From a virus, in IMG/VR virus record IMGVR_UViG_2786546475_000019, positions 974 through 64,973 of that record: a stretch of DNA of 64,000 bases. One strand, written 5' to 3'. The first letter of the stretch is position 1; the number at the start of each line of letters is the position of its first letter. Positions 1 to 64,000 of the stretch are shown here, piece by piece. Made by a program: the position numbers and the translations under genes. The notes below the pieces were generated by a model. The model worked only from the letters and a program-made list of their open reading frames with translations. It did no database searches and was not told the DNA's origin.

Positions 1-2
1 AA

Positions 3-87
3 GGACCATGGACCAAGGACAAAATGATAAATCTGGAACTGGACCCCGGACCCGGACAGGCCGACCAAGGACCGTGGACCGTGGACC
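3..87 (+). repeat. array of seven same-orientation GGACC pentamers, including GGACCGT x3 at 69-89
   Basis: GGACC starts at 3,10,41,48,69,76,83; non-coding window edge. Confidence 0.8.
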
Positions 88-131
88 ATGTTGACAGCAC
101 CTAACATGTTCGCCATCTTTGGTCGGCCTGT

Positions 132-188
132 CCGCCCCAGCAAAAAGCCGGTTGATGTTTTGCCGCCCCAGGTGAAGGCCGGTTGTTG
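132..188 (+). repeat. two imperfect ~26-nt direct repeats (CCGCCCCAG...GCCGGTTG), period 31 nt
   Basis: CCGCCCCAG at 132 and 163; GCCGGTTG follows each. Confidence 0.6.
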
Positions 189-214
189 GGAGGTCGATCC
201 AGGTTATCATGTGG

Positions 215-262
215 GTGTTCAATTTTGCAACACCGACAAAAAAGTGTTGCAAAATTGAACAC
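215..262. repeat. perfect 19-bp inverted repeat GTGTTCAATTTTGCAACAC / GTGTTGCAAAATTGAACAC with 10-nt spacer
   Basis: arms 215-233 and 244-262 are exact reverse complements. Confidence 0.9.
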
Positions 263-357
263 CCCCCTGAAAGTGGGGTGTGCGGTATCGCACACCCCCT
301 GAAAGTGGGGTGTGCGATACCGCACGTGCGGAACCGCACAGTGAGCGGTATCGCTCA
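260..357. repeat. ~32-nt tandem duplication containing a perfect 18-bp inverted repeat (281-298 / 307-324, 8-nt loop), plus palindromes GTGCGG-AA-CCGCAC and TGAGCG-GTAT-CGCTCA
   Basis: TGCGGTATCGCACACCCC versus GGGGTGTGCGATACCGCA; GCGGTATCGC or its complement at 282, 314 and 345 (spacing 32 and 31). Confidence 0.9.
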
Positions 358-685
358 GCTCAACTGCCCTATATTAGATACTTCGGTGTAGTCAATTTGA
401 CTACATGATAGATCGGCGATTTTGCCTAAATCCAAGGCATCGCTGCCCACGGTATAGGCACAAGGATATTAGACGGTAAAAACCGACATATTGTGAGCTT
501 TCCAGATCGCTTTCCCGAAAACTAAGTGTCCAGTAACTATTTCAAAGTATTTTCACGCGGGGAAAACCGATGAATGGGAGCCGCAGACAGCGTGCCTAAA
601 ATTCAGGCAGGTATAATTGGGGCGTTCCAAGCGAACACGGGCAAGCCAAGCCAAATTCGGCACGCTTGTCAAGTTCCACGGGACT

Positions 686-792
686 CGCTACACTGTATGC
701 TGTAGCGTTTGATCTTTGACAATTTGGTTTCTAGTTGGCGGTTAAACTCGCTACGCGGTCCAAATATCGCGGACCACGTAGCGAGTTTAACC
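686..792. repeat. 7-bp hairpin (686-707) and a long inverted repeat with 22-nt arms and one mismatch (740-761 / 771-792); both share the ACTCGCTAC/GTAGCGAGT core
   Basis: GGTTAAACTCGCTACGCGGTCC versus GGACCACGTAGCGAGTTTAACC. Confidence 0.85.
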
Positions 793-793
793 G

Positions 794-826
794 GGCTTGA
801 ACGGTGACAGGTTCAAGCCTATTTCA
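794..826 (+). terminator. hairpin GGCTTGAAC-N8-GTTCAAGCC followed by TATTTCATT; weak terminator-like element just upstream of the 856 gene
   Basis: perfect 9-bp stem at 794-802 / 811-819; the T tract is poor. Confidence 0.3.
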
Positions 827-855
827 TTAAATCCTTATTTGGAAGGAATACCACT

Positions 856-2217
856 ATGTCACAAGAATCTAAACTTACCTCTGTTTTGTCGCTGCATTTC
901 GATTTTGACGCGAAGTCTTTACTTTGCGGCATGAATCCCGGTTCAGATCGATACTTGACGCCAAACCCGGTTCAATCGCTAGTAGATAGCTTATTTGCTG
1001 GTTGGAATAGCCAGGAAAGCTTGAAAGCCATCACTAATGGCAATCTCGCTAAAATCGATCCGCGATTCACTAAAGCGGACGACGTAGCTAGTTTCGCTGC
1101 TAAACAGCGTCAAACTTTCCGTTCTGAATTCAGACCGGGGACAGACTTGTGGGCAGCTCTTTGCGGCAAGTCTGACAAGTTCATCGCCATTGGACCAGCA
1201 CCTGCAAAGGGGCAGCCTGATGAACGTTTAAAGATTCCCGTTGAATCGATCTACGCGGTCCTTAATCTTTGGTGCGGTACCAAAGCGAATGGCATGACCG
1301 TATCGGGCAACAGGCGTATGCTTGCGCTACTGTTTGTTCTGGCCCTTGAATATGCGGAAGCATTCGCGGAAGCATTAGGGGCAGGGAAAACGAACGAAGA
1401 CGCGGAAGCTGTTGCTAAAAAGACAGTGAAAGCTCATCGGATTCCCGTAGTATTCAAATCGTGGGACACGTTCCAAGATTTGACTAGCGAGCAAATTGCG
1501 GACAATGAACGGGTTCACCAGTCCAACTATACGGAATTGGATCAGGTACGTTTGGCCGTTAAGATCAAACGCGAAGACTGGGGACTGTCCAAGCGGGATA
1601 TCGCTCGACAGATTCCGGGTTTGCGGACCGTAGCCAAAAAGACTGGCGAACTACGCATTAACCAGCGTAGGGCGTCCAATGCAACGGATCGTGCCGATCT
1701 TGTCATCTATGCCGATGACGGGCTGGATATGAACGTCATGGACCGGTTGACCACGGACAACGTAGAAAGCTACGTTGAAGGTGGACCGATTCCAGTGAAA
1801 CGGATCGCTTTCGAACACGTTCCCTTCCTCATCGACGCTACCAAAGAGTACAGCAGTACCCACGCTGCTATTCTTAAAGCGGTTTACCCTGATGCTGTTT
1901 TCAGTGAAGGGGAGGCTATTGGCATCGATGCCGATTCTAAAGCTTTGGAACGCTATTTTCGGTATATTATCGAACATAGCGGTTCAGCGAAACAAGCTTT
2001 GACGATCAAGCAATTACGCGATGCGATCACAAAAATTCCGTCGTCCAAAGACGTGGAAGTATCGCTACGCAAGCTGTACGAAGTGATTGCCGCTGGCGAT
2101 CCAAACGCACTAGCGTTACCAGCTTTGAAAGCTTCAGCGTGGGCCACAATTGTGGATCGCGAAGCGGAAGCGGAAGCGGAAGCGGAAGCGGAAGCGGAAG
2201 CGGAATCCGCCAACTAG
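856..2217 (+). CDS. hypothetical protein; weak ParB/Srx-like signature (MTVSGNRRMLAL); C-terminal (Glu-Ala)7 tail
   Basis: 453-aa ORF, GGAAGGAA RBS-like sequence upstream; flanked by repeat arrays. Confidence 0.55.
   Translation: MSQESKLTSVLSLHFDFDAKSLLCGMNPGSDRYLTPNPVQSLVDSLFAGWNSQESLKAITNGNLAKIDPRFTKADDVASFAAKQRQTFRSEFRPGTDLWAALCGKSDKFIAIGPAPAKGQPDERLKIPVESIYAVLNLWCGTKANGMTVSGNRRMLALLFVLALEYAEAFAEALGAGKTNEDAEAVAKKTVKAHRIPVVFKSWDTFQDLTSEQIADNERVHQSNYTELDQVRLAVKIKREDWGLSKRDIARQIPGLRTVAKKTGELRINQRRASNATDRADLVIYADDGLDMNVMDRLTTDNVESYVEGGPIPVKRIAFEHVPFLIDATKEYSSTHAAILKAVYPDAVFSEGEAIGIDADSKALERYFRYIIEHSGSAKQALTIKQLRDAITKIPSSKDVEVSLRKLYEVIAAGDPNALALPALKASAWATIVDREAEAEAEAEAEAEAESAN
2161..2202 (+). 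repeat. (GAAGCG)x7 hexanucleotide microsatellite encoding (EA)7
   Basis: seven exact tandem units at the 3' end of the 856..2217 CDS. Confidence 0.95.
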
Positions 2218-2232
2218 AAACCCTTAGCCGCG

Positions 2233-2263
2233 GACCGGTCCAATTTGGACCGGTCTATTTTTA
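2233..2263 (+). terminator. rho-independent terminator candidate
   Basis: GACCGGTCC-AATTT-GGACCGGTC (9-bp stem) followed by TATTTTTA, 16 nt after the stop codon. Confidence 0.7.
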
Positions 2264-2273
2264 TGCCCTTGGA

Positions 2274-2333
2274 ATATCAACTAGCTGCACGCAATATCAA
2301 ATAGCTGCACGCAATATCAACTAGCTGCACGCA
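2274..2333 (+). repeat. three tandem 20-bp iterons AATATCAA(C/A)TAGCTGCACGC
   Basis: units at 2274, 2294 and 2314; one substitution in the middle unit. Confidence 0.9.
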
Positions 2334-2430
2334 AACCCGGTAGGGGTTTATCACAAGTCGTTGCACCCAGGAACAATACCGGGGTCCGTCGCCCTTAACG
2401 CGACGACACAAGCATGATATTTTGTGCCAC

Positions 2431-2577
2431 GGTCCCCGGACCTAGCTACTCGGACCTAGCTACTCGGACCATGCACCCTGATCCACGGACCATGATCCAC
2501 GGACCACGGACCAAGCTACTTAGGCCAAAACACAATGATACTGGGGTAGGGGTTCAGAATCCGCCGGTCCGTGGACC
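2431..2577 (+). repeat. GGACC/GGTCC array (7 GGACC, 2 GGTCC) with tandem 14-mers GGACCTAGCTACTC x2 and GATCCACGGACCA(T/C) x2, ending in the palindrome GGTCCGTGGACC
   Basis: tandem units at 2438/2452 and 2480/2494; palindrome at 2566-2577. Confidence 0.85.
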
Positions 2578-2612
2578 AAAGAACTTCATTAACGTTTCCT
2601 CTGAAAATTATT

Positions 2613-2676
2613 TTCTGAATTTTTTCAGAATTAGGGGCAATCCGTCCTGCCCTCATTCGTATCTATAGGGAAGTCC
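2613..2676 (+). promoter_or_regulatory. promoter-like module A1: palindrome TTCTGAA-N4-TTCAGAA, then TTTTCA-N6-GGGGCAATCC-N11-CATTCGTATCTATAGGGAAGTCC
   Basis: one of three copies with identical geometry (others at 59266-59322 + and 58653-58708 -); 12 nt before ATG 2688. Confidence 0.6.
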
Positions 2677-2687
2677 ACCTACTGATA

Positions 2688-3257
2688 ATGATAATGACAA
2701 GAAAACTTTATCCAGCATTACCTGATCACCCTGAGTACCGTTGCAAGTCCACGGCTCAAAACAAACATTGTACGTTTCTATCATGTGACGGACTTCGCAA
2801 ACTGAATCTGTACGACGATCCAAGGCAATCTGATAAATGTCCCAAGCACGCCGGACGACCACCAAGTAAACAAACAGCTTTGGCAAAGTACATGGACACC
2901 CATCCTCATGAGGTGGGTTATCATTTGCCGGACCAAGCACCAAAGGTGCATTCCCAATCCCGAAGTGTCGCCGAAGAACTTCACATTCTCCGCACACTTC
3001 TTCAAAACACCCTGAACCAATGCAATACGTCGCTCGACTTACTCGCTAACACTGAGCGAATGACAGTCTTAAGTGATAAGATTGCTAACTTGATAAAAAC
3101 TGACGTATTCCTCGAAGAAAAAACAAAGAACTCCTTGACGCGGGACCAAATCATGGCCGTGCTCTCGGAGATACAACAAGTGATAACTCGGCATTGTTCG
3201 CCGGAGCAGGTCGCACTGATCCGTCAAGACTTCCAAGAACTAACCATTCCTGACTAA
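2688..3257 (+). CDS. hypothetical protein, first gene of the rightward structural operon
   Basis: 189-aa ORF directly downstream of module A1. Confidence 0.6.
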   Translation: MIMTRKLYPALPDHPEYRCKSTAQNKHCTFLSCDGLRKLNLYDDPRQSDKCPKHAGRPPSKQTALAKYMDTHPHEVGYHLPDQAPKVHSQSRSVAEELHILRTLLQNTLNQCNTSLDLLANTERMTVLSDKIANLIKTDVFLEEKTKNSLTRDQIMAVLSEIQQVITRHCSPEQVALIRQDFQELTIPD

Positions 3258-3268
3258 CCTCAGTTACT

Positions 3269-3574
3269 ATGCCAAGTCACATAAATCCAAATCGCATCAA
3301 ATCAGAGACGATGTTCGCCGGAGCACAGAACATCAACATTATCACTACGGAATCCAGCGTCACGCTCCGTGCTCCAGATGATACAACTCAATCGCTCACG
3401 CCAACCGGAACCCATCCAAATAAAGTAATCTCAGCAACCCTCGATCAAGCAGGTTTCTACACCGTAGACGGTCACATTGGAAAAGTCCTTGTGCTTGTTT
3501 CCACTTATGATGAAACCTACGGAGCTGCTTACAGAGGAACGGGACTCACCCCAGTAGTAGGCCAAGACGCCTAA
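3269..3574 (+). CDS. hypothetical protein
   Basis: 101-aa ORF, co-oriented and tightly spaced. Confidence 0.5.
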   Translation: MPSHINPNRIKSETMFAGAQNINIITTESSVTLRAPDDTTQSLTPTGTHPNKVISATLDQAGFYTVDGHIGKVLVLVSTYDETYGAAYRGTGLTPVVGQDA

Positions 3575-3585
3575 CCAAACAAACC

Positions 3586-5217
3586 ATGTCATACGCAGAC
3601 GAAACAACAGCAAAAGCAGCCGTAGCAAATGCCATTGGCAACGCAACAAGCGTCGATCCAGTGAGCAATACGGAACATGCTGACGTTCTTGATAATTTGA
3701 TCGAGAACATCTTCGCCGCTGATGGTATCACTGTGTATTTCGCCGAACCTCTGTCGGGACTTGGCGATGACGGCGACGTCACAATCTACGAAAACAAAAT
3801 CTACTCGAAAGCTGCCGGAACATGGTCCGAGGAACTTGAATTAACAAGCTGGACTTTCAATACTGCTGATCCTCCCACGTCCACGTCTCACACTTATGCA
3901 ATCTCGACAACCGGCCAATTATACGTAAACGTCGCCGGAACATGGACCTTGCAGCAGTTATCATTAGGCAAATACAAAGGTGCTCACTCAACCACCACAA
4001 AGTATTACGCCAATGATATTATCCTCTACTCAGGGGAATTGCAGTACGCTAACAGCACGCACAATCCTAAGACATATGACGCCGCAGACTGGACTTCGCT
4101 ACCTACTGCGTCATCAACCCACGTACTCCACGATGATATCTCAACACTTCCTTCCTCCCCGGACGGTTACACGCTTGAACTATATGACGGGATCGGCGAG
4201 GGGATGCTCTTTGAGCGGGTATCAAGTGCGTGGGTTTACCGAACACAGACAACAACTCCAGTTGTTGACCTAACCTCTGGCAACGCTTCAACGATTGCAG
4301 CATATTTGTCCGCTGGTCAAATATATCGGTACAATTTAACGACAGGCGAACCATACTACGTTGATAACGCCGGAGCACGGACCTCGCTTCCTCCAATCCA
4401 AACCGCCGTAACAGCCCTACCGTCAATTGTAGACGGTCCCGATCTATTGGTTTGGACCACGGACCCTGACGGGCATCGAGCGTACTTTAAAGGAGCTTCC
4501 GCGTACCAGAAGCTCCCACTTGTCCCAAGTATCCAAGAGTCCGATCAATCACTTTCGGAGAATCGGGAACTAGCGTACAACGCCCGAACACTATCATTCG
4601 ACGGTGACGGCACATTCCGCTTCGGAGACTTAAGCGACAACACCGACGGATATTATGCGGCCTTCAACTCCGGTGCGTTACAGTGGGCCAATGCTACACC
4701 GGAAACGAACCTCACGTCCATCACCCCTACCATTGTCAATTCGCAAAACCTAGCTCTGGTAAACGACGGCACTAGCAACAGTTTCACGTTGAAATACGCA
4801 GGAAGCCAAGATCAAGACTTTACGTTTCCAGCAGATCTTCCAGCTTTAGGTAATATTCTGGAAGTCACGGGCCTTGCAACAAGTTCCATTGTAGTAGGCT
4901 GGCGTAAGCCCGTAAAAGACTGGTTCACGCTAACCTCAGCCACCCCAACTGTGACAGTTGACGGCAATGATAGCAAACGCTTTAAACTTGACCCTGGGCA
5001 CACTCCAATTACAATTGCTTTCACTAATTGTGAGCAACATGATTTTGTTCTCCTCAAGATACGAGGTCACGCTACAAACTCAGTGTCAATGCCTGCCGGA
5101 GCAGACGGTGACGTTTTCTCTCTTAGTACGGATGATACAAAAGCAACTTTAGTCACAGCTATCATTGATGGTTCCGCCATCCATCTTGGCGTAATGAGGG
5201 ACGTATCATGGGCTTAG
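3586..5217 (+). CDS. putative tail fibre / receptor-binding protein
   Basis: 543 aa, Thr/Ser/Gly/Tyr-rich repetitive beta-type composition; adjacent to a beta-helix protein. Confidence 0.45.
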   Translation: MSYADETTAKAAVANAIGNATSVDPVSNTEHADVLDNLIENIFAADGITVYFAEPLSGLGDDGDVTIYENKIYSKAAGTWSEELELTSWTFNTADPPTSTSHTYAISTTGQLYVNVAGTWTLQQLSLGKYKGAHSTTTKYYANDIILYSGELQYANSTHNPKTYDAADWTSLPTASSTHVLHDDISTLPSSPDGYTLELYDGIGEGMLFERVSSAWVYRTQTTTPVVDLTSGNASTIAAYLSAGQIYRYNLTTGEPYYVDNAGARTSLPPIQTAVTALPSIVDGPDLLVWTTDPDGHRAYFKGASAYQKLPLVPSIQESDQSLSENRELAYNARTLSFDGDGTFRFGDLSDNTDGYYAAFNSGALQWANATPETNLTSITPTIVNSQNLALVNDGTSNSFTLKYAGSQDQDFTFPADLPALGNILEVTGLATSSIVVGWRKPVKDWFTLTSATPTVTVDGNDSKRFKLDPGHTPITIAFTNCEQHDFVLLKIRGHATNSVSMPAGADGDVFSLSTDDTKATLVTAIIDGSAIHLGVMRDVSWA

Positions 5218-7058
5218 GATTAGGATTAAACATGGGCTTGTTTCCTTTACCATCGGTTAAAGCAACATTGGACAACCGTCCTTTGTTCACGTCGCTTGCA
5301 TTTTTGCAATGGCGTCGCGATATAGTAACTGCAAAAGAACGCCCCACGTATTGGATCCCTCAAACAGAGTATTACGTCAGTGAATCGACCGGTAACGACG
5401 CTAACGCTGGAACAGAAGTCGCCCCTTGGCAAACACTTGAAAAAGCTCAACAAGTTCTTGACGCTTTGTCTGATGAATCGTATACCGTTATACGGCTCAA
5501 ACGTGGTGATACTTGGGAAGAAGAAGGAACTGTTTTAGCGGTAGACGGAAACTCGTGCTTACTGCGACTGACAAAGACGTTCAGCGGGATCAGTTCTTAC
5601 GGGTCCGGTGACCTGCCGTTTATCAATCAATTTGCTACCAAATACACGTCGGGTTGGACTGTTCACAGTGGGAACGTCTACGTCCGATCGGAAGCCAATG
5701 ATATTGTTAGCGTTCGGCTAACAACTGATCGCCTTGTACCTTTTTACGACGCCACAGACGCTACAGATTGTGCTACCGATATTGCTGACACAAACGGCTC
5801 ATATTTTTATGATGCGACTGGCAACAACTTATATGTCAACCTTGGCGGTACTGATCCGAATACAGTAACGATTGAAGCTGCAATTTCTAATGATGACACA
5901 GTTGAAGCGGTAGCACATGGTTGTTTCATCGAGAACATTCGGCTCGACGGCACGTTAAAAAGAACAACAAGGGACGAGCAGGCGGGTATCCGTTTAAATA
6001 TCAATGGCAGTGAAGTCGCAAGAATCGAGAACTGTGAAGCGTATTATGGTTCGTCTCACCTGATACACCAGAACGGTTTAACCGGGACTGGCGGCATCGG
6101 TATTATCAAGAATTGCAAAGCTGGCTATTCGCTCTGGAATACTGGCGGAAACACGATTTTCAATTCATACACATTAGGCGGCGATCAAGAGACTTATGTC
6201 CAAGACTGCGAGGTTCCTTATGGAACATTACCAGGTCACGAGTGGACGTCGACTAACTCAGCACACGATGCTTTAGATGGTTCAGCGTTTTATTGTCATG
6301 CTGGTGGCGGGGCAAACACTGGGTTTATCCTCGTCGATGGGATGAAGTGCGACCATGATAACGCTTGGGGTCCGCAAGAAGGGTCTTACAATGGTAGTGC
6401 TCCAGCAGCAGCAACAATCGAAGACGCCAAGGTAGTTGTCTTCGGAGAGGTCGTAGATAACAGCCGACTTGGGTTGCGATGTTTCCGATTATCACCTGCG
6501 AACGGAGTTGGAATTTGCAACACGTACACAGGAGGCTACGGCACCGATAGAAATTACCGAGCACTTTCAGCAACAAACCAAAGCGGCTTTATGTTTAATT
6601 GTCGCTTCGACGTTTCTCTCCCTGCTGGACTATTTAACGCTCACGGATTCTGGAACGGTTCTGGAACGTCAAATGTAAGCTGGTTCTTTAACCGTTTTAT
6701 CCAACGAGCTTCTCACGGATCGCATGATCTTGCGTTTAATTATGACTCCGTTTCTACATGGCCTGACAGCACGCTTTACAACAACGTTATCGCTCGCGTT
6801 GGAACCTATGATAACTCGGTCGCTATGTATAACGGCACTCCCGATTCCAACAACAATGCTCTGTATCAATTCAAAGGGGCGAACGCAGGAGCAAACTCAA
6901 TTGACATTACAACCGAGGCCGAAGCGGTTCAAGACACAGCAAATGTTGATACTTACGGTACATGGGAAGCTGCAAATACAGCAATCGGAGTTGTGCCTGA
7001 GTACGACAGGCTTCTGAACCCGCGAACAGCAACAACAAGCATTGGAGATTTGGCGTAA
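5208..7058 (+). CDS. right-handed beta-helix (pectate-lyase fold) tailspike / depolymerase-like protein
   Basis: N-terminal STGNDANAGTEVAPWQTLEKA motif typical of parallel beta-helix proteins; Asn/Gly-rich repeats; ATG overlaps the upstream stop. Confidence 0.55.
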   Translation: MGLGLGLNMGLFPLPSVKATLDNRPLFTSLAFLQWRRDIVTAKERPTYWIPQTEYYVSESTGNDANAGTEVAPWQTLEKAQQVLDALSDESYTVIRLKRGDTWEEEGTVLAVDGNSCLLRLTKTFSGISSYGSGDLPFINQFATKYTSGWTVHSGNVYVRSEANDIVSVRLTTDRLVPFYDATDATDCATDIADTNGSYFYDATGNNLYVNLGGTDPNTVTIEAAISNDDTVEAVAHGCFIENIRLDGTLKRTTRDEQAGIRLNINGSEVARIENCEAYYGSSHLIHQNGLTGTGGIGIIKNCKAGYSLWNTGGNTIFNSYTLGGDQETYVQDCEVPYGTLPGHEWTSTNSAHDALDGSAFYCHAGGGANTGFILVDGMKCDHDNAWGPQEGSYNGSAPAAATIEDAKVVVFGEVVDNSRLGLRCFRLSPANGVGICNTYTGGYGTDRNYRALSATNQSGFMFNCRFDVSLPAGLFNAHGFWNGSGTSNVSWFFNRFIQRASHGSHDLAFNYDSVSTWPDSTLYNNVIARVGTYDNSVAMYNGTPDSNNNALYQFKGANAGANSIDITTEAEAVQDTANVDTYGTWEAANTAIGVVPEYDRLLNPRTATTSIGDLA

Positions 7059-7309
7059 TGCTACTAAACATAACTGATAAACACGGTGTCACTGTGGGTG
7101 TTGTTGAAGCAGACACCTTGGAGAAAGCTTCCAAGCTCGCAAGAGATCACGTCACCAAGTTGGTAGATCCTCCTGCTCCTGACGGCACTCCAGGCATGAA
7201 GTACCCTAAGACTGAAAGCTCTGATTTGTTCATCGCATTCTTCCGAGAAGAAACTGATAAGCGACCAATATTGAAATTCAAATTCAAGCCACTTGATGTG
7301 ATCAAGTAG
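7058..7309 (+). CDS. hypothetical protein
   Basis: 83-aa ORF; TAATG overlap with the upstream gene. Confidence 0.5.
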   Translation: MLLNITDKHGVTVGVVEADTLEKASKLARDHVTKLVDPPAPDGTPGMKYPKTESSDLFIAFFREETDKRPILKFKFKPLDVIK

Positions 7310-7320
7310 TTAATAGACCA

Positions 7321-8034
7321 ATGAAAGAAATTTTAGATTCACTATCACTAATCGGGCTGTTTGTGCTATCCATCGTAACGATCATGCATTTCGTACAGCT
7401 TGACAATCGAGGCGAGTGGATGCGACAAGTGCAAGAAAATTTTGACTACGGACAGCGATGCAGCTTGCACGATTTGAAGCAAACCATCAAAGCAAACAAT
7501 TTAATAGAGCCTGATTTTGCACCGCGTCCTCCAGTCCCTGAACCGTTTTGGCGAGAAACTACAACGTCTGCAAAATCAGACACCTGCCCACATTGTAATG
7601 TACCAATGAGATTTTTTGATTGTGTTGGAACCGTTCGGGCGTGGCGTATTATCATCGCACATTCTCTGATCAGTGCGATGTATCTGGGTATTGCGTTTTT
7701 CCGTTTTCTTCCGGCTGGAATGGAAGCACGAACGCAAACGGAACGAGTTGTTTGGTATTCGCTCGCGTTTATCTTCCCGTTTTGCTGGGCTGCGGGATAC
7801 GGGACGACGATACTCGCCGGCTGGTTTCCTGCTTTGGCGTACTTTTTGAAAGAATCAGCGTGCTACGTTGACGCTGCATTTTGTGTTACTTTTCTATGGT
7901 CGACGCGAAATCAAAATTTGGTTTCGGTTACTGTTGATAGTTTTCGAGACGAAATTGAAGACATTGTCAACAACGAAGACTCTGACTTATCTCACGGCGA
8001 CCGCATTCAGCAGATTCGAGACTCTTTGCAATGA
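7321..8034 (+). CDS. multi-pass membrane protein
   Basis: several hydrophobic segments; CPHCN motif. Confidence 0.5.
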   Translation: MKEILDSLSLIGLFVLSIVTIMHFVQLDNRGEWMRQVQENFDYGQRCSLHDLKQTIKANNLIEPDFAPRPPVPEPFWRETTTSAKSDTCPHCNVPMRFFDCVGTVRAWRIIIAHSLISAMYLGIAFFRFLPAGMEARTQTERVVWYSLAFIFPFCWAAGYGTTILAGWFPALAYFLKESACYVDAAFCVTFLWSTRNQNLVSVTVDSFRDEIEDIVNNEDSDLSHGDRIQQIRDSLQ

Positions 8035-8408
8035 ATATCTGGCTCTTGATGCAAGAATCGACAGCCCCTGGAATGCCTGCATGGGTGGGGTTCGTCACTG
8101 GTACGGGAGGTGGTCTAGTGATGGCAATTTTCGGACTGATTGCGTTGTGGAAGCGAATGATCTTCAAGGAAACACAGTACGAAAAACGGCTCGAAACGAA
8201 AGACAAAGAAGTCAATCAAATCGGGCGAGAGTTCGTTGAACTATCGATAAAGATGTTGGAACGGGACGAAAAAAACCGGGAAAACGATAAGGCAATCCGC
8301 GATGGTTTCGACAGACTAATTGAGCACGTTAAAACCGACTCACTTAAAATGGAGAATTGGCGGAAAGAGGTGGATCGAATATTGGCACAGCTGGTACCCC
8401 GTAAGTAA
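8031..8408 (+). CDS. membrane-anchored coiled-coil protein
   Basis: N-terminal TM (FVTGTGGGLVMAIFGLIALW) followed by a charged helical region; ATGA overlap. Confidence 0.5.
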   Translation: MNIWLLMQESTAPGMPAWVGFVTGTGGGLVMAIFGLIALWKRMIFKETQYEKRLETKDKEVNQIGREFVELSIKMLERDEKNRENDKAIRDGFDRLIEHVKTDSLKMENWRKEVDRILAQLVPRK

Positions 8409-8430
8409 AACGCAAAACAAAAGAGAACAA

Positions 8431-9531
8431 ATGACGAATTTAAGAACCCTGCTGCTGCTTCTAACAATTGTTGTTTTTCCGTCCATTTGTATCGGACAAG
8501 AGGGTCCAGATATCACTCAATGGCTGAAAGACAAGATCGCGAACCACGAACCTATCAAGTTGGAGCGTGGCGATTACTTCATTACAGAAACGATCAAGCT
8601 TCCAGGCAAGTACGGATCTTCGATTGAGGGTGTCGGTGTGGCTGCTGCTCACTTGTCTTCTGCAAACCCATACAATTGGCAGTCGACACGCATCTTCTGG
8701 CGTGGTGAACCGAATGAAGCCATGTTTCGGGCAGATGGATCGAATCAAACATTTAAAAACCTCACTCTTGTCGGCAAGCCAAGCTACAACGGCTCGACAG
8801 TTGAGGGCGTCGTCGGCGTGAAAGTCTTAAAAGCTCGCGGGCTTGGAACAGGCAAGCATCGATTCGAAAGTGTTTGGTTCCAGAACTTACACTACGGAAC
8901 ACAATGGGGTGAGTCTGCTACAGGGGCAGGTGCAAATTGCGACGAATCGTATTTTGACTCTTGTACATTCATGCAATGCCATTCAGCGACACGGTACGAG
9001 CACAGCCAAGCACTCGGCTTTACGTACATGAATTGTGTCTATAAGCAAGTTGAACGGTGTCATGATATTCAAGCCGGTGGGCATATCACAGCGTACAAGT
9101 GTTTCGTATCACAACCACCAAGCGGCAAGAAAGTTAACTTCTTTCACTTCACCGATGAAGCACAACGACGATATCGTATTGGAACATCGGCTGGAATGAT
9201 CACAGCTTACAATCTTAAGGTGGATTATCAATCAAAAGAAAACTTCCGAGCAGTCTGGATGGACAGCGACGTGAACGGTGTAACGATCACGTTCCGAGAT
9301 TGCCAAGTATCATTCACGGACTACGGCAAGGAACTATTCATCAAGGCAGGTGGTCCTGCAAAGATCGTCATTGATAACTGTCGCTTTCCCGGATATACAA
9401 CCTCACGCTACCAATTGAATACAGATGATCGTGGATTGACGCCAACGATGCAACGACCAACGATGGAATATATTCCACGAGCGATCGATACGGACCCTGT
9501 TCCTTCACCTACACCTATCGGACAAGGCTAA
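8431..9531 (+). CDS. secreted beta-helix-like protein
   Basis: start moved to ATG 8431, giving a signal-like MTNLRTLLLLLTIVVFPSICIGQ; GDYFITETIKLPGKYGSSIEGVG resembles the pectate_lyase_3 N-terminus. Confidence 0.5.
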   Translation: MTNLRTLLLLLTIVVFPSICIGQEGPDITQWLKDKIANHEPIKLERGDYFITETIKLPGKYGSSIEGVGVAAAHLSSANPYNWQSTRIFWRGEPNEAMFRADGSNQTFKNLTLVGKPSYNGSTVEGVVGVKVLKARGLGTGKHRFESVWFQNLHYGTQWGESATGAGANCDESYFDSCTFMQCHSATRYEHSQALGFTYMNCVYKQVERCHDIQAGGHITAYKCFVSQPPSGKKVNFFHFTDEAQRRYRIGTSAGMITAYNLKVDYQSKENFRAVWMDSDVNGVTITFRDCQVSFTDYGKELFIKAGGPAKIVIDNCRFPGYTTSRYQLNTDDRGLTPTMQRPTMEYIPRAIDTDPVPSPTPIGQG

Positions 9532-10265
9532 TGGATTGGACTGTAGCTGTAACTGCTTTAATTGCTTCTTTGCTTGGTTCCGGGGCTACTGGTGGTGCGA
9601 TTGCTGCGTACTTCAAATTTCGTACAAACCAGCAAGCTGTAAAATATGAACAGCAAGAAGTGTTATTCAAACAGATAATGGAGAACGCGAACCGAGCAAC
9701 GGCAAGAGTTGATATCTTGCTCAACGAACTTGCGAAACGCGACGAAGCCATCACTGAACGCAACACTAAAATTGGACAGCTCCAAAACGAAGTTCACGCC
9801 CTATCCGAAAAGGTCGATCGGCTCCGCAAGCAGATTAAACAAATGGAGTCTAACCGAATAGCCTACGACACCATGCACGTAGTCGAAGGTATGATGGACA
9901 CGTTCCCGTTCCCAGCTTGGCTACACTCAGTTGGCGAGAATAAATGGTACGTCAACGACGCATATTGCAAAGCATTTGGAATACACCGCGACACGTTCTG
10001 GCAAGGGGTAAACATCTTGGCGATGTACCCCGCTGAAATTGCGGCAAAGTACGTTCAACATGATATGAAAGTGGTAGAGTCCAATATGGGTTCGCTGTTT
10101 ACCGAGCAAGTCAGCAAAAACGTGATGCAACACGATCCACAATCTGAATTTGAGTGTGACATTTACAAGATGCCAATTGTAGCAGGCGGGAAAAGATACA
10201 TTTTCGGGCTGGCAAAGCTTGGGCATGACGTATGGGGCAACAAACTAGCAACTATTTCAGACTAA
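9531..10265 (+). CDS. TM anchor, coiled coil and PAS-like domain protein
   Basis: N-terminal TM, heptad region (ITERNTKIGQLQNEVHALSEKVDRLRKQIKQME), C-terminal PAS-like pattern (WYVNDAYCKAFGIHRDTFWQGVNILAMYPAE). Confidence 0.45.
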   Translation: MDWTVAVTALIASLLGSGATGGAIAAYFKFRTNQQAVKYEQQEVLFKQIMENANRATARVDILLNELAKRDEAITERNTKIGQLQNEVHALSEKVDRLRKQIKQMESNRIAYDTMHVVEGMMDTFPFPAWLHSVGENKWYVNDAYCKAFGIHRDTFWQGVNILAMYPAEIAAKYVQHDMKVVESNMGSLFTEQVSKNVMQHDPQSEFECDIYKMPIVAGGKRYIFGLAKLGHDVWGNKLATISD

Positions 10266-10274
10266 GGTGATAAA

Positions 10275-10526
10275 ATGAATACCGTTATTATGGGGGTAAC
10301 AGTTAGTTGGAAAACTACTGTTGCTGCAATTCTTTCCTCTCTGGCTGCTATTTTTATGGTGCTAGCTGCTTATTTTGATGGCGACCCAGCCACGATCCCT
10401 AATTGGGAAACTGCAGCAATTGCCGTGTTGGCAATCGGCCAAATGATTATTGGGGTTTTTACTAAGGACAATGATAAGTCCACTGAAGACCATAAACTTC
10501 CTCGTAAACGATTGAGGACAAAATAA
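10275..10526 (+). CDS. small two-TM protein, holin-like
   Basis: 83 aa, two hydrophobic helices and a basic C-terminus (KLPRKRLRTK). Confidence 0.4.
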   Translation: MNTVIMGVTVSWKTTVAAILSSLAAIFMVLAAYFDGDPATIPNWETAAIAVLAIGQMIIGVFTKDNDKSTEDHKLPRKRLRTK

Positions 10527-11554
10527 TGGCTACTACCAAAACATTACTTCAAGGCTTTGACGGGCGGGAAGACTTTCGTGATATGCTTCGCGAAATGCGA
10601 ACGGCTGCCCTTCGGTCTTGGGACATTACTCTTGCAATACGTATTCGCAAAGTTCTTCGAAACAATAAACTGTTTGAAAAAGTCTACGACCATGCAACTG
10701 TAACTTCGGCTCAAGCTCTACTTGATAGTCCACGGCTCTCGGAATTTGGCGATGGGGAGTTTGGCAAATGGTTCCTCGATTGGTTCAAGAACGGTGGGGC
10801 TCAAGCTATCATTGAGTTCATTCGAGCATTGCTCCCGTTGTTTGGAGCTTTTATGAGCGTTCTGTTACCGCTTCTTATCACTTTGTCTTTGTGTGCCACG
10901 GCCCAAGGTCAAAGTATCAAAGGAGCCGAAACTGCTAAACCGGGATCGCTCGTTGTCTTAACGCCGGTGGATGCTGACGATGTTCGAACAGTTTGGAACT
11001 TGAATTACCCCGAACAATTCGAGGAGTATGCAGAAGAAAACGGCAAGCTTTTCATTGCAATGCCGTCAAAAACAATTTCGTTTTCACTTCTGGTGATTCC
11101 AAACGATACAACACTCCCAATTCGTAACCTACGTCATACAGTTTCTCCGTCTGACGCTCCAGTGGTTCCGGGCCCCGGTCCTGATCCAGTAGTGCCGAAA
11201 CCTCCAGAGATTGACGTAACTCAATCTCCAATTTATCAATTTGTCAAGAACAGTTTTGAGAGTATCCCGGACCCTAATAAGCGAGAAAGGGCCGGTAAGC
11301 TTGCAAAATCCTTTGGCATCATTTGTGCTCAAATCAAGAATAAAGAAATTACAACAGTCAACGACCTCTTGACTGATATTCGAGAGGCTAACCTGAAAGA
11401 TTGGCCCGAAGACTCTAGGCAACTGTGGACCTCTTTCCGTAACGGTATGGCTCGCCAGTTTGATACTTTGGAAGACGCTGGGGAGTTGGAGACCGTTGAC
11501 GATTTCTACCTTCATTTGAAAGCAATTCAAGTCGCTCTTGAGGAGTCAGTTTAA
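10526..11554 (+). CDS. hypothetical protein with a central TM segment and a Pro-rich linker
   Basis: 342-aa ORF; TAATG overlap. Confidence 0.5.
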   Translation: MATTKTLLQGFDGREDFRDMLREMRTAALRSWDITLAIRIRKVLRNNKLFEKVYDHATVTSAQALLDSPRLSEFGDGEFGKWFLDWFKNGGAQAIIEFIRALLPLFGAFMSVLLPLLITLSLCATAQGQSIKGAETAKPGSLVVLTPVDADDVRTVWNLNYPEQFEEYAEENGKLFIAMPSKTISFSLLVIPNDTTLPIRNLRHTVSPSDAPVVPGPGPDPVVPKPPEIDVTQSPIYQFVKNSFESIPDPNKRERAGKLAKSFGIICAQIKNKEITTVNDLLTDIREANLKDWPEDSRQLWTSFRNGMARQFDTLEDAGELETVDDFYLHLKAIQVALEESV

Positions 11555-12492
11555 TGTACCCAATTCGTAGATTACCCGACGACCTTATCGTCAGTGAAGG
11601 GTTAACAGCTAAACAAATCAAAAGACAAGACGTTGGCTGGGATGAAATTGATCTCCAGCTTGATAAAGCTTTTGGCCGAGAAAATGAAAACCGATGCCCG
11701 ATTTTTATTGCAGACACCGGTCTTCCTGAACATCCAGATATTCCTAAAGCCCAAGAAGCTTGGAATTTTACCGACGACCCTTCTGTTGTGGATTTGAACT
11801 TCCACAGCACTTGGATCAATGGTAAGATGACGGCGTACAACAATGATATTGGGTACGAAGGTATTTGCCCTGAGGATACTCCAGTATTCATACTTAAAGT
11901 CTTGAACAATCAGGGTTCTGGTTGGCGTATGCTTCAAGCAATGCGTAAAGCGTTAGATTTCTGGGTCAACCATCCTAAACGTCGCTCAGGGGAGTGGGTT
12001 GCGGCAGTTTATAATATGAGTTACGGGGGTGGCGGCTATTCACAAGATGAACAAATTTTGTTTAAGGATATGATAAAAGAGAACATTCTTCCGTTTGCTG
12101 CCAGCGGCAATGAAGGACGTTCGGCTCCCTCATTCCCTGCGAAATATGAAGGAGTTCTATCAGTTGGAGCTTATGACCCTCAACGAGAGAAAGCAAGCTT
12201 TACTAATTACGGCCCGTGGACTGATTTTGTTGCTCCCGGCGTCAACGTCCCTTCCACAATCGGCAAAAACAAGTACGGCCCATATAGTGGGACGTCAATG
12301 GCTTGCCCAATTAAAGCAGCGTGTGCCGCTAATTTTATCAGCTCTCGCCCTAATGATAAATGGATGCATGATGTTCCAGGTTATCAAGAAGCTGTACAAC
12401 CGTATATGGAGAATCTGCCCGGCACTTGGGATGGAGACGGAGTATTCCTTCCCGCAAAAGGAACAGTTCGCAACAAATACTTTTTCTGGTAA
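11554..12492 (+). CDS. subtilisin-like serine protease (peptidase S8)
   Basis: Asp motif IFIADTGL, His motif FHSTWINGK, oxyanion YNMSYGGGG, Ser motif YSGTSMACPIKAA; no signal peptide. Confidence 0.8.
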   Translation: MYPIRRLPDDLIVSEGLTAKQIKRQDVGWDEIDLQLDKAFGRENENRCPIFIADTGLPEHPDIPKAQEAWNFTDDPSVVDLNFHSTWINGKMTAYNNDIGYEGICPEDTPVFILKVLNNQGSGWRMLQAMRKALDFWVNHPKRRSGEWVAAVYNMSYGGGGYSQDEQILFKDMIKENILPFAASGNEGRSAPSFPAKYEGVLSVGAYDPQREKASFTNYGPWTDFVAPGVNVPSTIGKNKYGPYSGTSMACPIKAACAANFISSRPNDKWMHDVPGYQEAVQPYMENLPGTWDGDGVFLPAKGTVRNKYFFW

Positions 12493-12502
12493 AGGAGATC
12501 CC

Positions 12503-12961
12503 ATGAGATCACTACTATTATCAATGCTGACTTTGTCACTTGTTTGTTTTATTTCGTCTATTGGAACAGCAAGCACTCCGCTTACGTTTCAAGACGCTTT
12601 CAACCCCTGCCCTAACGGAGTGTGTCCAACTCCAGTACAAGGCGTCACGGTTCGCAAACCTTTGCTTCGCCCACAAACCACGATCTATGAAGCTTGGGAC
12701 GCGACACAAGGAGTTGTTCAATATTCCCAACCAGTGATAATTTCACAAGGAGTTGTTGAACAATTCACCGCCCCAGTCCAAGAGGTTATGACTACGGAAG
12801 TCGTTTACGAGTACACAACTTTATCAAACGCCATGTACTCGCAATGTGCGACTGCCAATATGGCAGTCGATATTCAACGACGGCGACGTAACTTGGTAAC
12901 GGCGTGGCGACAAAGACCTGGACTATTTGGATGGCGTAAACGACGAGGGCTATGTCAATGA
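12503..12961 (+). CDS. small secreted protein
   Basis: start moved to ATG 12503 (AAGGAG RBS at 12492); signal-like MRSLLLSMLTLSLVCFISSIGTAS; basic C-terminus. Confidence 0.5.
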   Translation: MRSLLLSMLTLSLVCFISSIGTASTPLTFQDAFNPCPNGVCPTPVQGVTVRKPLLRPQTTIYEAWDATQGVVQYSQPVIISQGVVEQFTAPVQEVMTTEVVYEYTTLSNAMYSQCATANMAVDIQRRRRNLVTAWRQRPGLFGWRKRRGLCQ

Positions 12962-13218
12962 ATCCAGTAGCTCACACCCTTCGATTGATATCAGTGACAG
13001 CAACAGCCGAAACTCTTAAGAGCCAAAACGATTTGTTCCACGGAGCTTCGGAAATTCGAGTGACCCCTGCTGCTGATATTACAATGAAGGATTTGCAGAC
13101 GGGAGCTTCTGTTACATTAACTTCCGGCCAAACACATTCCCTACCTGCCGCTAACGTTGCGACAGAATTTCAATTCACCACAAGTGGAGCCGAAGTGTTC
13201 CAAGTTTACTCCGCATGA
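12952..13218 (+). CDS. hypothetical protein
   Basis: 88-aa ORF immediately upstream of the terminase. Confidence 0.45.
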   Translation: MSMNPVAHTLRLISVTATAETLKSQNDLFHGASEIRVTPAADITMKDLQTGASVTLTSGQTHSLPAANVATEFQFTTSGAEVFQVYSA

Positions 13219-14894
13219 TAACTGAACTGTTTGACCATTTAGCCGAAAGCTTAACCCACAGCACAATCACAAATTGTGCTCAGTGGGCGTTAGAGCGTAG
13301 GGTTATGGGACGACCGTTCGAGGGCCCATGGAATTTTAAATTATTTCCGTGGTTATACACTCCGCACGTTTCCAACCATCCATTTCGGTTGGCATTGAAA
13401 GGTGCTCAATTAGGGTTTACAGAGTGGGCAATTAACGAAGCTTTTTACGCTATTGATCATAAGCGTTCAAATGTTTTATATTGTCTGCCTACAAAGGGCA
13501 ACGCGGGTGACTTTTCAACCACCCGCTTCAACCCTGCCCTAGCCCTTAGCCCCTATATCGCGAACTTGTTCTCTGGTGCAGATAATGTATCATTGAAGAC
13601 GGCAGGTTCTCGGTCACTGTATATTAGGGGTTCAAAGGCTAGAGCAGACTTGAAGTCTTTGCCAATTACTGTTTTGATACTTGACGAAATTGATGAAATG
13701 CCTAAAGAGTCAATCTCTCTAGCTCATCATCGTCTTGATGGACAAGCCGTAGGTTCAACTTCATTGCTTGAATTATCAACTCCTACTCTACCTGATATGG
13801 GGATTGACGCTGAGTACAAATTATCAAACCAGATGATTTACGTATTCCAGTGCCCAGGATGTAGCAAGTATATTGACTTGCAATACCCTAGGAATTTTAA
13901 GCTAACTGCTACGCGAATGAACGATCCTGACATTGAAAAGAGTTATTTCTTTTGTCACGAGTGTGATTACGTAATAGACCACGAAGCCAAACCAGAGATT
14001 TTTAAATGCAAGGAAATGGGCGGCACGGGTCACTACAGACCGCAAGTAAAATATGCTGACCGAGAAGGGTACTATGTAAATCAAATGTACTCCTCGGCCA
14101 AAGGCGGAACGCCAATTGAGTGGGCTAAAGCCGTAATACTTGCAGAAACAAATCCGTCAAAAGAACAAGAGCTTTGGAACTCTAAAGTTGGTAAAGGCCA
14201 TGCAACAGAGAACGCAAAGCTAGAAGAAGGAGTCTTAGAGCAGCATAAGCGAAACTACACTATTGCCGACTACGAACTCCATGATAATCGTATTAGAACA
14301 ATTGGGTGTGATGTTGGAGCAGTTTGCGATTTAGTGTGCTTAGAGTGGACGTGGGAGTCTGATCTTGGCCTGCCTAATGATAGATACCGTCCTCGACTGG
14401 TAGGTGAATTATCATTGCCCCGATCTTCGGAAGATGCCCGAGCCATTTTGGACTACTTCCGAAAGATGAACGCTCATATGTTTGTTATGGATTCCGAACC
14501 TGAAAGTCGTTTTGCTCGACAAGTCATCAATTTGCTAGGCGACTATGGGTTCATGTGTGATTATGGGAAAGGATACAAAGCAGGACAAGTTAATGTTAAA
14601 GAAGAAGATGGCTTTATCACTGTAAATCGAACTACATGGTTGGATATAACTATGTCTCGATTCACAGCTGCTAACAAAGACGGAACAGATTTACCTAGCG
14701 ACATAAGCGAACGATTCCTTCAACATATGACAGCCCCTGCTAGATATTACAAAGATGATGCAAATGGCGACCCCATAGCTATTTACAAAAATGAAAAAGC
14801 GGATCACTTGTTTCATGCGTGGACCTACGCTGAGATAGGATTGCCTCTTTACTTCCTAACAGCCGAAGGCGAAGATATCGATGTTATCTTTTAG
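13215..14894 (+). CDS. terL: terminase large subunit, GpA-like
   Basis: LKGAQLGFTEWAINEAFYAIDH...LYCLPTKGNAGDFSTTRFNPAL and zinc-ribbon FQCPGCSKYIDL resemble the lambda GpA family; followed by a portal-sized ORF. Confidence 0.75.
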   Translation: MITELFDHLAESLTHSTITNCAQWALERRVMGRPFEGPWNFKLFPWLYTPHVSNHPFRLALKGAQLGFTEWAINEAFYAIDHKRSNVLYCLPTKGNAGDFSTTRFNPALALSPYIANLFSGADNVSLKTAGSRSLYIRGSKARADLKSLPITVLILDEIDEMPKESISLAHHRLDGQAVGSTSLLELSTPTLPDMGIDAEYKLSNQMIYVFQCPGCSKYIDLQYPRNFKLTATRMNDPDIEKSYFFCHECDYVIDHEAKPEIFKCKEMGGTGHYRPQVKYADREGYYVNQMYSSAKGGTPIEWAKAVILAETNPSKEQELWNSKVGKGHATENAKLEEGVLEQHKRNYTIADYELHDNRIRTIGCDVGAVCDLVCLEWTWESDLGLPNDRYRPRLVGELSLPRSSEDARAILDYFRKMNAHMFVMDSEPESRFARQVINLLGDYGFMCDYGKGYKAGQVNVKEEDGFITVNRTTWLDITMSRFTAANKDGTDLPSDISERFLQHMTAPARYYKDDANGDPIAIYKNEKADHLFHAWTYAEIGLPLYFLTAEGEDIDVIF

Positions 14895-16407
14895 AAACAC
14901 TTCCGACTCGTTCAACTTTGATTTGAATATTACCAAATGGTATGAAGCTTATTATGGCGGGTATCAATTCATTGATAAATATCTGTACCAACAATCAAGC
15001 GAAAAGACAACTGAATTTGAGATACGTAAAAAGATTGCGTACAACCCTCCAGTATTGCAAAACGAGGTAGATCGTATTTTAAGAGCCGTCCAAGAACGTT
15101 TGCACTTGGTCAAACGGCGTAACGGCTCTCGAACCTATCAACAAATGGTAGCAGGAGAGAACGGCGGAGTAGATTATTTTGAGACCAACATGAATTTGTT
15201 TATGGCGGATCAAGTTCTACTTCACTTACTGATAGGCGGCGGGTGTGGAATCTTTATTGATAATTACGGCCCCGAAGATTTAACGTTTGAAGGGAACACT
15301 CACCCGTTCCTTCGAGTAGTTCCTCGTTACAAAATCACGCAAATGGAATACGGAGCTAATCGACAATTTGATAAAGTTTGTTTTGAAAATTTCAAATTTG
15401 AACGAGATTCAGACGGTCAACTTTGGTACACAGTTTACGACACGGACCCCGAAAAAGAGAAAGAGATCGATACACAAGGCCAATTGGAACTAAGCCGTAT
15501 TCCTTTTGTGTGGATTGAAATGCCACGACCCTTGTTGCGAGATGCAGCTGATATGCAAATTGCTTTGTTGAACCAACACTCAACTGAGCTTGAGTTCGCT
15601 ACCAAGTACAACTTTCCAATTTATTACGAGTACACGTCTCCTCGCGGTGGCGGAGACGTGCGTGATAAAAATCGAGAAATTGAACTTACCAAAACAAAAG
15701 GACGTAAAGTTAAACAAGGTTCTGGCCCTCCAGGTTATGTTACCCCGCCAACTGAAAATTTGGACGCGTCCATGCGTAAGAGTGAGCAGATCACTCAATT
15801 GATAAAAGACACTATCAATTCGAACATGGAAGAAAATAAAGAGGATGGTCAAAGCGGCTTGTCCTCATTGGGTCGCTTAATGGAGCGAGCGGAAAATGAA
15901 GTAGCCACGCTTCTAGAAGAATATATCAATGAAGGCGGACAAGCAAGAGTTTGTTACCCAAAAGTGTTCACCCTTCAAACGGTTGAAGAACGAACAGCTG
16001 AAGCTGAACTGTTTGAAAAAATGAGCAATTGCGTACCATCCAAAACGTTTCGAATGGTAACGCATAAGCAAAAAGCAGAAACGCTACTTGGCCCTGTTCT
16101 AACTACCGAAGAACTTGATGTTATATTCAAAGAGATCGAAGAAGCTCCGGCTTCGTGTGTAAACCCTGAAATGCTTTTAAAGCTTCTAGAAAAAGGAGCT
16201 TTGACTACTCATTTAGTTAATGAAATTCTTGGGTATCCTGCTGACGAAGCAGATAAAGCTTTGGAGCAACTTGCTGACCGAATGGCCGTCACTGTGGTAG
16301 CTCAAAGCAAAGCTAAAGAAGTTCAAAGTGATAGTTTACCAGACGACGCTCGACAAGCTCAACGCGGCGAGCAAGATGTTCCTAATGATATTGGAGAGCC
16401 TACCTAA
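14881..16407 (+). CDS. portal protein
   Basis: 508 aa, directly after terL with an overlap; acidic C-terminus; called by synteny. Confidence 0.6.
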   Translation: MLSFRNTSDSFNFDLNITKWYEAYYGGYQFIDKYLYQQSSEKTTEFEIRKKIAYNPPVLQNEVDRILRAVQERLHLVKRRNGSRTYQQMVAGENGGVDYFETNMNLFMADQVLLHLLIGGGCGIFIDNYGPEDLTFEGNTHPFLRVVPRYKITQMEYGANRQFDKVCFENFKFERDSDGQLWYTVYDTDPEKEKEIDTQGQLELSRIPFVWIEMPRPLLRDAADMQIALLNQHSTELEFATKYNFPIYYEYTSPRGGGDVRDKNREIELTKTKGRKVKQGSGPPGYVTPPTENLDASMRKSEQITQLIKDTINSNMEENKEDGQSGLSSLGRLMERAENEVATLLEEYINEGGQARVCYPKVFTLQTVEERTAEAELFEKMSNCVPSKTFRMVTHKQKAETLLGPVLTTEELDVIFKEIEEAPASCVNPEMLLKLLEKGALTTHLVNEILGYPADEADKALEQLADRMAVTVVAQSKAKEVQSDSLPDDARQAQRGEQDVPNDIGEPT

Positions 16408-16859
16408 TGTACGGAACAATTGCAGAAGCTGATATTTATTTCACAACAAAACAATTTGATAACTTGAACGTCTGGCGAGACGCTCTAGACACTGATAAAA
16501 CAATCGCGTTAACTCAAGCCGCTCTACAGATTGATGGTTTGAAATACGCAACGGATACTCCATCTGGCCAAGAACATAAGTTTCCCTTGACGGGCCAAGA
16601 TGCAGTACCTACTAACGTAAAATATGCAGCGTATGAGATTGCTCGTGCGTTGCTATTTGGTGCGGACCCCAATCAAGATGATGAACTTCTTGACGCATCG
16701 GGAATTACTTTAGGAGAAATGCAAGTTTCCAAAGACCTAAAGTATATCTCAAGGGCGAAAGACAATGGAATTTCTTCTGCTGTCGCTTTTAAGTTTTTAT
16801 TACCGTACCTTATCAGTGACGATTACATTGATATTGTACGAGACCAACCCTCTGTTTAG
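16407..16859 (+). CDS. head-tail connector / gp6-like adaptor
   Basis: N-terminal YGTIAEADIYF...W...ALTQAALQID pattern common in connector proteins; position after the portal. Confidence 0.4.
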   Translation: MYGTIAEADIYFTTKQFDNLNVWRDALDTDKTIALTQAALQIDGLKYATDTPSGQEHKFPLTGQDAVPTNVKYAAYEIARALLFGADPNQDDELLDASGITLGEMQVSKDLKYISRAKDNGISSAVAFKFLLPYLISDDYIDIVRDQPSV

Positions 16860-16871
16860 AAAGAGAGATTT

Positions 16872-17738
16872 ATGTTTGTTCCATTTTATCAACGCTTTCA
16901 ACTACCATTTTTGAATGTTGACGACGGTGCTGGCGGTTCTGGTGGCAGCAGCGAAGGTGATACTGGAGAAGGTGATACTGGAGAAGGAGGCTCTTTTGAA
17001 CCTATCACTTCTCAAGATCAACTAAACCGTGTCATCGGTTCGCGAATTGCTAAAGTCAAAACGCAAGCTGAGAAGCTACAGAGTCAACTGGAAGCTGTAA
17101 AGCAAGAGAAGCGTGCAACTCTTGAACACTTGAAAGAGCTTGAACAAAATCATTCGTTAAGTGAAGAACAACGAGAGAAGAATCGGTCAAAAATCCAAGA
17201 ACTCGAAAACTCTCTAATGACAGAGAAAGAACGAGCTGAAAAAAGGGCCAAAGAACTCTCTACAAAACATCAAAAAGAGTTGAAAGCTCTGGAAGATGAA
17301 AAAGACACTTGGCGGTCTCGTTATGAAAATTCAAGCATTGAACGTGCTATCAAAGACGCGGCTCTTGAACATGGAGCTAAAGTTCCAAACCAGATTTTTA
17401 GTATGCTTCGCGGCAACACGAAACTGGAAGAAATTGTTGAAGATGGGCAAGCAACTGGCAGGTTCCAATCTGTGACTACTATCATGGGTTACGGAGAAGA
17501 TGGAGAAAATGTTACAGATTTCACTTTGCCAACCGCAGAAGCAATTGCTAAGATGCGGGAAGATGGCTTGAATGATAATCTGTTCGACTCCAAACAAAAA
17601 GCTGGAACTGGTCGAGGCGGACGAACCGGGACTCAACGATACACCGCAGATCGTCCACCTGTTCCTGCCGATTTCGGCGGAGATATGGACGCTTTCAAAG
17701 ACGCTTACGACGACTGGCGTAAGAAATTTTTAACTTAA
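16872..17738 (+). CDS. scaffolding protein
   Basis: 288 aa, highly charged coiled coil, between portal and capsid genes. Confidence 0.6.
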   Translation: MFVPFYQRFQLPFLNVDDGAGGSGGSSEGDTGEGDTGEGGSFEPITSQDQLNRVIGSRIAKVKTQAEKLQSQLEAVKQEKRATLEHLKELEQNHSLSEEQREKNRSKIQELENSLMTEKERAEKRAKELSTKHQKELKALEDEKDTWRSRYENSSIERAIKDAALEHGAKVPNQIFSMLRGNTKLEEIVEDGQATGRFQSVTTIMGYGEDGENVTDFTLPTAEAIAKMREDGLNDNLFDSKQKAGTGRGGRTGTQRYTADRPPVPADFGGDMDAFKDAYDDWRKKFLT

Positions 17739-17757
17739 ACACTACAGGAGATGAAGT

Positions 17758-19122
17758 ATGGCTTCGCCTAACGATGCGTTGATTCCTGAGCTATGGGCCC
17801 AGGAAGCTATTAACTTGATGTGGGAAAATTTCCTTTTCGGGCAATTGTTCCACACCGAATTCAAAAACCAAATTGCTGTTGCTGGCGACGTGGTTAACAC
17901 CTCTCGACCTGTTCGGATGCGTGCTCACCGTAAGAACAGCGACATTCAAACTATCAATGACCAAACCGCACGTTCAACTAATATCAAAGTTGAACTGAAC
18001 CAGCAAATTTACGTTTCGTTCTTGCTGGGTTCACGGGACCGGTCTTTGAGTTTTGTTGACTTGACAAGCAAGTATCTTGTCGAAGCGATGCAAGCTCAAA
18101 TCCGAATGATCGATCGCTCGATTGCTGGACACATTGCATTGTTCTTGGCCAACGCAGTTGGTACTTCAGGAACTATCAGTGCGTCTAACGCTTACAACCA
18201 ACTCACGTTGGCTCGTAAGAAACTGAACGATTACAATGTTCCTGAGCCAAACCGTCGGTTTGTCTTTGGCAATCGTTCGGATATCGCGTTCTTGCAAGAT
18301 GATCGCTTTATCAATAGCGATTACAACGGCATGGGCGGTACAGCGGTTCGCGAAGCGTATCTTGGTCGAACTCTCGGCTTTGATATGTTCCGTTCGCCAA
18401 ACTTGCCTATGGCTGAGAACTGCCCTCAACAGTCGCCAACGACTGTTGACGGAGCGGCAGCAGCAGGAGCTACGACTATTGACGTAGCAACTGGTACAGC
18501 CCCAGCTGTGAACTCGTACATCGAGATCGCAGGGGAAGGTTCTCCAAACTTGGTCACGGGAGTTTCAACTGATACTCTCACCTTGAAGCGTCCTCTGCGT
18601 AACGCCGTTGCTGACGGTGCCGCAGTCAAGATTTTCTCTCAAGGTGCTGTGAATAACGCAGCAGGCCACGATGCTGGTGATAACTTTGACGCCAAGGCAA
18701 ACGGTTACGCTGCTAACTGGGCCGAGGACATTGCTGTTGACGGTAACGTCCCAGCAGTTGGTCAAATTATCTCGTTTGCTTCGCATGACGCCGAGTACGT
18801 TGTTGTGAATCTCGAAGGTAGCAACATTCTTTTGGATCGCCCATTGGAAGCTGCAATCGATGACAATGACACTGTTGCTTTGGCTGGTGACTTCGAATTG
18901 AACTTCGCGTTTAACCCGAAAGCTATCGGTATCATTTCCCGTCCATTGGCTGTGGAGATGGAAGGAACTGGCGTCCGTTCAGCAATCGCCGAAGGTTATG
19001 GCTTTGGTGTTCGCGTGGATATCGGTTTTGACGGGACCAAGCAAGCACAACGTGTGACCATCAGCTCGTTGCTCGGTCTCAAGCAGTTGGATGAAGAACG
19101 CGGAGTACCTCTCCTTGCGTAA
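17758..19122 (+). CDS. major capsid protein
   Basis: 454 aa, GGAG RBS, directly after the scaffold; Ala/Gly/Val-rich. Confidence 0.7.
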   Translation: MASPNDALIPELWAQEAINLMWENFLFGQLFHTEFKNQIAVAGDVVNTSRPVRMRAHRKNSDIQTINDQTARSTNIKVELNQQIYVSFLLGSRDRSLSFVDLTSKYLVEAMQAQIRMIDRSIAGHIALFLANAVGTSGTISASNAYNQLTLARKKLNDYNVPEPNRRFVFGNRSDIAFLQDDRFINSDYNGMGGTAVREAYLGRTLGFDMFRSPNLPMAENCPQQSPTTVDGAAAAGATTIDVATGTAPAVNSYIEIAGEGSPNLVTGVSTDTLTLKRPLRNAVADGAAVKIFSQGAVNNAAGHDAGDNFDAKANGYAANWAEDIAVDGNVPAVGQIISFASHDAEYVVVNLEGSNILLDRPLEAAIDDNDTVALAGDFELNFAFNPKAIGIISRPLAVEMEGTGVRSAIAEGYGFGVRVDIGFDGTKQAQRVTISSLLGLKQLDEERGVPLLA

Positions 19123-19546
19123 TCAACGGCAAAGAATTGATAGGCTGCTGTATGCTCTGCAAAGGGCGTACAGTCAGCCCTGTCATTACGTGACAGTTAC
19201 TGGGGTGTCAACTGATTATGATACTGGAGCTATCTCCACTTCACAATCTGTGACACTTCATCCGCAGACTATCACGTTCCGTTCTAAATACGCACAGGAG
19301 CGACTTGCTAGCATTGGCCAATTATCATCTGGAGTTGAAGTCGCAGAACGAATGTTCGTTTTTCGAGGAAGCTCTTGGGAAGTAAACGAAAATGACTTTA
19401 TTGTGTATAACGGTAAAGCATTTGAGATTATTTCACATGATAACTTGGACGGAGCTGGCATGAGCTTTGCAACTAAATCCACTCAAAATGCGACTTTTAG
19501 CTTGTCTAAAACACACAGAGTGAGTGTTTATGTCTACGCAACTTAA
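19091..19546 (+). CDS. hypothetical head/tail completion protein (start uncertain)
   Basis: 151-aa ORF overlapping the capsid gene by 32 nt; an alternative TTG at 19115 has GGAG upstream. Confidence 0.4.
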   Translation: MKNAEYLSLRNQRQRIDRLLYALQRAYSQPCHYVTVTGVSTDYDTGAISTSQSVTLHPQTITFRSKYAQERLASIGQLSSGVEVAERMFVFRGSSWEVNENDFIVYNGKAFEIISHDNLDGAGMSFATKSTQNATFSLSKTHRVSVYVYAT

Positions 19547-19976
19547 CGAAGTCTGGACCAAAGCTATCAAGCGGCGAGTCAATTTAGTTTGGCAGCCGAA
19601 ATTGGTAAATGTTTTAGTCCCAGAAGAACAACGACACTCCAAGGACTATAGTTCTTGGTTTGAAGTTAGAGTAGTCAATTTGCGATTTCGTGAACTCACT
19701 CACGGTTGTTGGAGAGCGAGTTTTGAAATCAGCATTTTAGTTATCTCTCCTGAGAGTGATAACATTTACACCCACGACGAAAGATCAGGTAAGGCAGCTT
19801 CCACAATGGTGGGCTGTTTTACCTTTTCGTCGGCGGGACTCGTACACTTTCAAAGAGTGCGAGAAGACGACGTGCAGATTCGAAACTTAGCTCGAAGGAG
19901 CCAAGGGTCGATTATTTTTGATTACGAAGTGATAGCCAAATACCAAGGAGATTTTGAGCATGGCCAGATCACCTAA
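19524..19976 (+). CDS. hypothetical virion protein
   Basis: 150-aa ORF in the morphogenesis block. Confidence 0.45.
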   Translation: MFMSTQLNEVWTKAIKRRVNLVWQPKLVNVLVPEEQRHSKDYSSWFEVRVVNLRFRELTHGCWRASFEISILVISPESDNIYTHDERSGKAASTMVGCFTFSSAGLVHFQRVREDDVQIRNLARRSQGSIIFDYEVIAKYQGDFEHGQIT

Positions 19977-20463
19977 GATCGATTTGAAAAATGCTACCAT
20001 CAAGTTTCTTGACGGTACTGCTGTGACTCCACAAGAGTTGGAGTTGAAAGTTGATGATGGAAACATTACGTTCCAAAGTCAACGTGAAATTGAATACGTC
20101 CTTAATCGAGGCAAACTTGATTCAACGCGAGAAGGGGACGAAGTCCCAATGTCCGTAAGTATCAACTTGCGATGGGACGAAATTCGAGCCTCAACCGCTG
20201 ATTCTCATATGTCACCATATGAGTTTATCACTGGAGAGAATAAAGGATCAGCTGTTGTTTCAACAGGAGCTGATTGTGAACCGCTTGCCATTGATATCCA
20301 AGTTGTCTTGGGCCTCGACGCTTGTAGCGGTTCAAATGTTGAAGACGAAACAATCGTCTTTACTCAATTCCGTTACGAGTCTATTGACGGCGATGCATCT
20401 AACGGCACGTTGTCCGTGCAAGGACGATGCAATGCTAAACACCCAACTTCAACACGAGGGTAA
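19954..20463 (+). CDS. putative major tail (tube) protein
   Basis: 169 aa; ATIKFLDGT...LELKVDDGNITF...RGKLDSTREGDEVPMSVSINLRW resembles tail-tube patterns; position upstream of chaperone and tape measure. Confidence 0.5.
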   Translation: MSMARSPKIDLKNATIKFLDGTAVTPQELELKVDDGNITFQSQREIEYVLNRGKLDSTREGDEVPMSVSINLRWDEIRASTADSHMSPYEFITGENKGSAVVSTGADCEPLAIDIQVVLGLDACSGSNVEDETIVFTQFRYESIDGDASNGTLSVQGRCNAKHPTSTRG

Positions 20464-21054
20464 TTGATGAAAATCAAGGGAACCAAACTTGGACCAGTGG
20501 GACGTCACCCTATCACTTTGTTTTTTACGGATAAAAAACTTGTGGTATGGGTGAAGCCCATTTCTGATGAAAGTGAACTACACGCAGTCTATCCAGCTCC
20601 TCAACCTCCAACTGTTACAAAACGAGGGCAGGAGCCAGTTCAGGATTTCAAAGATCCACGCTACTTGGAAGCTGCGAAAAAATATAATGAAATTCATACT
20701 ACTTGGATGCTTTGGCATTCTTTGGTAAATGCCACTTTGGACGAAGCCGGAGAGCAGCCAGCAGGTATTGAATTTGAAACTATCAAGTTGGAAGAACCTG
20801 AAACTCTTCTCAACATTGATAAAGAATTGCACGAAGTAATGACTAGCTTGACGGTCATGAAAGTGTTCAATGATATTATGCGAGCTAATGCACCTTCTGA
20901 AAAGACTTTTGATGAATCTCTTGAAGCTTTTCAACTAGCTCGTCAAGCGGGCGGACAGTCTTCATTCCTGAAGGACGAACCGGAGACTACGGAGCTTGGC
21001 GAGCGTGCGAGCGAGCGGGAATCGGATTCCCCGGAATTGGCGGAAAGTCAGTAA
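20464..21054 (+). CDS. putative tail assembly chaperone
   Basis: 196 aa, acidic C-terminus, between the tube and tape measure genes. Confidence 0.4.
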   Translation: MMKIKGTKLGPVGRHPITLFFTDKKLVVWVKPISDESELHAVYPAPQPPTVTKRGQEPVQDFKDPRYLEAAKKYNEIHTTWMLWHSLVNATLDEAGEQPAGIEFETIKLEEPETLLNIDKELHEVMTSLTVMKVFNDIMRANAPSEKTFDESLEAFQLARQAGGQSSFLKDEPETTELGERASERESDSPELAESQ

Positions 21055-21191
21055 ATTGGGACGATCTTACTTGCTGGGAGCAGGAAAGATTATTAGCTTA
21101 CGATTTAGTCCGAGCAAAAGACGAGCAATTGAAAGATGCTGAATTTCTCAAAAAACTTGCCCAGCTTACGATTAGATCGAAGTTTAGCTAA
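20925..21191 (+). other. start-less 88-codon open frame (-1 relative to 20464..21054), a possible chaperone frameshift extension
   Basis: covers the otherwise unexplained 81-nt gap 21055-21135; contains no ATG/GTG/TTG; no canonical slippery heptamer found. Confidence 0.25.
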
Positions 21192-21633
21192 TAAGACTTT
21201 TCGACGAGTTGCCGCCCAAGTTTGGAGAGAGTCTGCACGGGAATGGTTAAGGAGTATCATTGAAAACGTTCCAGTGGAGACTGGAATGGCCCGTGCGACT
21301 CTCATCCCTTTGGGTGAGTATTTGAATAATGTTGGAGGATTATCATTTTCAGCTACGCGACGACCTTACTACTCTAAACTAGAAGGTGGCGTTCAAAGCA
21401 TTGACTTAGGTATTGACTACACTGAATTTGAAATAGATGATGACGCATTAGACGGAACATTAAAGTTAATTTGGAACCCTCACACAATTCACTATTGGGT
21501 CGCGGGCTACTACAAAGGTAACGCAACTCCAGGTCCAGAGCTTCTTGATAACGCTGAATCTGTTTTCGAAGAAGCGTTTCAGACAAGAATGGACAAACGA
21601 CTTCCTGCTGCTCTTGACGAACTCATTAAGTAA
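21136..21633 (+). CDS. HK97 gp10-like tail-completion protein
   Basis: IIENVPVETGMARATLIP resembles the PV(D/E)TG-LR motif of the gp10 family. Confidence 0.4.
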   Translation: MLNFSKNLPSLRLDRSLANKTFRRVAAQVWRESAREWLRSIIENVPVETGMARATLIPLGEYLNNVGGLSFSATRRPYYSKLEGGVQSIDLGIDYTEFEIDDDALDGTLKLIWNPHTIHYWVAGYYKGNATPGPELLDNAESVFEEAFQTRMDKRLPAALDELIK

Positions 21634-21641
21634 GGATTGCA

Positions 21642-24600
21642 ATGGCCAAGCAATACGATATTGATACCCAACCTGCGATTAAAAGTCTCGCTGATTTAAC
21701 ATCAATGGTAGGGAAGCTGACTAAAAAGTCAGAAACTTATAATGATAGGCAACGTACCGCGAACCGAGCACTTAAAACTGCTGGGGATCGCCTTGTTACG
21801 TTTAAAGATAATGTCAAGCACGCTGCTTCCGGTGTTCGATCTTTGAACACGGCTCTTGACAAAATGGACACAACCAATGATAATTTCAACAAATTAAATA
21901 CGGCTGCTGGTGTTTTAGGCCGAAGACTAGATAGCTTAGAGACTAAAGCCGGAACTACTATCATTCGGTTGGGGGAATTACGCACAGCCGCAGGTCGAGC
22001 AGCAGGGGCTTTGGAGCGTGAAAAGAAAATCATTGGAGAGTTAAACAGCTCTCTAAGTCAAATGAACCAACGCTTCAAGCGTATGGTTCAAATCTTTGAT
22101 GATAAGAACCAAAAGTTGAATCTGCAACAAAGGGCAATGCTGGCAGACGCTAGAGCCATGGGCCAAGGTACTAAGTCTGCTAACCTGCTCTCTCGTACTT
22201 TGCGACGATTGAGAGATATTGTCGGAACGTTCGCAGGATATGGAGCTTTGTTCCTTATCACTAACGAGCTACGTCAATCCATTGGTTCCGCAAAAGAATA
22301 CGCTAAAGCCATTTCCGAGATTAGAACAATCTCGGACCGAGCTGCAGTCTCCAGTCAAGAGTGGACCAATAAGCTTTTAGAACAGTCTAATGCGTATGGC
22401 TTTACGTTTCTGGATCAAGCCGAAGCTGCGTATCAATCTCTTTCGAATCAGGTCACCAACGCTGGTGATACTTTTGCTTTCTTGCGGTCAGAAGCTGCTT
22501 TGTCTATGGTAGCAGTTTCTTCGTTGGAAGCTGCAACTAACTCAACAACTGCTACATTGAACGCGTTTGGAGACTCGGCAGGAGCTGCTAGTCGCGTGAA
22601 CGCAATTCTGTTTAAGACGGTTGAAGAAGGTCGTATCCGCTTGGAAGACATGGCGAATACAATTGGTCGTGTTTCGATTCTATCATCCCAACTTAACATT
22701 AGCTTTACGGAACAACAAGCTGCTTTGACTCAACTAACAAAGCTTGGTGTACGGACCGAAGAAGCTATGACATTGTTGCGTAACGTCGAACTTAAATTGT
22801 TGAAGCCGTCGGAACGAATGTCTGAGCTGTTCAAAGAGTGGGGCTTTACCTCAGGTCAAGCAGCAGTTGAGACGTTAGGATTGGCTGGCGTCATGGAGAA
22901 GTTTGTCGAAACTGCTAAACAAAATGGCGACGTAGCCGCAGAGCTGGGTGATATTTTCAATCGCTTGAGGGCTATTGTCGGTGTCGCTGGTTTGACTCAA
23001 GCCTCATTAACTGAGGAAATGGAGAAGTTTGAGAACGCGTCGGAAAGTGCTTTAGGTGCTTTCTTGGAGCGAATTAACTCAATTGATACTAGAGCTAATC
23101 GCCAAATTCAACAGTTTAAGAATACGTTTGTTTCGGAGTTTGGGGCTCCTATTCTTAAAGTTCTTGTTGAGACCGCCGAAGGTATGGGCGGCATGGAAGC
23201 TGCAACAATTCAATTGATTCGCAACTTGAAACAGCTAGTGACAATTGGCGGAACTGTAGCCACGGCCCTTGGCGTCTTGGCCACAGGTCGTGGAGTTTAC
23301 GCCCAAGTTACGTACTGGACTAACCAGTACCGGATTGCCACTCTAGCAAATACAGCGGCTTTGTCGGCGGAACAAGTGGCATTAGTTCAAGCGTCAAGGG
23401 CTCGGATTGCCTACGCTTTGACTTCGCTAGGTGTGGCGGGGGGCGTAGCGTTAATTGCATATCAAATATATCAAGCCACTCAAGCTCACGAAGACTACGC
23501 GTCAAGTGTAAGACAAGCTGCTGCTGAGTTCCGTAACAACTTTGGACCGGACGGGCTTAAAGCTTATGAAACGCTTAATGTCGAAATCAACAACACTACC
23601 GAAGCAGCTCTAAAGCAAACACGAGCAATGCGTAGGGCCTTTGGAGAAAGTGCCGCCGCTATTACTCGCAACTTGAACGCGTTAGAAGCGGCAAATGATA
23701 GTACCATTAACGCACTAGACGAATCTATCTCCGCCTACGTTGATAAGATGGAGTCTAAGTTCCAGAAGATTCTTCGGGAAAGTGCCAAGATTTCAGCCAA
23801 GCTAGCTAATAATATTGCTCAAGGTACAGCGGCCACACAACAAGTTGATCTTAGCTTACGTGTGCGTCGACAAGTATCTAATATCAACCAAGGTGCTGAC
23901 CCTTTAATGGGGTACAAAAAGCTGTTCAAGCAGCTTGAGGCTGAGGCTTTTGCAGCTCTTGATAAAGGAGATAAACAACGAGCAGATAATCTGTTTGCAG
24001 AAGTTGACAAGCTAGTTTCTGAGTATCGCAAACGATACACTAATATTAAAGCTCCGACGCTCCCTATTCCAACTATTCCTGCGAACGCTACGCCGATGAT
24101 GCGTAGGCGATATCGAGGATACATTGAAAACATCAAAAAGCAAAATGCTGAGATTAAGAAAGCAACTGCTGATGATAAAGCGGAACTTAACCGAAAATTT
24201 GAAGAAGGTCAAATTAAGTTTTATCAACGACGTAATGATAAAATCAAAGAATACATTGAACTTCTTAAGAAACAAAAAGCTGCCGAGGATAAAGCTCGTG
24301 AAGTAATGACTCAAAAGTTTAAAACTTTTGAAAATATTTTCGAACAAGTTGATGAAGCTAAGACGGGAGACGAAGTTCGATCTCTTACTAATAAATTCAA
24401 AACAGCTTCCGCTGGTGTTCTGGACCCAACGGAACGTCTTAAGTTTATTCGGGACTTGAACCAGAAAGCCCTCGCTTTAGACGAGAAAGCAGAGATTGAG
24501 CGTAAACGAGTTCTGGTTGCACGGGCCAAAGAAACCCAAGAGGCGTACTTAAAGACTCGCGACGAATTGATAAAACGTCAAGAAGAAGCTCGACGTAAGC

Positions 24601-25241
24601 TCAATGAGTCCTTGACTATTAACTTAACAGACGGGGAGTTTGCAGATCGGTTTGCTAATAAAGATAAAGCGTTACAAACCATAATTAAAGACGCCCAAAA
24701 ACAAATTAGGCGATCCAAAGCTAGGTTAACTCCGGGTTGGCTTGTAAAGGAAGACAGCATTAGAGCGGAGAAGTTGACTCTGCGAGAAGCTGAACAGACT
24801 TTAAAAAGGGCTATGGCTCAACAAAAAACTCTTAAAGATCTTTATCGCCAAGTTAAGGACTTTAACCTCAAGCCTACTGATAAAAAAGCCGAAGCTTTGA
24901 TGGATACTTTAGGTAACCTTCCAGGTTTCGAAAAGTTTACTAATAAGATTGGGCAAGCAGCTGATGAAGTGAACCGGTTACGTAACCTTTCGCTCCAACC
25001 ATTTGATTTGAAAATTGACGCTGACGCCAGTTTGGAAACAATTCGAAAATTGCAGAAAAATATAGACATGTTGCGAGAAGGGTTGGAGTTGACACCAATT
25101 AATTTTGCTCCGCTTCAACAACCTACTACTCAAAACAACATTACGTTCAACGTATCTCCGGGCCAAGGACCAGATGCTTTGGTGGCGGACGTTACTGATA
25201 AAATTTACGATGCCTTTAGACGAGGATTGATAAACGTATGA
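21642..25241 (+). CDS. tail tape measure protein
   Basis: 1199 aa, long coiled-coil/helical regions with a central hydrophobic Gly/Ala-rich segment; canonical position. Confidence 0.85.
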   Translation: MAKQYDIDTQPAIKSLADLTSMVGKLTKKSETYNDRQRTANRALKTAGDRLVTFKDNVKHAASGVRSLNTALDKMDTTNDNFNKLNTAAGVLGRRLDSLETKAGTTIIRLGELRTAAGRAAGALEREKKIIGELNSSLSQMNQRFKRMVQIFDDKNQKLNLQQRAMLADARAMGQGTKSANLLSRTLRRLRDIVGTFAGYGALFLITNELRQSIGSAKEYAKAISEIRTISDRAAVSSQEWTNKLLEQSNAYGFTFLDQAEAAYQSLSNQVTNAGDTFAFLRSEAALSMVAVSSLEAATNSTTATLNAFGDSAGAASRVNAILFKTVEEGRIRLEDMANTIGRVSILSSQLNISFTEQQAALTQLTKLGVRTEEAMTLLRNVELKLLKPSERMSELFKEWGFTSGQAAVETLGLAGVMEKFVETAKQNGDVAAELGDIFNRLRAIVGVAGLTQASLTEEMEKFENASESALGAFLERINSIDTRANRQIQQFKNTFVSEFGAPILKVLVETAEGMGGMEAATIQLIRNLKQLVTIGGTVATALGVLATGRGVYAQVTYWTNQYRIATLANTAALSAEQVALVQASRARIAYALTSLGVAGGVALIAYQIYQATQAHEDYASSVRQAAAEFRNNFGPDGLKAYETLNVEINNTTEAALKQTRAMRRAFGESAAAITRNLNALEAANDSTINALDESISAYVDKMESKFQKILRESAKISAKLANNIAQGTAATQQVDLSLRVRRQVSNINQGADPLMGYKKLFKQLEAEAFAALDKGDKQRADNLFAEVDKLVSEYRKRYTNIKAPTLPIPTIPANATPMMRRRYRGYIENIKKQNAEIKKATADDKAELNRKFEEGQIKFYQRRNDKIKEYIELLKKQKAAEDKAREVMTQKFKTFENIFEQVDEAKTGDEVRSLTNKFKTASAGVLDPTERLKFIRDLNQKALALDEKAEIERKRVLVARAKETQEAYLKTRDELIKRQEEARRKLNESLTINLTDGEFADRFANKDKALQTIIKDAQKQIRRSKARLTPGWLVKEDSIRAEKLTLREAEQTLKRAMAQQKTLKDLYRQVKDFNLKPTDKKAEALMDTLGNLPGFEKFTNKIGQAADEVNRLRNLSLQPFDLKIDADASLETIRKLQKNIDMLREGLELTPINFAPLQQPTTQNNITFNVSPGQGPDALVADVTDKIYDAFRRGLINV

Positions 25242-25564
25242 TATTTGCCTTGGAAACTATCACGGATCTTTATGGTCACTTGTTGTCCGCCCCAATGTTG
25301 TGCGGATTGATTACAGAGGAATTACCGACCTCATCAGATTCATGGGCCCTGAAGCCTTGGACTGCATCACAAGAGAAATCAATAGACGGTTCAGTCGTAG
25401 ACGATAAAATTATTTTTGATGATGTGTCGTTTACCTTGGAGTCTAACATCAAGGGCTTCTATATTCGTCATGCGTCTCGTTTGATATTTACAGACACTTT
25501 GGACCTTGGTTCAGAAACTGAATTTACCGTGTCGCCCCAATTCTCAATTATCAACGTGAGCTAA
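25238..25564 (+). CDS. hypothetical tail protein
   Basis: 108-aa ORF; ATGA overlap with the tape measure gene. Confidence 0.5.
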   Translation: MIFALETITDLYGHLLSAPMLCGLITEELPTSSDSWALKPWTASQEKSIDGSVVDDKIIFDDVSFTLESNIKGFYIRHASRLIFTDTLDLGSETEFTVSPQFSIINVS

Positions 25565-25567
25565 CTC

Positions 25568-25921
25568 ATGTCTTGCCTAACTGAACGAGCAAACGATGTA
25601 TTGTTTGGAGCAACATCTGTTCGCAAACCTGAGTTTAATAATCAAAATCAATATGATAAAATGGTGGACGAGTACCGTACTCCAAACGGTCCCACCATTT
25701 TTATTGACCAAGATTGTTTAGAAGATAAACACGATCTTAGATTCCACCAACAAGATTGGACCACGATCTTTGAATTTTGGCTAGCAAACAAAGGCATCAT
25801 TTTTACGTACACTGACCATCACGATATTGAACACAATGCTTTGTTTCGGCGAGGTCCCCGTATCGTAGAGAAGCACGACGATTGTACGTACAACGTTCAA
25901 GTGGAGTTGCAGTATGTTTAG
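25568..25921 (+). CDS. hypothetical tail protein
   Basis: 117-aa ORF in the tail block. Confidence 0.5.
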   Translation: MSCLTERANDVLFGATSVRKPEFNNQNQYDKMVDEYRTPNGPTIFIDQDCLEDKHDLRFHQQDWTTIFEFWLANKGIIFTYTDHHDIEHNALFRRGPRIVEKHDDCTYNVQVELQYV

Positions 25922-26231
25922 TATTGATGGAATTGACGTTCCGATGCCAAAACGAGGGAACTCGTTTGAAGATACAACGCAAATTATCATCCAGCAAACT
26001 GAGGATGATAGTGTCCACACGCAAATCAAAGATGGTGAAATTATTCGCCAGATGCAGTGTGAAGTTCCAAATGATGTTTACGACCAAATAAAAACTAAGA
26101 GAGGCACAGAAGTAGCTTTAATCTTTGACGACTATTCGGAAAATGTCACAATGATGTTTGACGCATCCCCTAACTTCCAACGCACTCTTTGGAATGTGAG
26201 TTTTACTTTCTATGAGAAATATAGCAGTTAA
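25914..26231 (+). CDS. hypothetical tail protein
   Basis: 105-aa ORF, overlapping neighbours. Confidence 0.5.
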   Translation: MFSIDGIDVPMPKRGNSFEDTTQIIIQQTEDDSVHTQIKDGEIIRQMQCEVPNDVYDQIKTKRGTEVALIFDDYSENVTMMFDASPNFQRTLWNVSFTFYEKYSS

Positions 26232-28899
26232 CCAATACGGCCATTCTTCAAAGATTGAAATTGATTTGAATGGCATGTTATACGAACCTCTTAAAATTGG
26301 TACACTGTCTCAAACCAGTGTAAACGCCACCCGTGATGTTGCAACTATTGAAGTTGTACTTCACGGTACTATTGATATTGCTTTTGAAGCTCCGTGTGCT
26401 GTAAAGTATAACGGAGAAATTTTATTTAAGGGCATTGTTGATACTCCGATTCGGCAAGAACGAGGCGTAACCAAATTCCGAGTTATTCAACAAGTGGAAG
26501 CAGAGGAAGTTGGCTTTGCTCCAGAAGAAAGTGAACTTGACTTGATAAATGAGTTCACTCCGTGGCCTATGGGTTTCGGAAGTCCGGTATACGCTAAGAC
26601 CGTCAAGGTCCGTAAACAACCTACAACCAGCACTGAGACTAACATCTGTTTGATAAATCTTGAGCTAGTTGAACGACGCGACCAGCTTCTAGACGCAATA
26701 AATCGTGGGTTATTTATCATTAACTATTGGCGAACTGCTGCGGATAAGCAAGTCAATCCTAATGCTGAAACAACATTAAACCAATACATTGCAGTTCTCA
26801 CTACAGGAGAAGCTCAAAATATCCTCTGGGCTGAAGCTCGTAATTTGCTTCAACAACGTCAAGATGATCTGAACAAACATCCAAACGACATTGATACGCT
26901 AACTGAATTTTACAATCAGCAAGATGAAGTAGCTTCTTTAAGTGATACTATTAACGCTTTGCTTCAAAGCAAAGTAACGCTAGAGGACCATATACAGTTC
27001 CTACGCTTCATGGCTCGTATGAAGCGATATGCAGTTGATAACATGCTTAAGATTTGGAAGCAGCTTCGCATATGGACTTACGAGTATTTTGAGCTTGCGT
27101 TACAAATCTGTGAACAAGAACGGTGTGCTCAACCTGTTCATTACGTTGAAGACTCTAGGGACTTTCCTCAGAACACTGATGTTGATGTTCGGATCAATGA
27201 CTTCATTTTTACTGTCCAGTTCGACGGTAAAAAGATGACAGGTATCAGTGGCCCGAACCCTGAACAAGAGAACCTAACAGTTAGCCCACATCGAGAGGAC
27301 GATGCTCCGTGTTCCGAGTACGAGTTTTTCAACGGTGTCAACGTATTTTACACTCCCGCTATCGGCCTAGAAAATACTTGGTGTTTGGTCAAAGACACCA
27401 GCGACAATTATCACGTTATCTACGTCGAGAAGCAAGAAGATGATAAGTGCACGTTTCGAGTTGTTCCATGGTCCGGGGAGCGTTTTAAACAAGCACAGTC
27501 TCAATCTCTTGAAGCGGCAACTTTACAGTTAGCCGACGCTCCAATTTATGATATTTTAAGAGACGGAGTAAACTCGTCTCTTTACCAAAGTCAAGCGTTT
27601 AATCCTAATACATGGCTTGACCGTAAATCAGCTGACTACATTCAAGCTATCGCTCCGTTGTCAAATCCCGGACCAGACGTTCGTCGAAACATTGCTATGC
27701 TGGTCCACTTAAAGAAGTTTGATAACCTTAACGGTTTAGTGATTCCGGACCCTCAGCCTAGGGACATTTACACTATCATTGGGGAAGATATTGCTAGCAT
27801 TGAGCAAGTAGCCTCCCGTCCGTTACCTTCTTGGTATGACTATAATTTGATACCAGAAGAACTTCCTGAATTAGAAAACTGGGAAGCTCCTCCCGGCACC
27901 GAAGTCACAATGGACACTTGTGAAATTTACGCCATTAACACAATTCAATCTCAAGTTCATGGAGTTTATGCTTATTTCACGGATCGAGATAAGAAAAGTT
28001 TACGGGCCCTTCCTGAAAGTTATTATGAGATTGAGACAGAGGACTTAGGCACGTTACGTCCAACTCTTTTAAAGCTTCGGCGACCTTTGCCAAGTAATTG
28101 GGATAAAGAGATTTACGCCACCTACACGTCCAAAGTTGGACCAAACGTGGCAGATATCTTACGATACATTATCAATAAGTACACTGATAAAACACCAAAT
28201 TCGTCTTTTGATACTGTCAAAGAGTACCTCGTAAACTACCCTGCTAACTTTGTAGTGTATGATCGTCCTGACGCTCTTTCGCTGATAAATCGTATTTGTC
28301 GCGAAGCTCGCTGTGCGGTCACGTTAAGAGACGACCAGTTCCACTTGACTTACCTTTCCCGAGTTCCAGGCTCTGACGGCATTGGATTCACTTCTAGCAC
28401 TGTGTTGAAGAAATCACGCTCAGTAAGAGTTTCTAAAGTTGAAGATATTATCACTCGGTACAATGTTACGTGGACGCCGAACGGACTGCCCATTGAACCT
28501 GAGAAGCTTGTCTTGCGACATAATGTTGGCAAGTACGGGTTAAAAGATAATGACTACGATTTCCTGATTTATGACCAGTATGACTTGGTGCATAAAACAA
28601 TTAACTTCTGGTTGATTCGCAACTCAGAAATTTATCAATTTTGGAAAGGCAATTTAACAATTGGTGGCATCAACTATCAATTGCTTGATGAGCTGTCTAA
28701 TGGCGTTGGAACGGGTAGAGTACAGTCTTGGGAATACGCTCATGATACTCGGACCGTTACTGTTGAAGTAAACACTGGAATTCCTTACAACGAAGACGCG
28801 GTAAATCAATATTACTGGCCGTCTCAAATTGATGCTGAACTTATCTGGCCAAATGAAGCTGACACCACTGGAGTAACAGGAACAATCGAATGCCCGTAG
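26212..28899 (+). CDS. large distal tail / tail-tip protein
   Basis: 895 aa, downstream of the tape measure. Confidence 0.55.
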   Translation: MRNIAVNQYGHSSKIEIDLNGMLYEPLKIGTLSQTSVNATRDVATIEVVLHGTIDIAFEAPCAVKYNGEILFKGIVDTPIRQERGVTKFRVIQQVEAEEVGFAPEESELDLINEFTPWPMGFGSPVYAKTVKVRKQPTTSTETNICLINLELVERRDQLLDAINRGLFIINYWRTAADKQVNPNAETTLNQYIAVLTTGEAQNILWAEARNLLQQRQDDLNKHPNDIDTLTEFYNQQDEVASLSDTINALLQSKVTLEDHIQFLRFMARMKRYAVDNMLKIWKQLRIWTYEYFELALQICEQERCAQPVHYVEDSRDFPQNTDVDVRINDFIFTVQFDGKKMTGISGPNPEQENLTVSPHREDDAPCSEYEFFNGVNVFYTPAIGLENTWCLVKDTSDNYHVIYVEKQEDDKCTFRVVPWSGERFKQAQSQSLEAATLQLADAPIYDILRDGVNSSLYQSQAFNPNTWLDRKSADYIQAIAPLSNPGPDVRRNIAMLVHLKKFDNLNGLVIPDPQPRDIYTIIGEDIASIEQVASRPLPSWYDYNLIPEELPELENWEAPPGTEVTMDTCEIYAINTIQSQVHGVYAYFTDRDKKSLRALPESYYEIETEDLGTLRPTLLKLRRPLPSNWDKEIYATYTSKVGPNVADILRYIINKYTDKTPNSSFDTVKEYLVNYPANFVVYDRPDALSLINRICREARCAVTLRDDQFHLTYLSRVPGSDGIGFTSSTVLKKSRSVRVSKVEDIITRYNVTWTPNGLPIEPEKLVLRHNVGKYGLKDNDYDFLIYDQYDLVHKTINFWLIRNSEIYQFWKGNLTIGGINYQLLDELSNGVGTGRVQSWEYAHDTRTVTVEVNTGIPYNEDAVNQYYWPSQIDAELIWPNEADTTGVTGTIECP

Positions 28900-29705
28900 A
28901 AGACCGTAAACCTAGTGACCTGTCTGATGAATTTCCTGAACGAATTTTTCCAAATTTAAAACCGCCTGGAACTATTCGAACTGAACGAATAGGTCTCCCA
29001 AAACAAGACGCGTTCTACAACGACACTACCGAAGATCCGTACACAGATGATAGGTTGTTGTCGGAAGTTGGGGTCGTTGTTAAAAAGAACAGTAATGCCG
29101 TTTACGTAGTCCATACTCAAAATGGCGTTCAACGTACTTCGTTAGCTTTGGACCCAAATCGAGAATATCAAATTGGACGGGAAGTAGTTTTACAGCCGCC
29201 CCGATTAGAAGGGGATGACTGGCTTATCATTGGTGAGACTCGTCAACGAGAGAGTGAGTATGTAATTTGGAAAGCTCGCCATAATGGAACGTCCTATGCT
29301 TTCCAAGCTGACCCAATGAAAGAATCCCATTTGGAGCTAGACGGAGCTGACTGGAAACGATTTGCTACGGTCCTTGGCTCAACAATGACGCTACCTCCAG
29401 GTTGGTATGATATTTCAATCAACGTTAAGAGCCTAGGCAGCTCTCTGCTAGTTGTTGATATGACGCAAGTTGGTGGAGATCAAGGAAGCGACTCAGCCCC
29501 AGCTTCATGGACATATGACGTGGAACACAATGGCACGGAGCTTGCTACAGATTACGACCCTGTGAGCGGTAACATTTATAAACGTCCATCTATTGGCCAA
29601 CTAAGTGTAGCAACCAAGGGTATCTGGGCAGCAGGAGCTATTGTTTGGTGTAACGAAGCTTTGGTTGGTGGCGACTGTGACGATCTTGTAGGATGGGAAG
29701 GGTAA
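28890..29705 (+). CDS. hypothetical tail-associated protein
   Basis: 271-aa ORF overlapping its neighbours. Confidence 0.5.
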   Translation: MPVEDRKPSDLSDEFPERIFPNLKPPGTIRTERIGLPKQDAFYNDTTEDPYTDDRLLSEVGVVVKKNSNAVYVVHTQNGVQRTSLALDPNREYQIGREVVLQPPRLEGDDWLIIGETRQRESEYVIWKARHNGTSYAFQADPMKESHLELDGADWKRFATVLGSTMTLPPGWYDISINVKSLGSSLLVVDMTQVGGDQGSDSAPASWTYDVEHNGTELATDYDPVSGNIYKRPSIGQLSVATKGIWAAGAIVWCNEALVGGDCDDLVGWEG

Positions 29706-30379
29706 TGAAGAAGTCAATCGTATTGGTAGCAGTTGGCCCCATGTTCCAATTCTATCAACAGTATACTAAACGCCGCTTTGAAGCTTACGCTGATAAAATA
29801 GGAGCTGAGTTAATAGTCCTAACTGGCATCACTCAAAAGTGGTGGGGTTTAGAGAAATACCGAGTGTCTAAACTTGAACTAACTGGCCCAACAGTTTACA
29901 TTGATGTAGACGTTTTGATTCAAAGTTGGGCTAGAGACATTTTTGAACTTTATCAACCGGGGAAAGTTGGGATTTATGACGACTACCCCGAAGCTAGAGA
30001 AGCTCAACCGGGAAACGACTGGGCTCCCCGTGAATGGTCGGAAATGATGCAGTACCAACACATCGATGACCCTTTTAGGGAGCGACTTTTAAATAGCGGG
30101 GTAGTGCTTTTTGATAAAGAGACCCAACATATTTGGAACCCGCCGCCTTTTCGATTTAAGCCTAGGCATTGTGCGGAACAGTTCTGGATTGATTATCAAG
30201 TCGGTGACAACTGGTTCCCGTTGCCTAGGGAATTCAACCATCAACATTGGACTAAAAGCTTTGCTACCTCGTTTCATAAAAGCGATTTTGTGCACTTGTC
30301 CGCCTGCAAGAATCGAGAATATTGGATCGCTAAATACGAGCACCTTTTAGATAGGAGCCAACCTTATGACAACAATTGA
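29693..30379 (+). CDS. GT8-like glycosyltransferase
   Basis: VYIDVDVLI (DxD) and LLNSGVVLFDKE resemble glycosyltransferase family 8 motifs. Confidence 0.45.
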   Translation: MGRVMKKSIVLVAVGPMFQFYQQYTKRRFEAYADKIGAELIVLTGITQKWWGLEKYRVSKLELTGPTVYIDVDVLIQSWARDIFELYQPGKVGIYDDYPEAREAQPGNDWAPREWSEMMQYQHIDDPFRERLLNSGVVLFDKETQHIWNPPPFRFKPRHCAEQFWIDYQVGDNWFPLPREFNHQHWTKSFATSFHKSDFVHLSACKNREYWIAKYEHLLDRSQPYDNN

Positions 30380-30527
30380 TATTTCAGATATGACGTTTGA
30401 AATTAACTCGGATGGAAGCATCTCAATTCGATTCTTTAGCTCTACGACGTTTTCTATCAATTTGCTTGATGGAGTAGACGGCGATGAAGCAGTTGTATCT
30501 GTCACTCGAAAGAAACAAATGGATTAG
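30366..30527 (+). CDS. small hypothetical protein (53 aa)
   Basis: ATG 30366 overlaps the upstream stop; fills the gap before 30531; below the track size cutoff. Confidence 0.3.
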   Translation: MTTIDISDMTFEINSDGSISIRFFSSTTFSINLLDGVDGDEAVVSVTRKKQMD

Positions 30528-30530
30528 AAA

Positions 30531-31748
30531 ATGCCTAAATTTACGCTTCTTGATTTTGCGGAAACAGAGACTCAAAGAAAATACGTAAAAGAGTATTTAG
30601 CTGTAAGGTCAATGCAAAAAGTAGCTGATACTTTTTCAGTCAGTAGGCCCGCAGTTTCCAAGTGTTTGAAAAGAGTTCGAGCGTTAGCTATTGTTCAAGG
30701 ATGGGACCCGGACCGTGGGTTTGATAAACCTGTAGCTACTAATCAAATAGCTCACGGAATTAGTAGCTATTACAATTCCGAAGGAGTTAAAACTCAAGAA
30801 TGGGTCAAGTCTTCTCTGAATCTTGATAAACTCAAAGATTTGATGAACGCCCTAGTGGGAGAGTTTAAGAAAGATATTAAACCGATTCGTCCTACAAAGA
30901 TCCTGAAACGAGCTAAATTTTCAGAAGACGCTATTACGTTTTATTTAAAAGGAGATGCTCACTTAGGACTACTTTCCTCCAAAGAGCTTACAGGAGTAGA
31001 AAACCACACTCTGGATTTAGGGATTCAGGTTAATAAAGCAGCTACCGCCAATTTGATAGATCGAGCAGCTCCAACTAAAATTGGAGTTTTAGTGAATTTA
31101 GGAGACGTCCTACACGCTAATGATAGCTCTGGCTTGACTCCTCGGAACCGCCATAAGCTGGACACTCATCTTAATTTTACAGAAGTTGCTCGCGGTCTTA
31201 GAAAATTGCTCTTGTGGGAAGTGGCTCAAGCTTTAAGTAAACACAAAGAAGTTTGGGTAGTTAACGTGAAAGGCAATCATGACCCGGACCCTGCAATCTG
31301 GATCAACGAAATTCTTGAAACAAAATATGAGAATGAACCAAGAGTTAAAATTATTCCCAACGCTCAACCTATCATTCCTTTAGCTTTTGGGGACTCTGCT
31401 GTTTTCTTAAGGCACGGAGACAAAGCCCCTCACTCTAGGGCGTATGAAGTTATTACGTCACATGAGGAGTATTCAGAAGTTTTCTGTAACGCTCGCCCTG
31501 CAAACACCTACGTGTGGTCCGGACATATACATCATGAAACCAAGAAAGAAATTGGTAAAACTAAGATTGAAACGTTCCCAAGCTTAGCTCCAATTGATTT
31601 ACACCACGCTCAATCGTTGTACGGAGCTTCCCGTTCAATGGTAAGTATTGAGATACATGAAGAATACGGAGAGATTGCTAGACGAACTTGTAACCATCGT
31701 ATGGCTAAAGAGTTAATTCGAACTTACGCAATTACTTCGGGTATTTAA
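30531..31748 (+). CDS. HTH domain fused to a calcineurin-like metallophosphoesterase
   Basis: N-terminal MQKVADTFSVSRPAVSKCLKRVR (HTH); phosphoesterase motifs KGDAHLG, NLGDVLHAND, VKGNHD, LRHGD, SGHIHH. Confidence 0.6.
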   Translation: MPKFTLLDFAETETQRKYVKEYLAVRSMQKVADTFSVSRPAVSKCLKRVRALAIVQGWDPDRGFDKPVATNQIAHGISSYYNSEGVKTQEWVKSSLNLDKLKDLMNALVGEFKKDIKPIRPTKILKRAKFSEDAITFYLKGDAHLGLLSSKELTGVENHTLDLGIQVNKAATANLIDRAAPTKIGVLVNLGDVLHANDSSGLTPRNRHKLDTHLNFTEVARGLRKLLLWEVAQALSKHKEVWVVNVKGNHDPDPAIWINEILETKYENEPRVKIIPNAQPIIPLAFGDSAVFLRHGDKAPHSRAYEVITSHEEYSEVFCNARPANTYVWSGHIHHETKKEIGKTKIETFPSLAPIDLHHAQSLYGASRSMVSIEIHEEYGEIARRTCNHRMAKELIRTYAITSGI

Positions 31749-32255
31749 ATGATACTTCAATGGCTTTCTGATCTGCTTCAAATGTTCACGGACCTCGTTC
31801 CTCGGCCTTTGATTGTGCGGGCTGACGAGGAGCTAGTATCATTTGTCTTTGGTAAATACACTAGGAAGCTTGGGCCAGGTTGGTACATTTCTTGGCCAGC
31901 TTTTGAAGAATTAGAAGTAGTTCAAGTCAAAAGAGATTTTGTTTCTCGCCAACAGAAATTTTGTAAAAACGGCATCACTTATGCTTATTCTTGGCAAGTG
32001 CCTTACGAAATTACTGATGCCTTAAAGATGGTAGTTAACACGTACGACTACCAAGAGACAATTGCTGATTTTGTAGAAGTGTCTTTAGCGGAGTGTTGGC
32101 AAAACTTTGGACCTGCCGAAATTTGTAACCTTGAAACACAAGATAAAGTGTTTGATAAAGTTCGCGGTATTTTGGAAGAGTACGGGGTTGAAATTAAAGC
32201 GTTTCGTATCACCTCGCACTCCGAAGTAATTGCTTTATCCATTTGGGAGAAATAA
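31749..32255 (+). CDS. SPFH/band-7-like protein
   Basis: VRADEELVSFVFGKYTRKLGPGWYISWPAFEELEVVQV matches the N-terminal SPFH pattern. Confidence 0.4.
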   Translation: MILQWLSDLLQMFTDLVPRPLIVRADEELVSFVFGKYTRKLGPGWYISWPAFEELEVVQVKRDFVSRQQKFCKNGITYAYSWQVPYEITDALKMVVNTYDYQETIADFVEVSLAECWQNFGPAEICNLETQDKVFDKVRGILEEYGVEIKAFRITSHSEVIALSIWEK

Positions 32256-33403
32256 TGCCTTTTCTATTTCGTAACGGCCGCTTAGTTTATCAAGACGGCA
32301 AAGCAGTAGTTAGCGACGATACTACAGAGTGCGTCTGTTGTGATCAAATTGGAGAAGATCCTTGTACGTGTGCCGGGCTCCCTGATGCTATTTACGTCTA
32401 CGCTTACGACCGTTGGGCTTTGCAATATGATAGCTTTAGACCCATGTGGACGTGGGATGAATTCTTGTTTGAGAGGCAAACTGATACAACGTGGGAGAGC
32501 GTGGAGCTTGAAACTCTTAGGTGTGACGGAAGTAACTACTTAACGTGGGACGGCGTTGGATTGTTGCAAGGCCCGGGAAATAGTAATCTTGTTTGTGGGT
32601 GTGATCTTTTTGCAAGTCGTCAACCTTATTATGGGTATTATCGAATAGAGGAGTGCCACCCTGATTTCCAATCTTTTAACGCAACAAATCCTACTAGACC
32701 AATTCCTTGTCCTATTGAGAATCAAAATGATTTCGGGTATTCTATCAGTCGCACACTTAGCGGCTTATTCTTGGGATTTGAAGAATCGTATCTAGGGGGA
32801 GGGACTGGATACGATGGCGGCGAGAGCGGAGCCGGTAAACAATACGGCTACGGTCCATGGCAACGAACCTTGGGAAATGTTCAACGACCTGCGTTCCGGG
32901 ACCCATGTTTAGATTATCCTCCGTGGTTAGGAGCTACAGCTTACGGACCTTCGGCCTATGGAGCAGGGAGCATTGATTTTGACGAGTGTTACTCTCTTGA
33001 GTATTTAGAAGGTCCTTCTGAGACGTACCCTCAAGATTGGCAATATACTTGGGCTTTTGGTTGGAGTCAAGCGGAAGCTCCTAACATTGCCAAGTTTCTA
33101 AATTTGATAATTAAAGGCGATGGTACGCTATCTGTTATCTTCCACCGAGGCGTGCCTAATACAACTCACGCGTACGGCAAACCAATTATGTCGCCCCTGA
33201 ATCCTTTAGAAATTTGGGGAGGTACTGCTACAGGATACGACTTCAATGATAGCTCTCCACAAACTTTTGATATTGAAGTAAAGCGACATGGAATATATGT
33301 CACGCCTTTACCGATGACATACACTTTTACGATTCTTCAACAGAATCCGACAATTGATACTCCAGGCCCAACATCGATTTACACAGGGAGTTTTGAAGCA
33401 TGA
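32255..33403 (+). CDS. hypothetical protein (Cys-rich N-terminus)
   Basis: start moved to ATG 32255 (TAATG overlap); the track start at 32243 is TTG. Confidence 0.5.
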   Translation: MPFLFRNGRLVYQDGKAVVSDDTTECVCCDQIGEDPCTCAGLPDAIYVYAYDRWALQYDSFRPMWTWDEFLFERQTDTTWESVELETLRCDGSNYLTWDGVGLLQGPGNSNLVCGCDLFASRQPYYGYYRIEECHPDFQSFNATNPTRPIPCPIENQNDFGYSISRTLSGLFLGFEESYLGGGTGYDGGESGAGKQYGYGPWQRTLGNVQRPAFRDPCLDYPPWLGATAYGPSAYGAGSIDFDECYSLEYLEGPSETYPQDWQYTWAFGWSQAEAPNIAKFLNLIIKGDGTLSVIFHRGVPNTTHAYGKPIMSPLNPLEIWGGTATGYDFNDSSPQTFDIEVKRHGIYVTPLPMTYTFTILQQNPTIDTPGPTSIYTGSFEA

Positions 33404-33612
33404 GCCAAAGCCAACTTGAAGCTTACGCCAGACAACGTAAGTTTAGGCCCAAGATGGAAAATGTTCAAATTTGTGAACAGTGCGACCACTTAATACGTGA
33501 TCGCTACTGTTCCAAATTTGGCAAGTGTCCTGACGCTCAAAAAGATTTCTTTAAAGCCCTTGAACGAAGTAAATGTCCTTTAGAGAAATTTCCGTCGCAG
33601 CTCAGCGAATAG
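33400..33612 (+). CDS. small Cys-rich protein, last gene of the rightward arm
   Basis: 70 aa, CEQCDH...C...C; 3' end overlaps the convergent gene by 33 nt. Confidence 0.45.
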   Translation: MSQSQLEAYARQRKFRPKMENVQICEQCDHLIRDRYCSKFGKCPDAQKDFFKALERSKCPLEKFPSQLSE

Positions 33613-33996
33613 AATTCTAACTTGCTTAGGAGTTAACTCTAACAAACGCCCGATTTCCGAATACGTATAGTATTGAAGTCGTAAACTTACAGCCCATCGC
33701 TCCTCGACAGTTAGCCTATCTAGGTCAAACTGATCGAGGAATTCTTCTGCACTTCTTGATAATTCTTCAATATCGCCTAACGCTTCGGTATCATTGTTTG
33801 TTTGCATTTTCTTTCGACGACGGTAAGCGTCAATACCTCTCGACCGTAGTAAGGTTCTTAAGTGTGAGATGAATTTCTTTTCCTCAACTAGCTCATGATA
33901 ATTCTCCCACGCTTGTAAAAATTCCAAAGATAGCGAGCAGTCAAATTTAGTTTCAAACTCTCGCAACAAGTAAACATAATCGTCGATCCTTCGCAT
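33580..33996 (-). CDS. sigma-70 region-4-like HTH protein (minimal ECF/LuxR-type)
   Basis: LTVEERWAVSLRLQYYTYSEIGRLLELTPKQVRILFAELRRKF matches the region 4.2 pattern. Confidence 0.5.
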   Translation of the reverse strand: MRRIDDYVYLLREFETKFDCSLSLEFLQAWENYHELVEEKKFISHLRTLLRSRGIDAYRRRKKMQTNNDTEALGDIEELSRSAEEFLDQFDLDRLTVEERWAVSLRLQYYTYSEIGRLLELTPKQVRILFAELRRKFL

Positions 33997-34005
33997 GATA
34001 GTCTC

Positions 34006-34593
34006 CTACACTGCTGTTAAGTCTAGCCAACACAATTTTTTGTAAATTTTAGCAGTCAACAACGTATCATAAAGAGCGTCATGCAAACTAGCTTGATCGT
34101 AAGGAATGTCCAAAGCTTTGGCTAATGAGCTAAGCTTCACATCTGGGAACAATGGCTTATGGCCCCGAAGCTCACATCTATCATTGATAAAGTGAGCATA
34201 ATCCATGGTGTCTCTACAGAACCCGTGGAAGTGGAGTCCATAAGTTGCCGACCCATATAGTTTCTCCAACATAGGCCTATCAAAATCTTTGTAGTTGTGT
34301 CCAACTGGCAAGATTCTAGACCATTCCGCTGAGAAGTTTAACCGTTCAACCCAGTCTTCAAACGCATCCATTGCTTGGTCCTGAGTCAATCCATGGATGC
34401 TGGCTTTAGCTGCGTAGGGCGAAGTGATATTTACTTCTGGTTTTATCAACCACTGAACCGCTAGATGTTCAACAGGATCAAGATTATCATTAAGAGGAAT
34501 CATAGCAACTTGCCAGACCTCATCTAGCTCTACATCCGTTCCTGTCGTCTCAGTATCAATGCAGACTAACAAACTTCCTTTATGGTTTAACAT
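34006..34593 (-). CDS. DEDDh 3'-5' exonuclease (DnaQ-like)
   Basis: ExoI CIDTETTG, ExoII GHNYKDFDRPML, ExoIII HDALYDTL. Confidence 0.8.
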   Translation of the reverse strand: MLNHKGSLLVCIDTETTGTDVELDEVWQVAMIPLNDNLDPVEHLAVQWLIKPEVNITSPYAAKASIHGLTQDQAMDAFEDWVERLNFSAEWSRILPVGHNYKDFDRPMLEKLYGSATYGLHFHGFCRDTMDYAHFINDRCELRGHKPLFPDVKLSSLAKALDIPYDQASLHDALYDTLLTAKIYKKLCWLDLTAV

Positions 34594-35230
34594 TTTCTAG
34601 GCCCCCAGAATTAAGACCTTTGATAGACTTAGCCAGTTTTAGGGTCTTCGCAATCAAATCCTGAATGCTTCCATCATTTTCCAAAATGAAAGTTGCACGC
34701 TCCTTGAACCGTCCAACATCTTCGGAGACGTGCTCAGGTTTAGGAGGAATCTTGCCCGGACGTTCAAGATAAATTGTAACATCGAACAAATCAAACTCGT
34801 TATCAAACCTAACGTCGTCAGCCAAGAATGAATTTGACCCCATGAAATTTAAAACGCCTCGGACGTGAGCGTCCTTATTAAGCGTTCGAACAATCCCCGT
34901 CCCAAAATATTGCATCAACATTCGAGGAGTCTGCATGATAGGATGGTCCCAATGAGCCACTCGTTCAATTCCTCGAAGCGAAACTCCGCTACGTGTTTGG
35001 AAATGGAGACAAAACTTACGAATAACTCTGGGCCCGATTACTCGTTCATTGATGCGAATGCCTTTGAAGAAACTTTCAAGCCAGAAACATCGCTCCAAAC
35101 CAAAAGTCAAAGACAACGCACTTTTCAAATGTTTAGCCAACGGATGATAGTAAAGCTCTAGCTCTTGGGTAAGAACTTGAGCCACGAGACTTTTTCCACT
35201 TCCTTTGTAGCCAATGATACCTACTCTCAT
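34580..35230 (-). CDS. deoxynucleoside monophosphate kinase (T5-type)
   Basis: P-loop GYKGSGKS, RMLMQYFGTGIVR, ADDVRFDNE, ILENDGSIQDL resemble phage dNMP kinases. Confidence 0.7.
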   Translation of the reverse strand: MRVGIIGYKGSGKSLVAQVLTQELELYYHPLAKHLKSALSLTFGLERCFWLESFFKGIRINERVIGPRVIRKFCLHFQTRSGVSLRGIERVAHWDHPIMQTPRMLMQYFGTGIVRTLNKDAHVRGVLNFMGSNSFLADDVRFDNEFDLFDVTIYLERPGKIPPKPEHVSEDVGRFKERATFILENDGSIQDLIAKTLKLAKSIKGLNSGGLENVKP

Positions 35231-35655
35231 TCTTTTTCTCCTTTTTCTGGATTACCGAAACAGTTGTAACAAATACCTTCTACTAAGCAATAAGCTTCAC
35301 AATCCCCGCAATGTTCGCCAAGGTCTGTAGGAATACCATGATATTCGATAGGCTTATTGTGCTCTGTTGCGTAGTCCAACTCAGCTTGAACGCCGATTGA
35401 TTGTCTCCAACCCCACTGAGTTAGAACTATCAAAGATTCACAAAAGCTCAAATACTCTAAGTCAATCTTTTCCCAAAAGTCCCAAGTGGTGGCCACGTTG
35501 GACATATGTTTCTGAAGCTCATGACTGTGAGTAATAGGGCTGTAAACGTTGGTCCCATTCTGAACCAAACGGGCCGCGTACCTTGTGACTACTCCAAACC
35601 GATGGTCTATCATTCGAGAATCAGAGTGAGTGTAAGGGGTAGCTAAATATATCAT
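35227..35655 (-). CDS. DUF1937 / nucleoside 2-deoxyribosyltransferase-like protein with a Cys-rich tail
   Basis: MIYLATPYTHSD...VYSPITHSHEL pattern; C-terminal CGDCEAYC..CYNC. Confidence 0.45.
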   Translation of the reverse strand: MIYLATPYTHSDSRMIDHRFGVVTRYAARLVQNGTNVYSPITHSHELQKHMSNVATTWDFWEKIDLEYLSFCESLIVLTQWGWRQSIGVQAELDYATEHNKPIEYHGIPTDLGEHCGDCEAYCLVEGICYNCFGNPEKGEKE

Positions 35656-36347
35656 TTGCTTCTCCGGTTAGCTTGATAATTTGCGATTGAAAACCCACGA
35701 GGAGTCATACTACGAATCTCTTTTACGTTAGGGTGTGATCCTCCAATTTTACCATATTGCCGGGAGTATCCATCTTCTGGTATCACTTTCTTTTTAGGCG
35801 GCATCTTAAACCCGCCACCTGTCCACAGGTATGTTTCCTTCGGGTACGCGTCCCGTGGAGCAATATATTGTGGCCAAGTAGGGTGTTCATCATCTTCTGG
35901 TAAGTACCCACCGTATTCGTACGGGTGAAACTTGTAATCTGGTTTACGCCACAAAGATGATAGTCTCGATTTAGGATTCTCAATGAACCACGGACATTGC
36001 AACTCTGTGAAAACGCGACGACACCAGATAGCGTAACGTGCAGCTTTGTATTGGAAGTCTGGATCGTGGCCTTCTTTCGAGGGCCAGTGAATAATTCCAG
36101 AGACTGCCAAGTCGGTACAAACAGGGAACGCCGCCCCAAATACCACTTCCTTTCCTTGAAAAGTATCAATGATACGCCTAACTTGTTCCAGGTCGTGAAG
36201 GTCAGCCTTGTGGAAATGAATCACGTTGTCCCCGATCCGTTGTCGATGATCTACGTGCTTTATATCGTAAGCATGACATTCGTAACCTGCTCTGGCCCAA
36301 GGATGAAGTAACACCCCGGAGTGATCGTACAAGCTTAAAACTATCAT
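35652..36347 (-). CDS. C5-cytosine-methyltransferase-like protein (short, divergent)
   Basis: FPVCTDLAVSG (PC motif IV-like), FIENP (motif VI-like), RSMTPRGFSIA (motif X-like); motif I degenerate (LYDHSG). Confidence 0.4.
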   Translation of the reverse strand: MIVLSLYDHSGVLLHPWARAGYECHAYDIKHVDHRQRIGDNVIHFHKADLHDLEQVRRIIDTFQGKEVVFGAAFPVCTDLAVSGIIHWPSKEGHDPDFQYKAARYAIWCRRVFTELQCPWFIENPKSRLSSLWRKPDYKFHPYEYGGYLPEDDEHPTWPQYIAPRDAYPKETYLWTGGGFKMPPKKKVIPEDGYSRQYGKIGGSHPNVKEIRSMTPRGFSIANYQANRRSK

Positions 36348-37168
36348 ACGGCCACGTCACCTTTGATAGCCGGATGGGGATTGTAACCTTCAAGAATAAT
36401 ATCTTCCCACCGAAGTGATAAAATATTCTCCAAAGGAGATAACACCGGATCAGCTTGCCTTGCAAAACGAAGCTTTGGAGCTTCTTTAGCTGGGCGTCTC
36501 AACTGTAGGTTGACTTGATCTACGTGGTTGTTGTAGATATGAGCGTCGCCAAACGTATGGTAATACGTCTTGGGTTTAAGGTCCGTGGCCCACGCCAAAA
36601 TGTACATAAGCAACACGTAGGATGCAATGTTAAACGGAACGCCAAGAAACATATCAGCAGAGCGTTGATACATTTTCAAGGACAGTTCTCCATTTGATAC
36701 GTAGCATTGGAAAAACATATGGCACGGCGGTAAGGCCGCATCTCCACCTGGAAGGTGATGTTTTGGGTGCCAAGCAGAGCAAATAACTCGTCGGCTGTTT
36801 GGAGACTCAGTTAGGCAATCAAGCACGTACTGAATCTGATCTACGCCGTTGAAGTCTCTCCACATCTTCCCATACACCGGACCAAGCTCTCCGGCAGCGT
36901 CTGCCCATTCGTCCCAGATATGAACATTCAGGTCTTGTAACGATTTGATATTTGTCTCTCCTCGAAGAAACCACATCAGTTCCTCAAATACCAACCGCAA
37001 AGGTACAAACTTTGTAGTGAGCAATGGGAAGTGACTACTGATTGTTCCGTAAATTTGAGGGCCGAATAGACGAATTGTTCCGGTCCCTGTTCTATCATCA
37101 TGTGTTTCTCCGTGGAGCAAAACACTTTTAAGTAATGACAGATACTGTTGTTCTAACGCTGAATACAT
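36344..37168 (-). CDS. thyA: thymidylate synthase ThyA
   Basis: DRTGTGT, LPPCH, YQRSADMFLGVPFNIASY, C-terminal PHPAIKGDVAV; Asn of FNIAS retained (dUMP type). Confidence 0.9.
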   Translation of the reverse strand: MYSALEQQYLSLLKSVLLHGETHDDRTGTGTIRLFGPQIYGTISSHFPLLTTKFVPLRLVFEELMWFLRGETNIKSLQDLNVHIWDEWADAAGELGPVYGKMWRDFNGVDQIQYVLDCLTESPNSRRVICSAWHPKHHLPGGDAALPPCHMFFQCYVSNGELSLKMYQRSADMFLGVPFNIASYVLLMYILAWATDLKPKTYYHTFGDAHIYNNHVDQVNLQLRRPAKEAPKLRFARQADPVLSPLENILSLRWEDIILEGYNPHPAIKGDVAV

Positions 37169-37320
37169 TAAGTGCTCCTTTGTTTTAGGTACGTGTCTAA
37201 GGTAATTACTGCTGCTTCAATAGTAGACTTCTCCTGTTCAAATTCTTTCAATAGGATCTCCTGATGATCTTTGGAAAGAATTATCAATGAATTTCTAGTT
37301 CTGATTTTTTTTTTTTTGAC
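37168..37320 (-). other. start-less 50-codon frame opening one codon before the A13 run and ending in TAATG on the thyA start
   Basis: no ATG/GTG in frame; would be fused to 37295..37573 if the run were A12. Confidence 0.35.
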
Positions 37321-37573
37321 CTATTTTAACTGCCAGTATTAAATCTTCAACGTTCCAGGCGTCAGTTTCAATACCAGTAAATGATAGTTTTCGATTCTCA
37401 GGACCGGTATAAATTACTCCGCCCAAGTCATAGATCATATTAGATCTGAATGTTGCACTGTCTGGTGTAACATTGTAGACTCGCTCGCAATGAAGAATCC
37501 GTTCACAAGCCGTAGCCCAATCCGAACACCATTGGTTAACAACTACTTCATCTTGGAAATTGATAAATACCAT
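37295..37573 (-). CDS. hypothetical protein ending in a poly-Lys tract encoded by A13
   Basis: 92-aa ORF; 3' end GGT CAA AAA AAA AAA AAT CAG AAC TAG. Confidence 0.5.
   Translation of the reverse strand: MVFINFQDEVVVNQWCSDWATACERILHCERVYNVTPDSATFRSNMIYDLGGVIYTGPENRKLSFTGIETDAWNVEDLILAVKIGQKKKNQN
37305..37317 (-). repeat. 13-nt homopolymer (A13 on the coding strand)
   Basis: T13 on the + strand at 37305-37317. Confidence 0.95.
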
Positions 37574-37585
37574 AAACAGCCTTTC

Positions 37586-38236
37586 TTAAACCATATTCAA
37601 AGTAATTGGAGGTTTGTCGCTTTTTAAAAGTTTAGCTAGCTTTTCTAACGCTCGCTTTTCAAGTTGACGAACTCTTTCTCGCGAGATATTAAGAGTTTCC
37701 CCAATAGTCTTAAGAGGAATCCCTTGGGCTCGTAGCCTCAAAACTAAAGCATCTCGACTATTTAACTCAAGAAAAGCTTTTTCTAGAGCAATAAGCTCCT
37801 CTTGCCATTCTATCAAATCCCTATCAAGACATTCTAAAGGTGTAACAGGGTTATTAAATAGCCCGTGTAAGGTTTGAAACATTGGAGCACGAGCTATAGC
37901 AGCTTTAGCTCTGTCAAGATGAGCTGGATTTGGAGATACTTTAATTAACTCCACCTTGGTTTTCATGTAAGTTATCATTCGTTGTTTCACCCACGGAGTG
38001 GCGTAAGTTGAAAACTGATAACCTTTACTAGGGTCAAATTTTTTGACCGCCTGACATAACCCACTCATTCCTTCTTGAATTAAATCGTCTAAATCAAGCT
38101 TAGAATTTTTCTTGGCAAAAGACACCGCTATCTTGATAACCAATCCTTGATTATCTAACACTAACCGATTGAGTGCTTCATCAGCTTCCTTTCTAGCAGA
38201 ATGATATTTTTGTAATAACTCGTCATTAGTATCCAC
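37586..38236 (-). CDS. sigma-70 family RNA polymerase sigma factor (group-3-like)
   Basis: region 2 DDLIQEGMSGLCQAVKKFDPSKGYQFSTYATPWVKQRM; region 4.2 TIGETLNISRERVRQLEKRALEKL. Confidence 0.85.
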   Translation of the reverse strand: MDTNDELLQKYHSARKEADEALNRLVLDNQGLVIKIAVSFAKKNSKLDLDDLIQEGMSGLCQAVKKFDPSKGYQFSTYATPWVKQRMITYMKTKVELIKVSPNPAHLDRAKAAIARAPMFQTLHGLFNNPVTPLECLDRDLIEWQEELIALEKAFLELNSRDALVLRLRAQGIPLKTIGETLNISRERVRQLEKRALEKLAKLLKSDKPPITLNMV

Positions 38237-38239
38237 AGT

Positions 38240-38425
38240 TCACTCACAATCTAAAGGGAATTGTTCATGTATTTCCAAACTCACAACCAACTTCCCACAC
38301 TTAGGACAACGAACCGACTGTTTTCTTTTCTTGAGCCGATGCTCAAGCTCCTGTTTTGTTGACCGTTGTTCAGCGGGAAAAGTTGTTTTGACTACCACAG
38401 GCTCCGGGGTTTCATTTACGTCCAT
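38240..38425 (-). CDS. small zinc-ribbon protein
   Basis: 61 aa, CPKCGK motif. Confidence 0.45.
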   Translation of the reverse strand: MDVNETPEPVVVKTTFPAEQRSTKQELEHRLKKRKQSVRCPKCGKLVVSLEIHEQFPLDCE

Positions 38426-38805
38426 AAGTCAACCAAATGTTCAGGAACAGGTTGTAGCTCTCCGTTACGTTCAATCAAAACGCTTCCAGGGCAAACTGTG
38501 TAAACTCTATCACCATAGTCAAGTATAGCATGTTCACTAACGGAACAGTGACAAACCGGACAGAGCCACTCGCCATCAATGTTAGGGTGACGAAAATGTC
38601 TCAACGAGCTGTCGTCCTTCAACGTGTTAAAATGTTTCACGAACCCGCCAAGCTTGATCTCTGCTACGGCTTTCGGGTAATTGAGTTCGAGTAGCTCATC
38701 TTGTGTCAGTGTCACGACCTGACCACGTTTAAATGGTCCACGGTCCGCGAAGCGACCATTGAAATAATGAGCACCTGCCGCTGATAGTTTTACTTTGAAA
38801 TTCAT
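38416..38805 (-). CDS. hypothetical protein (CPVCHC motif)
   Basis: 129-aa ORF, overlapping neighbours. Confidence 0.5.
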   Translation of the reverse strand: MNFKVKLSAAGAHYFNGRFADRGPFKRGQVVTLTQDELLELNYPKAVAEIKLGGFVKHFNTLKDDSSLRHFRHPNIDGEWLCPVCHCSVSEHAILDYGDRVYTVCPGSVLIERNGELQPVPEHLVDLWT

Positions 38806-39149
38806 TTCAAAACCTCGTTACACCACTCTTCCAAATCATTCACCCAACGTCCAGCTAAGTTGAACACAAACCATAAATGATACCACTTATGGTCTTTACC
38901 TAACTGCGTTTCGAAAGCTTCCTTCCACCACTCACTTGGTATCTGAAAATTACCCCATCGAGGCGTTTCGTCTCTTGCCCAGCGTTCAAGAACTGTTTGC
39001 ACGGTCCGTGCTACTTGCTTCAAGGAGTCTTCTTCGAATCCTTTCACACTTGCGACAAGTAAATCACGAAGTGATAATCCGTTGTCTTTTGCAAGCTCCT
39101 GAATCTTTTTGCGAGCTACTTCAGACATTTCAATTTTTAATGTTGGCAT
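38802..39149 (-). CDS. possible ribbon-helix-helix DNA-binding protein
   Basis: N-terminal LKIEMSEVARKKIQELAKDNGLSLRDLLVASV has a strand-helix-helix pattern. Confidence 0.3.
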   Translation of the reverse strand: MPTLKIEMSEVARKKIQELAKDNGLSLRDLLVASVKGFEEDSLKQVARTVQTVLERWARDETPRWGNFQIPSEWWKEAFETQLGKDHKWYHLWFVFNLAGRWVNDLEEWCNEVLK

Positions 39150-39327
39150 TCATTTTCTCCGATACGAAAATATAGATTGTACGAAACGTTAGACTAACAG
39201 TCACAAACCAAAGCACAATGAACGTAGGAAATGAGTGCCAAGCTTTCATATCACAGTGATGTAAGAAATATGCCAACAAATACCCCGAAGCAATTGTTAA
39301 TAGGCTAAATAATATCACTTTTACCAT
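39130..39327 (-). CDS. small membrane protein
   Basis: 65 aa, two hydrophobic helices. Confidence 0.45.
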   Translation of the reverse strand: MVKVILFSLLTIASGYLLAYFLHHCDMKAWHSFPTFIVLWFVTVSLTFRTIYIFVSEKMNANIKN

Positions 39328-39682
39328 CCGGTTTCTCCGTATTTGATAACAATATTGCAGTCCGCGTAACGCCGCCTATGGTCCACGTATTAGGGAGTAG
39401 CTCAATAAGCTCCTCTGCAATCTCTTGCATCTCCTCTTTATCAATGCTATTTGAAGTTACAAGAATATCAACGCCATGGTCGTAGACCATGTTTCGCCCG
39501 CAGAATGAACAGTTTTCGGCCATATAAGCGTAGACTATTTGGAAAGGAGAAAGATCTTCAACAGTGATATAAACGTTGTAGGTGTCAATACTGATACTCA
39601 AAGATTGAGCATCTTCAATATCAGACAATGCTTCACGTAACTTGCCTGCCGTTAAAGTCTTATCTTCTAGTTTCATCTTCAT
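39305..39682 (-). CDS. hypothetical protein
   Basis: 125-aa ORF, ATGA overlap upstream. Confidence 0.5.
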   Translation of the reverse strand: MKMKLEDKTLTAGKLREALSDIEDAQSLSISIDTYNVYITVEDLSPFQIVYAYMAENCSFCGRNMVYDHGVDILVTSNSIDKEEMQEIAEELIELLPNTWTIGGVTRTAILLSNTEKPDGKSDII

Positions 39683-40206
39683 AGGTCCCCGTCCTTTCGG
39701 TTGTTTGATTCTTCGACGGTAAAACCTTTCTTGTACCGTCCTTCAAGTTTGTTTCGATTCATTTGTAGCACTTCTTCAAGTGTTGAGCCAATTGTTTGAG
39801 CGGCTTCCCGTATGTAGCCTATTAAAAGGCCATGACACCGTTTCACAAGTTCTCGGTCAAAAGGCAGACCTTGATAAAAGACTTTCTTTTTATGTTCTGC
39901 CAATGTTTCGAGGGTTTCTAAAATGCTGTCCCCACTATCTACCCATATCTCGAACGGCTCAATATCAATTGACGCCGCAAGCAGCAAAACGTAGAACAAC
40001 ATATCGCCAAGCTCAAGTTTAATATGTCGAGCGTCGTCCGTGTTCCTCGTTTCAAAGAACTCAGCCACGATCCCATCAACAGCAGTCGCGAATCGCGGAA
40101 CGTCGACCTCTTTATGAAGGTTCCTTTGAGCTTCAAAATACTCGTGAAGATCGCTTGATTGAGGTGATAATTTTTCGTTAATAAAGTTAAGATGTTCTTT
40201 AAACAT
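39679..40206 (-). CDS. MazG-like nucleoside triphosphate pyrophosphohydrolase
   Basis: AEFFE...KLELGDMLFYVLLLA resembles MazG E-x2-E / ELGD motifs. Confidence 0.55.
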   Translation of the reverse strand: MFKEHLNFINEKLSPQSSDLHEYFEAQRNLHKEVDVPRFATAVDGIVAEFFETRNTDDARHIKLELGDMLFYVLLLAASIDIEPFEIWVDSGDSILETLETLAEHKKKVFYQGLPFDRELVKRCHGLLIGYIREAAQTIGSTLEEVLQMNRNKLEGRYKKGFTVEESNNRKDGDL

Positions 40207-40216
40207 TGTTTCTCCT

Positions 40217-40426
40217 TTAGGCAGAACCTAAACCTTTCCCACAAATGGCACACTCAATAGTATCATACAACCAGCCCGGAATGATAATTACAAGCCGTTT
40301 CTTGTACTTAGGGCCGCAGCATTCCTTTCTTGATTTAATTTGTTTAACTTCCTTGTTGGTAGCCTCTCGAACTTTCGATGATAGGACGTGTCCTGCGAAA
40401 CGTTCCGTAACTATTTCGACTTTCAT
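40217..40426 (-). CDS. small zinc-ribbon protein
   Basis: 69 aa, CCGP...CAICGK. Confidence 0.45.
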   Translation of the reverse strand: MKVEIVTERFAGHVLSSKVREATNKEVKQIKSRKECCGPKYKKRLVIIIPGWLYDTIECAICGKGLGSA

Positions 40427-40710
40427 TCTTGCTCCCCGAGTGCGAAGCCAAGCTCTTGGTACCGGCTAACACGTTCTTCTGCGGATCCACCACTGAAAAC
40501 TACTCTATTTTCTGTCTTGAAAATACTGCCGGTCCAAGTAAGATTTTCAATCTTAACTGTTACTTCTTCGTCTAACTCAAGCAACAAACCTTCAAAAGGT
40601 TGAAACGGTAGCTCATACAGCAAACTTAAACTCCCATGATACTTACTCACATACCTTCCGTTAAGGTCCTTATTCTCTTGTAAGTGAACTTTAATTAGAA
40701 TATGATACAT
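40423..40710 (-). CDS. hypothetical protein
   Basis: 95-aa ORF, ATGA overlap. Confidence 0.5.
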   Translation of the reverse strand: MYHILIKVHLQENKDLNGRYVSKYHGSLSLLYELPFQPFEGLLLELDEEVTVKIENLTWTGSIFKTENRVVFSGGSAEERVSRYQELGFALGEQE

Positions 40711-41024
40711 TACTTCTGCTCCTCGAAATGCTTAGATGGAAAACGATGCCAGCCAAATAATAACCGCTCCATGTTCCGTGGTTCGTCGATCTCAGCAACC
40801 GGACGAGCACCACCGACCGTGGTGAACTGGACGTACATACACTTCTTACGCTTATACCCAATACACAGATGGCCTTTCAACCGTTTGATAGGTCCACGGT
40901 ACATGTAGTATTTGGTGCGACTGAGCCGCCGGAACCGTTTCGTTAACCTTTCCATGACTGTTCCCAAGCGTGCAACGCTTTGAGCAAGTTCCTCAGTTGA
41001 ACAACTTAAAAGGTTATTTATCAT
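40710..41024 (-). CDS. hypothetical basic protein
   Basis: 104-aa ORF. Confidence 0.5.
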   Translation of the reverse strand: MINNLLSCSTEELAQSVARLGTVMERLTKRFRRLSRTKYYMYRGPIKRLKGHLCIGYKRKKCMYVQFTTVGGARPVAEIDEPRNMERLLFGWHRFPSKHFEEQK

Positions 41025-41377
41025 TTGTTAAACTCCTCAATATATTTTATCAACTCAGGTGTCGGTTCTGCAACAATAATCGGTAACATTAGTCCGATCT
41101 CACTGATACTTCGAGCCAACGTTTCAACATAATCTTGAGGTGCGACCCGTATAGGGTTTGGTGTTAGCTCGATATCTTCAATTTTCAAAACTTTTTGAGT
41201 CCGATTATCCGGCCCACGAACCACGTAACATTTGATAGAGTCGTACCCTACCAACTTACACGCTTCCAATCTTGCGTTGCCGCCAAGGACCACGTACTTT
41301 TTCTTAAGTTTGAAGCCTGGAGTCGAAAGCACACAAGCCGCAGCTCCGAGGGCCGCCATAAATTCTCTACGTTCCAT
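41021..41377 (-). CDS. ParB/Srx-like domain protein with apparently swapped motif order and a Tat-like N-terminus
   Basis: YVVLGGNARLEACKLVGYDSIKCYVV (GxxR box) precedes IEDIELTPNPIRV...LARSISEIGLMLPIIV; N-terminal ERREFMAALGAAACV. Confidence 0.35.
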   Translation of the reverse strand: MERREFMAALGAAACVLSTPGFKLKKKYVVLGGNARLEACKLVGYDSIKCYVVRGPDNRTQKVLKIEDIELTPNPIRVAPQDYVETLARSISEIGLMLPIIVAEPTPELIKYIEEFNK

Positions 41378-41567
41378 TTTTCTTCCAAATAAATACTGTA
41401 TATTTGTCCGGGTCCGTCACGTACGAAGCGAACCCTTTCTCAATCGCCTCTTTCTCTCGCTTTTTCTTCCCAGCATACTCGCCGAAAGCGTAACAAATGA
41501 ATCCGACTGCGGAAACAAGGCAAACGGCTGACGCAATCAACGGTGGAATAATCCTAGGGTCTATCAT
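41367..41567 (-). CDS. small membrane protein
   Basis: 66 aa, N-terminal TM. Confidence 0.45.
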   Translation of the reverse strand: MIDPRIIPPLIASAVCLVSAVGFICYAFGEYAGKKKREKEAIEKGFASYVTDPDKYTVFIWKKNGT

Positions 41568-42001
41568 TTGTTAACCTCACAAGTGAACCGGATACCGTTT
41601 GGAGCACAAAGATCTCGCAACTCAGCGAGGGTTGTATCCTCCCTAATAGATAATCCATTCCCACCCGCATCGTGAACCGCCTTCGTGAGCGAGTCCATGA
41701 ACTCTCGCTCGGGGTCCGGCTTGACTCGGAGGATGTAGAAATCCTCTGGTGAAAAAGGAGCACGCGAAATCATATCGCTCCAGTTTCGCCAACCATGTGG
41801 TTTGATTTTGACTTCAAGATTACCTTGAAGGTACGCTGCCCACAACTCTTTTTGTTCAGGCGGTATCACTCGGTAACGATTTGCTGACCAATCAGGGGGA
41901 CAAACGAGGGTCCAATCTTGCCCATCGAGTGATGACCATACCTTAACATCTTGATGGTCGGCCCACATCTTTATGTAGTCAGCGTGTCTGTGTCTAGCCA
42001 T
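41564..42001 (-). CDS. hypothetical protein, paralog of 45794..46369
   Basis: shared N-terminal H(R/K)HAD-I--WA----VW...YR-I-PE-KE-W--YL-G-LE pattern. Confidence 0.55.
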   Translation of the reverse strand: MARHRHADYIKMWADHQDVKVWSSLDGQDWTLVCPPDWSANRYRVIPPEQKELWAAYLQGNLEVKIKPHGWRNWSDMISRAPFSPEDFYILRVKPDPEREFMDSLTKAVHDAGGNGLSIREDTTLAELRDLCAPNGIRFTCEVNK

Positions 42002-42086
42002 TTTTCCAATTCTCCCACTCTTGATAACATTTGGTCATGAACGGTTGGAACTGTTCCAACGCTCTTTGTTCTTCAATGGATATCAT
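41994..42086 (-). CDS. tiny coupled ORF (30 aa)
   Basis: ATGA overlap with the DHH gene stop and ATGGCTAG overlap with the next start; fills the 81-nt gap. Confidence 0.3.
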   Translation of the reverse strand: MISIEEQRALEQFQPFMTKCYQEWENWKNG

Positions 42087-42991
42087 AACATCAACTCCCG
42101 CTCGAAACCAGCTGCATTTTCGTGCCCGCCACCATTGTAGAACTCGGCCACGGTTCTTGCTTTAATGTAACACTCTGCCGTAGACCGGATGCTGTACCGG
42201 TATTTCTTGGCAACGCCATCGTAGAACCAAGACATTGCTGGTTTACCAGTAAGGTTGCAAATCTCATGAAGCAAGTCACTGATAATATCTCCGTGAGTGT
42301 TGTTAAGACACGGAAGGAATCCAAATGGAGTCACGACTCCTGTGAGAATAGCCCCGTCCTCACCTACTGTTCTTTTTAGAATCCCTTTGATTTTATGGGC
42401 CAAATACTCATTGATAACTTTACCTTTATCGATAAGCTCAGAAATATCAAGCTCGGCCCATACTCCAAAATTCCAGTCCGTGGCCCGAAGGGCACGGTCC
42501 ACGTTAATGGTTGCGGGGTATTTCCAATTCCAAAGATCACGATCTTCGGTATATTGAACGAGAGCTTCAACATTCCCGCTCCCCATGGAACAGTTCATAA
42601 ACTCCCAAGTAAGTCTAGCCCCGGACTTCTCCATATTCAACTTGATAAACAACTTATGTTTCTGGATGATAGTTTCTTGCCCACTCTCTTGGATATCGTA
42701 ACCTGTCGCTTCTTTAGCTTGAGTTATCAATTTCTCAACCGCAGATTTATGGTGATCTAAGACCACAACCTGATCAAAATTCCGAGCGTATTGTTCCAGC
42801 ACTTCCAAGTCATAGCTGAAATCAACAATATACAGCTGGTTGCCTTGTGCTTCTGGAGCAGGTTGCCCGTAATGCACTGGAAGGTATTCAGTGAAATCTT
42901 CCCCATGTTTCATCCAAAGAACATAGGCTGAGCAGAATCCATCCAAACAACTGGCATGGTAAATGATAGTTACGTCTTGAGTGTTAGGCAT
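42083..42991 (-). CDS. DHH/DHHA1 family phosphoesterase (NrnA/RecJ-like)
   Basis: IIYHASCLDG, VVLDHHKS, GGGHENAAGF. Confidence 0.75.
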   Translation of the reverse strand: MPNTQDVTIIYHASCLDGFCSAYVLWMKHGEDFTEYLPVHYGQPAPEAQGNQLYIVDFSYDLEVLEQYARNFDQVVVLDHHKSAVEKLITQAKEATGYDIQESGQETIIQKHKLFIKLNMEKSGARLTWEFMNCSMGSGNVEALVQYTEDRDLWNWKYPATINVDRALRATDWNFGVWAELDISELIDKGKVINEYLAHKIKGILKRTVGEDGAILTGVVTPFGFLPCLNNTHGDIISDLLHEICNLTGKPAMSWFYDGVAKKYRYSIRSTAECYIKARTVAEFYNGGGHENAAGFERELML

Positions 42992-43442
42992 TTGTTACTA
43001 CTTTCACGTTAGGTTTAAGAATATTTCTCCAAGCTTCGGGAACACGTCCCGCGTGCCAAACATTGTTACAAATGTAACAAATATCATCTCCTTCGAAACG
43101 AAGGACTCGGCCTCCGAAACCAAGAAAGTGGTCCGTGCCCCACTCCATTGGTACATAGTAAGCGTGATAATTTTGATCGACTATCACTTGGGCCATTCGG
43201 TCGTACCAAAAGTTACAACTGAAACAGAGCTTACGGGTCCTCATATCATCTTTGCAACTGTACGTCAAAGAGATGCACTTGCCGCACTTACAACAAGGCT
43301 CTTCTAAGATATTTTGGTTCCCCCGAAGCTTTTCCTCAGTATCAAAGCCGCCAACTCGTGAACTTTGGAAAGAGGGCGGCTCAATGGATTCAACAATTTT
43401 ACCGTCGACTAGCCAGAATGTAGCCACTTTAAGAGAGTTCAT
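42984..43442 (-). CDS. Cys-rich hypothetical protein
   Basis: 152 aa with several CxxC pairs. Confidence 0.5.
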   Translation of the reverse strand: MNSLKVATFWLVDGKIVESIEPPSFQSSRVGGFDTEEKLRGNQNILEEPCCKCGKCISLTYSCKDDMRTRKLCFSCNFWYDRMAQVIVDQNYHAYYVPMEWGTDHFLGFGGRVLRFEGDDICYICNNVWHAGRVPEAWRNILKPNVKVVTNA

Positions 43443-43693
43443 CGCTTTTTCTTTCTTTTTGGAGGTTTAGTAGCTTTCTTTGCTTCCGTTACTAAAACGA
43501 AAGCATAAATTTGCACCACTTCATCTGGAGTATGGGGACCTGTAGTGCTTTTATCAGGGTGACGTAACCTGTAATCTGGAAGCAGTTTGTACTTCCGCTT
43601 ACGCAACCCTTTCAAAGCTTTGTGCAACGGTGAATTTTTGATAGTTCCGGTTACTTTTCCAGGGTCTCCGACGTAGTTTACTTTAACTTTCAT
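43439..43693 (-). CDS. small basic protein
   Basis: 84 aa, C-terminal KKATKPPKRKKKR. Confidence 0.45.
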   Translation of the reverse strand: MKVKVNYVGDPGKVTGTIKNSPLHKALKGLRKRKYKLLPDYRLRHPDKSTTGPHTPDEVVQIYAFVLVTEAKKATKPPKRKKKR

Positions 43694-43911
43694 CGTATTT
43701 CAATCTCTCCCATCATAAGAAGTTCTTCTAGCCCAAACACTTCATCTTCCCCACAACTGGTACAGTGATAGTTTCGAGCGTCTGGCTCACAATAATCATC
43801 CGCAGGCTCCTCGCACTTGCGACAGAAACCGTGTCCGCCTTCCATAGACATCTCAGTGTATTCAGTTTCAGTTAATTCAATCATAGCTTTCCTTTCAAAT
43901 GAAGTAGCCAT
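43690..43911 (-). CDS. small zinc-ribbon protein
   Basis: 73 aa, CRKCEEP...CTSCGED. Confidence 0.45.
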   Translation of the reverse strand: MATSFERKAMIELTETEYTEMSMEGGHGFCRKCEEPADDYCEPDARNYHCTSCGEDEVFGLEELLMMGEIEIR

Positions 43912-44387
43912 TCCGGCTCAGTAGTTCCAACGTATCCCATACCTTTGCCAAGAATCTTGTCTTGATAATAATACCATCGGTATGAGAAGATACAGTCTTC
44001 GAAATCTCCGGCCAAGCCTTTATAATATCCAGGCATAGCCAAGTTTGGAGGAGTAAGAGGGCCACGTCGTATGTAACACGGAGATTGATAAAGATACCCA
44101 ACCCGGTTCCATACTTCATGTAAAGCTAACCCTCTCTTATCCCGCTCCTTCAACAACGCTATCATATGCTTCAAAGTCCATTGATAATTTGAATCAGTGG
44201 AACGAACCCATTGAGTTGACGGGTGATTTGCGAAGCATGGTTTACACATTCCTTGACGCCAAAGTCCAACTTCGTCATGTGCCGTTGATAACATTTGGGC
44301 ACACTCAATCGGCATTTTTGTTAAATGGTCCGTGGCCATGTAGCTAGCTGCAAGGACCGGGTCCATATCAAGGAAGAAAACATTCAC
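43881..44387 (-). CDS. conserved phage protein of unknown function
   Basis: N-terminal FFLDMDPVLAASYMATDHLTKMPIECAQMLSTAH recalls a widespread phage/virus family I cannot name with confidence. Confidence 0.5.
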   Translation of the reverse strand: MNVFFLDMDPVLAASYMATDHLTKMPIECAQMLSTAHDEVGLWRQGMCKPCFANHPSTQWVRSTDSNYQWTLKHMIALLKERDKRGLALHEVWNRVGYLYQSPCYIRRGPLTPPNLAMPGYYKGLAGDFEDCIFSYRWYYYQDKILGKGMGYVGTTEPEWLLHLKGKL

Positions 44388-44770
44388 GCCCCAAGTCCAA
44401 GCGATTTGATGGAAGCCCTTTTGAGTGCTGTCAAGGTAACAACACGTCCAAGTAGCTTGGAAAGTGTTTCTTCGAAGTTATCAAGTTGCTCCGATAATTT
44501 GTATTCGAAGCCGTTCAAAAGTATCACTTCTTCCAAGTTCTCAGAAACCCAAGAATTTAAGTCTTGGTCTTTCACAAGATACTTACCGTCTTGAATCGTT
44601 AACTTGCCATTGATAGTTGGGCCTTTCAATTCGTCTCGCCAAATTTTCACGTTTTCAGGAGCGGTTATGTTAATTGAAGCAGCTCCTGATCCTGCATCAA
44701 AGATTGTTACCCGAACGTCGTTCCCAATTGTAAATGATTGCGACGCCCAGCGTTTAAGAGTTAACGCCAT
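44384..44770 (-). CDS. hypothetical protein
   Basis: 128-aa ORF. Confidence 0.5.
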   Translation of the reverse strand: MALTLKRWASQSFTIGNDVRVTIFDAGSGAASINITAPENVKIWRDELKGPTINGKLTIQDGKYLVKDQDLNSWVSENLEEVILLNGFEYKLSEQLDNFEETLSKLLGRVVTLTALKRASIKSLGLGA

Positions 44771-44790
44771 GATAAGCTCCTAGTATTTCC

Positions 44791-45816
44791 TTAAAGTGTG
44801 ACTGTGAATGTTTCCGAAGCCCGTGTGACTGCCGTATATCGCCAACGGACCGGGCTCCAAAGGTCGCATTGTTCATCTACAATATGAACGTGCTCCCACT
44901 CAGAACCTTGTGATTTGTGTGTTGTAATAGCGTAAGCGTGATCAATTGCAAGCAGCCCTTTTGGAAAGGCATCATACAAATCACGCTGGTTCATGGACCG
45001 TCCAATCGAATCCAAGCCTACGTCGCTAATTGTATCATCTTCAAAAGTGACGTTAGCTACCATATCGTCATGCCATTTGTTCACTTTTCGAATGACCTTA
45101 ACCATTCCGTTGTAGAATGGTGGGTCATTTTTCAAAATGATAATTGGCCGCCCTGGAATCAAAGGGTTTGAAGGGTTGTCGTGGAGTTCCCGATTCAAAG
45201 AGTGACGAGTTTTATTAAACCCGCACAAAATGATCTTATCACCGGGCGTGGACCTGTACCATGATACAGGGTCCGTGTCCGCTACGAAACGATCTGAATA
45301 TTTGCCCGACGCTCGAACATACATGGACTCCTGAATGATAGGGTTGTCTGCTGCTTGCCGATGAATCGTGGACAACTCTACATCAAGGTCAAGCATCAAA
45401 TTTGGATTCTTACCGACTGGCTCCAACTGTCCATGATCTCCGGTGAGTATCACTTTCATGTTGTAACTCAGAAGGTCTTCCCAAAGCCGTTGATTCACGG
45501 TGCTTGCTTCGTCAATGTAGAAGTAAGTCCCAAGAATATCTTTCTTTGGCTTCTTGAAGAATCTCATACTCTTTCTATCAAATCGATAGATTGTGCTATG
45601 AATTGTTTGAGCTTTCTTTACTCCTTTCTTACGCAACTGCTCAACGGCCTTACCCATAAAAGCACAAGGGACTCCTCCGGGTTTACGTCGCAATATCTCT
45701 TGGGCAATCGTAGTCTTCCCAGTACCGGCGTACCCGCCAATACGGAAGACTTGCTGACTGGAACTAAGAGCTGTGTTGATTACAGACTCTTGTTCAGGCG
45801 TTAGAATTATCATCAT
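44791..45816 (-). CDS. RecD/Dda-like SF1 helicase
   Basis: Walker A GGYAGTGKTT, IDEASTV, LTGDHGQLEPV, AITTHKSQGSEW. Confidence 0.8.
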   Translation of the reverse strand: MMIILTPEQESVINTALSSSQQVFRIGGYAGTGKTTIAQEILRRKPGGVPCAFMGKAVEQLRKKGVKKAQTIHSTIYRFDRKSMRFFKKPKKDILGTYFYIDEASTVNQRLWEDLLSYNMKVILTGDHGQLEPVGKNPNLMLDLDVELSTIHRQAADNPIIQESMYVRASGKYSDRFVADTDPVSWYRSTPGDKIILCGFNKTRHSLNRELHDNPSNPLIPGRPIIILKNDPPFYNGMVKVIRKVNKWHDDMVANVTFEDDTISDVGLDSIGRSMNQRDLYDAFPKGLLAIDHAYAITTHKSQGSEWEHVHIVDEQCDLWSPVRWRYTAVTRASETFTVTL

Positions 45817-46369
45817 TGAACCTTTCTAGAAACTCAGGGGCACAGACCGTGGGTCGTGTGTCTTCGAAATCCGTAACACTCAGTGGGAGGCCGAAACCAA
45901 TTGCCCCGTCGAAAGGGTAGTATGCTGCAATGTAACTTTTAAGATAGCCGAACGTCTGTATCGGCTCCGACTTTCCCGCGTATCGATACCCATGTTTCAC
46001 GAAGCAATTGATAACATCAATGGCTTCTTGCGACGTGTTGCACTCGACTTGGAATCCTGACAACCAAACGTTCGCCTTACGTGCACGTCGGAAGTGTTCA
46101 GGTTTAGTCACTGAAAAGATCGGCGGCTCTTTGTCCGTCCACGGCCTCCACTGGTTGTCCAAGATTGAATAATACTCAAGCTCGCCGTCGAGGTACACCG
46201 ACCACGCCTCTTTATACTCAGGTAAGATGGTGCGGTATTCTTGGTCGAGAGCCCAGTTCGGGTTAACAGGAATAAAAGCCCAAGGGCTAGTAGACGTCCT
46301 AGTCCAAACTTCTGCTTCTTGGTTCAGGGCCCATTTGATAATTTCGTCTGCATGTTTGTGTTTCATCAC
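45794..46369 (-). CDS. hypothetical protein, paralog of 41564..42001
   Basis: MMKHKHADEIIKWALNQEAEVW...YRTILPEYKEAWSVYLDGELE. Confidence 0.55.
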   Translation of the reverse strand: MMKHKHADEIIKWALNQEAEVWTRTSTSPWAFIPVNPNWALDQEYRTILPEYKEAWSVYLDGELEYYSILDNQWRPWTDKEPPIFSVTKPEHFRRARKANVWLSGFQVECNTSQEAIDVINCFVKHGYRYAGKSEPIQTFGYLKSYIAAYYPFDGAIGFGLPLSVTDFEDTRPTVCAPEFLERFNDDNSNA

Positions 46370-46998
46370 TCAACTCCTCCAAATAAATTGTCTTGACACG
46401 TTTGACACAAGCCACTGATTTGATATTCGCGGATACTGGCTTCGTCTTCGAAATTGTCAGCAATGTTCCCACACCCAATGGGGCTTGGCACACATTGAGC
46501 TTGTTTGATACAACGCCTACGGTCCTTGCCCAACTGTTTAGTTAAAGCTGCTTCAATTGCTTCGTCTTTAACGGTAGGCGTATACCGTTTGATAAACTTT
46601 TCGACTTTCTCCAAGTTATCACGCCATTCAAAATTTCCTAAATACCAAAACGTATTTTTAGGGCAATCTTCTGTCCCGTAAAATGCCCACAATCCTTCTA
46701 GTCGCCCGGAACGACATTGATCAATAGCGTTTTCAAAAGCGTTCAAATCATCAAAGTCAAAGTCCAAGAACTTAGCCCTTGACTCACAGTCCCAAATTAC
46801 GGAAGTGGTTAACCGCTTCTCCGCTATTTTTTGGATAGTACAGGTCGCGGCACAGCCTATACAAATGCCTTCTCGTTGAGCACCCCAAGACCCCATATAC
46901 ACTTCAAAGTCCGGGGCTTTATCAAATTCTTTTAGCGAGTCAACCATGACTTGCAACGCGTCGATTGGAGTGGGGACTATTTCTTTGATACTTTTCAT
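46366..46998 (-). CDS. hypothetical protein
   Basis: 210-aa ORF, ATGA overlap. Confidence 0.5.
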   Translation of the reverse strand: MKSIKEIVPTPIDALQVMVDSLKEFDKAPDFEVYMGSWGAQREGICIGCAATCTIQKIAEKRLTTSVIWDCESRAKFLDFDFDDLNAFENAIDQCRSGRLEGLWAFYGTEDCPKNTFWYLGNFEWRDNLEKVEKFIKRYTPTVKDEAIEAALTKQLGKDRRRCIKQAQCVPSPIGCGNIADNFEDEASIREYQISGLCQTCQDNLFGGVE

Positions 46999-47576
46999 AA
47001 TGATAATGCCTTAATGATAAGGGACGCTCGGATAGTTTCTGCTTCAATTTGAGCTTTTTTAAGCTCTTTCTCGTAGGTTCGCTTGGTCCGGGACCCTAGC
47101 CCCTGTTCCAAGTCCCAATAACGAGGGGTTACGTACTCCATTACAGACGTGGCAAATTGGCTTTCAGCTTCACACTCTAAAGCAATTTGTGCTTGGTCGC
47201 CTTGAGCCGAGTAGCCTAAGTATAAAAAGTCTTCTTTAGCCGCCCGGAAAGCAGCGACTCGTATGCACATTTTCATCGCATTGATAATATGAGACTGTTC
47301 CATATCCTCAATGTTAATGCTTTTGCCTCCTTTCATAATCCAGGTCGGTTTACGTAAATACTTGGAAGCGTGAGCACTTTTCACTGTGGAGCGTACTCGA
47401 CTGTTCCAAATCTCTAAATACGTCTTTTGAAGGTAACCCGCTTTTCGAAGTTTTTCCTCAAGCTGGCGAAGCTTTTTATCAATGTGACGATGTTTTGTAG
47501 CTCGTCTGGAGTCATCACTATGTTCGTAAGTTACGTCAAAAGTGTTGAGTAACTCTTTGTACTCCTCTAAACTCAT
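46995..47576 (-). CDS. hypothetical protein
   Basis: start moved to ATG 47576 (AAGGAG RBS, ATGA overlap with the upstream stop). Confidence 0.5.
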   Translation of the reverse strand: MSLEEYKELLNTFDVTYEHSDDSRRATKHRHIDKKLRQLEEKLRKAGYLQKTYLEIWNSRVRSTVKSAHASKYLRKPTWIMKGGKSINIEDMEQSHIINAMKMCIRVAAFRAAKEDFLYLGYSAQGDQAQIALECEAESQFATSVMEYVTPRYWDLEQGLGSRTKRTYEKELKKAQIEAETIRASLIIKALSL

Positions 47577-47993
47577 GATATCTCCTTTTGGTTGTACCTG
47601 GCCCATATTTTTTTCATTTTATCAACTGGAACATCTCCAATGAAAAGAAAACGAATGCTGAGAGATAATTGAATCATGTCCCACGAAACTTTCTCTCCAT
47701 CGTCGAACTCAATCATAGGCTCTAAAGACCCATGATCGTTAAGAAAAATACCGACATATGTGGCCCTCGTAACTTTATCAATGTCTCCATATTGATTGAA
47801 CCATGTGAACTTTTTATCACGTACCGCATCCACTTGGTGCGTGGCCAAGAACTCGACTTCGGGTACTGTTTTAAGGTTCTTGAAAGGTACACCTGCGTGA
47901 CAAAGGGCTTTCTTCCCGTCAACAATGATAAAATCTCCTGTAAATGGAAGGTTACGAAAAATCCGTGATTTCAGTTATTGCGTATTTTTTCAT
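47573..47993 (-). CDS. hypothetical protein interrupted by a 1-nt frame change at a T5 run (A5 on + at 47957-47961)
   Basis: the 13-codon ORF from ATG 47993 (TAATG-coupled) and the start-less upstream extension of 47573..47848 join into one 139-aa reading (MKKYAITEITDFRNLPFTGDFIIVDGKK...) if one T is removed. Confidence 0.45.
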
Positions 47994-48277
47994 TACGAGT
48001 CTCCTAAAAAGAATTTATGGCTTATTTTATCATCAAGAATGTTTTCGACTTCTTCCCAAGTTGTAATTCCTTGGTATCCTCGTCCGTCGTACTCAAGAAC
48101 AACGTCTCCAAAGGTTAAGTCCCACGTGAACTCAAGCACGGCCCACACTCCATCTGCGTACTGGCACAGAAAAGAGCCTTGTTGCAAAGGACATTTTCCA
48201 TCAAGGAAAGAAGCGGCTTGCTCTGTAAAATCGGAGTCTTGGTTTTTAACAAAGTCAAGTAATGTATCAAAGTTCAT
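47993..48277 (-). CDS. hypothetical protein
   Basis: 94-aa ORF. Confidence 0.5.
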   Translation of the reverse strand: MNFDTLLDFVKNQDSDFTEQAASFLDGKCPLQQGSFLCQYADGVWAVLEFTWDLTFGDVVLEYDGRGYQGITTWEEVENILDDKISHKFFLGDS

Positions 48278-48281
48278 TTTT

Positions 48282-48650
48282 TTATCCTTGTGGAAAATAA
48301 TGATTTAAAAAAGGTTCCAAGGCCCGGGCACAACGAGCACATGAGTGTTCCCAGTCCCCGTTATCACTTAACTCCCCGTGGCCTACTTGATACGTGCCGT
48401 TAGTATGGAGCGTCACTTGGCAACGTCCGCCACACTCAATACCGATACTCTTGTTGTGAGATTTGATAATCTCATCAGCGATCTCGTAACACGGAGCTTC
48501 AACAACAATGTACGTATCAGGGGCGTTGACCATTACTACTACTACTGCGTAAGATTTACGCCCCATTCCCCGCTCATTAACACCTAGCCGCCACTCCAGA
48601 GAGCAGGCTTTTTCTTGAAGAAAACGTAATCGTTTCAAAGCTCCATTCAT
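48282..48650 (-). CDS. hypothetical protein
   Basis: 122-aa ORF. Confidence 0.5.
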   Translation of the reverse strand: MNGALKRLRFLQEKACSLEWRLGVNERGMGRKSYAVVVVMVNAPDTYIVVEAPCYEIADEIIKSHNKSIGIECGGRCQVTLHTNGTYQVGHGELSDNGDWEHSCARCARALEPFLNHYFPQG

Positions 48651-48850
48651 ACCACGCTCCTTGTTGCTTTAGTTTCATCTCCAAGGCCCACGACAGGAAC
48701 TATCAATTCCCCGTTTGGGACAGGGACCGTGACTTCTTCTGGCAATTCAAACCAGTAGTTATAGTGTCGTCCACAAGGGAATTCCACTTTGATAGCTACC
48801 TTAGCTACTGAATCCCTTGTACTTTCTTTGATTCCTTCTTGGGTAATCAT
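48647..48850 (-). CDS. hypothetical protein
   Basis: 67-aa ORF, ATGA overlap downstream. Confidence 0.45.
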   Translation of the reverse strand: MITQEGIKESTRDSVAKVAIKVEFPCGRHYNYWFELPEEVTVPVPNGELIVPVVGLGDETKATRSVV

Positions 48851-48910
48851 TGTTAAACTTTCTGTAAAGTGAGTATAGTCCGTAAATAAACACTAATAAG
48901 TAAAGCATCC

Positions 48911-48944
48911 TGCTCCCCTTTGCTCCCCTTTGCTCCCCTTTGCT
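48911..48944. repeat. 10-bp tandem repeat TGCTCCCCTT x3.4 (AAGGGGAGCA on the - strand)
   Basis: exact units at 48911, 48921 and 48931 in a 101-nt intergenic gap. Confidence 0.9.
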
Positions 48945-48951
48945 TCATTCG

Positions 48952-49341
48952 CTAGTTAAGACCTGGAAATGTACCCATGATACTTCCAAAGTGTTCCAAA
49001 CCCCCTAGCCCCAAGTAGTACCGCTCCACATCGATATCTAATAAATGATAGTGTGCGTTGTACAGCTCTAAATAATCTAAATATCGTTTGATAATTTCAG
49101 CTTGTGTCTCTCCTTTACAAAGAGACTCACGACTTATTGCATATACGTAACGATATATTCCCTTATTCTTAGGGACTGGGTTCTCCCATAAATGTTGTTG
49201 CACGTAATCTACGCCTAGAAGCACTAGGCTGTCAACGTACGTGCAAGTATCAGCGTCCATCTTATGTCCAATGATACTGAGATGTAGCTTTAGGTCCATC
49301 TCCAAAGCCCATGGACCTACTTGCTTTTGCCATTCGGTCAT
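48952..49341 (-). CDS. hypothetical protein
   Basis: 129-aa ORF, GGAGAG RBS. Confidence 0.5.
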   Translation of the reverse strand: MTEWQKQVGPWALEMDLKLHLSIIGHKMDADTCTYVDSLVLLGVDYVQQHLWENPVPKNKGIYRYVYAISRESLCKGETQAEIIKRYLDYLELYNAHYHLLDIDVERYYLGLGGLEHFGSIMGTFPGLN

Positions 49342-49508
49342 TTGTCTCTCCGTACAGGTAGATGGTAATATTGGCCGTGTTCTTCAAACAAACATCTGAT
49401 AAAAATGTTCACTTTTGACATTTCTGTCCACGGCCCTTTAGAGGCCATCCAAATTACAAAAAGTCCGGCCCCCAATATTAAAGCCATTGATAAAGCTTTG
49501 TGTTTCAT
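49338..49508 (-). CDS. small membrane protein (56 aa)
   Basis: start moved to ATG 49508, behind the conserved GAAAGGAATATCATG of cassette B1; hydrophobic LSMALILGAGLFVIWMA. Confidence 0.45.
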   Translation of the reverse strand: MKHKALSMALILGAGLFVIWMASKGPWTEMSKVNIFIRCLFEEHGQYYHLPVRRDK

Positions 49509-49527
49509 GATATTCCTTTCTAAACAA

Positions 49528-49578
49528 GTAAACAACGGTCCACGCTCCATGATACTTGGAGCGTGGTACGTTGGCTAC
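49528..49578 (-). promoter_or_regulatory. intergenic stem-loop cassette B1
   Basis: - strand GTAGCCAACGTACC-ACGCTCCA-AGTATCA-TGGAGCGT-GGACCGTTGTTTAC; starts 9 nt after the upstream stop. Confidence 0.7.
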
Positions 49579-49586
49579 TCTTACCG

Positions 49587-50147
49587 TTAGGTAGACTCAA
49601 ACGTTACGATATCCGGGTCTTGTAGCCCTCCGCCTAAGTCGGAAGCTTTCAACTCAAATTCGTAATTAACTCCACGGAACCCCGTGAAGTTATCACCGAC
49701 CCAGCCGTCGAAAGTGAACTCAACCCGCACCGTGACAGTAGGAGCGGGAATAGCTACTTCCTCAATGAATACGTCGGTCCAGCCTTGACCGCCAGAACCT
49801 CCATTAAGCGGGTTAGTGTTGTTTCCCCAATTCATAGGAAATTTTATAGTTTCCGTCACGCTCACGGGACCATTTGGGCCTTCTACCACGACAGTGTGGT
49901 CAACCATTTGATAAGTTCTCACGTGAACTGCAAGCCACTCCAAACGATTGTCAACCCACCAAGTTGCAGTTAAGTTAACTTTTGTAACGTCCCCGGCTGA
50001 GACTTCCGTGACTCCCATTGAGGCGGAGCTGTAGTAGTCTCCGGAAGTGCCGTGCACCGGGTTGTTGCCGCCTCCGCCTACTTGACCGTAAGCAGTTGTT
50101 GCTACGAGCAACAGAATAGTAAACAACACAAGTGATAAAATACGCAT
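49587..50147 (-). CDS. secreted protein
   Basis: signal-like MRILSLVLFTILLLVATTAYGQ; AAGGAG RBS. Confidence 0.55.
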   Translation of the reverse strand: MRILSLVLFTILLLVATTAYGQVGGGGNNPVHGTSGDYYSSASMGVTEVSAGDVTKVNLTATWWVDNRLEWLAVHVRTYQMVDHTVVVEGPNGPVSVTETIKFPMNWGNNTNPLNGGSGGQGWTDVFIEEVAIPAPTVTVRVEFTFDGWVGDNFTGFRGVNYEFELKASDLGGGLQDPDIVTFEST

Positions 50148-50176
50148 AGTCTCTCCTTAAAAGAGTAAAGATTTGT

Positions 50177-50188
50177 GGTCCGTGGACC
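50177..50188. promoter_or_regulatory. palindrome GGTCCGTGGACC (identical 12-mer at 2566-2577)
   Basis: lies in the 42-nt gap between two - strand genes. Confidence 0.5.
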
Positions 50189-50189
50189 A

Positions 50190-50981
50190 TCATTTAGTAG
50201 GACGACACAATGCTCGTGTCTTCCAGTAGTTGAAGCTACGTTCCAACTCTTTGACGAACGCTTCCGCATCCATCTGAGTATCAGTGCCGCCGTCGCTGCC
50301 GAAGTGGTTGTGCAGCAACGTTTCAGGTTTCATCGGAGCATTCAGGTCTTCTAAGTCCACCCCAGCGTTGACTGAGATGATATTCCACCGCCCGTAGGCT
50401 TGTTCTCCGCTCTCATAGAGCACGTCTCGATGATAAAGGACGACTTCGACGTGGCAGGCGGCGGCCTTATTTACGCCGTCCAAGTATTCATGCCGACGTG
50501 GCGACTCGCCGTCACGTCGTGGCTTATACTCCACGATCAAAGTATCATTGTTCCGAAGCTTACGAATAGGGCAATAAACCCCGTTCGCGTCAATCGGAAC
50601 GATGATAACTCCGTCTCTATAGCCGGGACGCTGCTCGTGAAATCGGGCTTGTACCTGTTCAACGAGCACTTCGTCTGAGAACTTCCAGTGGGAGAACTCA
50701 CTATTGGCTGTCTGCCGACTAACGAAGTCGTGGACCGCTACGTCTGGAGCTGGGTTGCTCCAGTTCTGTTGCGTAACCTGCAACACGGTGGGTTCTCCAT
50801 TAGGGTGGATCGCCGCTTTGTCCCTTGGCTCGTAGTCATAAATGAAGGTATCTCCGTCCGAGGATTGAAGGGCATTACGCCCCGATCCATCTTCTTCTGC
50901 GTCGCCGTAGGGGACGTAGCCGTTTTTAAGAAGTATGATAAATTCGTCGTTACTTAACATTTGTTGGTTGTCAGTTTTCAT
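50190..50981 (-). CDS. hypothetical protein
   Basis: start moved to ATG 50981 behind AACAGGAGAGCGAG, the same RBS block as at 51730. Confidence 0.5.
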   Translation of the reverse strand: MKTDNQQMLSNDEFIILLKNGYVPYGDAEEDGSGRNALQSSDGDTFIYDYEPRDKAAIHPNGEPTVLQVTQQNWSNPAPDVAVHDFVSRQTANSEFSHWKFSDEVLVEQVQARFHEQRPGYRDGVIIVPIDANGVYCPIRKLRNNDTLIVEYKPRRDGESPRRHEYLDGVNKAAACHVEVVLYHRDVLYESGEQAYGRWNIISVNAGVDLEDLNAPMKPETLLHNHFGSDGGTDTQMDAEAFVKELERSFNYWKTRALCRPTK

Positions 50982-50998
50982 CTCGCTCTCCTGTTTAT

Positions 50999-51283
50999 TT
51001 AACAAGCTTTCCATTCAGCAATAAGTTTAGCAGCTTCGGGTGAGACTTTCACCCACTGTTTCACTGAAATGTCCTCATGGGTTTCAACAGCTGCCGTGAT
51101 ACGTGTGTTGGTCTTCGGACCATTAGCCGCTAAGCCAAAGAGTCCACCGCACTCAGAACTCCAGTAAAGGACCATTCGAGCGTTTCGCAATTTGATAGGC
51201 TTTCCAGCTTCGGGGTCTTTGTCCGCCATACCGATTATAACGGCTCGTCCGTTTTCCCCGCAACAAACTAGATACATCGACAT
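50999..51283 (-). CDS. hypothetical protein
   Basis: 94-aa ORF. Confidence 0.5.
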   Translation of the reverse strand: MSMYLVCCGENGRAVIIGMADKDPEAGKPIKLRNARMVLYWSSECGGLFGLAANGPKTNTRITAAVETHEDISVKQWVKVSPEAAKLIAEWKAC

Positions 51284-51284
51284 T

Positions 51285-51629
51285 TCAGTCTCCTCTTATC
51301 AATTGATAAATTTCTTTGTAAGTATGTACTGGCATATTATACTTGTCCGCTATATCCTGCCAGTTCTCTTCCCACCAGCTAAAAGAATGACACTGACCCC
51401 CAACTTTCAACACTCCAAAGTCTTGGTTGACTTCTACTTTGCGGCCGTGTAAAATTCCGAGTGTTATCAGTTTGCCGTAGCCGTAGCCGTAGCCGTAGCC
51501 GTAGCCGTCGCCGTCGCCGTAGCCGTCGCCGTAGCCGTAGCCGTAGCCGTAGCCGTCGCCGTAGCCGTAGCCGGTCCCGTAGCCGGTCCCGTAGCCGGTC
51601 CCGTAGCCGTCGCCGTGGTTACTTAACAT
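51285..51629 (-). CDS. protein with an N-terminal Gly-Tyr(-Asp/Thr) repeat region
   Basis: GDGYGTGYGTGYGTGYGYGDGYGYGYGYGDGYGDGDGYGYGYGYGYG followed by a ~60-aa non-repetitive domain. Confidence 0.55.
   Translation of the reverse strand: MLSNHGDGYGTGYGTGYGTGYGYGDGYGYGYGYGDGYGDGDGYGYGYGYGYGKLITLGILHGRKVEVNQDFGVLKVGGQCHSFSWWEENWQDIADKYNMPVHTYKEIYQLIRGD
51474..51616. repeat. hexanucleotide microsatellite (GCCGTA/GCCGTC/GCCGGTCCCGTA variants) encoding the GY repeats
   Basis: about 143 nt of near-perfect 6-nt periodicity. Confidence 0.9.
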
Positions 51630-51640
51630 TTGATAGTTCC

Positions 51641-51730
51641 TTATAAATGATCAACTTTGGTCTTTGCTTCACGCGGACCGATGTACGGTTCCAACGTAAA
51701 TAAGTCATTGATATTTTCACATAGTTTCAT
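51641..51730 (-). CDS. tiny coupled ORF (29 aa)
   Basis: ATGA overlap with the TraR/DksA stop; preceded by AACAGGAGAGCAAG, nearly identical to the RBS block of 50190..50981. Confidence 0.35.
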   Translation of the reverse strand: MKLCENINDLFTLEPYIGPREAKTKVDHL

Positions 51731-51933
51731 CTTGCTCTCCTGTTTGCTCGCTTAGCGAGTCGTTGAGTTTCAGGATCGTCCGGAAGTATCACTAGCGATC
51801 CTGCGGTCTTATGGCCGTACACCATGTACCCTGTAGCACGCTCCGTGGTGCTACAGGTTGCACACGTCATTGTGTGCGGAAGTACCTCTAAGCGTTCACT
51901 ATCAATTTGTGTTTTGCAGTTTATGCAGTTCAC
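51727..51933 (-). CDS. TraR/DksA-family C4 zinc-finger protein
   Basis: CINCKTQIDSERLEVLPHTMTCATC. Confidence 0.55.
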   Translation of the reverse strand: MNCINCKTQIDSERLEVLPHTMTCATCSTTERATGYMVYGHKTAGSLVILPDDPETQRLAKRANRRAR

Positions 51934-52178
51934 TCTTGCTCCTTCCAGAACTTGATATTTTTGACAACCCCTTCGGCGAGGTCAGCGATAGAATCTATCA
52001 CTTCTCGCTCACAACCGGGAATGGTGTAGAAGTAATTAAACTCCCCACCCTCGGTGAAGGTAACAAGTTGCGTGAAGCGACCCTTGTTTATCTTGGACAA
52101 GTGCCAGTAGACTTCGCGAACGCCTTCGTTAAGAAAAATGTAACAGGGAGTTTCGCCAATGACTTTAGTTTCGTACAT
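51930..52178 (-). CDS. hypothetical protein
   Basis: start moved to ATG 52178 behind GAAAGGATTATCATG (same RBS block as the B cassettes). Confidence 0.45.
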   Translation of the reverse strand: MYETKVIGETPCYIFLNEGVREVYWHLSKINKGRFTQLVTFTEGGEFNYFYTIPGCEREVIDSIADLAEGVVKNIKFWKEQE

Positions 52179-52188
52179 GATAATCCTT

Positions 52189-52518
52189 TCAGATTGAGTA
52201 AGTGCGAGATTGAAGTGCTTGTTTCGGTTCACGGCCCTTGTACTTAGTTCCAGGCTGCTCGAACCACGTTCCACGTGAGATGTGAATATCCAAGTCAAGA
52301 TATTCATACTTCGGGACGTTATAATAGTCTGCTAAGTCGTAAACGTCCAGATTATCAAGATCTGGAATTGGTCGCAACGTAATATGCGACAGTACGTAAG
52401 CCGCCACATTACGTTGCTTACGCTTGAGCGTTGGGTTAGCCGCTTGGACCGTGGCCCACAGCCGCTCAAAAGACTCTAGAGTTGGACACAACTCAATGAT
52501 AGATACTCTCTTAGACAT
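52189..52518 (-). CDS. hypothetical protein
   Basis: start moved to ATG 52518 (ATGTCTAA overlap with the upstream stop). Confidence 0.45.
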   Translation of the reverse strand: MSKRVSIIELCPTLESFERLWATVQAANPTLKRKQRNVAAYVLSHITLRPIPDLDNLDVYDLADYYNVPKYEYLDLDIHISRGTWFEQPGTKYKGREPKQALQSRTYSI

Positions 52519-53062
52519 TGGCCACGGCTCCCATCTTAAGAACCTTGGCACACATTGCCAACAATTTGGCGTGGTGTCGGGGAGCTTCAACATGGTTCTC
52601 GAACCATGAATCATCCGCCCCACATGGTAGCTTGACTCCCCCGGCTCGGAAGTATTGATAATTGTGCCGTGCGACACGGGCATTGTCCCGTGCATTGAGC
52701 AAGCACTCCCGTCTCGTGGCCCGTGGCGGACGAAGATGGTCGAATTTCATCAAAAGAACGCTATCAATGGAAGATTTCCCGCATCCTGCGTCTCGCAGCG
52801 TGCGAATATCATCCGCTGCGGCTTTGCGAGCGGTTCGAACCCACTCAATATGGGCCAGAGCTTCCCGATAAAGGTCGATCTGTTCGCTGATCCAGTAGCC
52901 AAGGGTGGCCTCAAAATCATGGAGAGTTACTTGATAGTCCAGAGTTCCGACCCAACGTAGCGGGGTGCCTGGAATGTAAGCTTTGTAGTCGTGGCCGGAA
53001 GCCTCGACCTCGACAGGCAAATCGTTGACGTAGAACATTCCAAGAGGTTGCATAGCTTTCAT
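52511..53062 (-). CDS. hypothetical protein
   Basis: start moved to ATG 53062 behind cassette B2. Confidence 0.5.
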   Translation of the reverse strand: MKAMQPLGMFYVNDLPVEVEASGHDYKAYIPGTPLRWVGTLDYQVTLHDFEATLGYWISEQIDLYREALAHIEWVRTARKAAADDIRTLRDAGCGKSSIDSVLLMKFDHLRPPRATRRECLLNARDNARVARHNYQYFRAGGVKLPCGADDSWFENHVEAPRHHAKLLAMCAKVLKMGAVANV

Positions 53063-53087
53063 GATAATCCTTTCAAGTGAGAAAAAA

Positions 53088-53134
53088 GTAAACAACGGTC
53101 CCTGCACCTCACGAGTGCATGGTACGTTGGCTAC
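53088..53134 (-). promoter_or_regulatory. intergenic stem-loop cassette B2
   Basis: - strand GTAGCCAACGTACC-ATGCAC-TCGTGAG-GTGCAG-GGACCGTTGTTTAC, then TTTTTTCTCACTTGAAAGGATTATCATG. Confidence 0.7.
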
Positions 53135-53144
53135 TGGCTTGCTA

Positions 53145-53570
53145 CTAAACAATTGCCCTCTGATTCAGTTCAGGAACAACAGTGTGAGCTATCAATATCC
53201 CAAGCTTGACGCCCCAGTTGACGAGTCTTTGATAAGCTTCGTCCAGCTCCGCCAACGTCTTATATTTAAGGGTCAGCCCGCTGATTAGCAAAGGCTCACC
53301 GTCGCGAGTCGCTCGCAACACGCATTTCCCGTCCCCGGTTGTGATAGAAAAGCTGCATTTATCAGCTAGTCGTAGCTGCGGTATGCCAACCATGTTCAAT
53401 TTTCGTCGAACGTATTGGCGAGCCGCCTGGGAGTCCGTAGCATACGTGACCTTGAGGTGCTCAATAATTTGTTGAGTGTCGGACGTGCCATACAGCTCCT
53501 GAAGTCGCTGATCGGTCTCAAACATCAGAAGTTGCTCGATGAAATTCCAAGTCGTGTGATTGTTAATCAT
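53145..53570 (-). CDS. hypothetical protein
   Basis: 141-aa ORF behind cassette B3. Confidence 0.5.
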   Translation of the reverse strand: MINNHTTWNFIEQLLMFETDQRLQELYGTSDTQQIIEHLKVTYATDSQAARQYVRRKLNMVGIPQLRLADKCSFSITTGDGKCVLRATRDGEPLLISGLTLKYKTLAELDEAYQRLVNWGVKLGILIAHTVVPELNQRAIV

Positions 53571-53591
53571 GATAATCCTTTCAAGAAATTA

Positions 53592-53638
53592 GTAAACAAC
53601 GGTCCATGCACCTCATGGGTGCACGGTACGTCAGCTAC
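53592..53638 (-). promoter_or_regulatory. intergenic stem-loop cassette B3
   Basis: - strand GTAGCTGACGTACC-GTGCACC-CATGA-GGTGCAT-GGACCGTTGTTTAC. Confidence 0.7.
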
Positions 53639-53645
53639 CAACTAC

Positions 53646-54014
53646 TTATACTTCAGTCCGCCACTTAAGCCAGAATTCCAACATAGCGTTAAAGTTGTGG
53701 TAAGTCCCGTCGTCTTCGACGTTATGATAATCTTCAAGGTCCAACGGGGCGAACTCCTCAAGTGTCTCACGCAACGGTCTGACGGTGTGTGAACCATTCG
53801 TTGAGTAAGAATATGAAACTTCCGTTAACGCCTCACATCGCACAATAAAGGTTTCGAAAGTTTTCTCAAGCCGAGATTGGAGCCTGCGATCTTTGATTTC
53901 TCGAACTATCAGTACCGGGGTTCCTGGTCCTTTGACCAATAACCCTTTCTTGATTTCGATTCGGTTCTCTTTGACTTCTCGACAGATTTTGAACAACATA
54001 GACTTAGCTTTCAT
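53646..54014 (-). CDS. hypothetical protein
   Basis: 122-aa ORF behind cassette B4. Confidence 0.5.
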   Translation of the reverse strand: MKAKSMLFKICREVKENRIEIKKGLLVKGPGTPVLIVREIKDRRLQSRLEKTFETFIVRCEALTEVSYSYSTNGSHTVRPLRETLEEFAPLDLEDYHNVEDDGTYHNFNAMLEFWLKWRTEV

Positions 54015-54038
54015 GATAATCCTTTCAAGTGAGAAACA

Positions 54039-54085
54039 GTAAACAACGGTCCGGGCTACCCGTGGGCAGCACGGTACGTTGGCTA
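54039..54085 (-). promoter_or_regulatory. intergenic stem-loop cassette B4
   Basis: - strand TAGCCAACGTACC-GTGCTGCCCACGGGTAGCCC-GGACCGTTGTTTAC. Confidence 0.7.
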
Positions 54086-54093
54086 TTGATAGA

Positions 54094-54113
54094 CCTAGGC
54101 CCGAAGGCCCAGG
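54094..54113 (-). promoter_or_regulatory. stable hairpin with a UUCG tetraloop in - sense (CCUGGGCC-UUCG-GGCCUAGG)
   Basis: 8-bp stem; the single non-Watson-Crick pair is G-U in - sense but A-C in + sense. Confidence 0.55.
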
Positions 54114-54168
54114 ATTAAATCCAGATTGTCAAAGATCAAAATTATCATTTGTGTCCCGCCACTGGCGG

Positions 54169-54284
54169 AAATGATATGATAGCTTACAGACCTACGGTCA
54201 ATCTATTCTATACTTAATATCGGCAATTGGGAAGTAAGAAAATAGATTATTTTTGAAAATAATCAAAACTTTATCATATCATTT
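54169..54284. promoter_or_regulatory. operator pair AAATGATATGATA (54169-54181) / TATCATATCATTT (54272-54284) bracketing the palindrome GATTATTTT-TG-AAAATAATC (54245-54264)
   Basis: exact reverse-complement 13-mers; the identical pair occurs at 59227/59347. Confidence 0.7.
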
Positions 54285-54285
54285 T

Positions 54286-54627
54286 TTACACTGTTTCCTT
54301 CTCAATGATAATCCCATTGATTTCGAATTGGTTCGTGACCATATGCCAATGCATATCATTATACAGGAACCGATAGCAAGTTCTCCGATACCTGAACTCG
54401 TGACTAGGCCCATGGGCCGTGTACTCGGGTGTAGGCCATTTATCAATGTACCCTGTTAGAGACACGGACCTTTCATCTGGAAAAAAGAATTCAGGCTCTT
54501 GGACCTTGATCAATTCATCGTTGGACAAGTTACGGAGCCAAAGCCTATCTTCATCAAGATGATAATTTGCCTGCCACTCAAACCAAGCTTCAAACTCAGT
54601 CATGAAACAGTATGGGTTTCTGTTCAT
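54286..54627 (-). CDS. hypothetical protein
   Basis: start moved to ATG 54627 (GGGAG RBS, 1 nt after the methylase stop). Confidence 0.5.
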   Translation of the reverse strand: MNRNPYCFMTEFEAWFEWQANYHLDEDRLWLRNLSNDELIKVQEPEFFFPDERSVSLTGYIDKWPTPEYTAHGPSHEFRYRRTCYRFLYNDMHWHMVTNQFEINGIIIEKETV

Positions 54628-54628
54628 G

Positions 54629-55396
54629 TTAACTCCCAAGAATATAAAGTGCTTCAACCACGGAAGATCGAATCTCGCCAGCAGATTGATAGATTCGATA
54701 CTCGTACTTTTCAGTCCATTCCTGAGCTTCCAAGTATGTGTTCTTGTAGTGATTGATAACAACAGTGCCTTGTCGGTCCTTGGCCCACGAAACAATTTCC
54801 TCAAGCGAGATCAGATCGAACCCTTGTGTCTCATCGTAAGGCGGGTCCAAGTAGAATAACGCATCGACACTATCATATGAAGCTAGCTTCTTCCAGTCCC
54901 AATTCTCGATTTGCCACTTGCTAATACGAGCACGAAGCAGGGGCCAGATTCTCATTTTACTGGCTACATTCGGCTGCTTCTGTGAGAAGTTGCGAGCGTA
55001 GTTAAGCCTCCGCCCCAAGTAAGACATAACCGCTGTCACGTACCACTTTGCTGCACGCTTCACGGGGTTACTTGATAGCTGCCAAGTCTTTTTGCAATGC
55101 AACCATTCTTCTTCGGAAGAAGGATGATACTTTTTAAGTTCTTCGACAAGCTCCTCGTAGTGGTTACGGAACGCTCGATAGAAGTCAATGATCCCGGAGT
55201 CTTTATCATTAAACACCATGTACGGGAACTGAGCCACGTTCAATGATACCATTCCTGTCCCGCCAAACACGTCAATAAATTTCTTGTGCGTGTCTCGCAT
55301 GTGGTTCAGAATAGGAAGAATATGTTGCAAGGCCCGTGCCTTAGACCCTATCATTCGAAACGGAGCTTCACGTTTCTTGAAGTCTTTATCAGTCAT
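54629..55396 (-). CDS. dam: Dam-type N6-adenine DNA methyltransferase
   Basis: MIGSKARAL...FIDVFGGTGMV (SAM binding) and YLDPPY catalytic motif. Confidence 0.8.
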   Translation of the reverse strand: MTDKDFKKREAPFRMIGSKARALQHILPILNHMRDTHKKFIDVFGGTGMVSLNVAQFPYMVFNDKDSGIIDFYRAFRNHYEELVEELKKYHPSSEEEWLHCKKTWQLSSNPVKRAAKWYVTAVMSYLGRRLNYARNFSQKQPNVASKMRIWPLLRARISKWQIENWDWKKLASYDSVDALFYLDPPYDETQGFDLISLEEIVSWAKDRQGTVVINHYKNTYLEAQEWTEKYEYRIYQSAGEIRSSVVEALYILGS

Positions 55397-55581
55397 CCTA
55401 GTATCTCCAAGAGAACATTTAATTGGTCAGCACACGTCCGATACCCTTGTCGCTCGGCTTCGCGACGGTTTTCAAACTCCTGACCTTCTGGAGACCCATC
55501 AACTATTTCAGGTCGAGCCCCTTTCTCTCGCCACTTCTCAATCAACGCTTCTAAAACTTCTCGCTTGATACTTTTAGTCAT
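55393..55581 (-). CDS. small hypothetical protein
   Basis: start moved to ATG 55581 (GGGAGGAAAG RBS, ATGA overlap). Confidence 0.45.
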   Translation of the reverse strand: MTKSIKREVLEALIEKWREKGARPEIVDGSPEGQEFENRREAERQGYRTCADQLNVLLEILG

Positions 55582-55976
55582 ACGACTTTCCTCCCGTGTG
55601 TTAATGTAATTGTTTCGCCAGTTTGGGTAGTCTCTGTCCACGTCTTAGACCACGGACCTCGAATTGATAGCATCCACCCTTTGCCCTCGACCTTATGGTT
55701 CAGCTCGTGAGGTGTGTACTTTACTCGGAACTTTTTATACTCCCGTGGCCAGCCGTAAATACAGTCAAAGTCGTCCGGTTTCCGAACAAACTCCGTGGCC
55801 CATCCCATTAGGAGCATGGTCCATGCATTGAACGCATGGGTGTGGAAGTTCCGTTCAGCAGCACCGCCCTTCACTCGAAGCAGAACGATTGAGAACAAAC
55901 ATTTGATTTCAATGATAAAGAACCCTGTTACGTTGGACTTTGGTCCACCATCTTTACGCCATGATAATAACCTCAT
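55578..55976 (-). CDS. hypothetical protein
   Basis: 132-aa ORF. Confidence 0.5.
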   Translation of the reverse strand: MRLLSWRKDGGPKSNVTGFFIIEIKCLFSIVLLRVKGGAAERNFHTHAFNAWTMLLMGWATEFVRKPDDFDCIYGWPREYKKFRVKYTPHELNHKVEGKGWMLSIRGPWSKTWTETTQTGETITLTHGRKVV

Positions 55977-55979
55977 AGT

Positions 55980-58586
55980 TTAAGTTGCCCTTTCTCCCTT
56001 AATCGTTTCCCTTTTAACACCGTCTGGAGTTTCAACAAAACGAAACCCGTTGTCTTTCGGAGCTTCATACGAGAAGCGAACATTGTAGATACATGTCTTT
56101 TGCATCTCGTCAATAGCTATCAAATACATTTCCGCTAGGTTCTGTTCGAACTTCTTACGATTTGCTCGCCCCCCGTCGTCCATGTAGTTCTTATACAGAA
56201 GTTGAAGCTCCACTTTTGATCCAGGCTGTTCTTGGAGCACGGACCGTGCAAAGAGTTCAACGTCGGTTCGGTTCAAGTCCGCAGCTTGCTCTTTATCAAC
56301 CGTATCCACAACAGGAACATTCAAACGCCCCTGAGTTGGCGGTATTTGATACGCTAACAAGGCATACAGAAACGCGGGAGCTTGAGCTTCCAGTTGTTCC
56401 AAAAGAAGTTTCTTTGGAATAACTTTATCTGGCTTCTTGGGTACATTGATAACCGTGATTCGGGTGTCTCCGGGAAGTATCGGACAGAACTCACGATTGT
56501 TCGCGGTGTGAATCCAATGCGACGTATTAGGTATCATGTAAGCGGGCTTGCCTTTTGTGTTGACTGAGATTACTTTGGACGTAACATAGTCTTTAACTTT
56601 TTGATAAACAGTGGAGTCCGAGTTCAAGTTAATCTCCTCAAGAACGCAAAGCACCGCCCCAGCAAGTTCACTGTTGAACGAGCTGACTAACGCGTTCTCC
56701 GCTCGAACGACACCGGGACTAAACAACAATGATAATGCTTCATGCAAAATCGACTTCCCGGTGTCTTGCTCCGTGGAATACAAAAACAGAAACGGCAAAG
56801 GTTCAAACGGTTGTTGTATCAATGACGCGACCCACGCAAACAGATAGTCGTGTCCTTTGCAAATACCGTTCTCCGTGAACCAATTATCCTTACGAACGTA
56901 TTGATCTAGAGAGTGTCCGATATGGTCCAGAATCTTCATCCAAAGATCAAAGTTTCCTTCTTCTGGAGTGTGTCGCAGTTGAGCAGCTCCCCGATTCCAT
57001 AAACGATTACCCGGATATTCAGACTCAAAGGGTCGTGAAACAATGTTCCAGGGCTTCATGATAGCTTCACCCTGCATCTGCTGAATCTCTTTAGTGTTCA
57101 TTCCTTGGCTTTTGAGACCGAGCGTCAGGTTGGCGATCGGTTCTTCGATCCAACCGTTATCATGCGTCTCAATAGCCCAACCGGCGTCCACGCTACCCAT
57201 AATCATGTGACGAATCTGCGTATTCGTGTCCACGTCATACGGGCTACCAGTACGAGACTCTTTTATCACTTTCAACCAACGTGTTCCTTTTGCGATCCAA
57301 CCTTCAATGCCGCCTGGGTCGCCTTTGATTTTCGGAATCTCAATTTTAAGCTTGTTTTCCTTTAGCTGAGTGACAGTTGCTTGACGAGCTATCAATACTT
57401 CGTCAATGGCTTGCATTTCATGTTGCTGGAAAAGCTTAGTCAATTTATGAGCAGGAAGCACCATTCCTTTTTTATCATCTTCTAACGCTCCTGAATCTTT
57501 CACCAAGGTCCAAAGCGGTGGAACATAATTCAAATACGTGCGAGTCCATCCGTTCTTCGTGGTCCACGATTCATGTTCCTTGGCTTCGTTGCCATATCGG
57601 TACACGGCCCATGCTCCGTGTGGAAGCGGATACGCGAAGCAGTTCTGTTTGTGGAGATCAGTTCCGTCACTGATAGTCTGGAAATCGCCTTTAAACCCGA
57701 GTTCTTTGGAAGCTTGCTCCAATAGTTTAGTGTGCGTGATAAACATCTTTCCTTCCGCGTTCCAGTAACCAAACGCGGAGTTGTTATTCATCCACTCAAG
57801 CAAACGCTCATGTTCTTCTTCAAGCGTCACGGACTGTTTGTGCTTGATAATTTCTTCCATACGGTCATCAGCATAAGAGTGTTTCTTCTTACCGCTCACG
57901 ACGCCAATATGATCTCGCCATCCCAGCGGCTCTTTGATATGGGCCTCAGCTTCCTTAATAATTTGAAAGCCGTTCTCTCCCGTTTTCCGTGACCATACCC
58001 ACATATTACAACCGAAAACATCAACTGCAAGGTCAAAGTCGAAACCAGTCTCAAGACATAGTTGACTCAGAACGCCGCGAGCAAGAGCAGCGTGTTCTGC
58101 CCGACTTGTCGTAGTGATAAGGTCTTCAAAGAAAACATATAAGTGGTAGCCAGCTCCACTTTTAGATCGTTGTACTCGCACCCAAGGTACGTTACACGCT
58201 CGTTGTTGAATATCAAGTAGATCAGTCTGCGTTAGCTTGTGCTTGTGCCGAGCTGAGTGGCCCACGATACCGTCAAAGTCGAAAGCAACATATCGCGAGA
58301 TGCATTGCCCAAAGTCCCACCCCGATAAACCAACCATTGAGGCGTGATCTTCCAGGCTGAACTTGATATTTCCTTCATCGTATTTGCCATCAATTCGAAA
58401 ATTCTTCCAGACTTGAACACCGTCAGTCCACTCCCGGTAGGTCCGACCTTTGTATTCCTTATCAACAGGCTCGCCGCCATCAGCGGCTACGTTTACTTGA
58501 ACTTCCATTGTAGGCGAGTATAACGCCGCCATGTGGGGTTCTGCGTTATCACGCAAGAATCGTTCTAAAGCTTCACTTTTACGCAT
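55980..58586 (-). CDS. AEP primase-polymerase fused to an SF3 (D5/P4-type) helicase
   Basis: VAFDFDGIV and SKSGAGYHLYVFF (AEP motifs); Walker A STEQDTGKS in the C-terminal half; start set to ATG 58586 (GAGG RBS), track start 58592 is TTG. Confidence 0.8.
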   Translation of the reverse strand: MRKSEALERFLRDNAEPHMAALYSPTMEVQVNVAADGGEPVDKEYKGRTYREWTDGVQVWKNFRIDGKYDEGNIKFSLEDHASMVGLSGWDFGQCISRYVAFDFDGIVGHSARHKHKLTQTDLLDIQQRACNVPWVRVQRSKSGAGYHLYVFFEDLITTTSRAEHAALARGVLSQLCLETGFDFDLAVDVFGCNMWVWSRKTGENGFQIIKEAEAHIKEPLGWRDHIGVVSGKKKHSYADDRMEEIIKHKQSVTLEEEHERLLEWMNNNSAFGYWNAEGKMFITHTKLLEQASKELGFKGDFQTISDGTDLHKQNCFAYPLPHGAWAVYRYGNEAKEHESWTTKNGWTRTYLNYVPPLWTLVKDSGALEDDKKGMVLPAHKLTKLFQQHEMQAIDEVLIARQATVTQLKENKLKIEIPKIKGDPGGIEGWIAKGTRWLKVIKESRTGSPYDVDTNTQIRHMIMGSVDAGWAIETHDNGWIEEPIANLTLGLKSQGMNTKEIQQMQGEAIMKPWNIVSRPFESEYPGNRLWNRGAAQLRHTPEEGNFDLWMKILDHIGHSLDQYVRKDNWFTENGICKGHDYLFAWVASLIQQPFEPLPFLFLYSTEQDTGKSILHEALSLLFSPGVVRAENALVSSFNSELAGAVLCVLEEINLNSDSTVYQKVKDYVTSKVISVNTKGKPAYMIPNTSHWIHTANNREFCPILPGDTRITVINVPKKPDKVIPKKLLLEQLEAQAPAFLYALLAYQIPPTQGRLNVPVVDTVDKEQAADLNRTDVELFARSVLQEQPGSKVELQLLYKNYMDDGGRANRKKFEQNLAEMYLIAIDEMQKTCIYNVRFSYEAPKDNGFRFVETPDGVKRETIKGERAT

Positions 58587-58603
58587 TAACAAACCTCATT
58601 AAC

Positions 58604-58618
58604 AAATTGATATCATTT
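58604..58618. promoter_or_regulatory. near-palindromic operator-like site AAATTGATATCATTT in the primase leader
   Basis: related to the AAATGATA / TATCATTT half-sites. Confidence 0.45.
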
Positions 58619-58652
58619 TCGATAACAGATTCGAGAAAGCCCGAAACAACCA

Positions 58653-58708
58653 GACTTCACCCTATAGCTACGAGTGGCGGGATATCGGATTGCCCCACAA
58701 AATGAAAA
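58653..58708 (-). promoter_or_regulatory. promoter-like module A3
   Basis: - strand TTTTCA-TTTTGT-GGGGCAATCC-GATATCCCGCC-ACTCGTAGCTATAGGGTGAAGTC, about 70 nt upstream of ATG 58586. Confidence 0.6.
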
Positions 58709-58793
58709 TAAATCGAGTTAATGGAAATTGATACGAAACTTTAATGACGTTTCCAGTGCAGCGTTATCATTATTCTCTCACGTACGCGAAGCC

Positions 58794-58932
58794 ATTAACG
58801 TTTTTGATACTCAAACCTTTAATTTAAGCTTCTACTTCTTATGGGTACGAGGTGAAAGTAAAATATAGTAGTAGTGTAAATATTATAAGGATTTCAGCCG
58901 CTCAGGCGAGCTTCTGATAAGAAAACGTTAAT
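58794..58932. repeat. 11-bp inverted repeat ATTAACGTTTT / AAAACGTTAAT flanking a very AT-rich stretch
   Basis: arms at 58794-58804 and 58922-58932; related TTTTACGTTAAAT at 58941. Confidence 0.7.
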
Positions 58933-59017
58933 GAGCCAAATTTTACGTTAAATTGGTATGTTTCGACGGGAATTGATACCGTCTCACTGCTCTCCTCCCG
59001 AACCTTGCATCTTGGCT

Positions 59018-59058
59018 CACGCTACACGTATCACGCTACACGTATCACGCTACACGTA
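59018..59058 (+). repeat. tandem 14-mer CACGCTACACGTAT x2.9
   Basis: units at 59018, 59032 and 59046; followed by ACGT/CGCGTG-rich repeats up to 59225. Confidence 0.9.
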
Positions 59059-59142
59059 CGCGTAGCACGTGGGTACGTGCCAGGGCCAAAGACCTTGAGT
59101 TCTCTTTTAAGTCTCGGAACTGACGTGTAAATTAGTAAGCGG

Positions 59143-59169
59143 TTATCATTTTGCGTGAGCAAATGATAA
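59143..59169. promoter_or_regulatory. inverted repeat TTATCATTT-N9-AAATGATAA
   Basis: perfect 9-bp arms. Confidence 0.6.
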
Positions 59170-59226
59170 TTCTCGCGTGCTCCCGCGTGTCCCGCACGTG
59201 CGACTATTTAAATACGCGACGTGCGT

Positions 59227-59359
59227 AAATGATATGATACATGGTTTTCAAAATACTTGAAAATATTTTCAAAATACGGGGCAATCCTGCCCGGTTTTAT
59301 TCGTAGCTATAGGGGGAAAGTAGACTGTTTTACTTTCCAAAACGACTATCATATCATTT
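59227..59359. promoter_or_regulatory. operator pair AAATGATATGATA (59227-59239) / TATCATATCATTT (59347-59359) bracketing module A2
   Basis: exact 13-mers identical to the 54169/54272 pair. Confidence 0.7.
59257..59322 (+). promoter_or_regulatory. promoter-like module A2: palindrome TTGAAAATATTTTCAA, then TTTTCA-N6-GGGGCAATCC-N11-TATTCGTAGCTATAGGGGGAAAGT
   Basis: same 29-nt spacing from GGGG to CTATAGGG as A1 and A3. Confidence 0.6.
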
Positions 59360-59374
59360 GTGGAGAAGTCCAAC

Positions 59375-60403
59375 ATGGCAGAAGAAACTCAAGCTACCGA
59401 AACTATCATTTCAGAAGGATTGACTCAAGAGCAGTTCGAATCCGTGGGTAGCGACATTCAGGCGATTTCTATCAATGAGATCACCGTCCCTGAAGTTAAG
59501 CTTCGTGGCGTGAACACCGAAGGGGAAGAATACTTGGAACTCAAGGATTCTATCAAATCGCAAGGACTGTTGCAGAACATTACTGTACGTCCCGTCGAAA
59601 TCGCTGGCAAGCAAGGCTACGAACTTATCACTGGGCTCCAGCGATATACTGCTTGCAAGGAACTCGGACATGAGACTATCGACGCTCGTGTGAAAGAAAT
59701 GTCCGAGCAAGAAGCTTGGTTGTGGATGATCCACGAAAACACTCAACGTGTTACGCAAAAAGCGTCAGATATCACCAAGCTCTTGAAGCGTCTGATCGCC
59801 AAAGATCCAACGATGTCTATTCCACGACTCGCGAAGCTTTTGTCGAAGTCCGTGCCCCAAGTACAGAACTATCTGGCACTTGATAAACTGACCGACGAGG
59901 CAAAGGAATTGGTCGATGATGAAACCATCGGTTTGACCAACGCAGTTGCTCTCGCCAAGCTCCCACCTGAGGAGCAGGAAGACTTGCTTGCTGACGCGTC
60001 AACAATGACCGTTGCTGAATTTGTTCCACTTGTAAACGAACGAAAAGAAAAGGTTGATCAAGCCAATCGTGAAGCTCGTGAACAGGAAAAGAACACGTTT
60101 TCTCCGAAACCAAAAGCTCGCAAGAAAGACGATCTCGTCACCGAGCTTGGAATTATCATGGGCACGGAGACTGGCACTTCGCTTCTTATGGAGTGCTTGA
60201 ACGGTCAGGATGTTGATACTTCCAACCAGAATGTCAAGGCAGTTATCACTCAGACAATGGAGTGGGTCCTGAACCTTGATCCAGCGTCCGTCGACGCTCA
60301 ACGAGCGAAATGGGAAGACGCCAAAAAGAAGCGGGAAGAACGAGAAAAAGCGAAAGCTGCCGCTCGTGCCGAACGTGAAAAGGCGAAAGCCCTGGAAATC
60401 TAA
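59375..60403 (+). CDS. ParB-like N-terminal domain protein
   Basis: LKDSIKSQGLLQNITVRPV...YELITGLQRYTACKELGHETIDARV; start set to ATG 59375 (GGAG RBS), track start 59360 is GTG; Lys/Glu/Ala-rich C-terminus. Confidence 0.75.
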   Translation: MAEETQATETIISEGLTQEQFESVGSDIQAISINEITVPEVKLRGVNTEGEEYLELKDSIKSQGLLQNITVRPVEIAGKQGYELITGLQRYTACKELGHETIDARVKEMSEQEAWLWMIHENTQRVTQKASDITKLLKRLIAKDPTMSIPRLAKLLSKSVPQVQNYLALDKLTDEAKELVDDETIGLTNAVALAKLPPEEQEDLLADASTMTVAEFVPLVNERKEKVDQANREAREQEKNTFSPKPKARKKDDLVTELGIIMGTETGTSLLMECLNGQDVDTSNQNVKAVITQTMEWVLNLDPASVDAQRAKWEDAKKKREEREKAKAAARAEREKAKALEI

Positions 60404-60412
60404 ATTGATAGT

Positions 60413-60474
60413 TTCAATTTAGTTTCAATTTAGATTCCATCTGATACTTCAATTTTAAACTTCAACTTCAATTT
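60413..60474 (+). repeat. four exact TTCAATTT octamers plus one TTCAAC in 62 nt
   Basis: octamers at 60413, 60424, 60448 and 60467; intergenic, downstream of the ParB-like gene. Confidence 0.8.
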
Positions 60475-60487
60475 AAAAGGACATTTT

Positions 60488-61156
60488 ATGTCTCAACTTG
60501 CACAGCTCAAGAAAAAAGTTTCCAACAAACCTGATCCTCAAGAACGTAACTTGATAACATCCGGCTCTAACATGCCGTACGTCAAGTTGTGTGGCTCAAG
60601 CACCACGCTTGTGAAGCAGGGTATCATTCCAATGGGGCATCACTCCCTAACGGAAGGTCAGAATCACATTGACCTTGGAAACGAGTTTCTTGCTGCGTTT
60701 ATTTCAAATCGTCCAAAAGCCGTTCACTACGGCGAAGATTTGACTATCAGTTATGATCCGACGAAACCTGAGTTTCAGGAGATTATGAAGAAAGCTGATT
60801 TGGGTGGACAAGCCGCTCGTGGGTATTCCTACGGTTACGAGTTTCTTCTATACTTGCCAGAGCAAAACAAAATGGCAACGTATCATTTTGGAAATCCCAC
60901 GGCTCGCCAGTCAACTGATGCGATCCTTGCATTGTTTGACGACCACAACTTCTTCATGGCGACGGTCAGCTCCACACTGATCGAGCGGAAAGGCAATTCA
61001 TGGCACGGTCCTGTAGTCAAATACTACGAGAACCCTGTTGAAATGCCAAAGTTTGATGCTGAAACTGTTCAAGCTTCCATTGAGAAGTTTGATAATCCTG
61101 TCCCATTGATCGGTACCGAAGTGGCTACTGACGAAGTGGCAAACGATCTTGAGTAA
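60488..61156 (+). CDS. hypothetical protein
   Basis: 222-aa ORF, AAAGGA RBS. Confidence 0.55.
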   Translation: MSQLAQLKKKVSNKPDPQERNLITSGSNMPYVKLCGSSTTLVKQGIIPMGHHSLTEGQNHIDLGNEFLAAFISNRPKAVHYGEDLTISYDPTKPEFQEIMKKADLGGQAARGYSYGYEFLLYLPEQNKMATYHFGNPTARQSTDAILALFDDHNFFMATVSSTLIERKGNSWHGPVVKYYENPVEMPKFDAETVQASIEKFDNPVPLIGTEVATDEVANDLE

Positions 61157-61442
61157 GCGACCAAAGTGGGAGTTCTTTGAACCTCAAAAATTCAAAAAGC
61201 TTCTATACGAAGCAGACCAGACTGATTTGTCTGGTCTGCATTCGCTTACTGATATTTCACAACATTACGGCGAGCGTAATAGACACCACTATTACGCTCT
61301 CGTTTTCGTTTGTGACATTGAGGAAATAACTCGTATTGCCCCACACGTCAACGTAACAATCTGTACGGTCGTTGATAAAAAGTATTATTGTTTGGCCTCA
61401 GGAAGTAAAGAATCATGGATCAAGCTCGGTTACATGAAATAA
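61149..61442 (+). CDS. hypothetical protein
   Basis: 97-aa ORF overlapping both neighbours. Confidence 0.45.
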   Translation: MSKRPKWEFFEPQKFKKLLYEADQTDLSGLHSLTDISQHYGERNRHHYYALVFVCDIEEITRIAPHVNVTICTVVDKKYYCLASGSKESWIKLGYMK

Positions 61443-63412
61443 GAAATTCACACAAAGGGATAAACGTCATCCGCCCCAGCTTAATGAGTAAGCTGGCAGA
61501 AGGTCCAGTACGTCTAAAGCTCACGTACCAAGGCCGACGTTATCCTATGACGTTCAACATCAACAGCGATGCCACTGAAATATCAATTAAGTTCCCCTTC
61601 TCAAGAAAAGGGCTTGAGCTGGTCAAGACTCGCTTCGGGGGACGTAAATGGGACAAAACCAATGAGCGTTGGACCATGCCGCTCACAATGCGTAACTTGT
61701 TCCTAATGGACCTACTCTCAGGAGGCAAACCTCATTTAAATTGGCGTCGTGAGGAAGACTACACCGACTTTATCAAAGAGTTCTGGGCTCAACGAGATAA
61801 ACCTTTCGAGTGTGAATTGTTTCAACATCAGATTGAAATGATAAATCTTGCTCTCAACTCTCGACACGTAATCCTGGCCGCAGATATGGGCCTTGGCAAA
61901 ACGTTAACGGCAATCGTTGTTATGGAGATTCTAGGAATTCCCAAGTGTACTTGGGTGGCTCCTAATGCTCCGTTAGCTCAAGCAAAGAACGAGTTTCGAG
62001 ATTGGCGAACACTGACTCAGGCTCGGTGGCTCACGTATCGTGGAGCCGTAAAATGGCAAAACGAATACACTGGTAAAGCTCCGAAAGCTTTTATCATTGA
62101 CGAATCTGCCTACATTAAAAACAAATCACAACGAACAGATGCTTGTTTGTACATTGCCGACTGCGTACGAGAGGAGCATGGCCTGGACTCATTAATCCTG
62201 CTCCTGTCGGGTAAACCAGCTCCTAAGTCCCCACCTGATTGGTTTAACCAAGTGGAAGCAATTTGTCCCGGAGCTATCAACGAGAATTCAAAATATACTC
62301 TTGAACGTCGCTTAGGTCTTTGGAAACAATCTGAATACGGCGAGTTCCAAGAACTTGTTACTTGGTATGATAACGAAGATAAGTGTGCCCATTGCGGGGA
62401 GATTAAACTTCACCCTAACCATCAAGAGCTTGACTTCGAAGAATTTATTCGTCACGGCTCTACTGGCGAACTAGCCACGTATGAGCGTCACGAATTCCAA
62501 CCGTCGGTAAACGAAGTTATCAAGTTCGGTCAACGGCTTAATGGCTTTTGTGGTGTGTGGCAAAAAGAAGATTGCACTGACTTGCCGCCAAAGCAATTCC
62601 ACGTGGAACAACTCGTTGTTACTCCTGAAATGTTGAACTTAGCTAAGTCTTACATGGCGAAAGCAACATCAGGTTCCGAGTCTTTGATATTTTTACGAAC
62701 ATTATCTGATGGTTTTGTTTACCAGAAGATACCAACCGATCAACTTGCTGTATGCCAAGGGTGTCATGGCGAAAAGCAAGTCGAAATGATAGACCCTGAC
62801 ACTAACGAAACGTTTTGGGCTGATTGTCACACGTGCCACGGTGAAGGATCAGTGCCGCTTATTGAACGAGTCTATCAAACGTACCCAACACCTAAGTTGG
62901 ATTACTTACACAAGTTACTTGAACTTCATAAGGAGACTGGACGATTTGTGACATTTGCAGCTTTCCAAGCATCAGTAGACATCATTACCAACTTTGCATT
63001 GCAAAAGAATTGGCAAGTGATACAAGCTGATGGGCGAGGCTGGATGTTCCACAAAGGTATTGATAACGTTGCTAAGATGAAGAAAGGGGAAATGCTAGAT
63101 TACTTCCAGAAAGGCCCGGACGACCGCGTATTATTCGTAGGTCAACCCGGAGCTGCTGGTAGTGGATTGACATTGCATCGCTCACCCGGAGTCTTCTTTT
63201 ACTCCAATGATAACGTACCGAATAACCGGTTTCAAGCTATTGATCGAGTTCATCGTATTGGTATGCGTGACGATGGTGGTCACGTCTACGATTGTTTGTG
63301 TTTACCGTCGGATAAACGTATTTTGTCCACGTTAAATAATTCAGAACGATTATCATCTATTACTCTTGACCAGTTGAAGAAGGATTATGAGCACTACCAC
63401 CCCACAAATTGA
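61415..63412 (+). CDS. SNF2-family helicase with an inserted DnaJ-type zinc finger
   Basis: ADMGLGKTLTAI (motif I), IIDESAYIKN (motif II), GAAGSGLTLH and QAIDRVHRIGM (motifs V/VI); CQGCHGEK...CHTCHGEG. Confidence 0.75.
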   Translation: MDQARLHEIRNSHKGINVIRPSLMSKLAEGPVRLKLTYQGRRYPMTFNINSDATEISIKFPFSRKGLELVKTRFGGRKWDKTNERWTMPLTMRNLFLMDLLSGGKPHLNWRREEDYTDFIKEFWAQRDKPFECELFQHQIEMINLALNSRHVILAADMGLGKTLTAIVVMEILGIPKCTWVAPNAPLAQAKNEFRDWRTLTQARWLTYRGAVKWQNEYTGKAPKAFIIDESAYIKNKSQRTDACLYIADCVREEHGLDSLILLLSGKPAPKSPPDWFNQVEAICPGAINENSKYTLERRLGLWKQSEYGEFQELVTWYDNEDKCAHCGEIKLHPNHQELDFEEFIRHGSTGELATYERHEFQPSVNEVIKFGQRLNGFCGVWQKEDCTDLPPKQFHVEQLVVTPEMLNLAKSYMAKATSGSESLIFLRTLSDGFVYQKIPTDQLAVCQGCHGEKQVEMIDPDTNETFWADCHTCHGEGSVPLIERVYQTYPTPKLDYLHKLLELHKETGRFVTFAAFQASVDIITNFALQKNWQVIQADGRGWMFHKGIDNVAKMKKGEMLDYFQKGPDDRVLFVGQPGAAGSGLTLHRSPGVFFYSNDNVPNNRFQAIDRVHRIGMRDDGGHVYDCLCLPSDKRILSTLNNSERLSSITLDQLKKDYEHYHPTN

Positions 63413-64000
63413 AATGATTCCGTTAAGCGACATCTATTCAGATGATTCGTTTAACTGTCGTCAAAAATTTAAAGATCGCGAAGTCAGAGGACTTTCCCGA
63501 AGTATCAAAGCTAAGGGATTGTTTACTCCGATTATCGTTCGACCAAAGCCCGGACCTAATGGTGAGAAATACACTATTGTCGCGGGACACCGTCGTAAAC
63601 GAGCCACGGAGCTTGCAGGCCAAACCCATATTCAAGCTATCGTTAAGAACCTTACGGACGACGAAGCTCGAAATATCAATTTGAAAGAGAACTTGGAACG
63701 CCAAGATTTGACACTTTGGCAAGAAGTGAAAGCTCTTGAGTGGTATCGAGATCAACAACTGAACGTCTTTCAAATTATGGACCGTATCAATCAAACAGAA
63801 GCGTGGATTGAGAACCGGCTTCTCGTTCTTCGGATGCCTGCGGGGGTTCAAGAAATGGTTGAAATGGGTCACTTAACTTTAGGCCATATTCGAAGCTTGA
63901 AAAAGTTTATGAATCGTCCTGACTTGCTTGGAAAGTATGCAGCCAAGCTATCAGAGCGGTACGCTTTGGGCAACAAAAACGTCACTCTTGCCCACATTCT
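63387..64000 (+). CDS. ParB-like nuclease domain protein (3' partial, runs off the window)
   Basis: my own translation from ATG 63387 has no stop to 64000: LSRSIKAKGLFTPIIVRP...YTIVAGHRRKRATELAG; absent from the track because it has no stop. Confidence 0.7.
   Translation, partial: MSTTTPQIEMIPLSDIYSDDSFNCRQKFKDREVRGLSRSIKAKGLFTPIIVRPKPGPNGEKYTIVAGHRRKRATELAGQTHIQAIVKNLTDDEARNINLKENLERQDLTLWQEVKALEWYRDQQLNVFQIMDRINQTEAWIENRLLVLRMPAGVQEMVEMGHLTLGHIRSLKKFMNRPDLLGKYAAKLSERYALGNKNVTLAHI

Follow-up and report, generated by a model that had tools for sequence, protein, structure and literature searches.

Four same-strand cassettes of hairpin and ribosome-binding site precede small early genes in an uncultured marine phage

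The DNA analysed here, a 64,000-nucleotide stretch (the window) from an uncultured marine tailed phage of about 72 kb found by Tara Oceans, carries four cassettes on one strand, each composed of a hairpin and a ribosome-binding site and each placed ahead of a small early gene, and these cassettes are a real family. On grounds of architecture and placement, we propose with a probability of roughly 45% that they are intercistronic processing or stability hairpins of an early mRNA, similar to those of phage T7. All four cassettes are intergenic and lie on the minus strand, as do all the genes of the region. They share one plan, in which exactly conserved flanks enclose a diverged yet paired apex and are followed by 6–12 nt and then by an SD/start box; the sequence-only reading of this DNA had placed 11–18 variable nucleotides after the 3′ flank, a figure that is corrected by counting from the end of TTTACT to GAAAGG. 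The next AUG lies at a distance of 29–35 nt, and B1–B3 start 7–10 nt after the upstream stop codon. The 8–10 nt given earlier for this last distance is right for B1 (8) and B2 (10), but B3 starts at 7 nt and B4 does not stand behind a stop codon, as it closes a 271-nt regulatory intergenic region. The elements and their neighbours are as follows.

710–727, plus strand: second copy of the promoter-like box TGATCTTTGACAATCTGG
49506–49526, minus strand: B1 spacer TGTTTA and SD/start box GAAAGGAATATCATG; ATG at 49508–49506, 56-aa ORF
49527–49579, minus strand: B1 hairpin, 69.3 bits; perfect 10-bp upper stem and 7-nt loop; the stop of a 186-aa ORF with a signal-peptide-like N-terminus lies 8 nt before it
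50148–50189, minus strand: possible degenerate relative (low confidence), with a short hairpin GGUC-CACG-GACC, TTTACT, a U-run and an SD
52176–52190, minus strand: fifth SD/start box GAAAGGATTATCATG, without a hairpin, overlapping the upstream stop codon
53060–53086, minus strand: B2 spacer TTTTTCTCACTT and SD/start box; ATG at 53062–53060, 183-aa ORF
53087–53135, minus strand: B2 hairpin, 74.7 bits; apex almost the same as that of B3; 10 nt past the stop of the 141-aa ORF
53568–53590, minus strand: B3 spacer AATTTCTT and SD/start box; ATG at 53570–53568, 141-aa ORFan
53591–53639, minus strand: B3 hairpin, 73.1 bits; 9-bp upper stem; 7 nt past the stop of the 122-aa ORF
54012–54037, minus strand: B4 spacer GTTTCTCACTT and SD/start box GAAAGGATTATCATG; ATG at 54014–54012, 122-aa ORF
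54038–54087, minus strand: B4 hairpin, 68.1 bits; in the leader of the gene that comes first behind the 271-nt regulatory region; AAUAG.CAACG[UA]CCG.GCUGCC-CACG-GGUAGC.CGG[AC]CGUUG.UUACU
54094–54113, minus strand: UUCG-loop hairpin CCUGGGCC-UUCG-GGCCUAGG, 6 nt upstream of the B4 helix, with one G-U pair in minus sense
54121–54138, minus strand: promoter-like box TGATCTTTGACAATCTGG, immediately before the UUCG hairpin and B4

An intergenic stem-loop family B1–B4 with conserved flanks had been proposed in the sequence-only reading, and is borne out by motif counts and by a covariance model. The 15-mer GGACCGTTGTTTACT occurs exactly four times, with no extra match when up to three mismatches are allowed, and TAGCCAACGTACC is exact in B1, B2 and B4, its variant in B3 being TAGCTGACGTACC. 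Run over the whole window with filters off, the covariance model returned only the four copies, at 68–75 bits, the next match reaching 12 bits; the candidate at 50148–50189 was not detected by it. The SD/start box GAAAGGATTATCATG is present in four exact copies and one copy with a single mismatch (that of B1), and a hairpin precedes four of these five. B2 and B4 are homologous over 83 nt, including an exact 32-nt repeat that extends into the first codons (…ATGAAAGCTA). The perfect identity of the flanks and this 32-nt repeat could reflect recent duplication or gene conversion instead of recognition. Tandem gene duplication was rejected as the origin of the family, there being no significant similarity between the flanked proteins. 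Contig ends near B4 or B2 were not accepted as RNA ends either: they fall on the exact repeat common to B2 and B4 and are therefore assembly breaks.

Each copy yields the same predicted fold, a single interrupted helix of about 20–21 bp, or roughly two turns, with the consensus AGUAG.CAACG[UA]CC, an upper stem of 9–10 positions and GG[AC]CGUUG.UUACU. From the base upwards, an outer stem of 5 bp (AGUAG/UUACU) is followed by a C.U mismatch, a second stem of 5 bp (CAACG/CGUUG), a 2x2 internal loop, the upper stem and a free apex. The flanks had been described as pairing around a 2x2 loop, and both the pairing and the loop stand; the helix is longer than was claimed, since AGUAG pairs with UUACU, and it therefore holds essentially all of the conserved flank bases. 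The internal loop UA/AC, at about 49538–49540 in B1, 53098–53100 in B2, 53602–53604 in B3 and 54049–54051 in B4, is invariant and the upper stem keeps its length of 9–10 positions although its sequence varies, while the arms, of 13–15 nt, stand 19–23 nt apart. Stabilities range from -15 to -29 kcal/mol, the observed energy was matched by 0–4% of shuffles of the variable segment (2000 shuffles per copy), and standard pairs fill 93% of the pair cells versus 31–54% in slid registers. Recognition through the lower stem and the internal loop and not through the apical loop, as suggested earlier, is supported. Sequestration of the SD by the spacer was rejected, as the copies do not share the pairing, which is limited to B2 and, in weak form, B4.

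Covariation among the copies is modest, because there are only four paralogues and no homologue in any database. Both sides have changed at three pairs only, and the covariation score was reached by 21 of 500 shuffles. The upper stems had been called completely different though still paired; they are indeed paired, but the pairs G18-C37 and C19-G36 are invariant and the apices of B2 and B3 are nearly the same; the apices are diverged homologues. Where pairing is imperfect, G-U prevails over A-C in minus sense by 5:0 in the inner helix and by 6:1 when the two outermost pairs are counted (binomial P ~0.03–0.06), the B3 flank variant CUGACG giving two G-U pairs in the lower stem; the earlier statement that the wobbles are G-U in minus-sense RNA thus stands for the inner helix and has one exception, the A.C at B4 pair 2-53. 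This bias weakly favours the mRNA (minus) strand. Folding energies show no overall preference for that strand, and two copies fold better in plus sense because of the internal-loop term. The earlier placement of the structure in the minus-strand transcript is upheld by the orientation of all the genes, the G-U wobbles and the excess of pairing over slid registers.

The Tara stations at which the phage was assembled correspond to runs ERR594309 and ERR594388 and sample SAMEA2621191. Strains of this phage diverge by 1–1.4%, with 67 SNP positions in 49000–55000. None of these falls in the approximately 670 intergenic nucleotides of that interval (about 7.5 expected), nor in the 298 nt of the cassettes (about 3.3 expected), a distribution which indicates apparent purifying selection on the cassettes and intergenic regions. 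The microdiversity offered no compensatory changes, the elements being the same in every strain variant. Beyond the window, blastn against INPHARED returned no cassette homologue, and scans for the exact flanks gave 76 matches in IMG/VR, 4 in JGI metagenomes and 6 in GTDB genomes (185,579 species genomes), all of them single, at chance level and without hairpins. The covariance model had no match in 80 loci of related phages (primase 37–43% identical), and a de novo repeat search of the related-phage loci detected only operator-like palindromes, gene starts present in duplicate and, now and then, a duplicated SD box, and no hairpin family. Rfam gave no match in the window at gathering thresholds, and at E<5 the sole match in 49400–54400 was mir-370, a chance match of 18.6 bits against a threshold of 70; identity with a known RNA family or ribozyme was rejected on this result. 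The sequence-only reading had advised building a covariance model and searching related phage and metagenome sequences, and had held that a lack of homologues elsewhere would speak against the family; such a lack is formally what Rfam, INPHARED, IMG/VR, JGI, GTDB and the 80 loci return. It arises because the phage has no close relative, the best primase homologue being 43% identical, and is not evidence of absence of function.

We propose that the four hairpins would be carried by one polycistronic early minus-strand mRNA, presumably transcribed as a single unit, and that a double-strand-specific endoribonuclease, most probably the host RNase III, would cut at or beside the conserved internal loop. 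The upstream cistron would then keep a protective 3′ hairpin, and the downstream ORFan genes would all receive the same 29–35-nt leader with an identical SD/start box. The effect may be that unrelated small genes are insulated and their expression equalised, through putative consequences for stability and translation. Among the three roles that had been suggested earlier, the RNase III-type site appears to fit best, with its approximately 21 bp, its upper stem of 9–10 positions and its T7-like placement. The ideal RNase III substrate has about 22 bp and cellular substrates roughly under 20 bp, and at internal loops in such substrates a single strand is cut, with a stabilising 3′ hairpin left behind (PMC3867540). 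The cassettes contain such a two-turn helix (about 20–22 bp, possibly interrupted; PMC3867540) in the form of 5 + 5 + 9–10 positions with a 1x1 mismatch and a 2x2 loop; the internal loop separates an upper stem of about 9–10 bp from the lower stem, and all four copies are placed between cistrons on the sense strand.

The sites R0.3, R0.5, R1, R1.1 and R1.3 of T7 are, like the cassettes, paralogous intercistronic hairpins of the mRNA strand (PMC6121014; PMC3867540). When folded here, they have an internal loop between a lower stem and an upper stem of 9–10 bp (13 bp in R1.3), and R1.1 is cut inside its 4/5-nt internal loop (PMC6121014). The T7 hairpins begin 0–20 nt past the upstream stop, and one site occupies the leader that separates the promoters from the first gene; similarly, B4 stands in a leader behind the promoter-like box and the other cassettes just past stop codons. 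At four of the five T7 sites, 26–36 nt separate the 3′ side of the loop from the next ATG, comparable to the 29–35 nt seen here. In both sets the core is conserved, the apex varies with compensation, and G-U pairs occur. The two also differ, as the internal loop is a symmetric 2x2 in the cassettes and larger and asymmetric (4/5 or similar) in T7, the most conserved part is the lower stem here but the base of the upper stem and the loop in T7, and only the cassettes have an identical SD/start box attached. The T7 consensus is unrelated to the cassette flanks, no sequence homology to the T7 core CUCAAGGUC...GUGGCCUUUAUGAUU being found and the cassette model scoring 11.4 bits at best in T7 400–8200. 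The likeness is one of architecture, and cleavage of the cassettes is a prediction.

It is possible, though unlikely, that the cassettes are attenuating intrinsic terminators, in which hairpin and U-run would cause partial termination and a gradient of polarity, possibly relieved by an antiterminator. They resemble intrinsic terminators in having a hairpin just past a stop codon and then some U: a UUU within 2 nt follows every helix, so that some termination is possible, T-tail scores under the short-hairpin definition (3.0–3.6) are similar to those of the canonical terminators of the genome, and a consensus scan flags B1 and B3 (two of the four), by the upper stem alone. However, the conserved U-rich GUUGUUUACU, earlier taken as the terminator tail, is the 3′ strand of the lower helix, so that most of the 'U-tract' is paired, and the stems are long, interrupted and partly AU-rich, in contrast to the perfect 9–10 bp terminator stems elsewhere in the genome. 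Scores of the d'Aubenton-Carafa type run from -2 to -51 and exceed 0 under none of the eight definitions; a canonical terminator of the same genome (approximately 2236–2259, a perfect 10-bp stem followed by UAUUUUUAU) scores +10.7 and a second candidate -21, and the discriminant score is therefore not decisive. Termination also leaves the invariant internal loop and the fixed length of the upper stem unexplained. Moreover, no promoter follows any of the elements, and four serial terminators would therefore deprive some 40 genes further down, those for replication among them, of transcription. A promoter of the sigma-70 or PeSL type inside the cassette was rejected, as TTTACT and TATCAT are 14, 16, 19 and 20 nt apart (16–18 needed) and the -10-like TATCAT overlaps the ATG, which together leave no usable promoter. 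A promoter for a phage RNA polymerase was also rejected, since the 870-aa ORF encodes an AEP primase/D5-type helicase and not an RNA polymerase, and none was found in the window.

An operator function is improbable. In this explanation, an RNA-binding protein, for example the CsrA-domain protein of the phage (44384–44770; 38.6 bits versus a cut-off of 27, RsmE 2jpp at E=1e-3, the VHREE arginine kept), would bind the lower stem and loop, the GGA of the start box, or both, and control translation or stability of these few genes. The translational operator proposed in the sequence-only reading thereby gains a candidate trans-factor, although the RNase III type remains the better fit. While the apex drifts, the sequence is invariant in the flanks and in the 15-nt start box, and every cassette has two GGA motifs (GGACC and AAGGAU) that are 25–31 nt apart, which is within the range that a CsrA dimer can bridge. 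Against this, the first GGA forms base pairs within the stem, no apical loop contains the GGA that would be the preferred CsrA site, and the fifth start box has no hairpin; GGA is present in nearly every SD of the genome and the match is therefore unspecific. Somewhat less probable still is a regulon private to the phage, in which an RNA-binding protein encoded by the phage, with the CsrA-domain protein as the obvious candidate, would read the lower stem, the internal loop and the start box and switch the unrelated ORFan early genes on or off together, independently of host RNase III.

Equally doubtful is a function at the level of DNA, in which the cassettes would be patches of homology that shuffle ORFans by recombination, as proposed for the PeSLs of T4-type phages, the hairpin being incidental or a by-product of palindrome repair. 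The flanked genes are mutually unrelated and the 141-aa ORFan is a true ORFan among 5.8 billion proteins; the 83-nt B2/B4 homology, with its exact stretch reaching into the ORFs, also agrees with such a role, as does the resemblance to composite conserved regulatory motifs beside ORFans (PMC2839356, PMC4122927). The PeSL is likewise a composite conserved intergenic motif with a stem-loop, beside small ORFans in a plastic early region, but it carries a sigma-70-type promoter, e.g. TTTACW-N17-TAYWAT (PMC2839356, PMC4122927), where the cassettes have no usable one. However, the gene order is the same in 12 of 12 contigs from different samples, with no shuffling seen, homologous recombination would homogenise the apex too, and the G-U pairs persist instead of being repaired into perfect palindromes. 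A recombination role is compatible with a function of the RNA. Integron attC sites are also imperfect palindromes right after an ORF; AAC...GTT lies within their conserved outer boxes, the central spacer is unpaired and the top varies. Their core sites are R''/R' (RYYYAAC/GTTRRRY), with extrahelical bases and the IntI recombinase. The attC assignment was rejected, as AGCCAAC and GTTGTTT depart from these core motifs, the two arms pair symmetrically with no base bulged out and the elements are only about 50 nt long; the strand bias of the cassettes, unlike attC, favours the coding strand, and no tyrosine recombinase (Phage_integrase) was found among the 94 scanned ORFs of the window.

A passive 3′ stabiliser or insulator that acts without cleavage, REP-like, by blocking 3′-5′ exonucleases or uncoupling cistrons, is very improbable, for although the hairpins are stable, lie directly past stop codons and in three of the four cases start with GTAG, as REP elements do, such a role does not require the loop, the flanks and the length of the upper stem to be constant, the window contains no RAYT/Y1 transposase, and there are no such repeats in the 185,579 species genomes. 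Membership of the REP/BIME class, which is marked by many copies in the host chromosome and an associated RAYT transposase, was accordingly rejected, with only 6 chance matches in GTDB and 4 in JGI metagenomes.

The SAS and ESAS elements of Cluster K mycobacteriophages resemble the cassettes in that a conserved SD-bearing box stands right before the starts of a subset of genes, in one orientation and with a function that is unproven (PMC3203893, PMC12699233). The SAS box GGGATAGGAGCCC lies 3–8 bp before the starts, and the ESAS has 17-bp inverted-repeat arms around an unstructured spacer of 4–13 bp, in dozens of copies across many phages (PMC3203893, PMC12699233). The cassettes differ in having four copies in one phage lineage, unrelated sequences and, in place of the 'spacer', a compensated stem; with the box GAAAGGATTATC and arms of 13–15 nt that are 19–23 nt apart, they are analogous in architecture and were rejected as members.

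The wider impact is limited, as a single lineage carries the family, in four copies, and phage genomes are well known to contain repeated regulatory hairpins between genes. If the cassettes are of the RNase III type, the T7 strategy of turning a long early transcript into uniformly led and 3′-protected messages would not be confined to T7-like phages, and would also have emerged, from unrelated sequence, in an uncultured phage of the sea that is siphovirus-like and relies on its host's RNA polymerase. The cassette would then represent a compact natural 'insulator', in which a hairpin is joined to a fixed leader and to the same ribosome site each time, and may be reusable.

The four minus-strand intergenic cassettes B1-B4, each a hairpin followed by a spacer and a start box that holds the Shine-Dalgarno (SD) sequence and ATG of a small early gene, were confirmed as a composite family by reading the minus strand, by flank matches and by a covariance-model scan of the window. 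Their helices, and a further start box, are located as follows.

54038-54087, minus strand, B4 helix
53591-53639, minus strand, B3 helix
53087-53135, minus strand, B2 helix
49527-49579, minus strand, B1 helix
52176-52190, minus strand, extra start box without a hairpin

The 3' flank GGACCGTTGTTTACT is identical in all four copies and otherwise unique in the window with up to three mismatches allowed, and three of the four match the 5' flank TAGCCAACGTACC exactly, B3 carrying the variant TAGCTGACGTACC. The spacer 3' of each hairpin, put at 11-18 nt in the sequence-only reading, measures 6-12 variable nt that form a deletion series of TTTTTCTCACTT, after which comes GAAAGGA(T/A)TATCATG. A covariance model built from B1-B4 gave four matches only (68-75 bits; runner-up 12 bits) across the whole window with filters off. 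A short GGUC-CACG-GACC hairpin at 50148-50189 (minus strand), followed by TTTACT, a U-run and an SD ahead of a 186-aa gene, could be the decayed remnant of a fifth cassette, although the whole-window scan with the model did not match it.

RNAfold gave one common architecture for all four copies. From the base, an outer stem AGUAG/UUACU is followed by a C.U mismatch, CAACG/CGUUG and an invariant 2x2 internal loop UA/AC, above which CC/GG leads on to a 9-10-position upper stem capped by an apical loop of 4-7 nt. Since the flanks are thereby placed in stems, nearly all conserved flank bases are helical, in a helix of ~20-21 bp. Standard pairs fill 93% of aligned pair cells, against 31-54% with the 3' partners slid; 10 of the 19 pairs never vary, 4 vary on one side and 3 change on both, and the covariation score was equalled in 21 of 500 column shuffles. 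Shuffles of the variable segment alone matched the observed energy in 0% (B1), 4% (B2), 0.05% (B3) and 1.4% (B4) of trials. The upper stems had been described as completely different, but they are diverged homologues, with G18-C37 and C19-G36 invariant and the B2 apex almost that of B3. The argument that imperfect pairs betray a minus-strand structure survives in part: variable non-Watson-Crick pairs of the inner helix are G-U rather than A-C in minus sense (5 to 0, or 6:1 with the outermost pairs counted; P ~0.03-0.06 across the two counts), but folding energies show no overall preference for the minus strand, because the internal loop scores more stable in plus sense.

The window is that of a tailed phage, whose primase/helicase is identical to a protein of a 72-kb Tara Oceans contig binned in an 'Acidobacteria' MAG. 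Its plus strand encodes a gpA-type terminase, a P22-type coat protein and a tape measure, and its minus strand ~50 genes that are small or serve replication. Among the window's encoded proteins we found neither an RNA polymerase nor an RNase III, and likewise no integrase or transposase. A sigma factor and a CsrA-domain protein are encoded, as listed here with a weaker match.

37586-38236, minus strand, sigma factor that has just regions 2 and 4
33580-33996, minus strand, weak second region-4 match
44384-44770, minus strand, CsrA-domain protein of 128 aa, its CsrA/Rsm RNA-binding domain at the N-terminus (Pfam, 38.6 bits)

The nearest solved structure to the CsrA-domain protein is RsmE 2jpp, and the C-terminal extension of the phage protein, ~80 aa long, is without any match. 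Minus-strand genes mostly overlap or abut, and the B elements are the sole strongly structured short gaps. B3, B2 and B1 begin 7-10 nt past stop codons, while B4 ends a 271-nt regulatory region containing a UUCG hairpin and a promoter-like box that recurs at 710-727. The genes downstream are mutually unrelated, the 141-aa protein having zero homologues among 5.8 billion proteins, and gene duplication as the origin of the cassettes was tested and rejected.

Further repeats lie in the surroundings. TGATCTTTGACAATYTGG, which contains TTGACA, occurs at 710-727 (plus) and 54121-54138 (minus) with a strong hairpin after each copy; these may be early promoters, and no canonical -10 lies 16-18 nt from either. 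Inverted AATGATATGATA pairs at 54170-54283 and 59228-59358 enclose two regulatory regions of ~90-110 nt, upstream of B4 and of the ParB gene, which also hold palindromes of the TTTTCAAAA type; in the relative L085, repeats of the ATGATA type precede the primase as well. AGCAAAGGGG is repeated three times in tandem in an intergenic gap at 48851-48951 (minus). The stretch ~2236-2345 (plus) comprises a canonical terminator, GGACCGGTCC AAT TTGGACCGGTC and then TATTTTTAT, with three tandem 20-mers ATATCAA(C/A)TAGCTGCACGCA on its 3' side. Between the divergent primase and ParB genes (58593-59359), three iteron-like copies of CACGCTACACGTAT at ~59040-59100 adjoin palindromic ACGTG-rich sequence and may mark a replication origin or partition site. 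The ORF at 51285-51629 (minus) encodes a long Gly-Tyr-Gly/Asp repeat with a 54-nt in-frame indel among strains (114 vs 96 aa). Several unrelated small proteins at 48900-54700 (minus) share a terminal or internal aromatic-Trp-Lys-like motif (…EFWLKW…, …AEWKAC, …KFWKEQE, …NYWKTR…), which may be coincidence.

The region is present in 12 contigs from several samples with unchanged gene order. Strains diverge by 1-1.4%, and the 67 SNP positions counted between 49000 and 55000 are without exception coding: the ~670 intergenic nt have none (~7.5 expected), nor have the cassettes, which total 298 nt (~3.3 expected). Several assemblies end at B4 or B2 (L083 at 14644, L084 at 6647, L178 at both ends), and we rejected these as biological ends in favour of assembly artefacts because the breakpoints fall on the exact 32-nt B2/B4 repeat TTTCTCACTTGAAAGGATTATCATGAAAGCTA. 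A wider search found no homologue outside this lineage: Rfam and INPHARED gave no match, IMG/VR, JGI metagenomes and GTDB genomes gave chance matches only, and the covariance model had zero matches in 80 related phage loci. This absence says little, because the nearest primase is just 43% identical. In the related phages no B-type hairpin family was found; other repeats are present, namely GATTnnnnAATC-type palindromes, duplicated gene starts and duplicated SD boxes. In L119, L149, L163, L087, L120 and others, short palindromes, e.g. TGATTCTACAATCA, GATTTAGTAAATC and GAGTTAGTAACTC, recur 3-8 times per 22 kb; they resemble operator or promoter motifs and have no relation to the B hairpins.

By analogy, the closest parallel to B1-B4 comes from the RNase III sites of the T7 early region. 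Both follow the plan of lower stem, internal loop and upper stem (9-10 bp in T7, 13 in R1.3; 9-10 positions here), with a conserved core and a variable but compensated apex. Hairpins start 0-20 nt past the upstream stop in T7 and 7-10 nt here, the loop lies 26-36 nt (4/5 sites) and 29-35 nt from the next ATG, respectively, and one copy stands in a leader, behind promoters in T7 (R0.3) and behind the promoter-like box here (B4). With the T7 cleavage positions taken as 890, 1468, 3138, 5887 and 6448 (Dunn and Studier 1983), folds of those sites put each cut precisely at the 3' side of an internal loop. RNase III substrates are ideally ~22 bp and naturally ~<20 bp, and internal loops are described at which the enzyme cuts one strand, so that stabilising 3' hairpins remain (PMC3867540, PMC6121014). 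Because of these parallels and this literature, we favour, at a probability of roughly 0.45, intercistronic processing/stability hairpins, which would be cleaved and would also supply each ORFan gene with the same leader and ribosome site.

An attenuating terminator seems unlikely: a short U-run follows every helix and a terminator scan flagged two copies, but the conserved 'U-rich' segment is base-paired, discriminant scores are <=0 against +10.7 for the canonical terminator of the same genome, and promoters are absent after the elements. The invariant flanks and start box, in a phage that has a CsrA-domain protein, would suit a protein operator, which is nevertheless distinctly improbable as the GGA motifs are either generic or paired; a phage-private regulon read by that protein is more doubtful still. 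The ORFans, and the extension of the exact B2/B4 repeat into ORFs, recall a recombination cassette of the PeSL kind, a very unlikely origin given that shuffling is not seen among strains and apices are not homogenised. A passive stabiliser is the least probable of these rivals, and promoter, attC, REP and ribozyme readings were each tested and rejected.

In architecture, the cassette resembles the SAS/ESAS of Cluster K mycobacteriophages, start-associated boxes with upstream inverted repeats whose function is still unproven (PMC3203893, PMC12699233), although sequences and dimensions are unlike. B1-B4 are a genuine, selected and lineage-specific family, familiar in kind, and are best filed among phage intercistronic processing or regulatory hairpins, sequence-unrelated to the known ones.

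Follow-up and report, generated by a model that had tools for sequence, protein, structure and literature searches.

A dyad-symmetric pentamer module inside a phage operon may be an extra copy of an origin-type replication-control element

The core origin of SV40 and other polyomaviruses carries tandem pentamers in two opposed pairs, to which an SF3 helicase binds with its origin-binding domain. In SaPIs, Rep proteins read penta- or hexanucleotide iterons with a winged helix at their C-terminus, and the conserved feature of the origins is that an AT-rich region has two or more iterons on either side, running in opposite directions (PMC9371898). Gram-negative PICIs have the same origin layout (PMC6092414), which has been described as unique to phage-inducible chromosomal islands. 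For pRN1 and the Bordetella phages BIP-1 and BPP-1, a stem-loop origin has been proposed 3' of the AEP-primase/SF3-helicase genes (PMC4234260). Here we compare these systems with a non-coding island inside the leftward operon of an uncultured marine tailed phage.

The DNA analysed (the window) is a 64-kb stretch that makes up most of Tara Oceans contig ERZ909121 k127_854715 (72,328 bp), deposited under an Acidobacteria MAG; all positions given are those of the window. Among its genes are those for a gpA-type terminase, a P22-like coat protein and a tape-measure protein; the phage is tailed and siphovirus-like. Structural genes form a rightward arm at 1-33 kb, and a leftward arm occupies 33.5-58.6 kb. 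The phage also encodes a small sigma-70-family factor, a CsrA-like protein and ParB-like proteins. The first gene of the leftward arm encodes an 870-aa primase-helicase (55980-58586) with a DUF5906 domain and a weak AEP match. It is followed by two small genes, a Dam-class methyltransferase gene and a 113-aa gene ending at 54286, then by the island and a series of ORFans. Four genes and 1.7 kb separate the island from the primase-helicase gene upstream of it; as the initial annotation had proposed, the island borders a replication block (primase-helicase and Dam-like methyltransferase) on one side and an ORFan block on the other.

The 271-nt gap at 54015-54285 is real non-coding DNA and is unchanged in sister contigs, which are 99.7% identical. 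It had been called the largest gap in the operon, which holds for ORF-free DNA. In the public gene calls it is exceeded by a 301-nt uncalled stretch (48651-48951), although this stretch and another of 245 nt (49342-49586) contain small ORFs that are called in a sister contig. The operon is not otherwise gap-free as had been claimed, since the public calls for the same contig leave further gaps of 42-199 nt. The ORFans past the island are not mutually paralogous and no homologues of them were found. A homologue search identified the gene directly downstream as a true ORFan, and the small proteins flanking the island had no homologues among the relatives described below. All sequence motifs that the initial annotation had listed in the island were recovered at their reported positions, but several belong to larger structures, one at the DNA level and one at the RNA level.

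The DNA layer spans 54141-54312, running past the reported right edge of the island and 27 nt into the upstream gene. It contains the 13-mer TATCATATCATTT, which occurs exactly four times in 64 kb against an expectation of 0.01. The copies are arranged as two inverted pairs, of which one lies in the island and one beside the parB-like gene (59227-59239 and 59347-59359), with 90 and 107 nt between the arms, respectively. In the island, the right inner arm (54272-54284, + strand) consists of two tandem TATCA pentamers plus TTT, and its inverted partner, the left inner arm (54169-54181), reads AAATGATATGATA on the + strand and TATCATATCATTT on the - strand. A second, perfect inverted repeat lies outside the first. 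Its left arm ATTATCATT (54141-54149) forms part of the listed motif ATTATCATTTG (54141-54151) and also of a - strand 12-mer, CAAATGATAATT, which has a second occurrence at 59160-59171. Its right arm AATGATAAT (54304-54312) is the exact mirror of the left and falls within the 3' end of the 113-aa gene.

The 9-mer and 13-mer repeats are exactly concentric, with a common centre at 54226.5 in the middle of a CAATTG (54224-54229), and on either side 19 nt separate the outer from the inner arm. Read as pentamers, the layout is a perfect dyad: TATCA, 24 nt, TGATA TGATA, 90 nt, TATCA TATCA, 24 nt, TGATA. The tandem pentamers lie at 54172-54181 (TGATA twice) and 54272-54281 (TATCA twice), with the mirrored single pentamers at 54143 and 54306. 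By density of TGATA/TATCA the island ranks first in the window and the other 13-mer unit second. As a side observation, the 9-mer AATGATAAT matches the core of a Fur box, but the period of the 13-mer is 5 nt, not 6 nt, and the over-representation of ATGATAAT throughout coding DNA weakens a Fur-box reading.

Between the inner arms lies an AT-rich core of 90 bp (54182-54271; 28.9% G+C). It contains the central CAATTG, a 20-bp near-palindrome, GATTATTTT-TG-AAAATAATC (54245-54264), and a match to the IHF consensus (54261-54273), which is one of 15 in the window and hence not decisive. The right half of the core together with the right-hand arms (54233-54312) is the AT-richest 40-, 60- and 80-bp segment of the 64 kb. 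DnaA boxes were not enriched within the window. All 26 arm positions are identical between the two 13-mer units, whereas the cores show just a weak likeness, confined to the sense of the downstream genes (z 2.5). Identity of the arms despite divergence of the cores indicates that selection acts on the arms.

This layer resembles the SaPI/PICI origins in geometry, its AT-rich core being flanked by opposed sets of two or more iterons. It also resembles them in the type of initiator, as the phage primase-helicase is structurally SaPI5-like, with AAV Rep, papillomavirus E1 and SV40 large T antigen coming next among its matches. It does not, however, lie immediately 3' of its rep gene, and the repeats of relatives lie upstream of that gene. 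It further differs in having 2+1 pentamers per side (six in the symmetric unit), where SaPIs have 6-12 iterons, in belonging to a 72-kb tailed phage rather than a satellite, and in having a second copy upstream, by the parB-like gene; origin function is here a prediction. Like the proposed pRN1 and Bordetella-phage origins (PMC4234260), the element can form a stem-loop, measures about 100-170 nt and lies downstream of its gene. It differs in having iterons, of which pRN1 has none, and in its short stems of 13 and 9 bp, which are conserved in sequence and not only in pairing. The likeness to SV40 lies in opposed tandem pentamer pairs, with an AT tract and a palindrome alongside and promoters around them. 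The four SV40 pentamers are contiguous, whereas those of the phage are split by 90 bp, and the two are not linked by sequence or evolution.

Our preferred reading, tentative at a probability of about 0.45, is that the core is an extra binding module of the SaPI/PICI-like origin type. In such a scheme the dyad-symmetric module at 54141-54312 would be bound by a sequence-specific phage protein. The phage's own primase-helicase may read the pentamers with a winged helix at its C-terminus, load to either side of the core and open the AT-rich 90 bp, the stretch that should melt most easily. Segment scans of the C-terminal 168 residues of the primase-helicase returned no Pfam domain; the winged helix is a structural prediction for residues 777-840, made from the order of helices and strands rather than from an aligned range. 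We infer both the identity of the pentamer-binding protein and the firing of an origin, and the protein could instead be the conserved ParB/HTH neighbour. Protein bound at the island should also affect transcription running through from the primase promoter, and the core is possibly a gene switch as well.

To place the module in a wider context, we turned to relatives of the phage. An IMG/VR profile search returned 310 loci encoding a relative of the primase-helicase; 80 of the 310 were examined, of which 69 were non-redundant. The primases of the examined relatives are approximately 38-42% identical to that of this phage, and across the homologues identity falls from 100% straight to 43% or less. 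With no close relative, phylogenetic footprinting of the island is not possible. The conserved gene order in the relatives is helicase, 222-aa gene and parB-like gene, then a spacer of approximately 300-600 nt, then the primase-helicase gene and later a methyltransferase gene. Gaps that seem to follow the primase genes of relatives are probably artefacts of crude ORF calling. The 13-mer itself, the RNA cassette described below (cassette B) and the promoter-like module of this phage were absent from all relatives examined. No DNA match was found in the cultured-phage collection. Exact matches to cassette B were found in none of three collections, and neither the 13-mer pair nor the promoter module had a match in IMG/VR.

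The tandem pentamer, by contrast with the 13-mer, is shared. In generalised form, (TGATW)2, it occurs 106 times in the 69 non-redundant loci, with 91 of these copies no more than 1 kb upstream of the primase-helicase start, across 43 loci. Control pentamers (unrelated permutations) gave 4-22 copies, 0-3 of them near the primase-helicase gene, while two circular permutations that read the same repeat scored as high as (TGATW)2. The usual form in relatives is TGATTTGATT; one locus (L005) has TGATATGATA, as in this phage. Copies stand at both ends of the parB-like/primase spacer in opposite directions, and the spacer often has only 19-26% G+C against 34-40% for the locus. Most arms are in the sense of the adjacent gene (30 vs 7 and 24 vs 5, approximately 80%). 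Many have an inverted partner 3-45 nt away and in one case 402 nt away, and in many relatives single arms have no partner. The primase-proximal arm is often preceded, at 0-30 nt, by a -10-like box. Some relatives without (TGATW)2 carry other, lineage-specific inverted arms at the same places (L028, L046). In others, two to three perfect DnaA boxes lie within 100 nt of the primase start instead of arms (L059, L061, L052/L053), and L072 has one such box. The pair that the initial annotation had named an operator is thus better assigned to a tandem-pentamer element conserved across the family, which relatives carry in the primase-helicase/parB-like control region.

The position of (TGATW)2 in relatives, at the parB-like/primase spacer, suggests that the 59.3-kb unit is the orthologous one, in the ancestral place, and that the island is probably an extra copy downstream of the primase-helicase gene. 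The island would then be a displaced copy of a module normally found in the parB-like/primase-helicase control region. The GC skew turns at approximately 59-62 kb and not at 54 kb, so the main origin, if there is a single one, is more likely to be at the divergent region. Given the family-conserved tandem pentamers, the SaPI-type layout and the SaPI5-like primase-helicase, we consider that the core is at least as likely to act in replication as to have a purely transcriptional role.

The 13-mer pair of the 59-kb unit (59227-59359) brackets a promoter-like module, standing at about -80 and +35 relative to it. This 50-nt module, TTTTCA-N9-GGGGCAAT-N16-CGTAKCTATAGGG, is present in three copies that head the three main operons, the only perfect copies with the expected context being those at 2637, 58669 and 59281. 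In ECF-type promoters the -35 element contains AAC and the -10 element CGT(A) (PMC5758882); the GCAAT/CGTA pattern at 16-nt spacing resembles them, and the phage has its own small sigma factor. The module GGGGCAAT-N16-CGTAKCTATAGGG is absent from the island. If it is what the initial annotation meant by an A-type module, the statement that the island has none was correct, as the motif is found at 2.6, 58.7 and 59.3 kb only.

Other promoter matches in the island are weak. In the leftward direction there is a weak sigma-70-like match of 9/12, TTCCCA-17-TAGAAT (54205-54233, - strand). A better one of 10/12, TTGAAA-18-TATCAT (54253-54282, + strand), runs antisense to the operon. It is the joint best in 52.0-56.5 kb and its -10 hexamer lies inside the right inner arm. 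Both are consensus matches only, and matches of such quality are common in AT-rich DNA. Each of the four arms has a -35-like hexamer 17-19 nt upstream; three score 9-10/12 and the fourth, at a 19-nt spacer, lies beyond the scan range. The idea that the 13-mers are -10 boxes of outward-firing promoters is weak because of the AT-rich context. A promoter for a single-subunit phage RNA polymerase, suggested by a 'TATAGGG', was discarded as no such polymerase was detected, and a sigma-54 reading was discarded as the spacing was inconsistent among copies. As worded, the suggestion of an internal promoter lacks support: the leftward matches reach only 9/12. A promoter or roadblock role may nevertheless apply.

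The strongest rival to the origin-type module builds on these signals. It holds that the core is an internal promoter or roadblock bracketed by operators, with a repressor (the ParB/HTH protein or a small unknown one) bound to the 13-mers and 9-mers. Such operators would control either a promoter in the core or the passage of transcription from the primase promoter to the ORFan block, in co-regulation with the parB-like operon. We regard this as possible but rather less probable than the origin-type reading. It accounts well for the bracketed promoter-like module of the sister unit, for the weak likeness of the two cores in the sense of their downstream genes, and for the arms of relatives, which at both divergent genes stand in sense orientation, after a -10-like box and before the start codon. 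It is also consistent with the sigma-70-like matches in the island and with the long structured leader and ribosome-binding site that follow the core. Yet the leftward match is weak (9/12) with the best match antisense, and the promoter module of the sister unit is missing from the island. The arms themselves are unusual for helix-turn-helix operators: with a tandem repeat of 5 bp, each site faces away from the one before it on the helix. Among relatives, the distance separating the arms varies from 3 to 402 nt; one sub-clade has DnaA boxes in place of the arms; and a promoter would need neither so extreme an AT content nor so strict a dyad geometry.

Looping operator pairs are known from gal (OE/OI) and lac (O1/O3). 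The sister unit resembles these in having identical sites approximately 100-120 bp apart that bracket a promoter, but each arm is a direct repeat and not a palindrome, and no repressor was identified. In iteron plasmids, initiator sites that double as autoregulatory operators are classical, as in the inverted repeats of rep genes. As initiator sites can serve as operators, the origin and operator readings are not exclusive.

The second layer of the island is at the RNA level. The island RNA folds far more stably than its shuffles (z = -4.9), and the 13-mers pair in the minimum-free-energy fold. Directly adjoining the left inner arm is a GC hairpin, CCGCC-AGU-GGCGG in the - strand transcript (DNA CCGCC-ACT-GGCGG; 54156-54168; -10 kcal/mol, z -3.1). 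A C(UUCG)G tetraloop hairpin follows (54094-54113, - strand) with 8 pairs, -15.5 kcal/mol and z -3.5; its stem is the longest of all UUCG-loop stems in the window. A 17-codon mini-ORF (MIILIFDNLDLILGLRA; 54095-54148, - strand) can be read from the sequence, with a poor ribosome-binding site and its stop codon within the UUCG hairpin. The final element, occupying the last 79 nt of the island, is the cassette B copy termed B4, whose three-tier interrupted stem of approximately 20 pairs (54036-54088, - strand) leads into a tail (54015-54035) with a U-rich tract, the Shine-Dalgarno sequence GAAAGGA (54020-54026) and a TTATC spacer before the ATG at 54012-54014; the cassette thus ends in GAAAGGATTATC-ATG. 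The whole RNA layer, 54168-54015, would be the transcribed leader of the first ORFan gene.

Cassette B is approximately 80 nt long and occurs four times, at 49.5, 53.1, 53.6 and 54.0 kb, scoring 68-75 bits with a covariance model (R1). This model found no copy beyond the four in the window and none in 1.2 Mb of relatives. Searches of Rfam 15 and for tRNA/tmRNA gave no match at gathering score, only matches at chance level (E > 1). The three copies outside the island each fill the entire 75-82-nt spacer ahead of an unrelated small gene. The stem comprises a lower tier GUAGC/GUUUAC, a middle tier CAACG/CGUUG, a 2x2 internal loop and a variable upper stem of 9-10 pairs. The RNAalifold consensus of the four copies has 20 pairs, 4 of which show changes on both sides. 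In copy 3, a C-to-U and an A-to-G change keep the pairing as G-U in the mRNA sense only. A promoter within the cassette was ruled out as the TTTACT-TATCAT spacing varies from 14 to 20 nt, and CsrA binding was ruled out as the hairpin loops have no GGA.

Intercistronic RNase III sites of T7 have approximately 20 pairs with an internal loop and lie between genes, just before the next ribosome-binding site. B4 has the same kind of structure, with approximately 20 pairs, an internal loop and pairing kept by compensatory changes, and cassette B shares with the T7 sites its length, a conserved lower part below a variable upper stem, and the position before a ribosome-binding site. It differs in that cleavage is a prediction and the U-rich tail permits a terminator reading. 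We infer RNA cleavage at B4, which may be processed in the manner of an RNase III site or act as a partial attenuator, in either case delimiting and stabilising the messages of the ORFans. From its sequence, the cassette fits a processing or attenuator element, and its UUUACU-rich tail also allows a partial terminator.

Cassette B was also compared with the PeSLs of T4-like phages, which are composites of an early promoter and a stem-loop (PMC2839356, PMC4122927). Like these cassettes, it is a small conserved stem-loop repeated before unrelated ORFans in a variable region. It is nevertheless not a PeSL, having the stem-loop but not the promoter half: no promoter stands at a fixed spacing (14-20 nt), the stem is long and interrupted, and the phage is siphovirus-like.

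Regarding termination, a scan for intrinsic terminators flagged nothing in the island. Such a terminator would have a U-run directly after a GC-rich stem. The CCGCC and UUCG hairpins have no U-tract on either strand; the B4 stem is followed by UUUACUGU, for which a terminator reading is possible. The initial annotation had proposed an internal control point acting as promoter, terminator or processing site. The terminator option is not supported as worded, as the island has no canonical intrinsic terminator anywhere. The processing option fits the last approximately 80 nt, cassette B4, an RNA-level hairpin with compensatory changes. The broader notion of a control point survives in so far as the region is multi-part, non-coding and fits processing or attenuation at B4, but it has neither a canonical terminator nor a strong leftward promoter.

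Given this RNA layer, the nested inverted repeats might themselves act in RNA, pairing in a read-through transcript to control the processing, stability or translation of flanking genes. The pairing of the 13-mers in the z -4.9 fold and the neighbouring UUCG hairpin and cassette B, which act at the RNA level, lend this some weight. We nonetheless consider it unlikely: the 13-mers are identical at two loci with no covariation, pairing ends exactly at 13 and 9 bases, and the two spacers, though both 19 nt long, are not complementary. In addition, the arms of relatives are often single or up to 402 nt apart, and the upstream arm of the sister unit would lie outside a transcript begun at the promoter-like module.

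Least probable of all is that the island has no function today, being either a duplicate of the control region in decay or what is left of a small mobile or invertible element; the weak likeness of the two cores, the restriction of the island copy to this lineage and the resemblance of the inverted repeats to terminal repeats could suggest as much, but 26 of 26 arm positions are identical despite diverged cores, a concentric perfect repeat with a central palindrome would not survive neutral decay, no target-site duplications flank the arms, the four loci shown for 10 independently assembled contigs all have one orientation, and no recombinase was found among approximately 40 window proteins scanned or in precomputed Pfam listings.

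Taken together, the idea of an internal control point holds in part, but for the core the better reading is a replication-control module of the family, copied to a displaced position. Phage intergenic regions commonly carry protein-binding repeats and RNA hairpins, and all parts of the island are of known kinds; the interest lies in the family-wide element and not in a new mechanism. What is new is the family-wide (TGATW)2 element, its exchange for DnaA boxes in one sub-clade, and a SaPI-like layout in a tailed phage. A more far-reaching picture, which we put forward as doubtful, is of a large uncultured family of tailed phages with a SaPI-like, self-loading primase-helicase and an origin code of opposed TGATW pentamers, interchangeable with host DnaA boxes in one sub-clade, of which this member would have two origins, one of them displaced to mid-operon, where binding of the initiator would also gate ORFan transcription.

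Should the core instead be an operator set, it would define a regulon of the replication module. If it is an origin, a layout so far tied to phage satellites would extend to widespread uncultured phages (310 loci), and the island would provide an example of an origin module copied into an operon. (TGATW)2 would then be a testable recognition code for a primase-helicase family that has no cultured member.

The TGATA pentamer, two tandem copies of which form the core of the 13-nt arm of the island's inverted repeat, is abundant throughout the window. Together with its complement TATCA it occurs 496 times, which by our own estimate is roughly three times the number predicted from composition, and the three most frequent hexamers of the window are TGATAA, TATCAA and ATGATA. 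The longer word ATTATCAT is present in 28 copies over the whole window against 2-4.5 expected. These copies are mainly intragenic, and in the leftward arm of the genome their orientation follows the direction of transcription.

Two palindromes were also noted. The primase 5' leader (58608-58622, minus strand) contains the arm in a compact palindromic form, AAATGATATCAATTT, and a second palindrome with 9-nt arms, TTATCATTT-N9-AAATGATAA, is found at 59144-59170. The compact form is placed between the primase start and a promoter-like module, TTTTCA-N9-GGGGCAAT-N16-CGTAKCTATAGGG, of which there are three copies: 2618-2670 (plus), 58650-58700 (minus) and 59262-59314 (plus). Each of the three main operons carries one copy at its head. 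Judged by its sequence pattern, the module is ECF-like. The phage also encodes a sigma-70-family protein (37586-38236, minus strand).

Other motifs were found in the relatives, which were recognised by primase-helicases about 38-42% identical to that of this phage. GATT-N4/5-AATC palindromes such as GATTTASTAAATC occur 10-38 times per ~22 kb in relatives L005-L084 (for example L040, L036, L014 and L067), where about 0.3 would be expected, and they are found in both coding and non-coding DNA; none is present in the 64-kb window. Some relatives carry perfect DnaA boxes, TGTGGATAA, in the 100 nt preceding the primase-helicase start, with two or three each in L059 (9914-9994), L061 (9857-9964), L052 and L053 and a single box in L072. 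Tandem pentamers were not found upstream of primase-helicase in any of the four DnaA-box loci checked (L059, L061, L052 and L072).

Arrays of short direct repeats occupy non-coding DNA of the window at 263-325, 2273-2334, 2440-2520, 59019-59060 and 60404-60487. Examples include three copies of the 20-nt AATATCAACTAGCTGCACGC and three of CACGCTACACGTAT, and repeats of TTCAATTTAG are located past the parB-like gene. A 128-aa phage protein with a CsrA domain (44384-44770, minus strand; domain match under the curated cut-off) was also noted.

The two sister contigs of this phage appear to differ at two minus-strand genes. One, largely composed of GCCGTA repeats and encoding a Gly/Tyr-rich product (51285-51629), shows an apparent length difference of ~50 nt between them. 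The other follows the sigma-factor gene and contains a run of 13 A (37290-37310); its called product is 134 aa in one contig and 95 aa in the other. Two assemblies from sample ERR594388, L003 and L004, end 10-72 nt beyond the island, within or just after B4, its hairpin and ribosome-binding-site cassette. B4 shares an exact 32-nt repeat with another such cassette, B2. The breaks may result from this repeat or from strain variation in the ORFan block.

Follow-up and report, generated by a model that had tools for sequence, protein, structure and literature searches.

What drives transcription of the long gene blocks of this uncultured marine phage? The 64,000-nt stretch of viral DNA analysed here (the window) carries a module of about 55 nt in three places, which a sequence-only reading had described as promoter-like. 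This raises the question of whether the module is a promoter and, if it is, which RNA polymerase and which sigma factor would read it. The window lies in a 72,328-bp contig from Tara Oceans (stations with metagenome runs ERR594309 and ERR594388), to which NCBI gives the label of an Acidobacteria MAG, and a differently permuted assembly joins the window's end to its start, so the genome is circular or circularly permuted, with a length of about 72.1 kb. Near-identity searches of deposited phages and plasmids returned no close relative, the deposited phages giving distant primase matches only. We predict that the modules are promoters of a single class, specific to the phage and used by bacterial (host-core) RNA polymerase holoenzyme, and put the probability that they are promoters at about 85%. 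Their promoter nature, the start site and the identity of the sigma factor that would read them are all inferred from sequence.

Layout and conservation of the module

Searching the window for GGGGCAATCC-N10-YAYTCGTAKCTATAGGG gave exactly three matches, where none was expected from 100 shuffles of the window, and they lie at the places that the sequence-only reading had named. Its written pattern needed one correction: with a spacer of N11 there are no matches, the true spacer being N10, which agrees with the 29 nt that it had counted from GGGG to CTATAGGG. The 37-nt cores occupy 2634-2670 (+), 58696-58660 (-) and 59278-59314 (+), and TTTTCA stands exactly 6 nt 5′ of block 1 in all three copies, as had been claimed. 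Looser sub-motif scans of the window revealed no further or weaker copy, and a profile search extended to the whole ~72-kb genome, a check that the sequence-only reading had proposed, found exactly three modules, all intergenic. The pattern has no match in IMG/VR or in the GTDB species genomes. As read, module 1 is ttttcattttgt GGGGCAATCC GATATCCCGC CACTCGTAGCTATAGGG tgaagtc, module 2 is ttttcaaaatac GGGGCAATCC TGCCCGGTTT TATTCGTAGCTATAGGG ggaaagt, and module 3 is ttttcagaatta GGGGCAATCC GTCCTGCCCT CATTCGTATCTATAGGG aagtcc (Table 1).

Conservation within the module is sharply partitioned. Columns identical across the three copies make up 6/6 of TTTTCA, 1/6 of the six nucleotides that follow it, 10/10 of block 1, 0/10 of the spacer and 14/17 of block 2, while the flanks stay at background (4/48, 0/13 and 3/47). 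In each module, about 27-30 positions are held at fixed spacing. The difference between the two blocks and the spacer argues for selection on two blocks kept at a fixed distance, and because the unconstrained positions have been randomised, the copies must be old rather than products of recent duplication. Strain variants (99.7% identical) are uninformative here, the control region being unchanged among them. An RNA element or hairpin was considered and rejected, since the three copies share no fold (folding z-scores of -2.45, +0.49 and +0.18, with differing structures) and an Rfam search of the window returned no family match.

Table 1. Coordinates of the modules, their neighbouring genes and other features discussed in the text (window numbering)
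Feature	Position	Strand	Remarks
Intrinsic terminator	2232..2256	+	11-bp GC-rich stem and T-run; ends the upstream unit
Module 3	2622..2676	+	Faces ORF 2688-3257 and the 31-kb plus-strand block
Module 3, block 1	2634-2643	+	
Module 3, block 2 CATTCGTATCTATAGGG	2654-2670	+	Predicted start near G 2668
189-aa ORF	2688..3257	+	Function unknown; first gene behind module 3
Module 1	58653..58708	-	Faces the primase-helicase gene; TTTTCA 58708-58703
Module 1, block 1 GGGGCAATCC	58696-58687	-	Spacer 58686-58677
Module 1, block 2 CACTCGTAGCTATAGGG	58676-58660	-	Predicted start near G 58662
Primase-helicase (DUF5906)	55980..58586	-	First gene behind module 1
Tandem iterons TCACGCTACACGTA	59017..59058		Three perfect 14-nt copies between the back-to-back modules
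Module 2	59266..59322	+	Faces the ParB-like gene; TTTTCA 59266-59271
Module 2, block 1	59278-59287	+	Spacer 59288-59297
Module 2, block 2 TATTCGTAGCTATAGGG	59298-59314	+	Predicted start near G 59312
ParB-like protein (ParB_N + HTH_ParB)	59375..60403	+	First gene behind module 2
Sigma-70-family factor, 216 aa	37586..38236	-	Phage-encoded; regions 2 and 4 only; candidate module reader
Canonical-looking promoter candidate TTCCCA-N17-TAGAAT	54205..54233	-	Consensus match only; in a 264-nt gap
Canonical-looking promoter candidate TTGTCA-N17-TACACT	666..694	+	Consensus match only; precedes the module-less 453-aa gene

Gene blocks and the primase/ParB locus

All three copies are directed at the first gene of a long block, facing ATG 2688, ATG 58586 (or TTG 58592) and ATG 59375, with module-to-start-codon distances of 20, 63 and 76 nt (70 nt if TTG 58592 is used). 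Modules 1 and 2 stand back to back between divergent genes. The minus-strand block runs from 58592 down to 33580 and contains the primase-helicase, a methyltransferase, many small ORFs, a DHH-family protein, the sigma factor, thymidylate synthase and an RNase T-like exonuclease, and the plus-strand block from 59375 encodes the ParB-like protein, an SNF2-type helicase, a second ParB_N protein, DNA polymerase A and a ligase-like protein. The remaining plus-strand block, from 2688 to 33612, spans 31 kb, and the sequence-only reading had called it a structural arm. It does hold structural genes in its later part (terminase at 13215, portal, capsid and tape-measure genes), but its first 10 kb or so carries unknown genes, a beta-helix glycosidase-like protein and an S8 peptidase. 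The modules had also been said to head all three transcription units of the window. This is true of the three large blocks, but a small divergent pair, formed by a minus-strand 258-aa gene and the 453-aa gene at 856-2217, has no module, so the modules head the three large blocks and not every transcription unit. The strong terminator located just before module 3, from which it is separated by repeat arrays, indicates that a new unit starts at this module.

The module has several features expected of a sigma-70-family promoter, namely two elements separated by a non-conserved spacer of fixed length (N17 in either of the two registers described below), together with an intergenic position, orientation towards a gene and placement at the beginning of a new unit. 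Position, orientation, the two conserved blocks with their randomised fixed-length spacer, the terminator and the equivalent pairs in relatives all support the description as promoter-like.

These equivalent pairs came from a survey of the primase-helicase locus. The protein has hundreds of relatives at 37-47% identity, and we compared 80 loci from metagenomes, 80 of 441 from IMG/VR and the closest relative, L084 (46%). Family-wide, the ParB-like gene, a 222-aa gene and the helicase are divergent from the primase, and the relatives' primase arm follows the order primase, methyltransferase, homologues of 35227-35655 and 34006-34593, and then convergent tail genes. Most of the ~125 distant relatives (>100) carry a back-to-back pair of their own in the primase/ParB intergenic region, composed of near-identical, genome-specific 40-mers that face outward, and no further copy was seen in the 10 kb to the left or right. 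In L084 the pair reads aaatttttccgttcaaa-N7-cccattcgggtWacttRcgggagaStct, with the same two-block layout as in the window, and it is homologous to the window's pair at the same locus (E 1e-8 to 1e-11, nhmmer with a window + L084 profile). The same DNA profile matched none of the other relatives' loci, and the distant pairs are therefore analogous in position and geometry, not detectably homologous. In the long contigs of four relatives no third near-exact copy was seen, strict patterns occurring twice only in a search that diverged copies would escape; to judge from these contigs, the third near-exact copy may be particular to the window's lineage.

A joint-score comparison against a column-shuffle null left 8 of 45 distinct pairs significantly sigma-70-like (L057, L010, L049, L159, L047, L071, L064 and L020), the other pairs being non-canonical, and the view that most relatives are sigma-70-like does not hold against this null. 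Near-consensus pairs occur at the same position in L010 (TTGACA-N17-TAATAT) and L057 (TTGTTA-N17-TATAAT). That the eight sigma-70-like pairs face outward indicates that the primase/ParB position holds promoters.

The same region also gives reasons to view the module not as a promoter but as a site bound by some DNA-binding protein of the phage (a regulator, the replication initiator or the ParB-like protein), located in the three main intergenic regions by coincidence. With about 27 constrained positions, the module is larger than contacts with sigma alone would normally require, the divergent pair lies on either side of iterons and other repeats of the kind seen at origins or partition regions (the iterons are probably a replication origin or an initiator-binding array), and in many relatives the pair amounts to a long inverted repeat around a central region of ~200 bp. 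Against this, every copy points at the next gene from 20-76 nt before its start codon, and module 3 sits far from the origin-like region, directly after a terminator. In addition, the blocks are not palindromic, unlike usual dimeric binding sites, the leaders already carry a separate operator-like box, AAATGATA, and the eight relatives show clear outward-facing -35/-10 hexamers at the equivalent place. Taken together, these features make a pure binding site improbable, and we retain the promoter reading.

Comparison with known promoter classes

If the module is a promoter, block 1 (GGGGCAATCC) would act as the -35 region, block 2 (YAYTCGTAKCTATAGGG) would carry the -10 region, the discriminator and the start site, and TTTTCA, fixed ~41-46 bp 5′ of the start, may serve as an UP-like element. 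Transcription is predicted to begin at or just after GGG, in one of two registers: GGGGCA-N17-TCGTAK with the start at GGG (register A), or GCAATC-N17-TAKCTA with the start 1-3 nt past GGG (register B).

This layout resembles canonical (group 1) sigma-70 promoters in being bipartite, in its ~17-bp spacer in either register, in the A/T-rich element upstream and in a purine start ~6-8 nt past the -10 region. It departs from them in the hexamers themselves, GGGGCA/TCGTAK or GCAATC/TAKCTA, and neither register combines A at the second with T at the last position of the -10 hexamer (-11 and -7, respectively). The claim that the module does not fit TTGACA-N17-TATAAT was borne out quantitatively: the best joint sigma-70 score of the modules is 3.82, below the mean of 4.56 under the null, and column shuffles reach at least this value in 98.8% of cases. 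The window modules are the least sigma-70-like in the family. GGGGCA retains the G, C and A of TTGACA at the third, fifth and sixth positions, which may suit the RERVRQ helix in region 4.2 of the phage sigma. A sigma-54 promoter (GG-N10-GC) was rejected by inspection; its second element would lie in the variable spacer.

The resemblance to ECF (group 4) promoters, AAC-N16/17-CGT, which the sequence-only reading had pointed out, is present in the DNA, where the AAT-N16-CGTA geometry recurs in three of three window copies. However, the -35 block has AAT rather than AAC, the homologous module of L084, the closest relative, has TCGGGT instead of the CGT, and the proteins do not support an ECF connection, no cognate ECF-type sigma having been found in the genome. 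Of the two sigma-like proteins reported earlier, the 216-aa protein is solid, with matches to Sigma70_r2 (4.6e-18) and Sigma70_r4 (9.6e-13) and to TIGR02937 above the cut-off. The 138-aa protein (33580-33996) is unconvincing, as its ECF-like matches are sub-threshold (32.6 bits vs a cut-off of 42.9; E 0.28 vs PDB). The nearest types of the 216-aa sigma are primary-like (SigA), RpoS and sigma-32 (RpoH), and it aligns to RpoS and SigA structures. In regions 2.3-2.4 it reads FSTYATPWVKQRMITY where RpoS has FSTYATWWIRQTIERA, and in region 4.2, which carries the RpoD-type RERVRQ helix, it reads ISRERVRQLEKRAL where RpoS has LTRERVRQIQVEAL. Its region 2 is closest to RpoS, SigA and RpoH types, and this sigma is therefore not ECF-like.

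Promoters of a phage-encoded RNA polymerase, of T7-type or otherwise non-canonical, were suggested by CTATAGGG, which is identical to the T7 consensus at positions -5 to +3 with its GGG start, and which has a similar equivalent, CTTACGGGAGA, in L084. As a mechanism, this resemblance finds no support. The absence of a single-subunit RNA polymerase, claimed earlier for the window, extends to the complete ~72-kb genome: no gene of the full genome (the window together with L081, L086 and L087) gave a match to an RNA polymerase family, single-subunit or multisubunit, and no frame contains DFDGD or T7-type signature motifs. The 616-aa protein, the largest of unknown function near module 3, is beta-helix glycosidase-like, its family profile matching beta-helix lacto-N-biosidases and a rhamnogalacturonan lyase. 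Moreover, a T7-type promoter is a contiguous conserved stretch of ~20-23 bp (-17 to +6), whereas the module's conserved sequence is split by the variable 10-nt spacer and, with a second block and TTTTCA both conserved, extends to ~-46, farther than a T7-type enzyme is known to make contact. Since no phage RNA polymerase gene is present, the T7-like CTATAGGG marks no T7-type promoter; such a polymerase is very hard to reconcile with the module, and the most plausible reading of this stretch is an A/T-rich segment for melting with a G start behind it. Proteins without annotation include those of 543 aa (3586-5217), 895 aa (26212-28899) and 453 aa (856-2217).

Phage and host sigma factors as candidate readers

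For a promoter of host-core RNA polymerase, the reader may be the phage sigma or a sigma factor of the host. We tentatively favour the phage sigma, in holoenzyme, as the main reader of the module, at a little below even odds. The modules are the least sigma-70-like of the family; canonical-looking candidates precede both the module-less units and the sigma gene; regions 2 and 4 of the sigma are complete, and its gene sits in a lineage-specific expansion, absent from relatives, that covers ~18 kb (roughly 36.3-54.6 kb); the window contains no other repeated intergenic motif on which it could act; and GGGGCA keeps the G, C and A of TTGACA. Region 4.2 and block 1 read SRERVRQ and GGGGCAATCC in the window, and SKQRVKQ and TTCCGTTCAA in L084. 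No relatives of the 216-aa sigma were found in IMG/VR.

The competing possibility, which we consider rather unlikely, is that a host sigma alone, either the primary one or one of the many alternative or ECF factors of a planctomycete-type host, reads the modules and that the phage sigma acts on other promoters. It draws on the relatives. A sigma HMM and iterative search covering 2.35 Mb of their loci detected sigma-like ORFs only in L084, L121, L039 (partial), L022 (partial) and L085. In L084, two sigma-like genes lie in tandem directly after the primase (its sigma-like protein is an orphan in searches), and the homologous module is the sole promoter visible before them, so host RNA polymerase would have to read the module there. 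In L121, a sigma-like gene accompanies a sigma-70-like pair, TTGAAA-N18-GATAAT, and in most relatives the pair is non-canonical although no sigma gene lies in the 10 kb to its left or right; a non-canonical sequence is thus not enough to imply a phage sigma, and the rule that a phage sigma goes with a non-canonical module was rejected on the basis of L121 and this survey. An RpoD-like region 2 would presumably require A at -11 together with T at -7, and neither register supplies the two.

The host itself adds to this uncertainty. Integrated relatives in megabase-scale contigs are nearly all in Planctomycetota, which, on the evidence of these contigs, are probably the hosts of the family. Members of this phylum are rich in alternative sigmas, and we found no description of its promoter consensus in the literature, which weakens the case for the phage sigma. 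In favour of a host sigma, AAT-N16-CGTA is compatible with ECF-type geometry. Several observations run against the host sigma in turn: the canonical-looking candidates at module-less units suggest that the host reads ordinary promoters, a single host sigma predicts a family-wide consensus whereas modules vary between genomes, the phage sigma would find no second repeated intergenic motif in the window to act on, and CGT is not kept in L084. The weight of the canonical-type candidates is itself limited, given that they match the consensus at 9/12 positions only, and a sigma-70 consensus scan of the left arm produced many weak matches and was not decisive.

Should the phage sigma be the reader, a simple order of events can be proposed. 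Host RNA polymerase would first read the module-less units and the left arm from canonical-type promoters, such as the one at ~54.2 kb, leading to synthesis of the sigma; with respect to transcription, the candidate at this site precedes the sigma gene, whose first expression it could therefore drive. The phage sigma would then fire the three large blocks, including the one that contains its own gene, thereby establishing positive feedback. A more specific version is speculative and, in our estimate, rather unlikely. Here a cut-down primary-like phage sigma (regions 2 and 4, with an RpoD-type 4.2 helix) would redirect the host's RNA polymerase to a bipartite 37-bp promoter without A at -11 and T at -7, and this promoter would, in the window's lineage, have replaced ancestral promoters at conserved positions and been added at a third site.

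Of the systems known, those nearest to the module are the promoters of phage-encoded sigma factors. Phage phiEco32 (gp36) and Salmonella phage 7-11 each carry a small sigma-70-family factor of their own, with a short phage-specific motif recurring before gene blocks (PMC12276001, PMC4331800). The proposed position of the sigma gene has a precedent in 7-11, which is related to phiEco32: host-type promoters and phage-sigma promoters both precede its sigma gene (PMC4331800). The present genome is similar in combining its own sigma-70-family factor with a recurring phage-specific motif before gene blocks. In contrast, the phage-sigma promoters of phiEco32 and 7-11 consist of a single element, AATGTA centred at -11.5 or TGATGT, without a -35 block, whereas the window module has two blocks at fixed spacing plus the upstream TTTTCA. 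It also occurs in only three copies, heading the replication blocks and the structural-gene block, and its dependence on the phage sigma is a prediction from sequence. The module is a new, lineage-specific example of a familiar type of element and points to no new mechanism or transcription machinery.

The module is well defined and experimentally tractable. If confirmed, it would provide a compact, highly specific promoter/sigma pair from an uncultured marine phage and possibly an orthogonal expression part, as well as a marker for annotating transcription units in an unstudied phage family with >440 relatives in IMG/VR. Were the retargeting sigma to prove real, a single phage protein would turn on the replication genes, the structural genes and its own gene at once, in a phage whose host phylum (probably Planctomycetota) has received little study. 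The family also illustrates how promoter pairs at one conserved genomic site change from genome to genome without losing their geometry.

Leader elements and module spacers

A AAATGATA-type box was identified in the transcribed leader of each of the three promoter-like modules and also downstream of the canonical-looking promoter candidate at 54.2 kb, and a 29-nt inverted repeat of this box flanks module 2, which faces the ParB-like gene, on both sides. In L084, the closest relative, CTATCATTTTT is found in the leaders downstream of both its modules. The AAATGATA-type box has the appearance of an operator at which a common regulator would act, distinct from the promoter module itself.

The nominally variable 10-nt spacers separating the two conserved blocks of the modules are all GC-rich, with 50-70% G+C compared with 45% in the window as a whole, and a run of CCC is present in every one. 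Pairing between this run and the block 1 GGGG is possible in modules 2 and 3 but is not consistent in module 1.

An inverted repeat, GATTTGATT...AATCAAATC, lies 30-90 nt upstream of the primase start in the primase leader of most relatives (including L006, L007, L008, L009, L012, L018, L049 and many others); this leader element is family-wide and acts either as an operator or as an RNA hairpin.

Repeat arrays and the expanded primase arm

The iteron region between the back-to-back modules is probably the replication origin or a binding array for the adjacent primase-helicase. A packaging site and a protein-binding array are both possibilities for the repeats between the intrinsic terminator and module 3. 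A further array, in L086, sits downstream of the gene that closes the ParB/polymerase block.

The primase arm of the window carries an expansion of ~18 kb (about 36300-54600) with ~40 mostly small ORFs, of which one encodes the sigma factor and another a DHH-family protein; relatives are devoid of this expansion, their primase arm being just 5-9 kb long. Within the left arm, hairpins are followed by a shared ACCGTTGTTT(ACT) tail, and two of them run on into near-identical leaders that end with TTGAAAGGATTATC shortly before a start codon. Such shared leaders suggest duplicated gene starts or processing sites.

Coordinates of repeats, leader boxes, hairpins and sigma-like genes
Feature	Position	Remarks
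AAATGATA-type box	58604-58619; 59227-59255 / 59331-59359; 2683-2697; inside gap 54015-54278; inside 1-855	
Module spacers	2644-2653; 58677-58686; 59288-59297	
Tandem iterons TCACGCTACACGTA	59017-59058	3 perfect 14-nt copies, halfway between the back-to-back modules
Repeats rich in CGCGTG/CACGTG	59154-59235	same inter-module region as the iterons
20-nt tandem repeats AATATCAACTAGCTGCACGC x3, with 14- and 21-nt GGACC-rich repeats	2273-2334; 2437-2513	between terminator and module 3
CCGCCCCAAGTTAGAACAGGTGATTTGTC x3 and ~40-nt unit x2	L086, about 20150-20440	just ahead of window position 1
Left-arm hairpins	53604-53626; 49540-49566; promoter-distal end of gap 54015-54278	
Sigma-like genes after primase	L084, 12594-13638; L121, 12702-13217; L039, 12669-13004	two in tandem in L084

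Other proteins and probable hosts of the phage family

Small sigma-like genes immediately follow the primase gene in three relatives; for the 176-aa sigma-like protein of L084, no other relative was found among 5.8 billion proteins. Some primase-helicase homologues are interrupted by a ~1-kb insertion (L070/L072, 10001-13528; protein P0029), and one homologue of 1259 aa has precomputed Pfam assignments to PF14528 and PF14890, both taken here as intein domains.

The 616-aa protein encoded at 5208-7058 of the window has no match in Pfam or PHROG. Because the profile of its family (318 representatives) matches beta-helix lacto-N-biosidases and one rhamnogalacturonan lyase, it is probably a polysaccharide depolymerase.

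Primase relatives are integrated in contigs or chromosomes 0.4-7.8 Mb in length (L176-L202, from genome contigs), nearly all of which belong to Planctomycetota (Pirellulales, Thermoguttaceae and Planctomycetia). Therefore, the hosts of this phage family are probably planctomycetes, and the 'Acidobacteria' label of the metagenome-assembled genome containing the window is likely a binning error.
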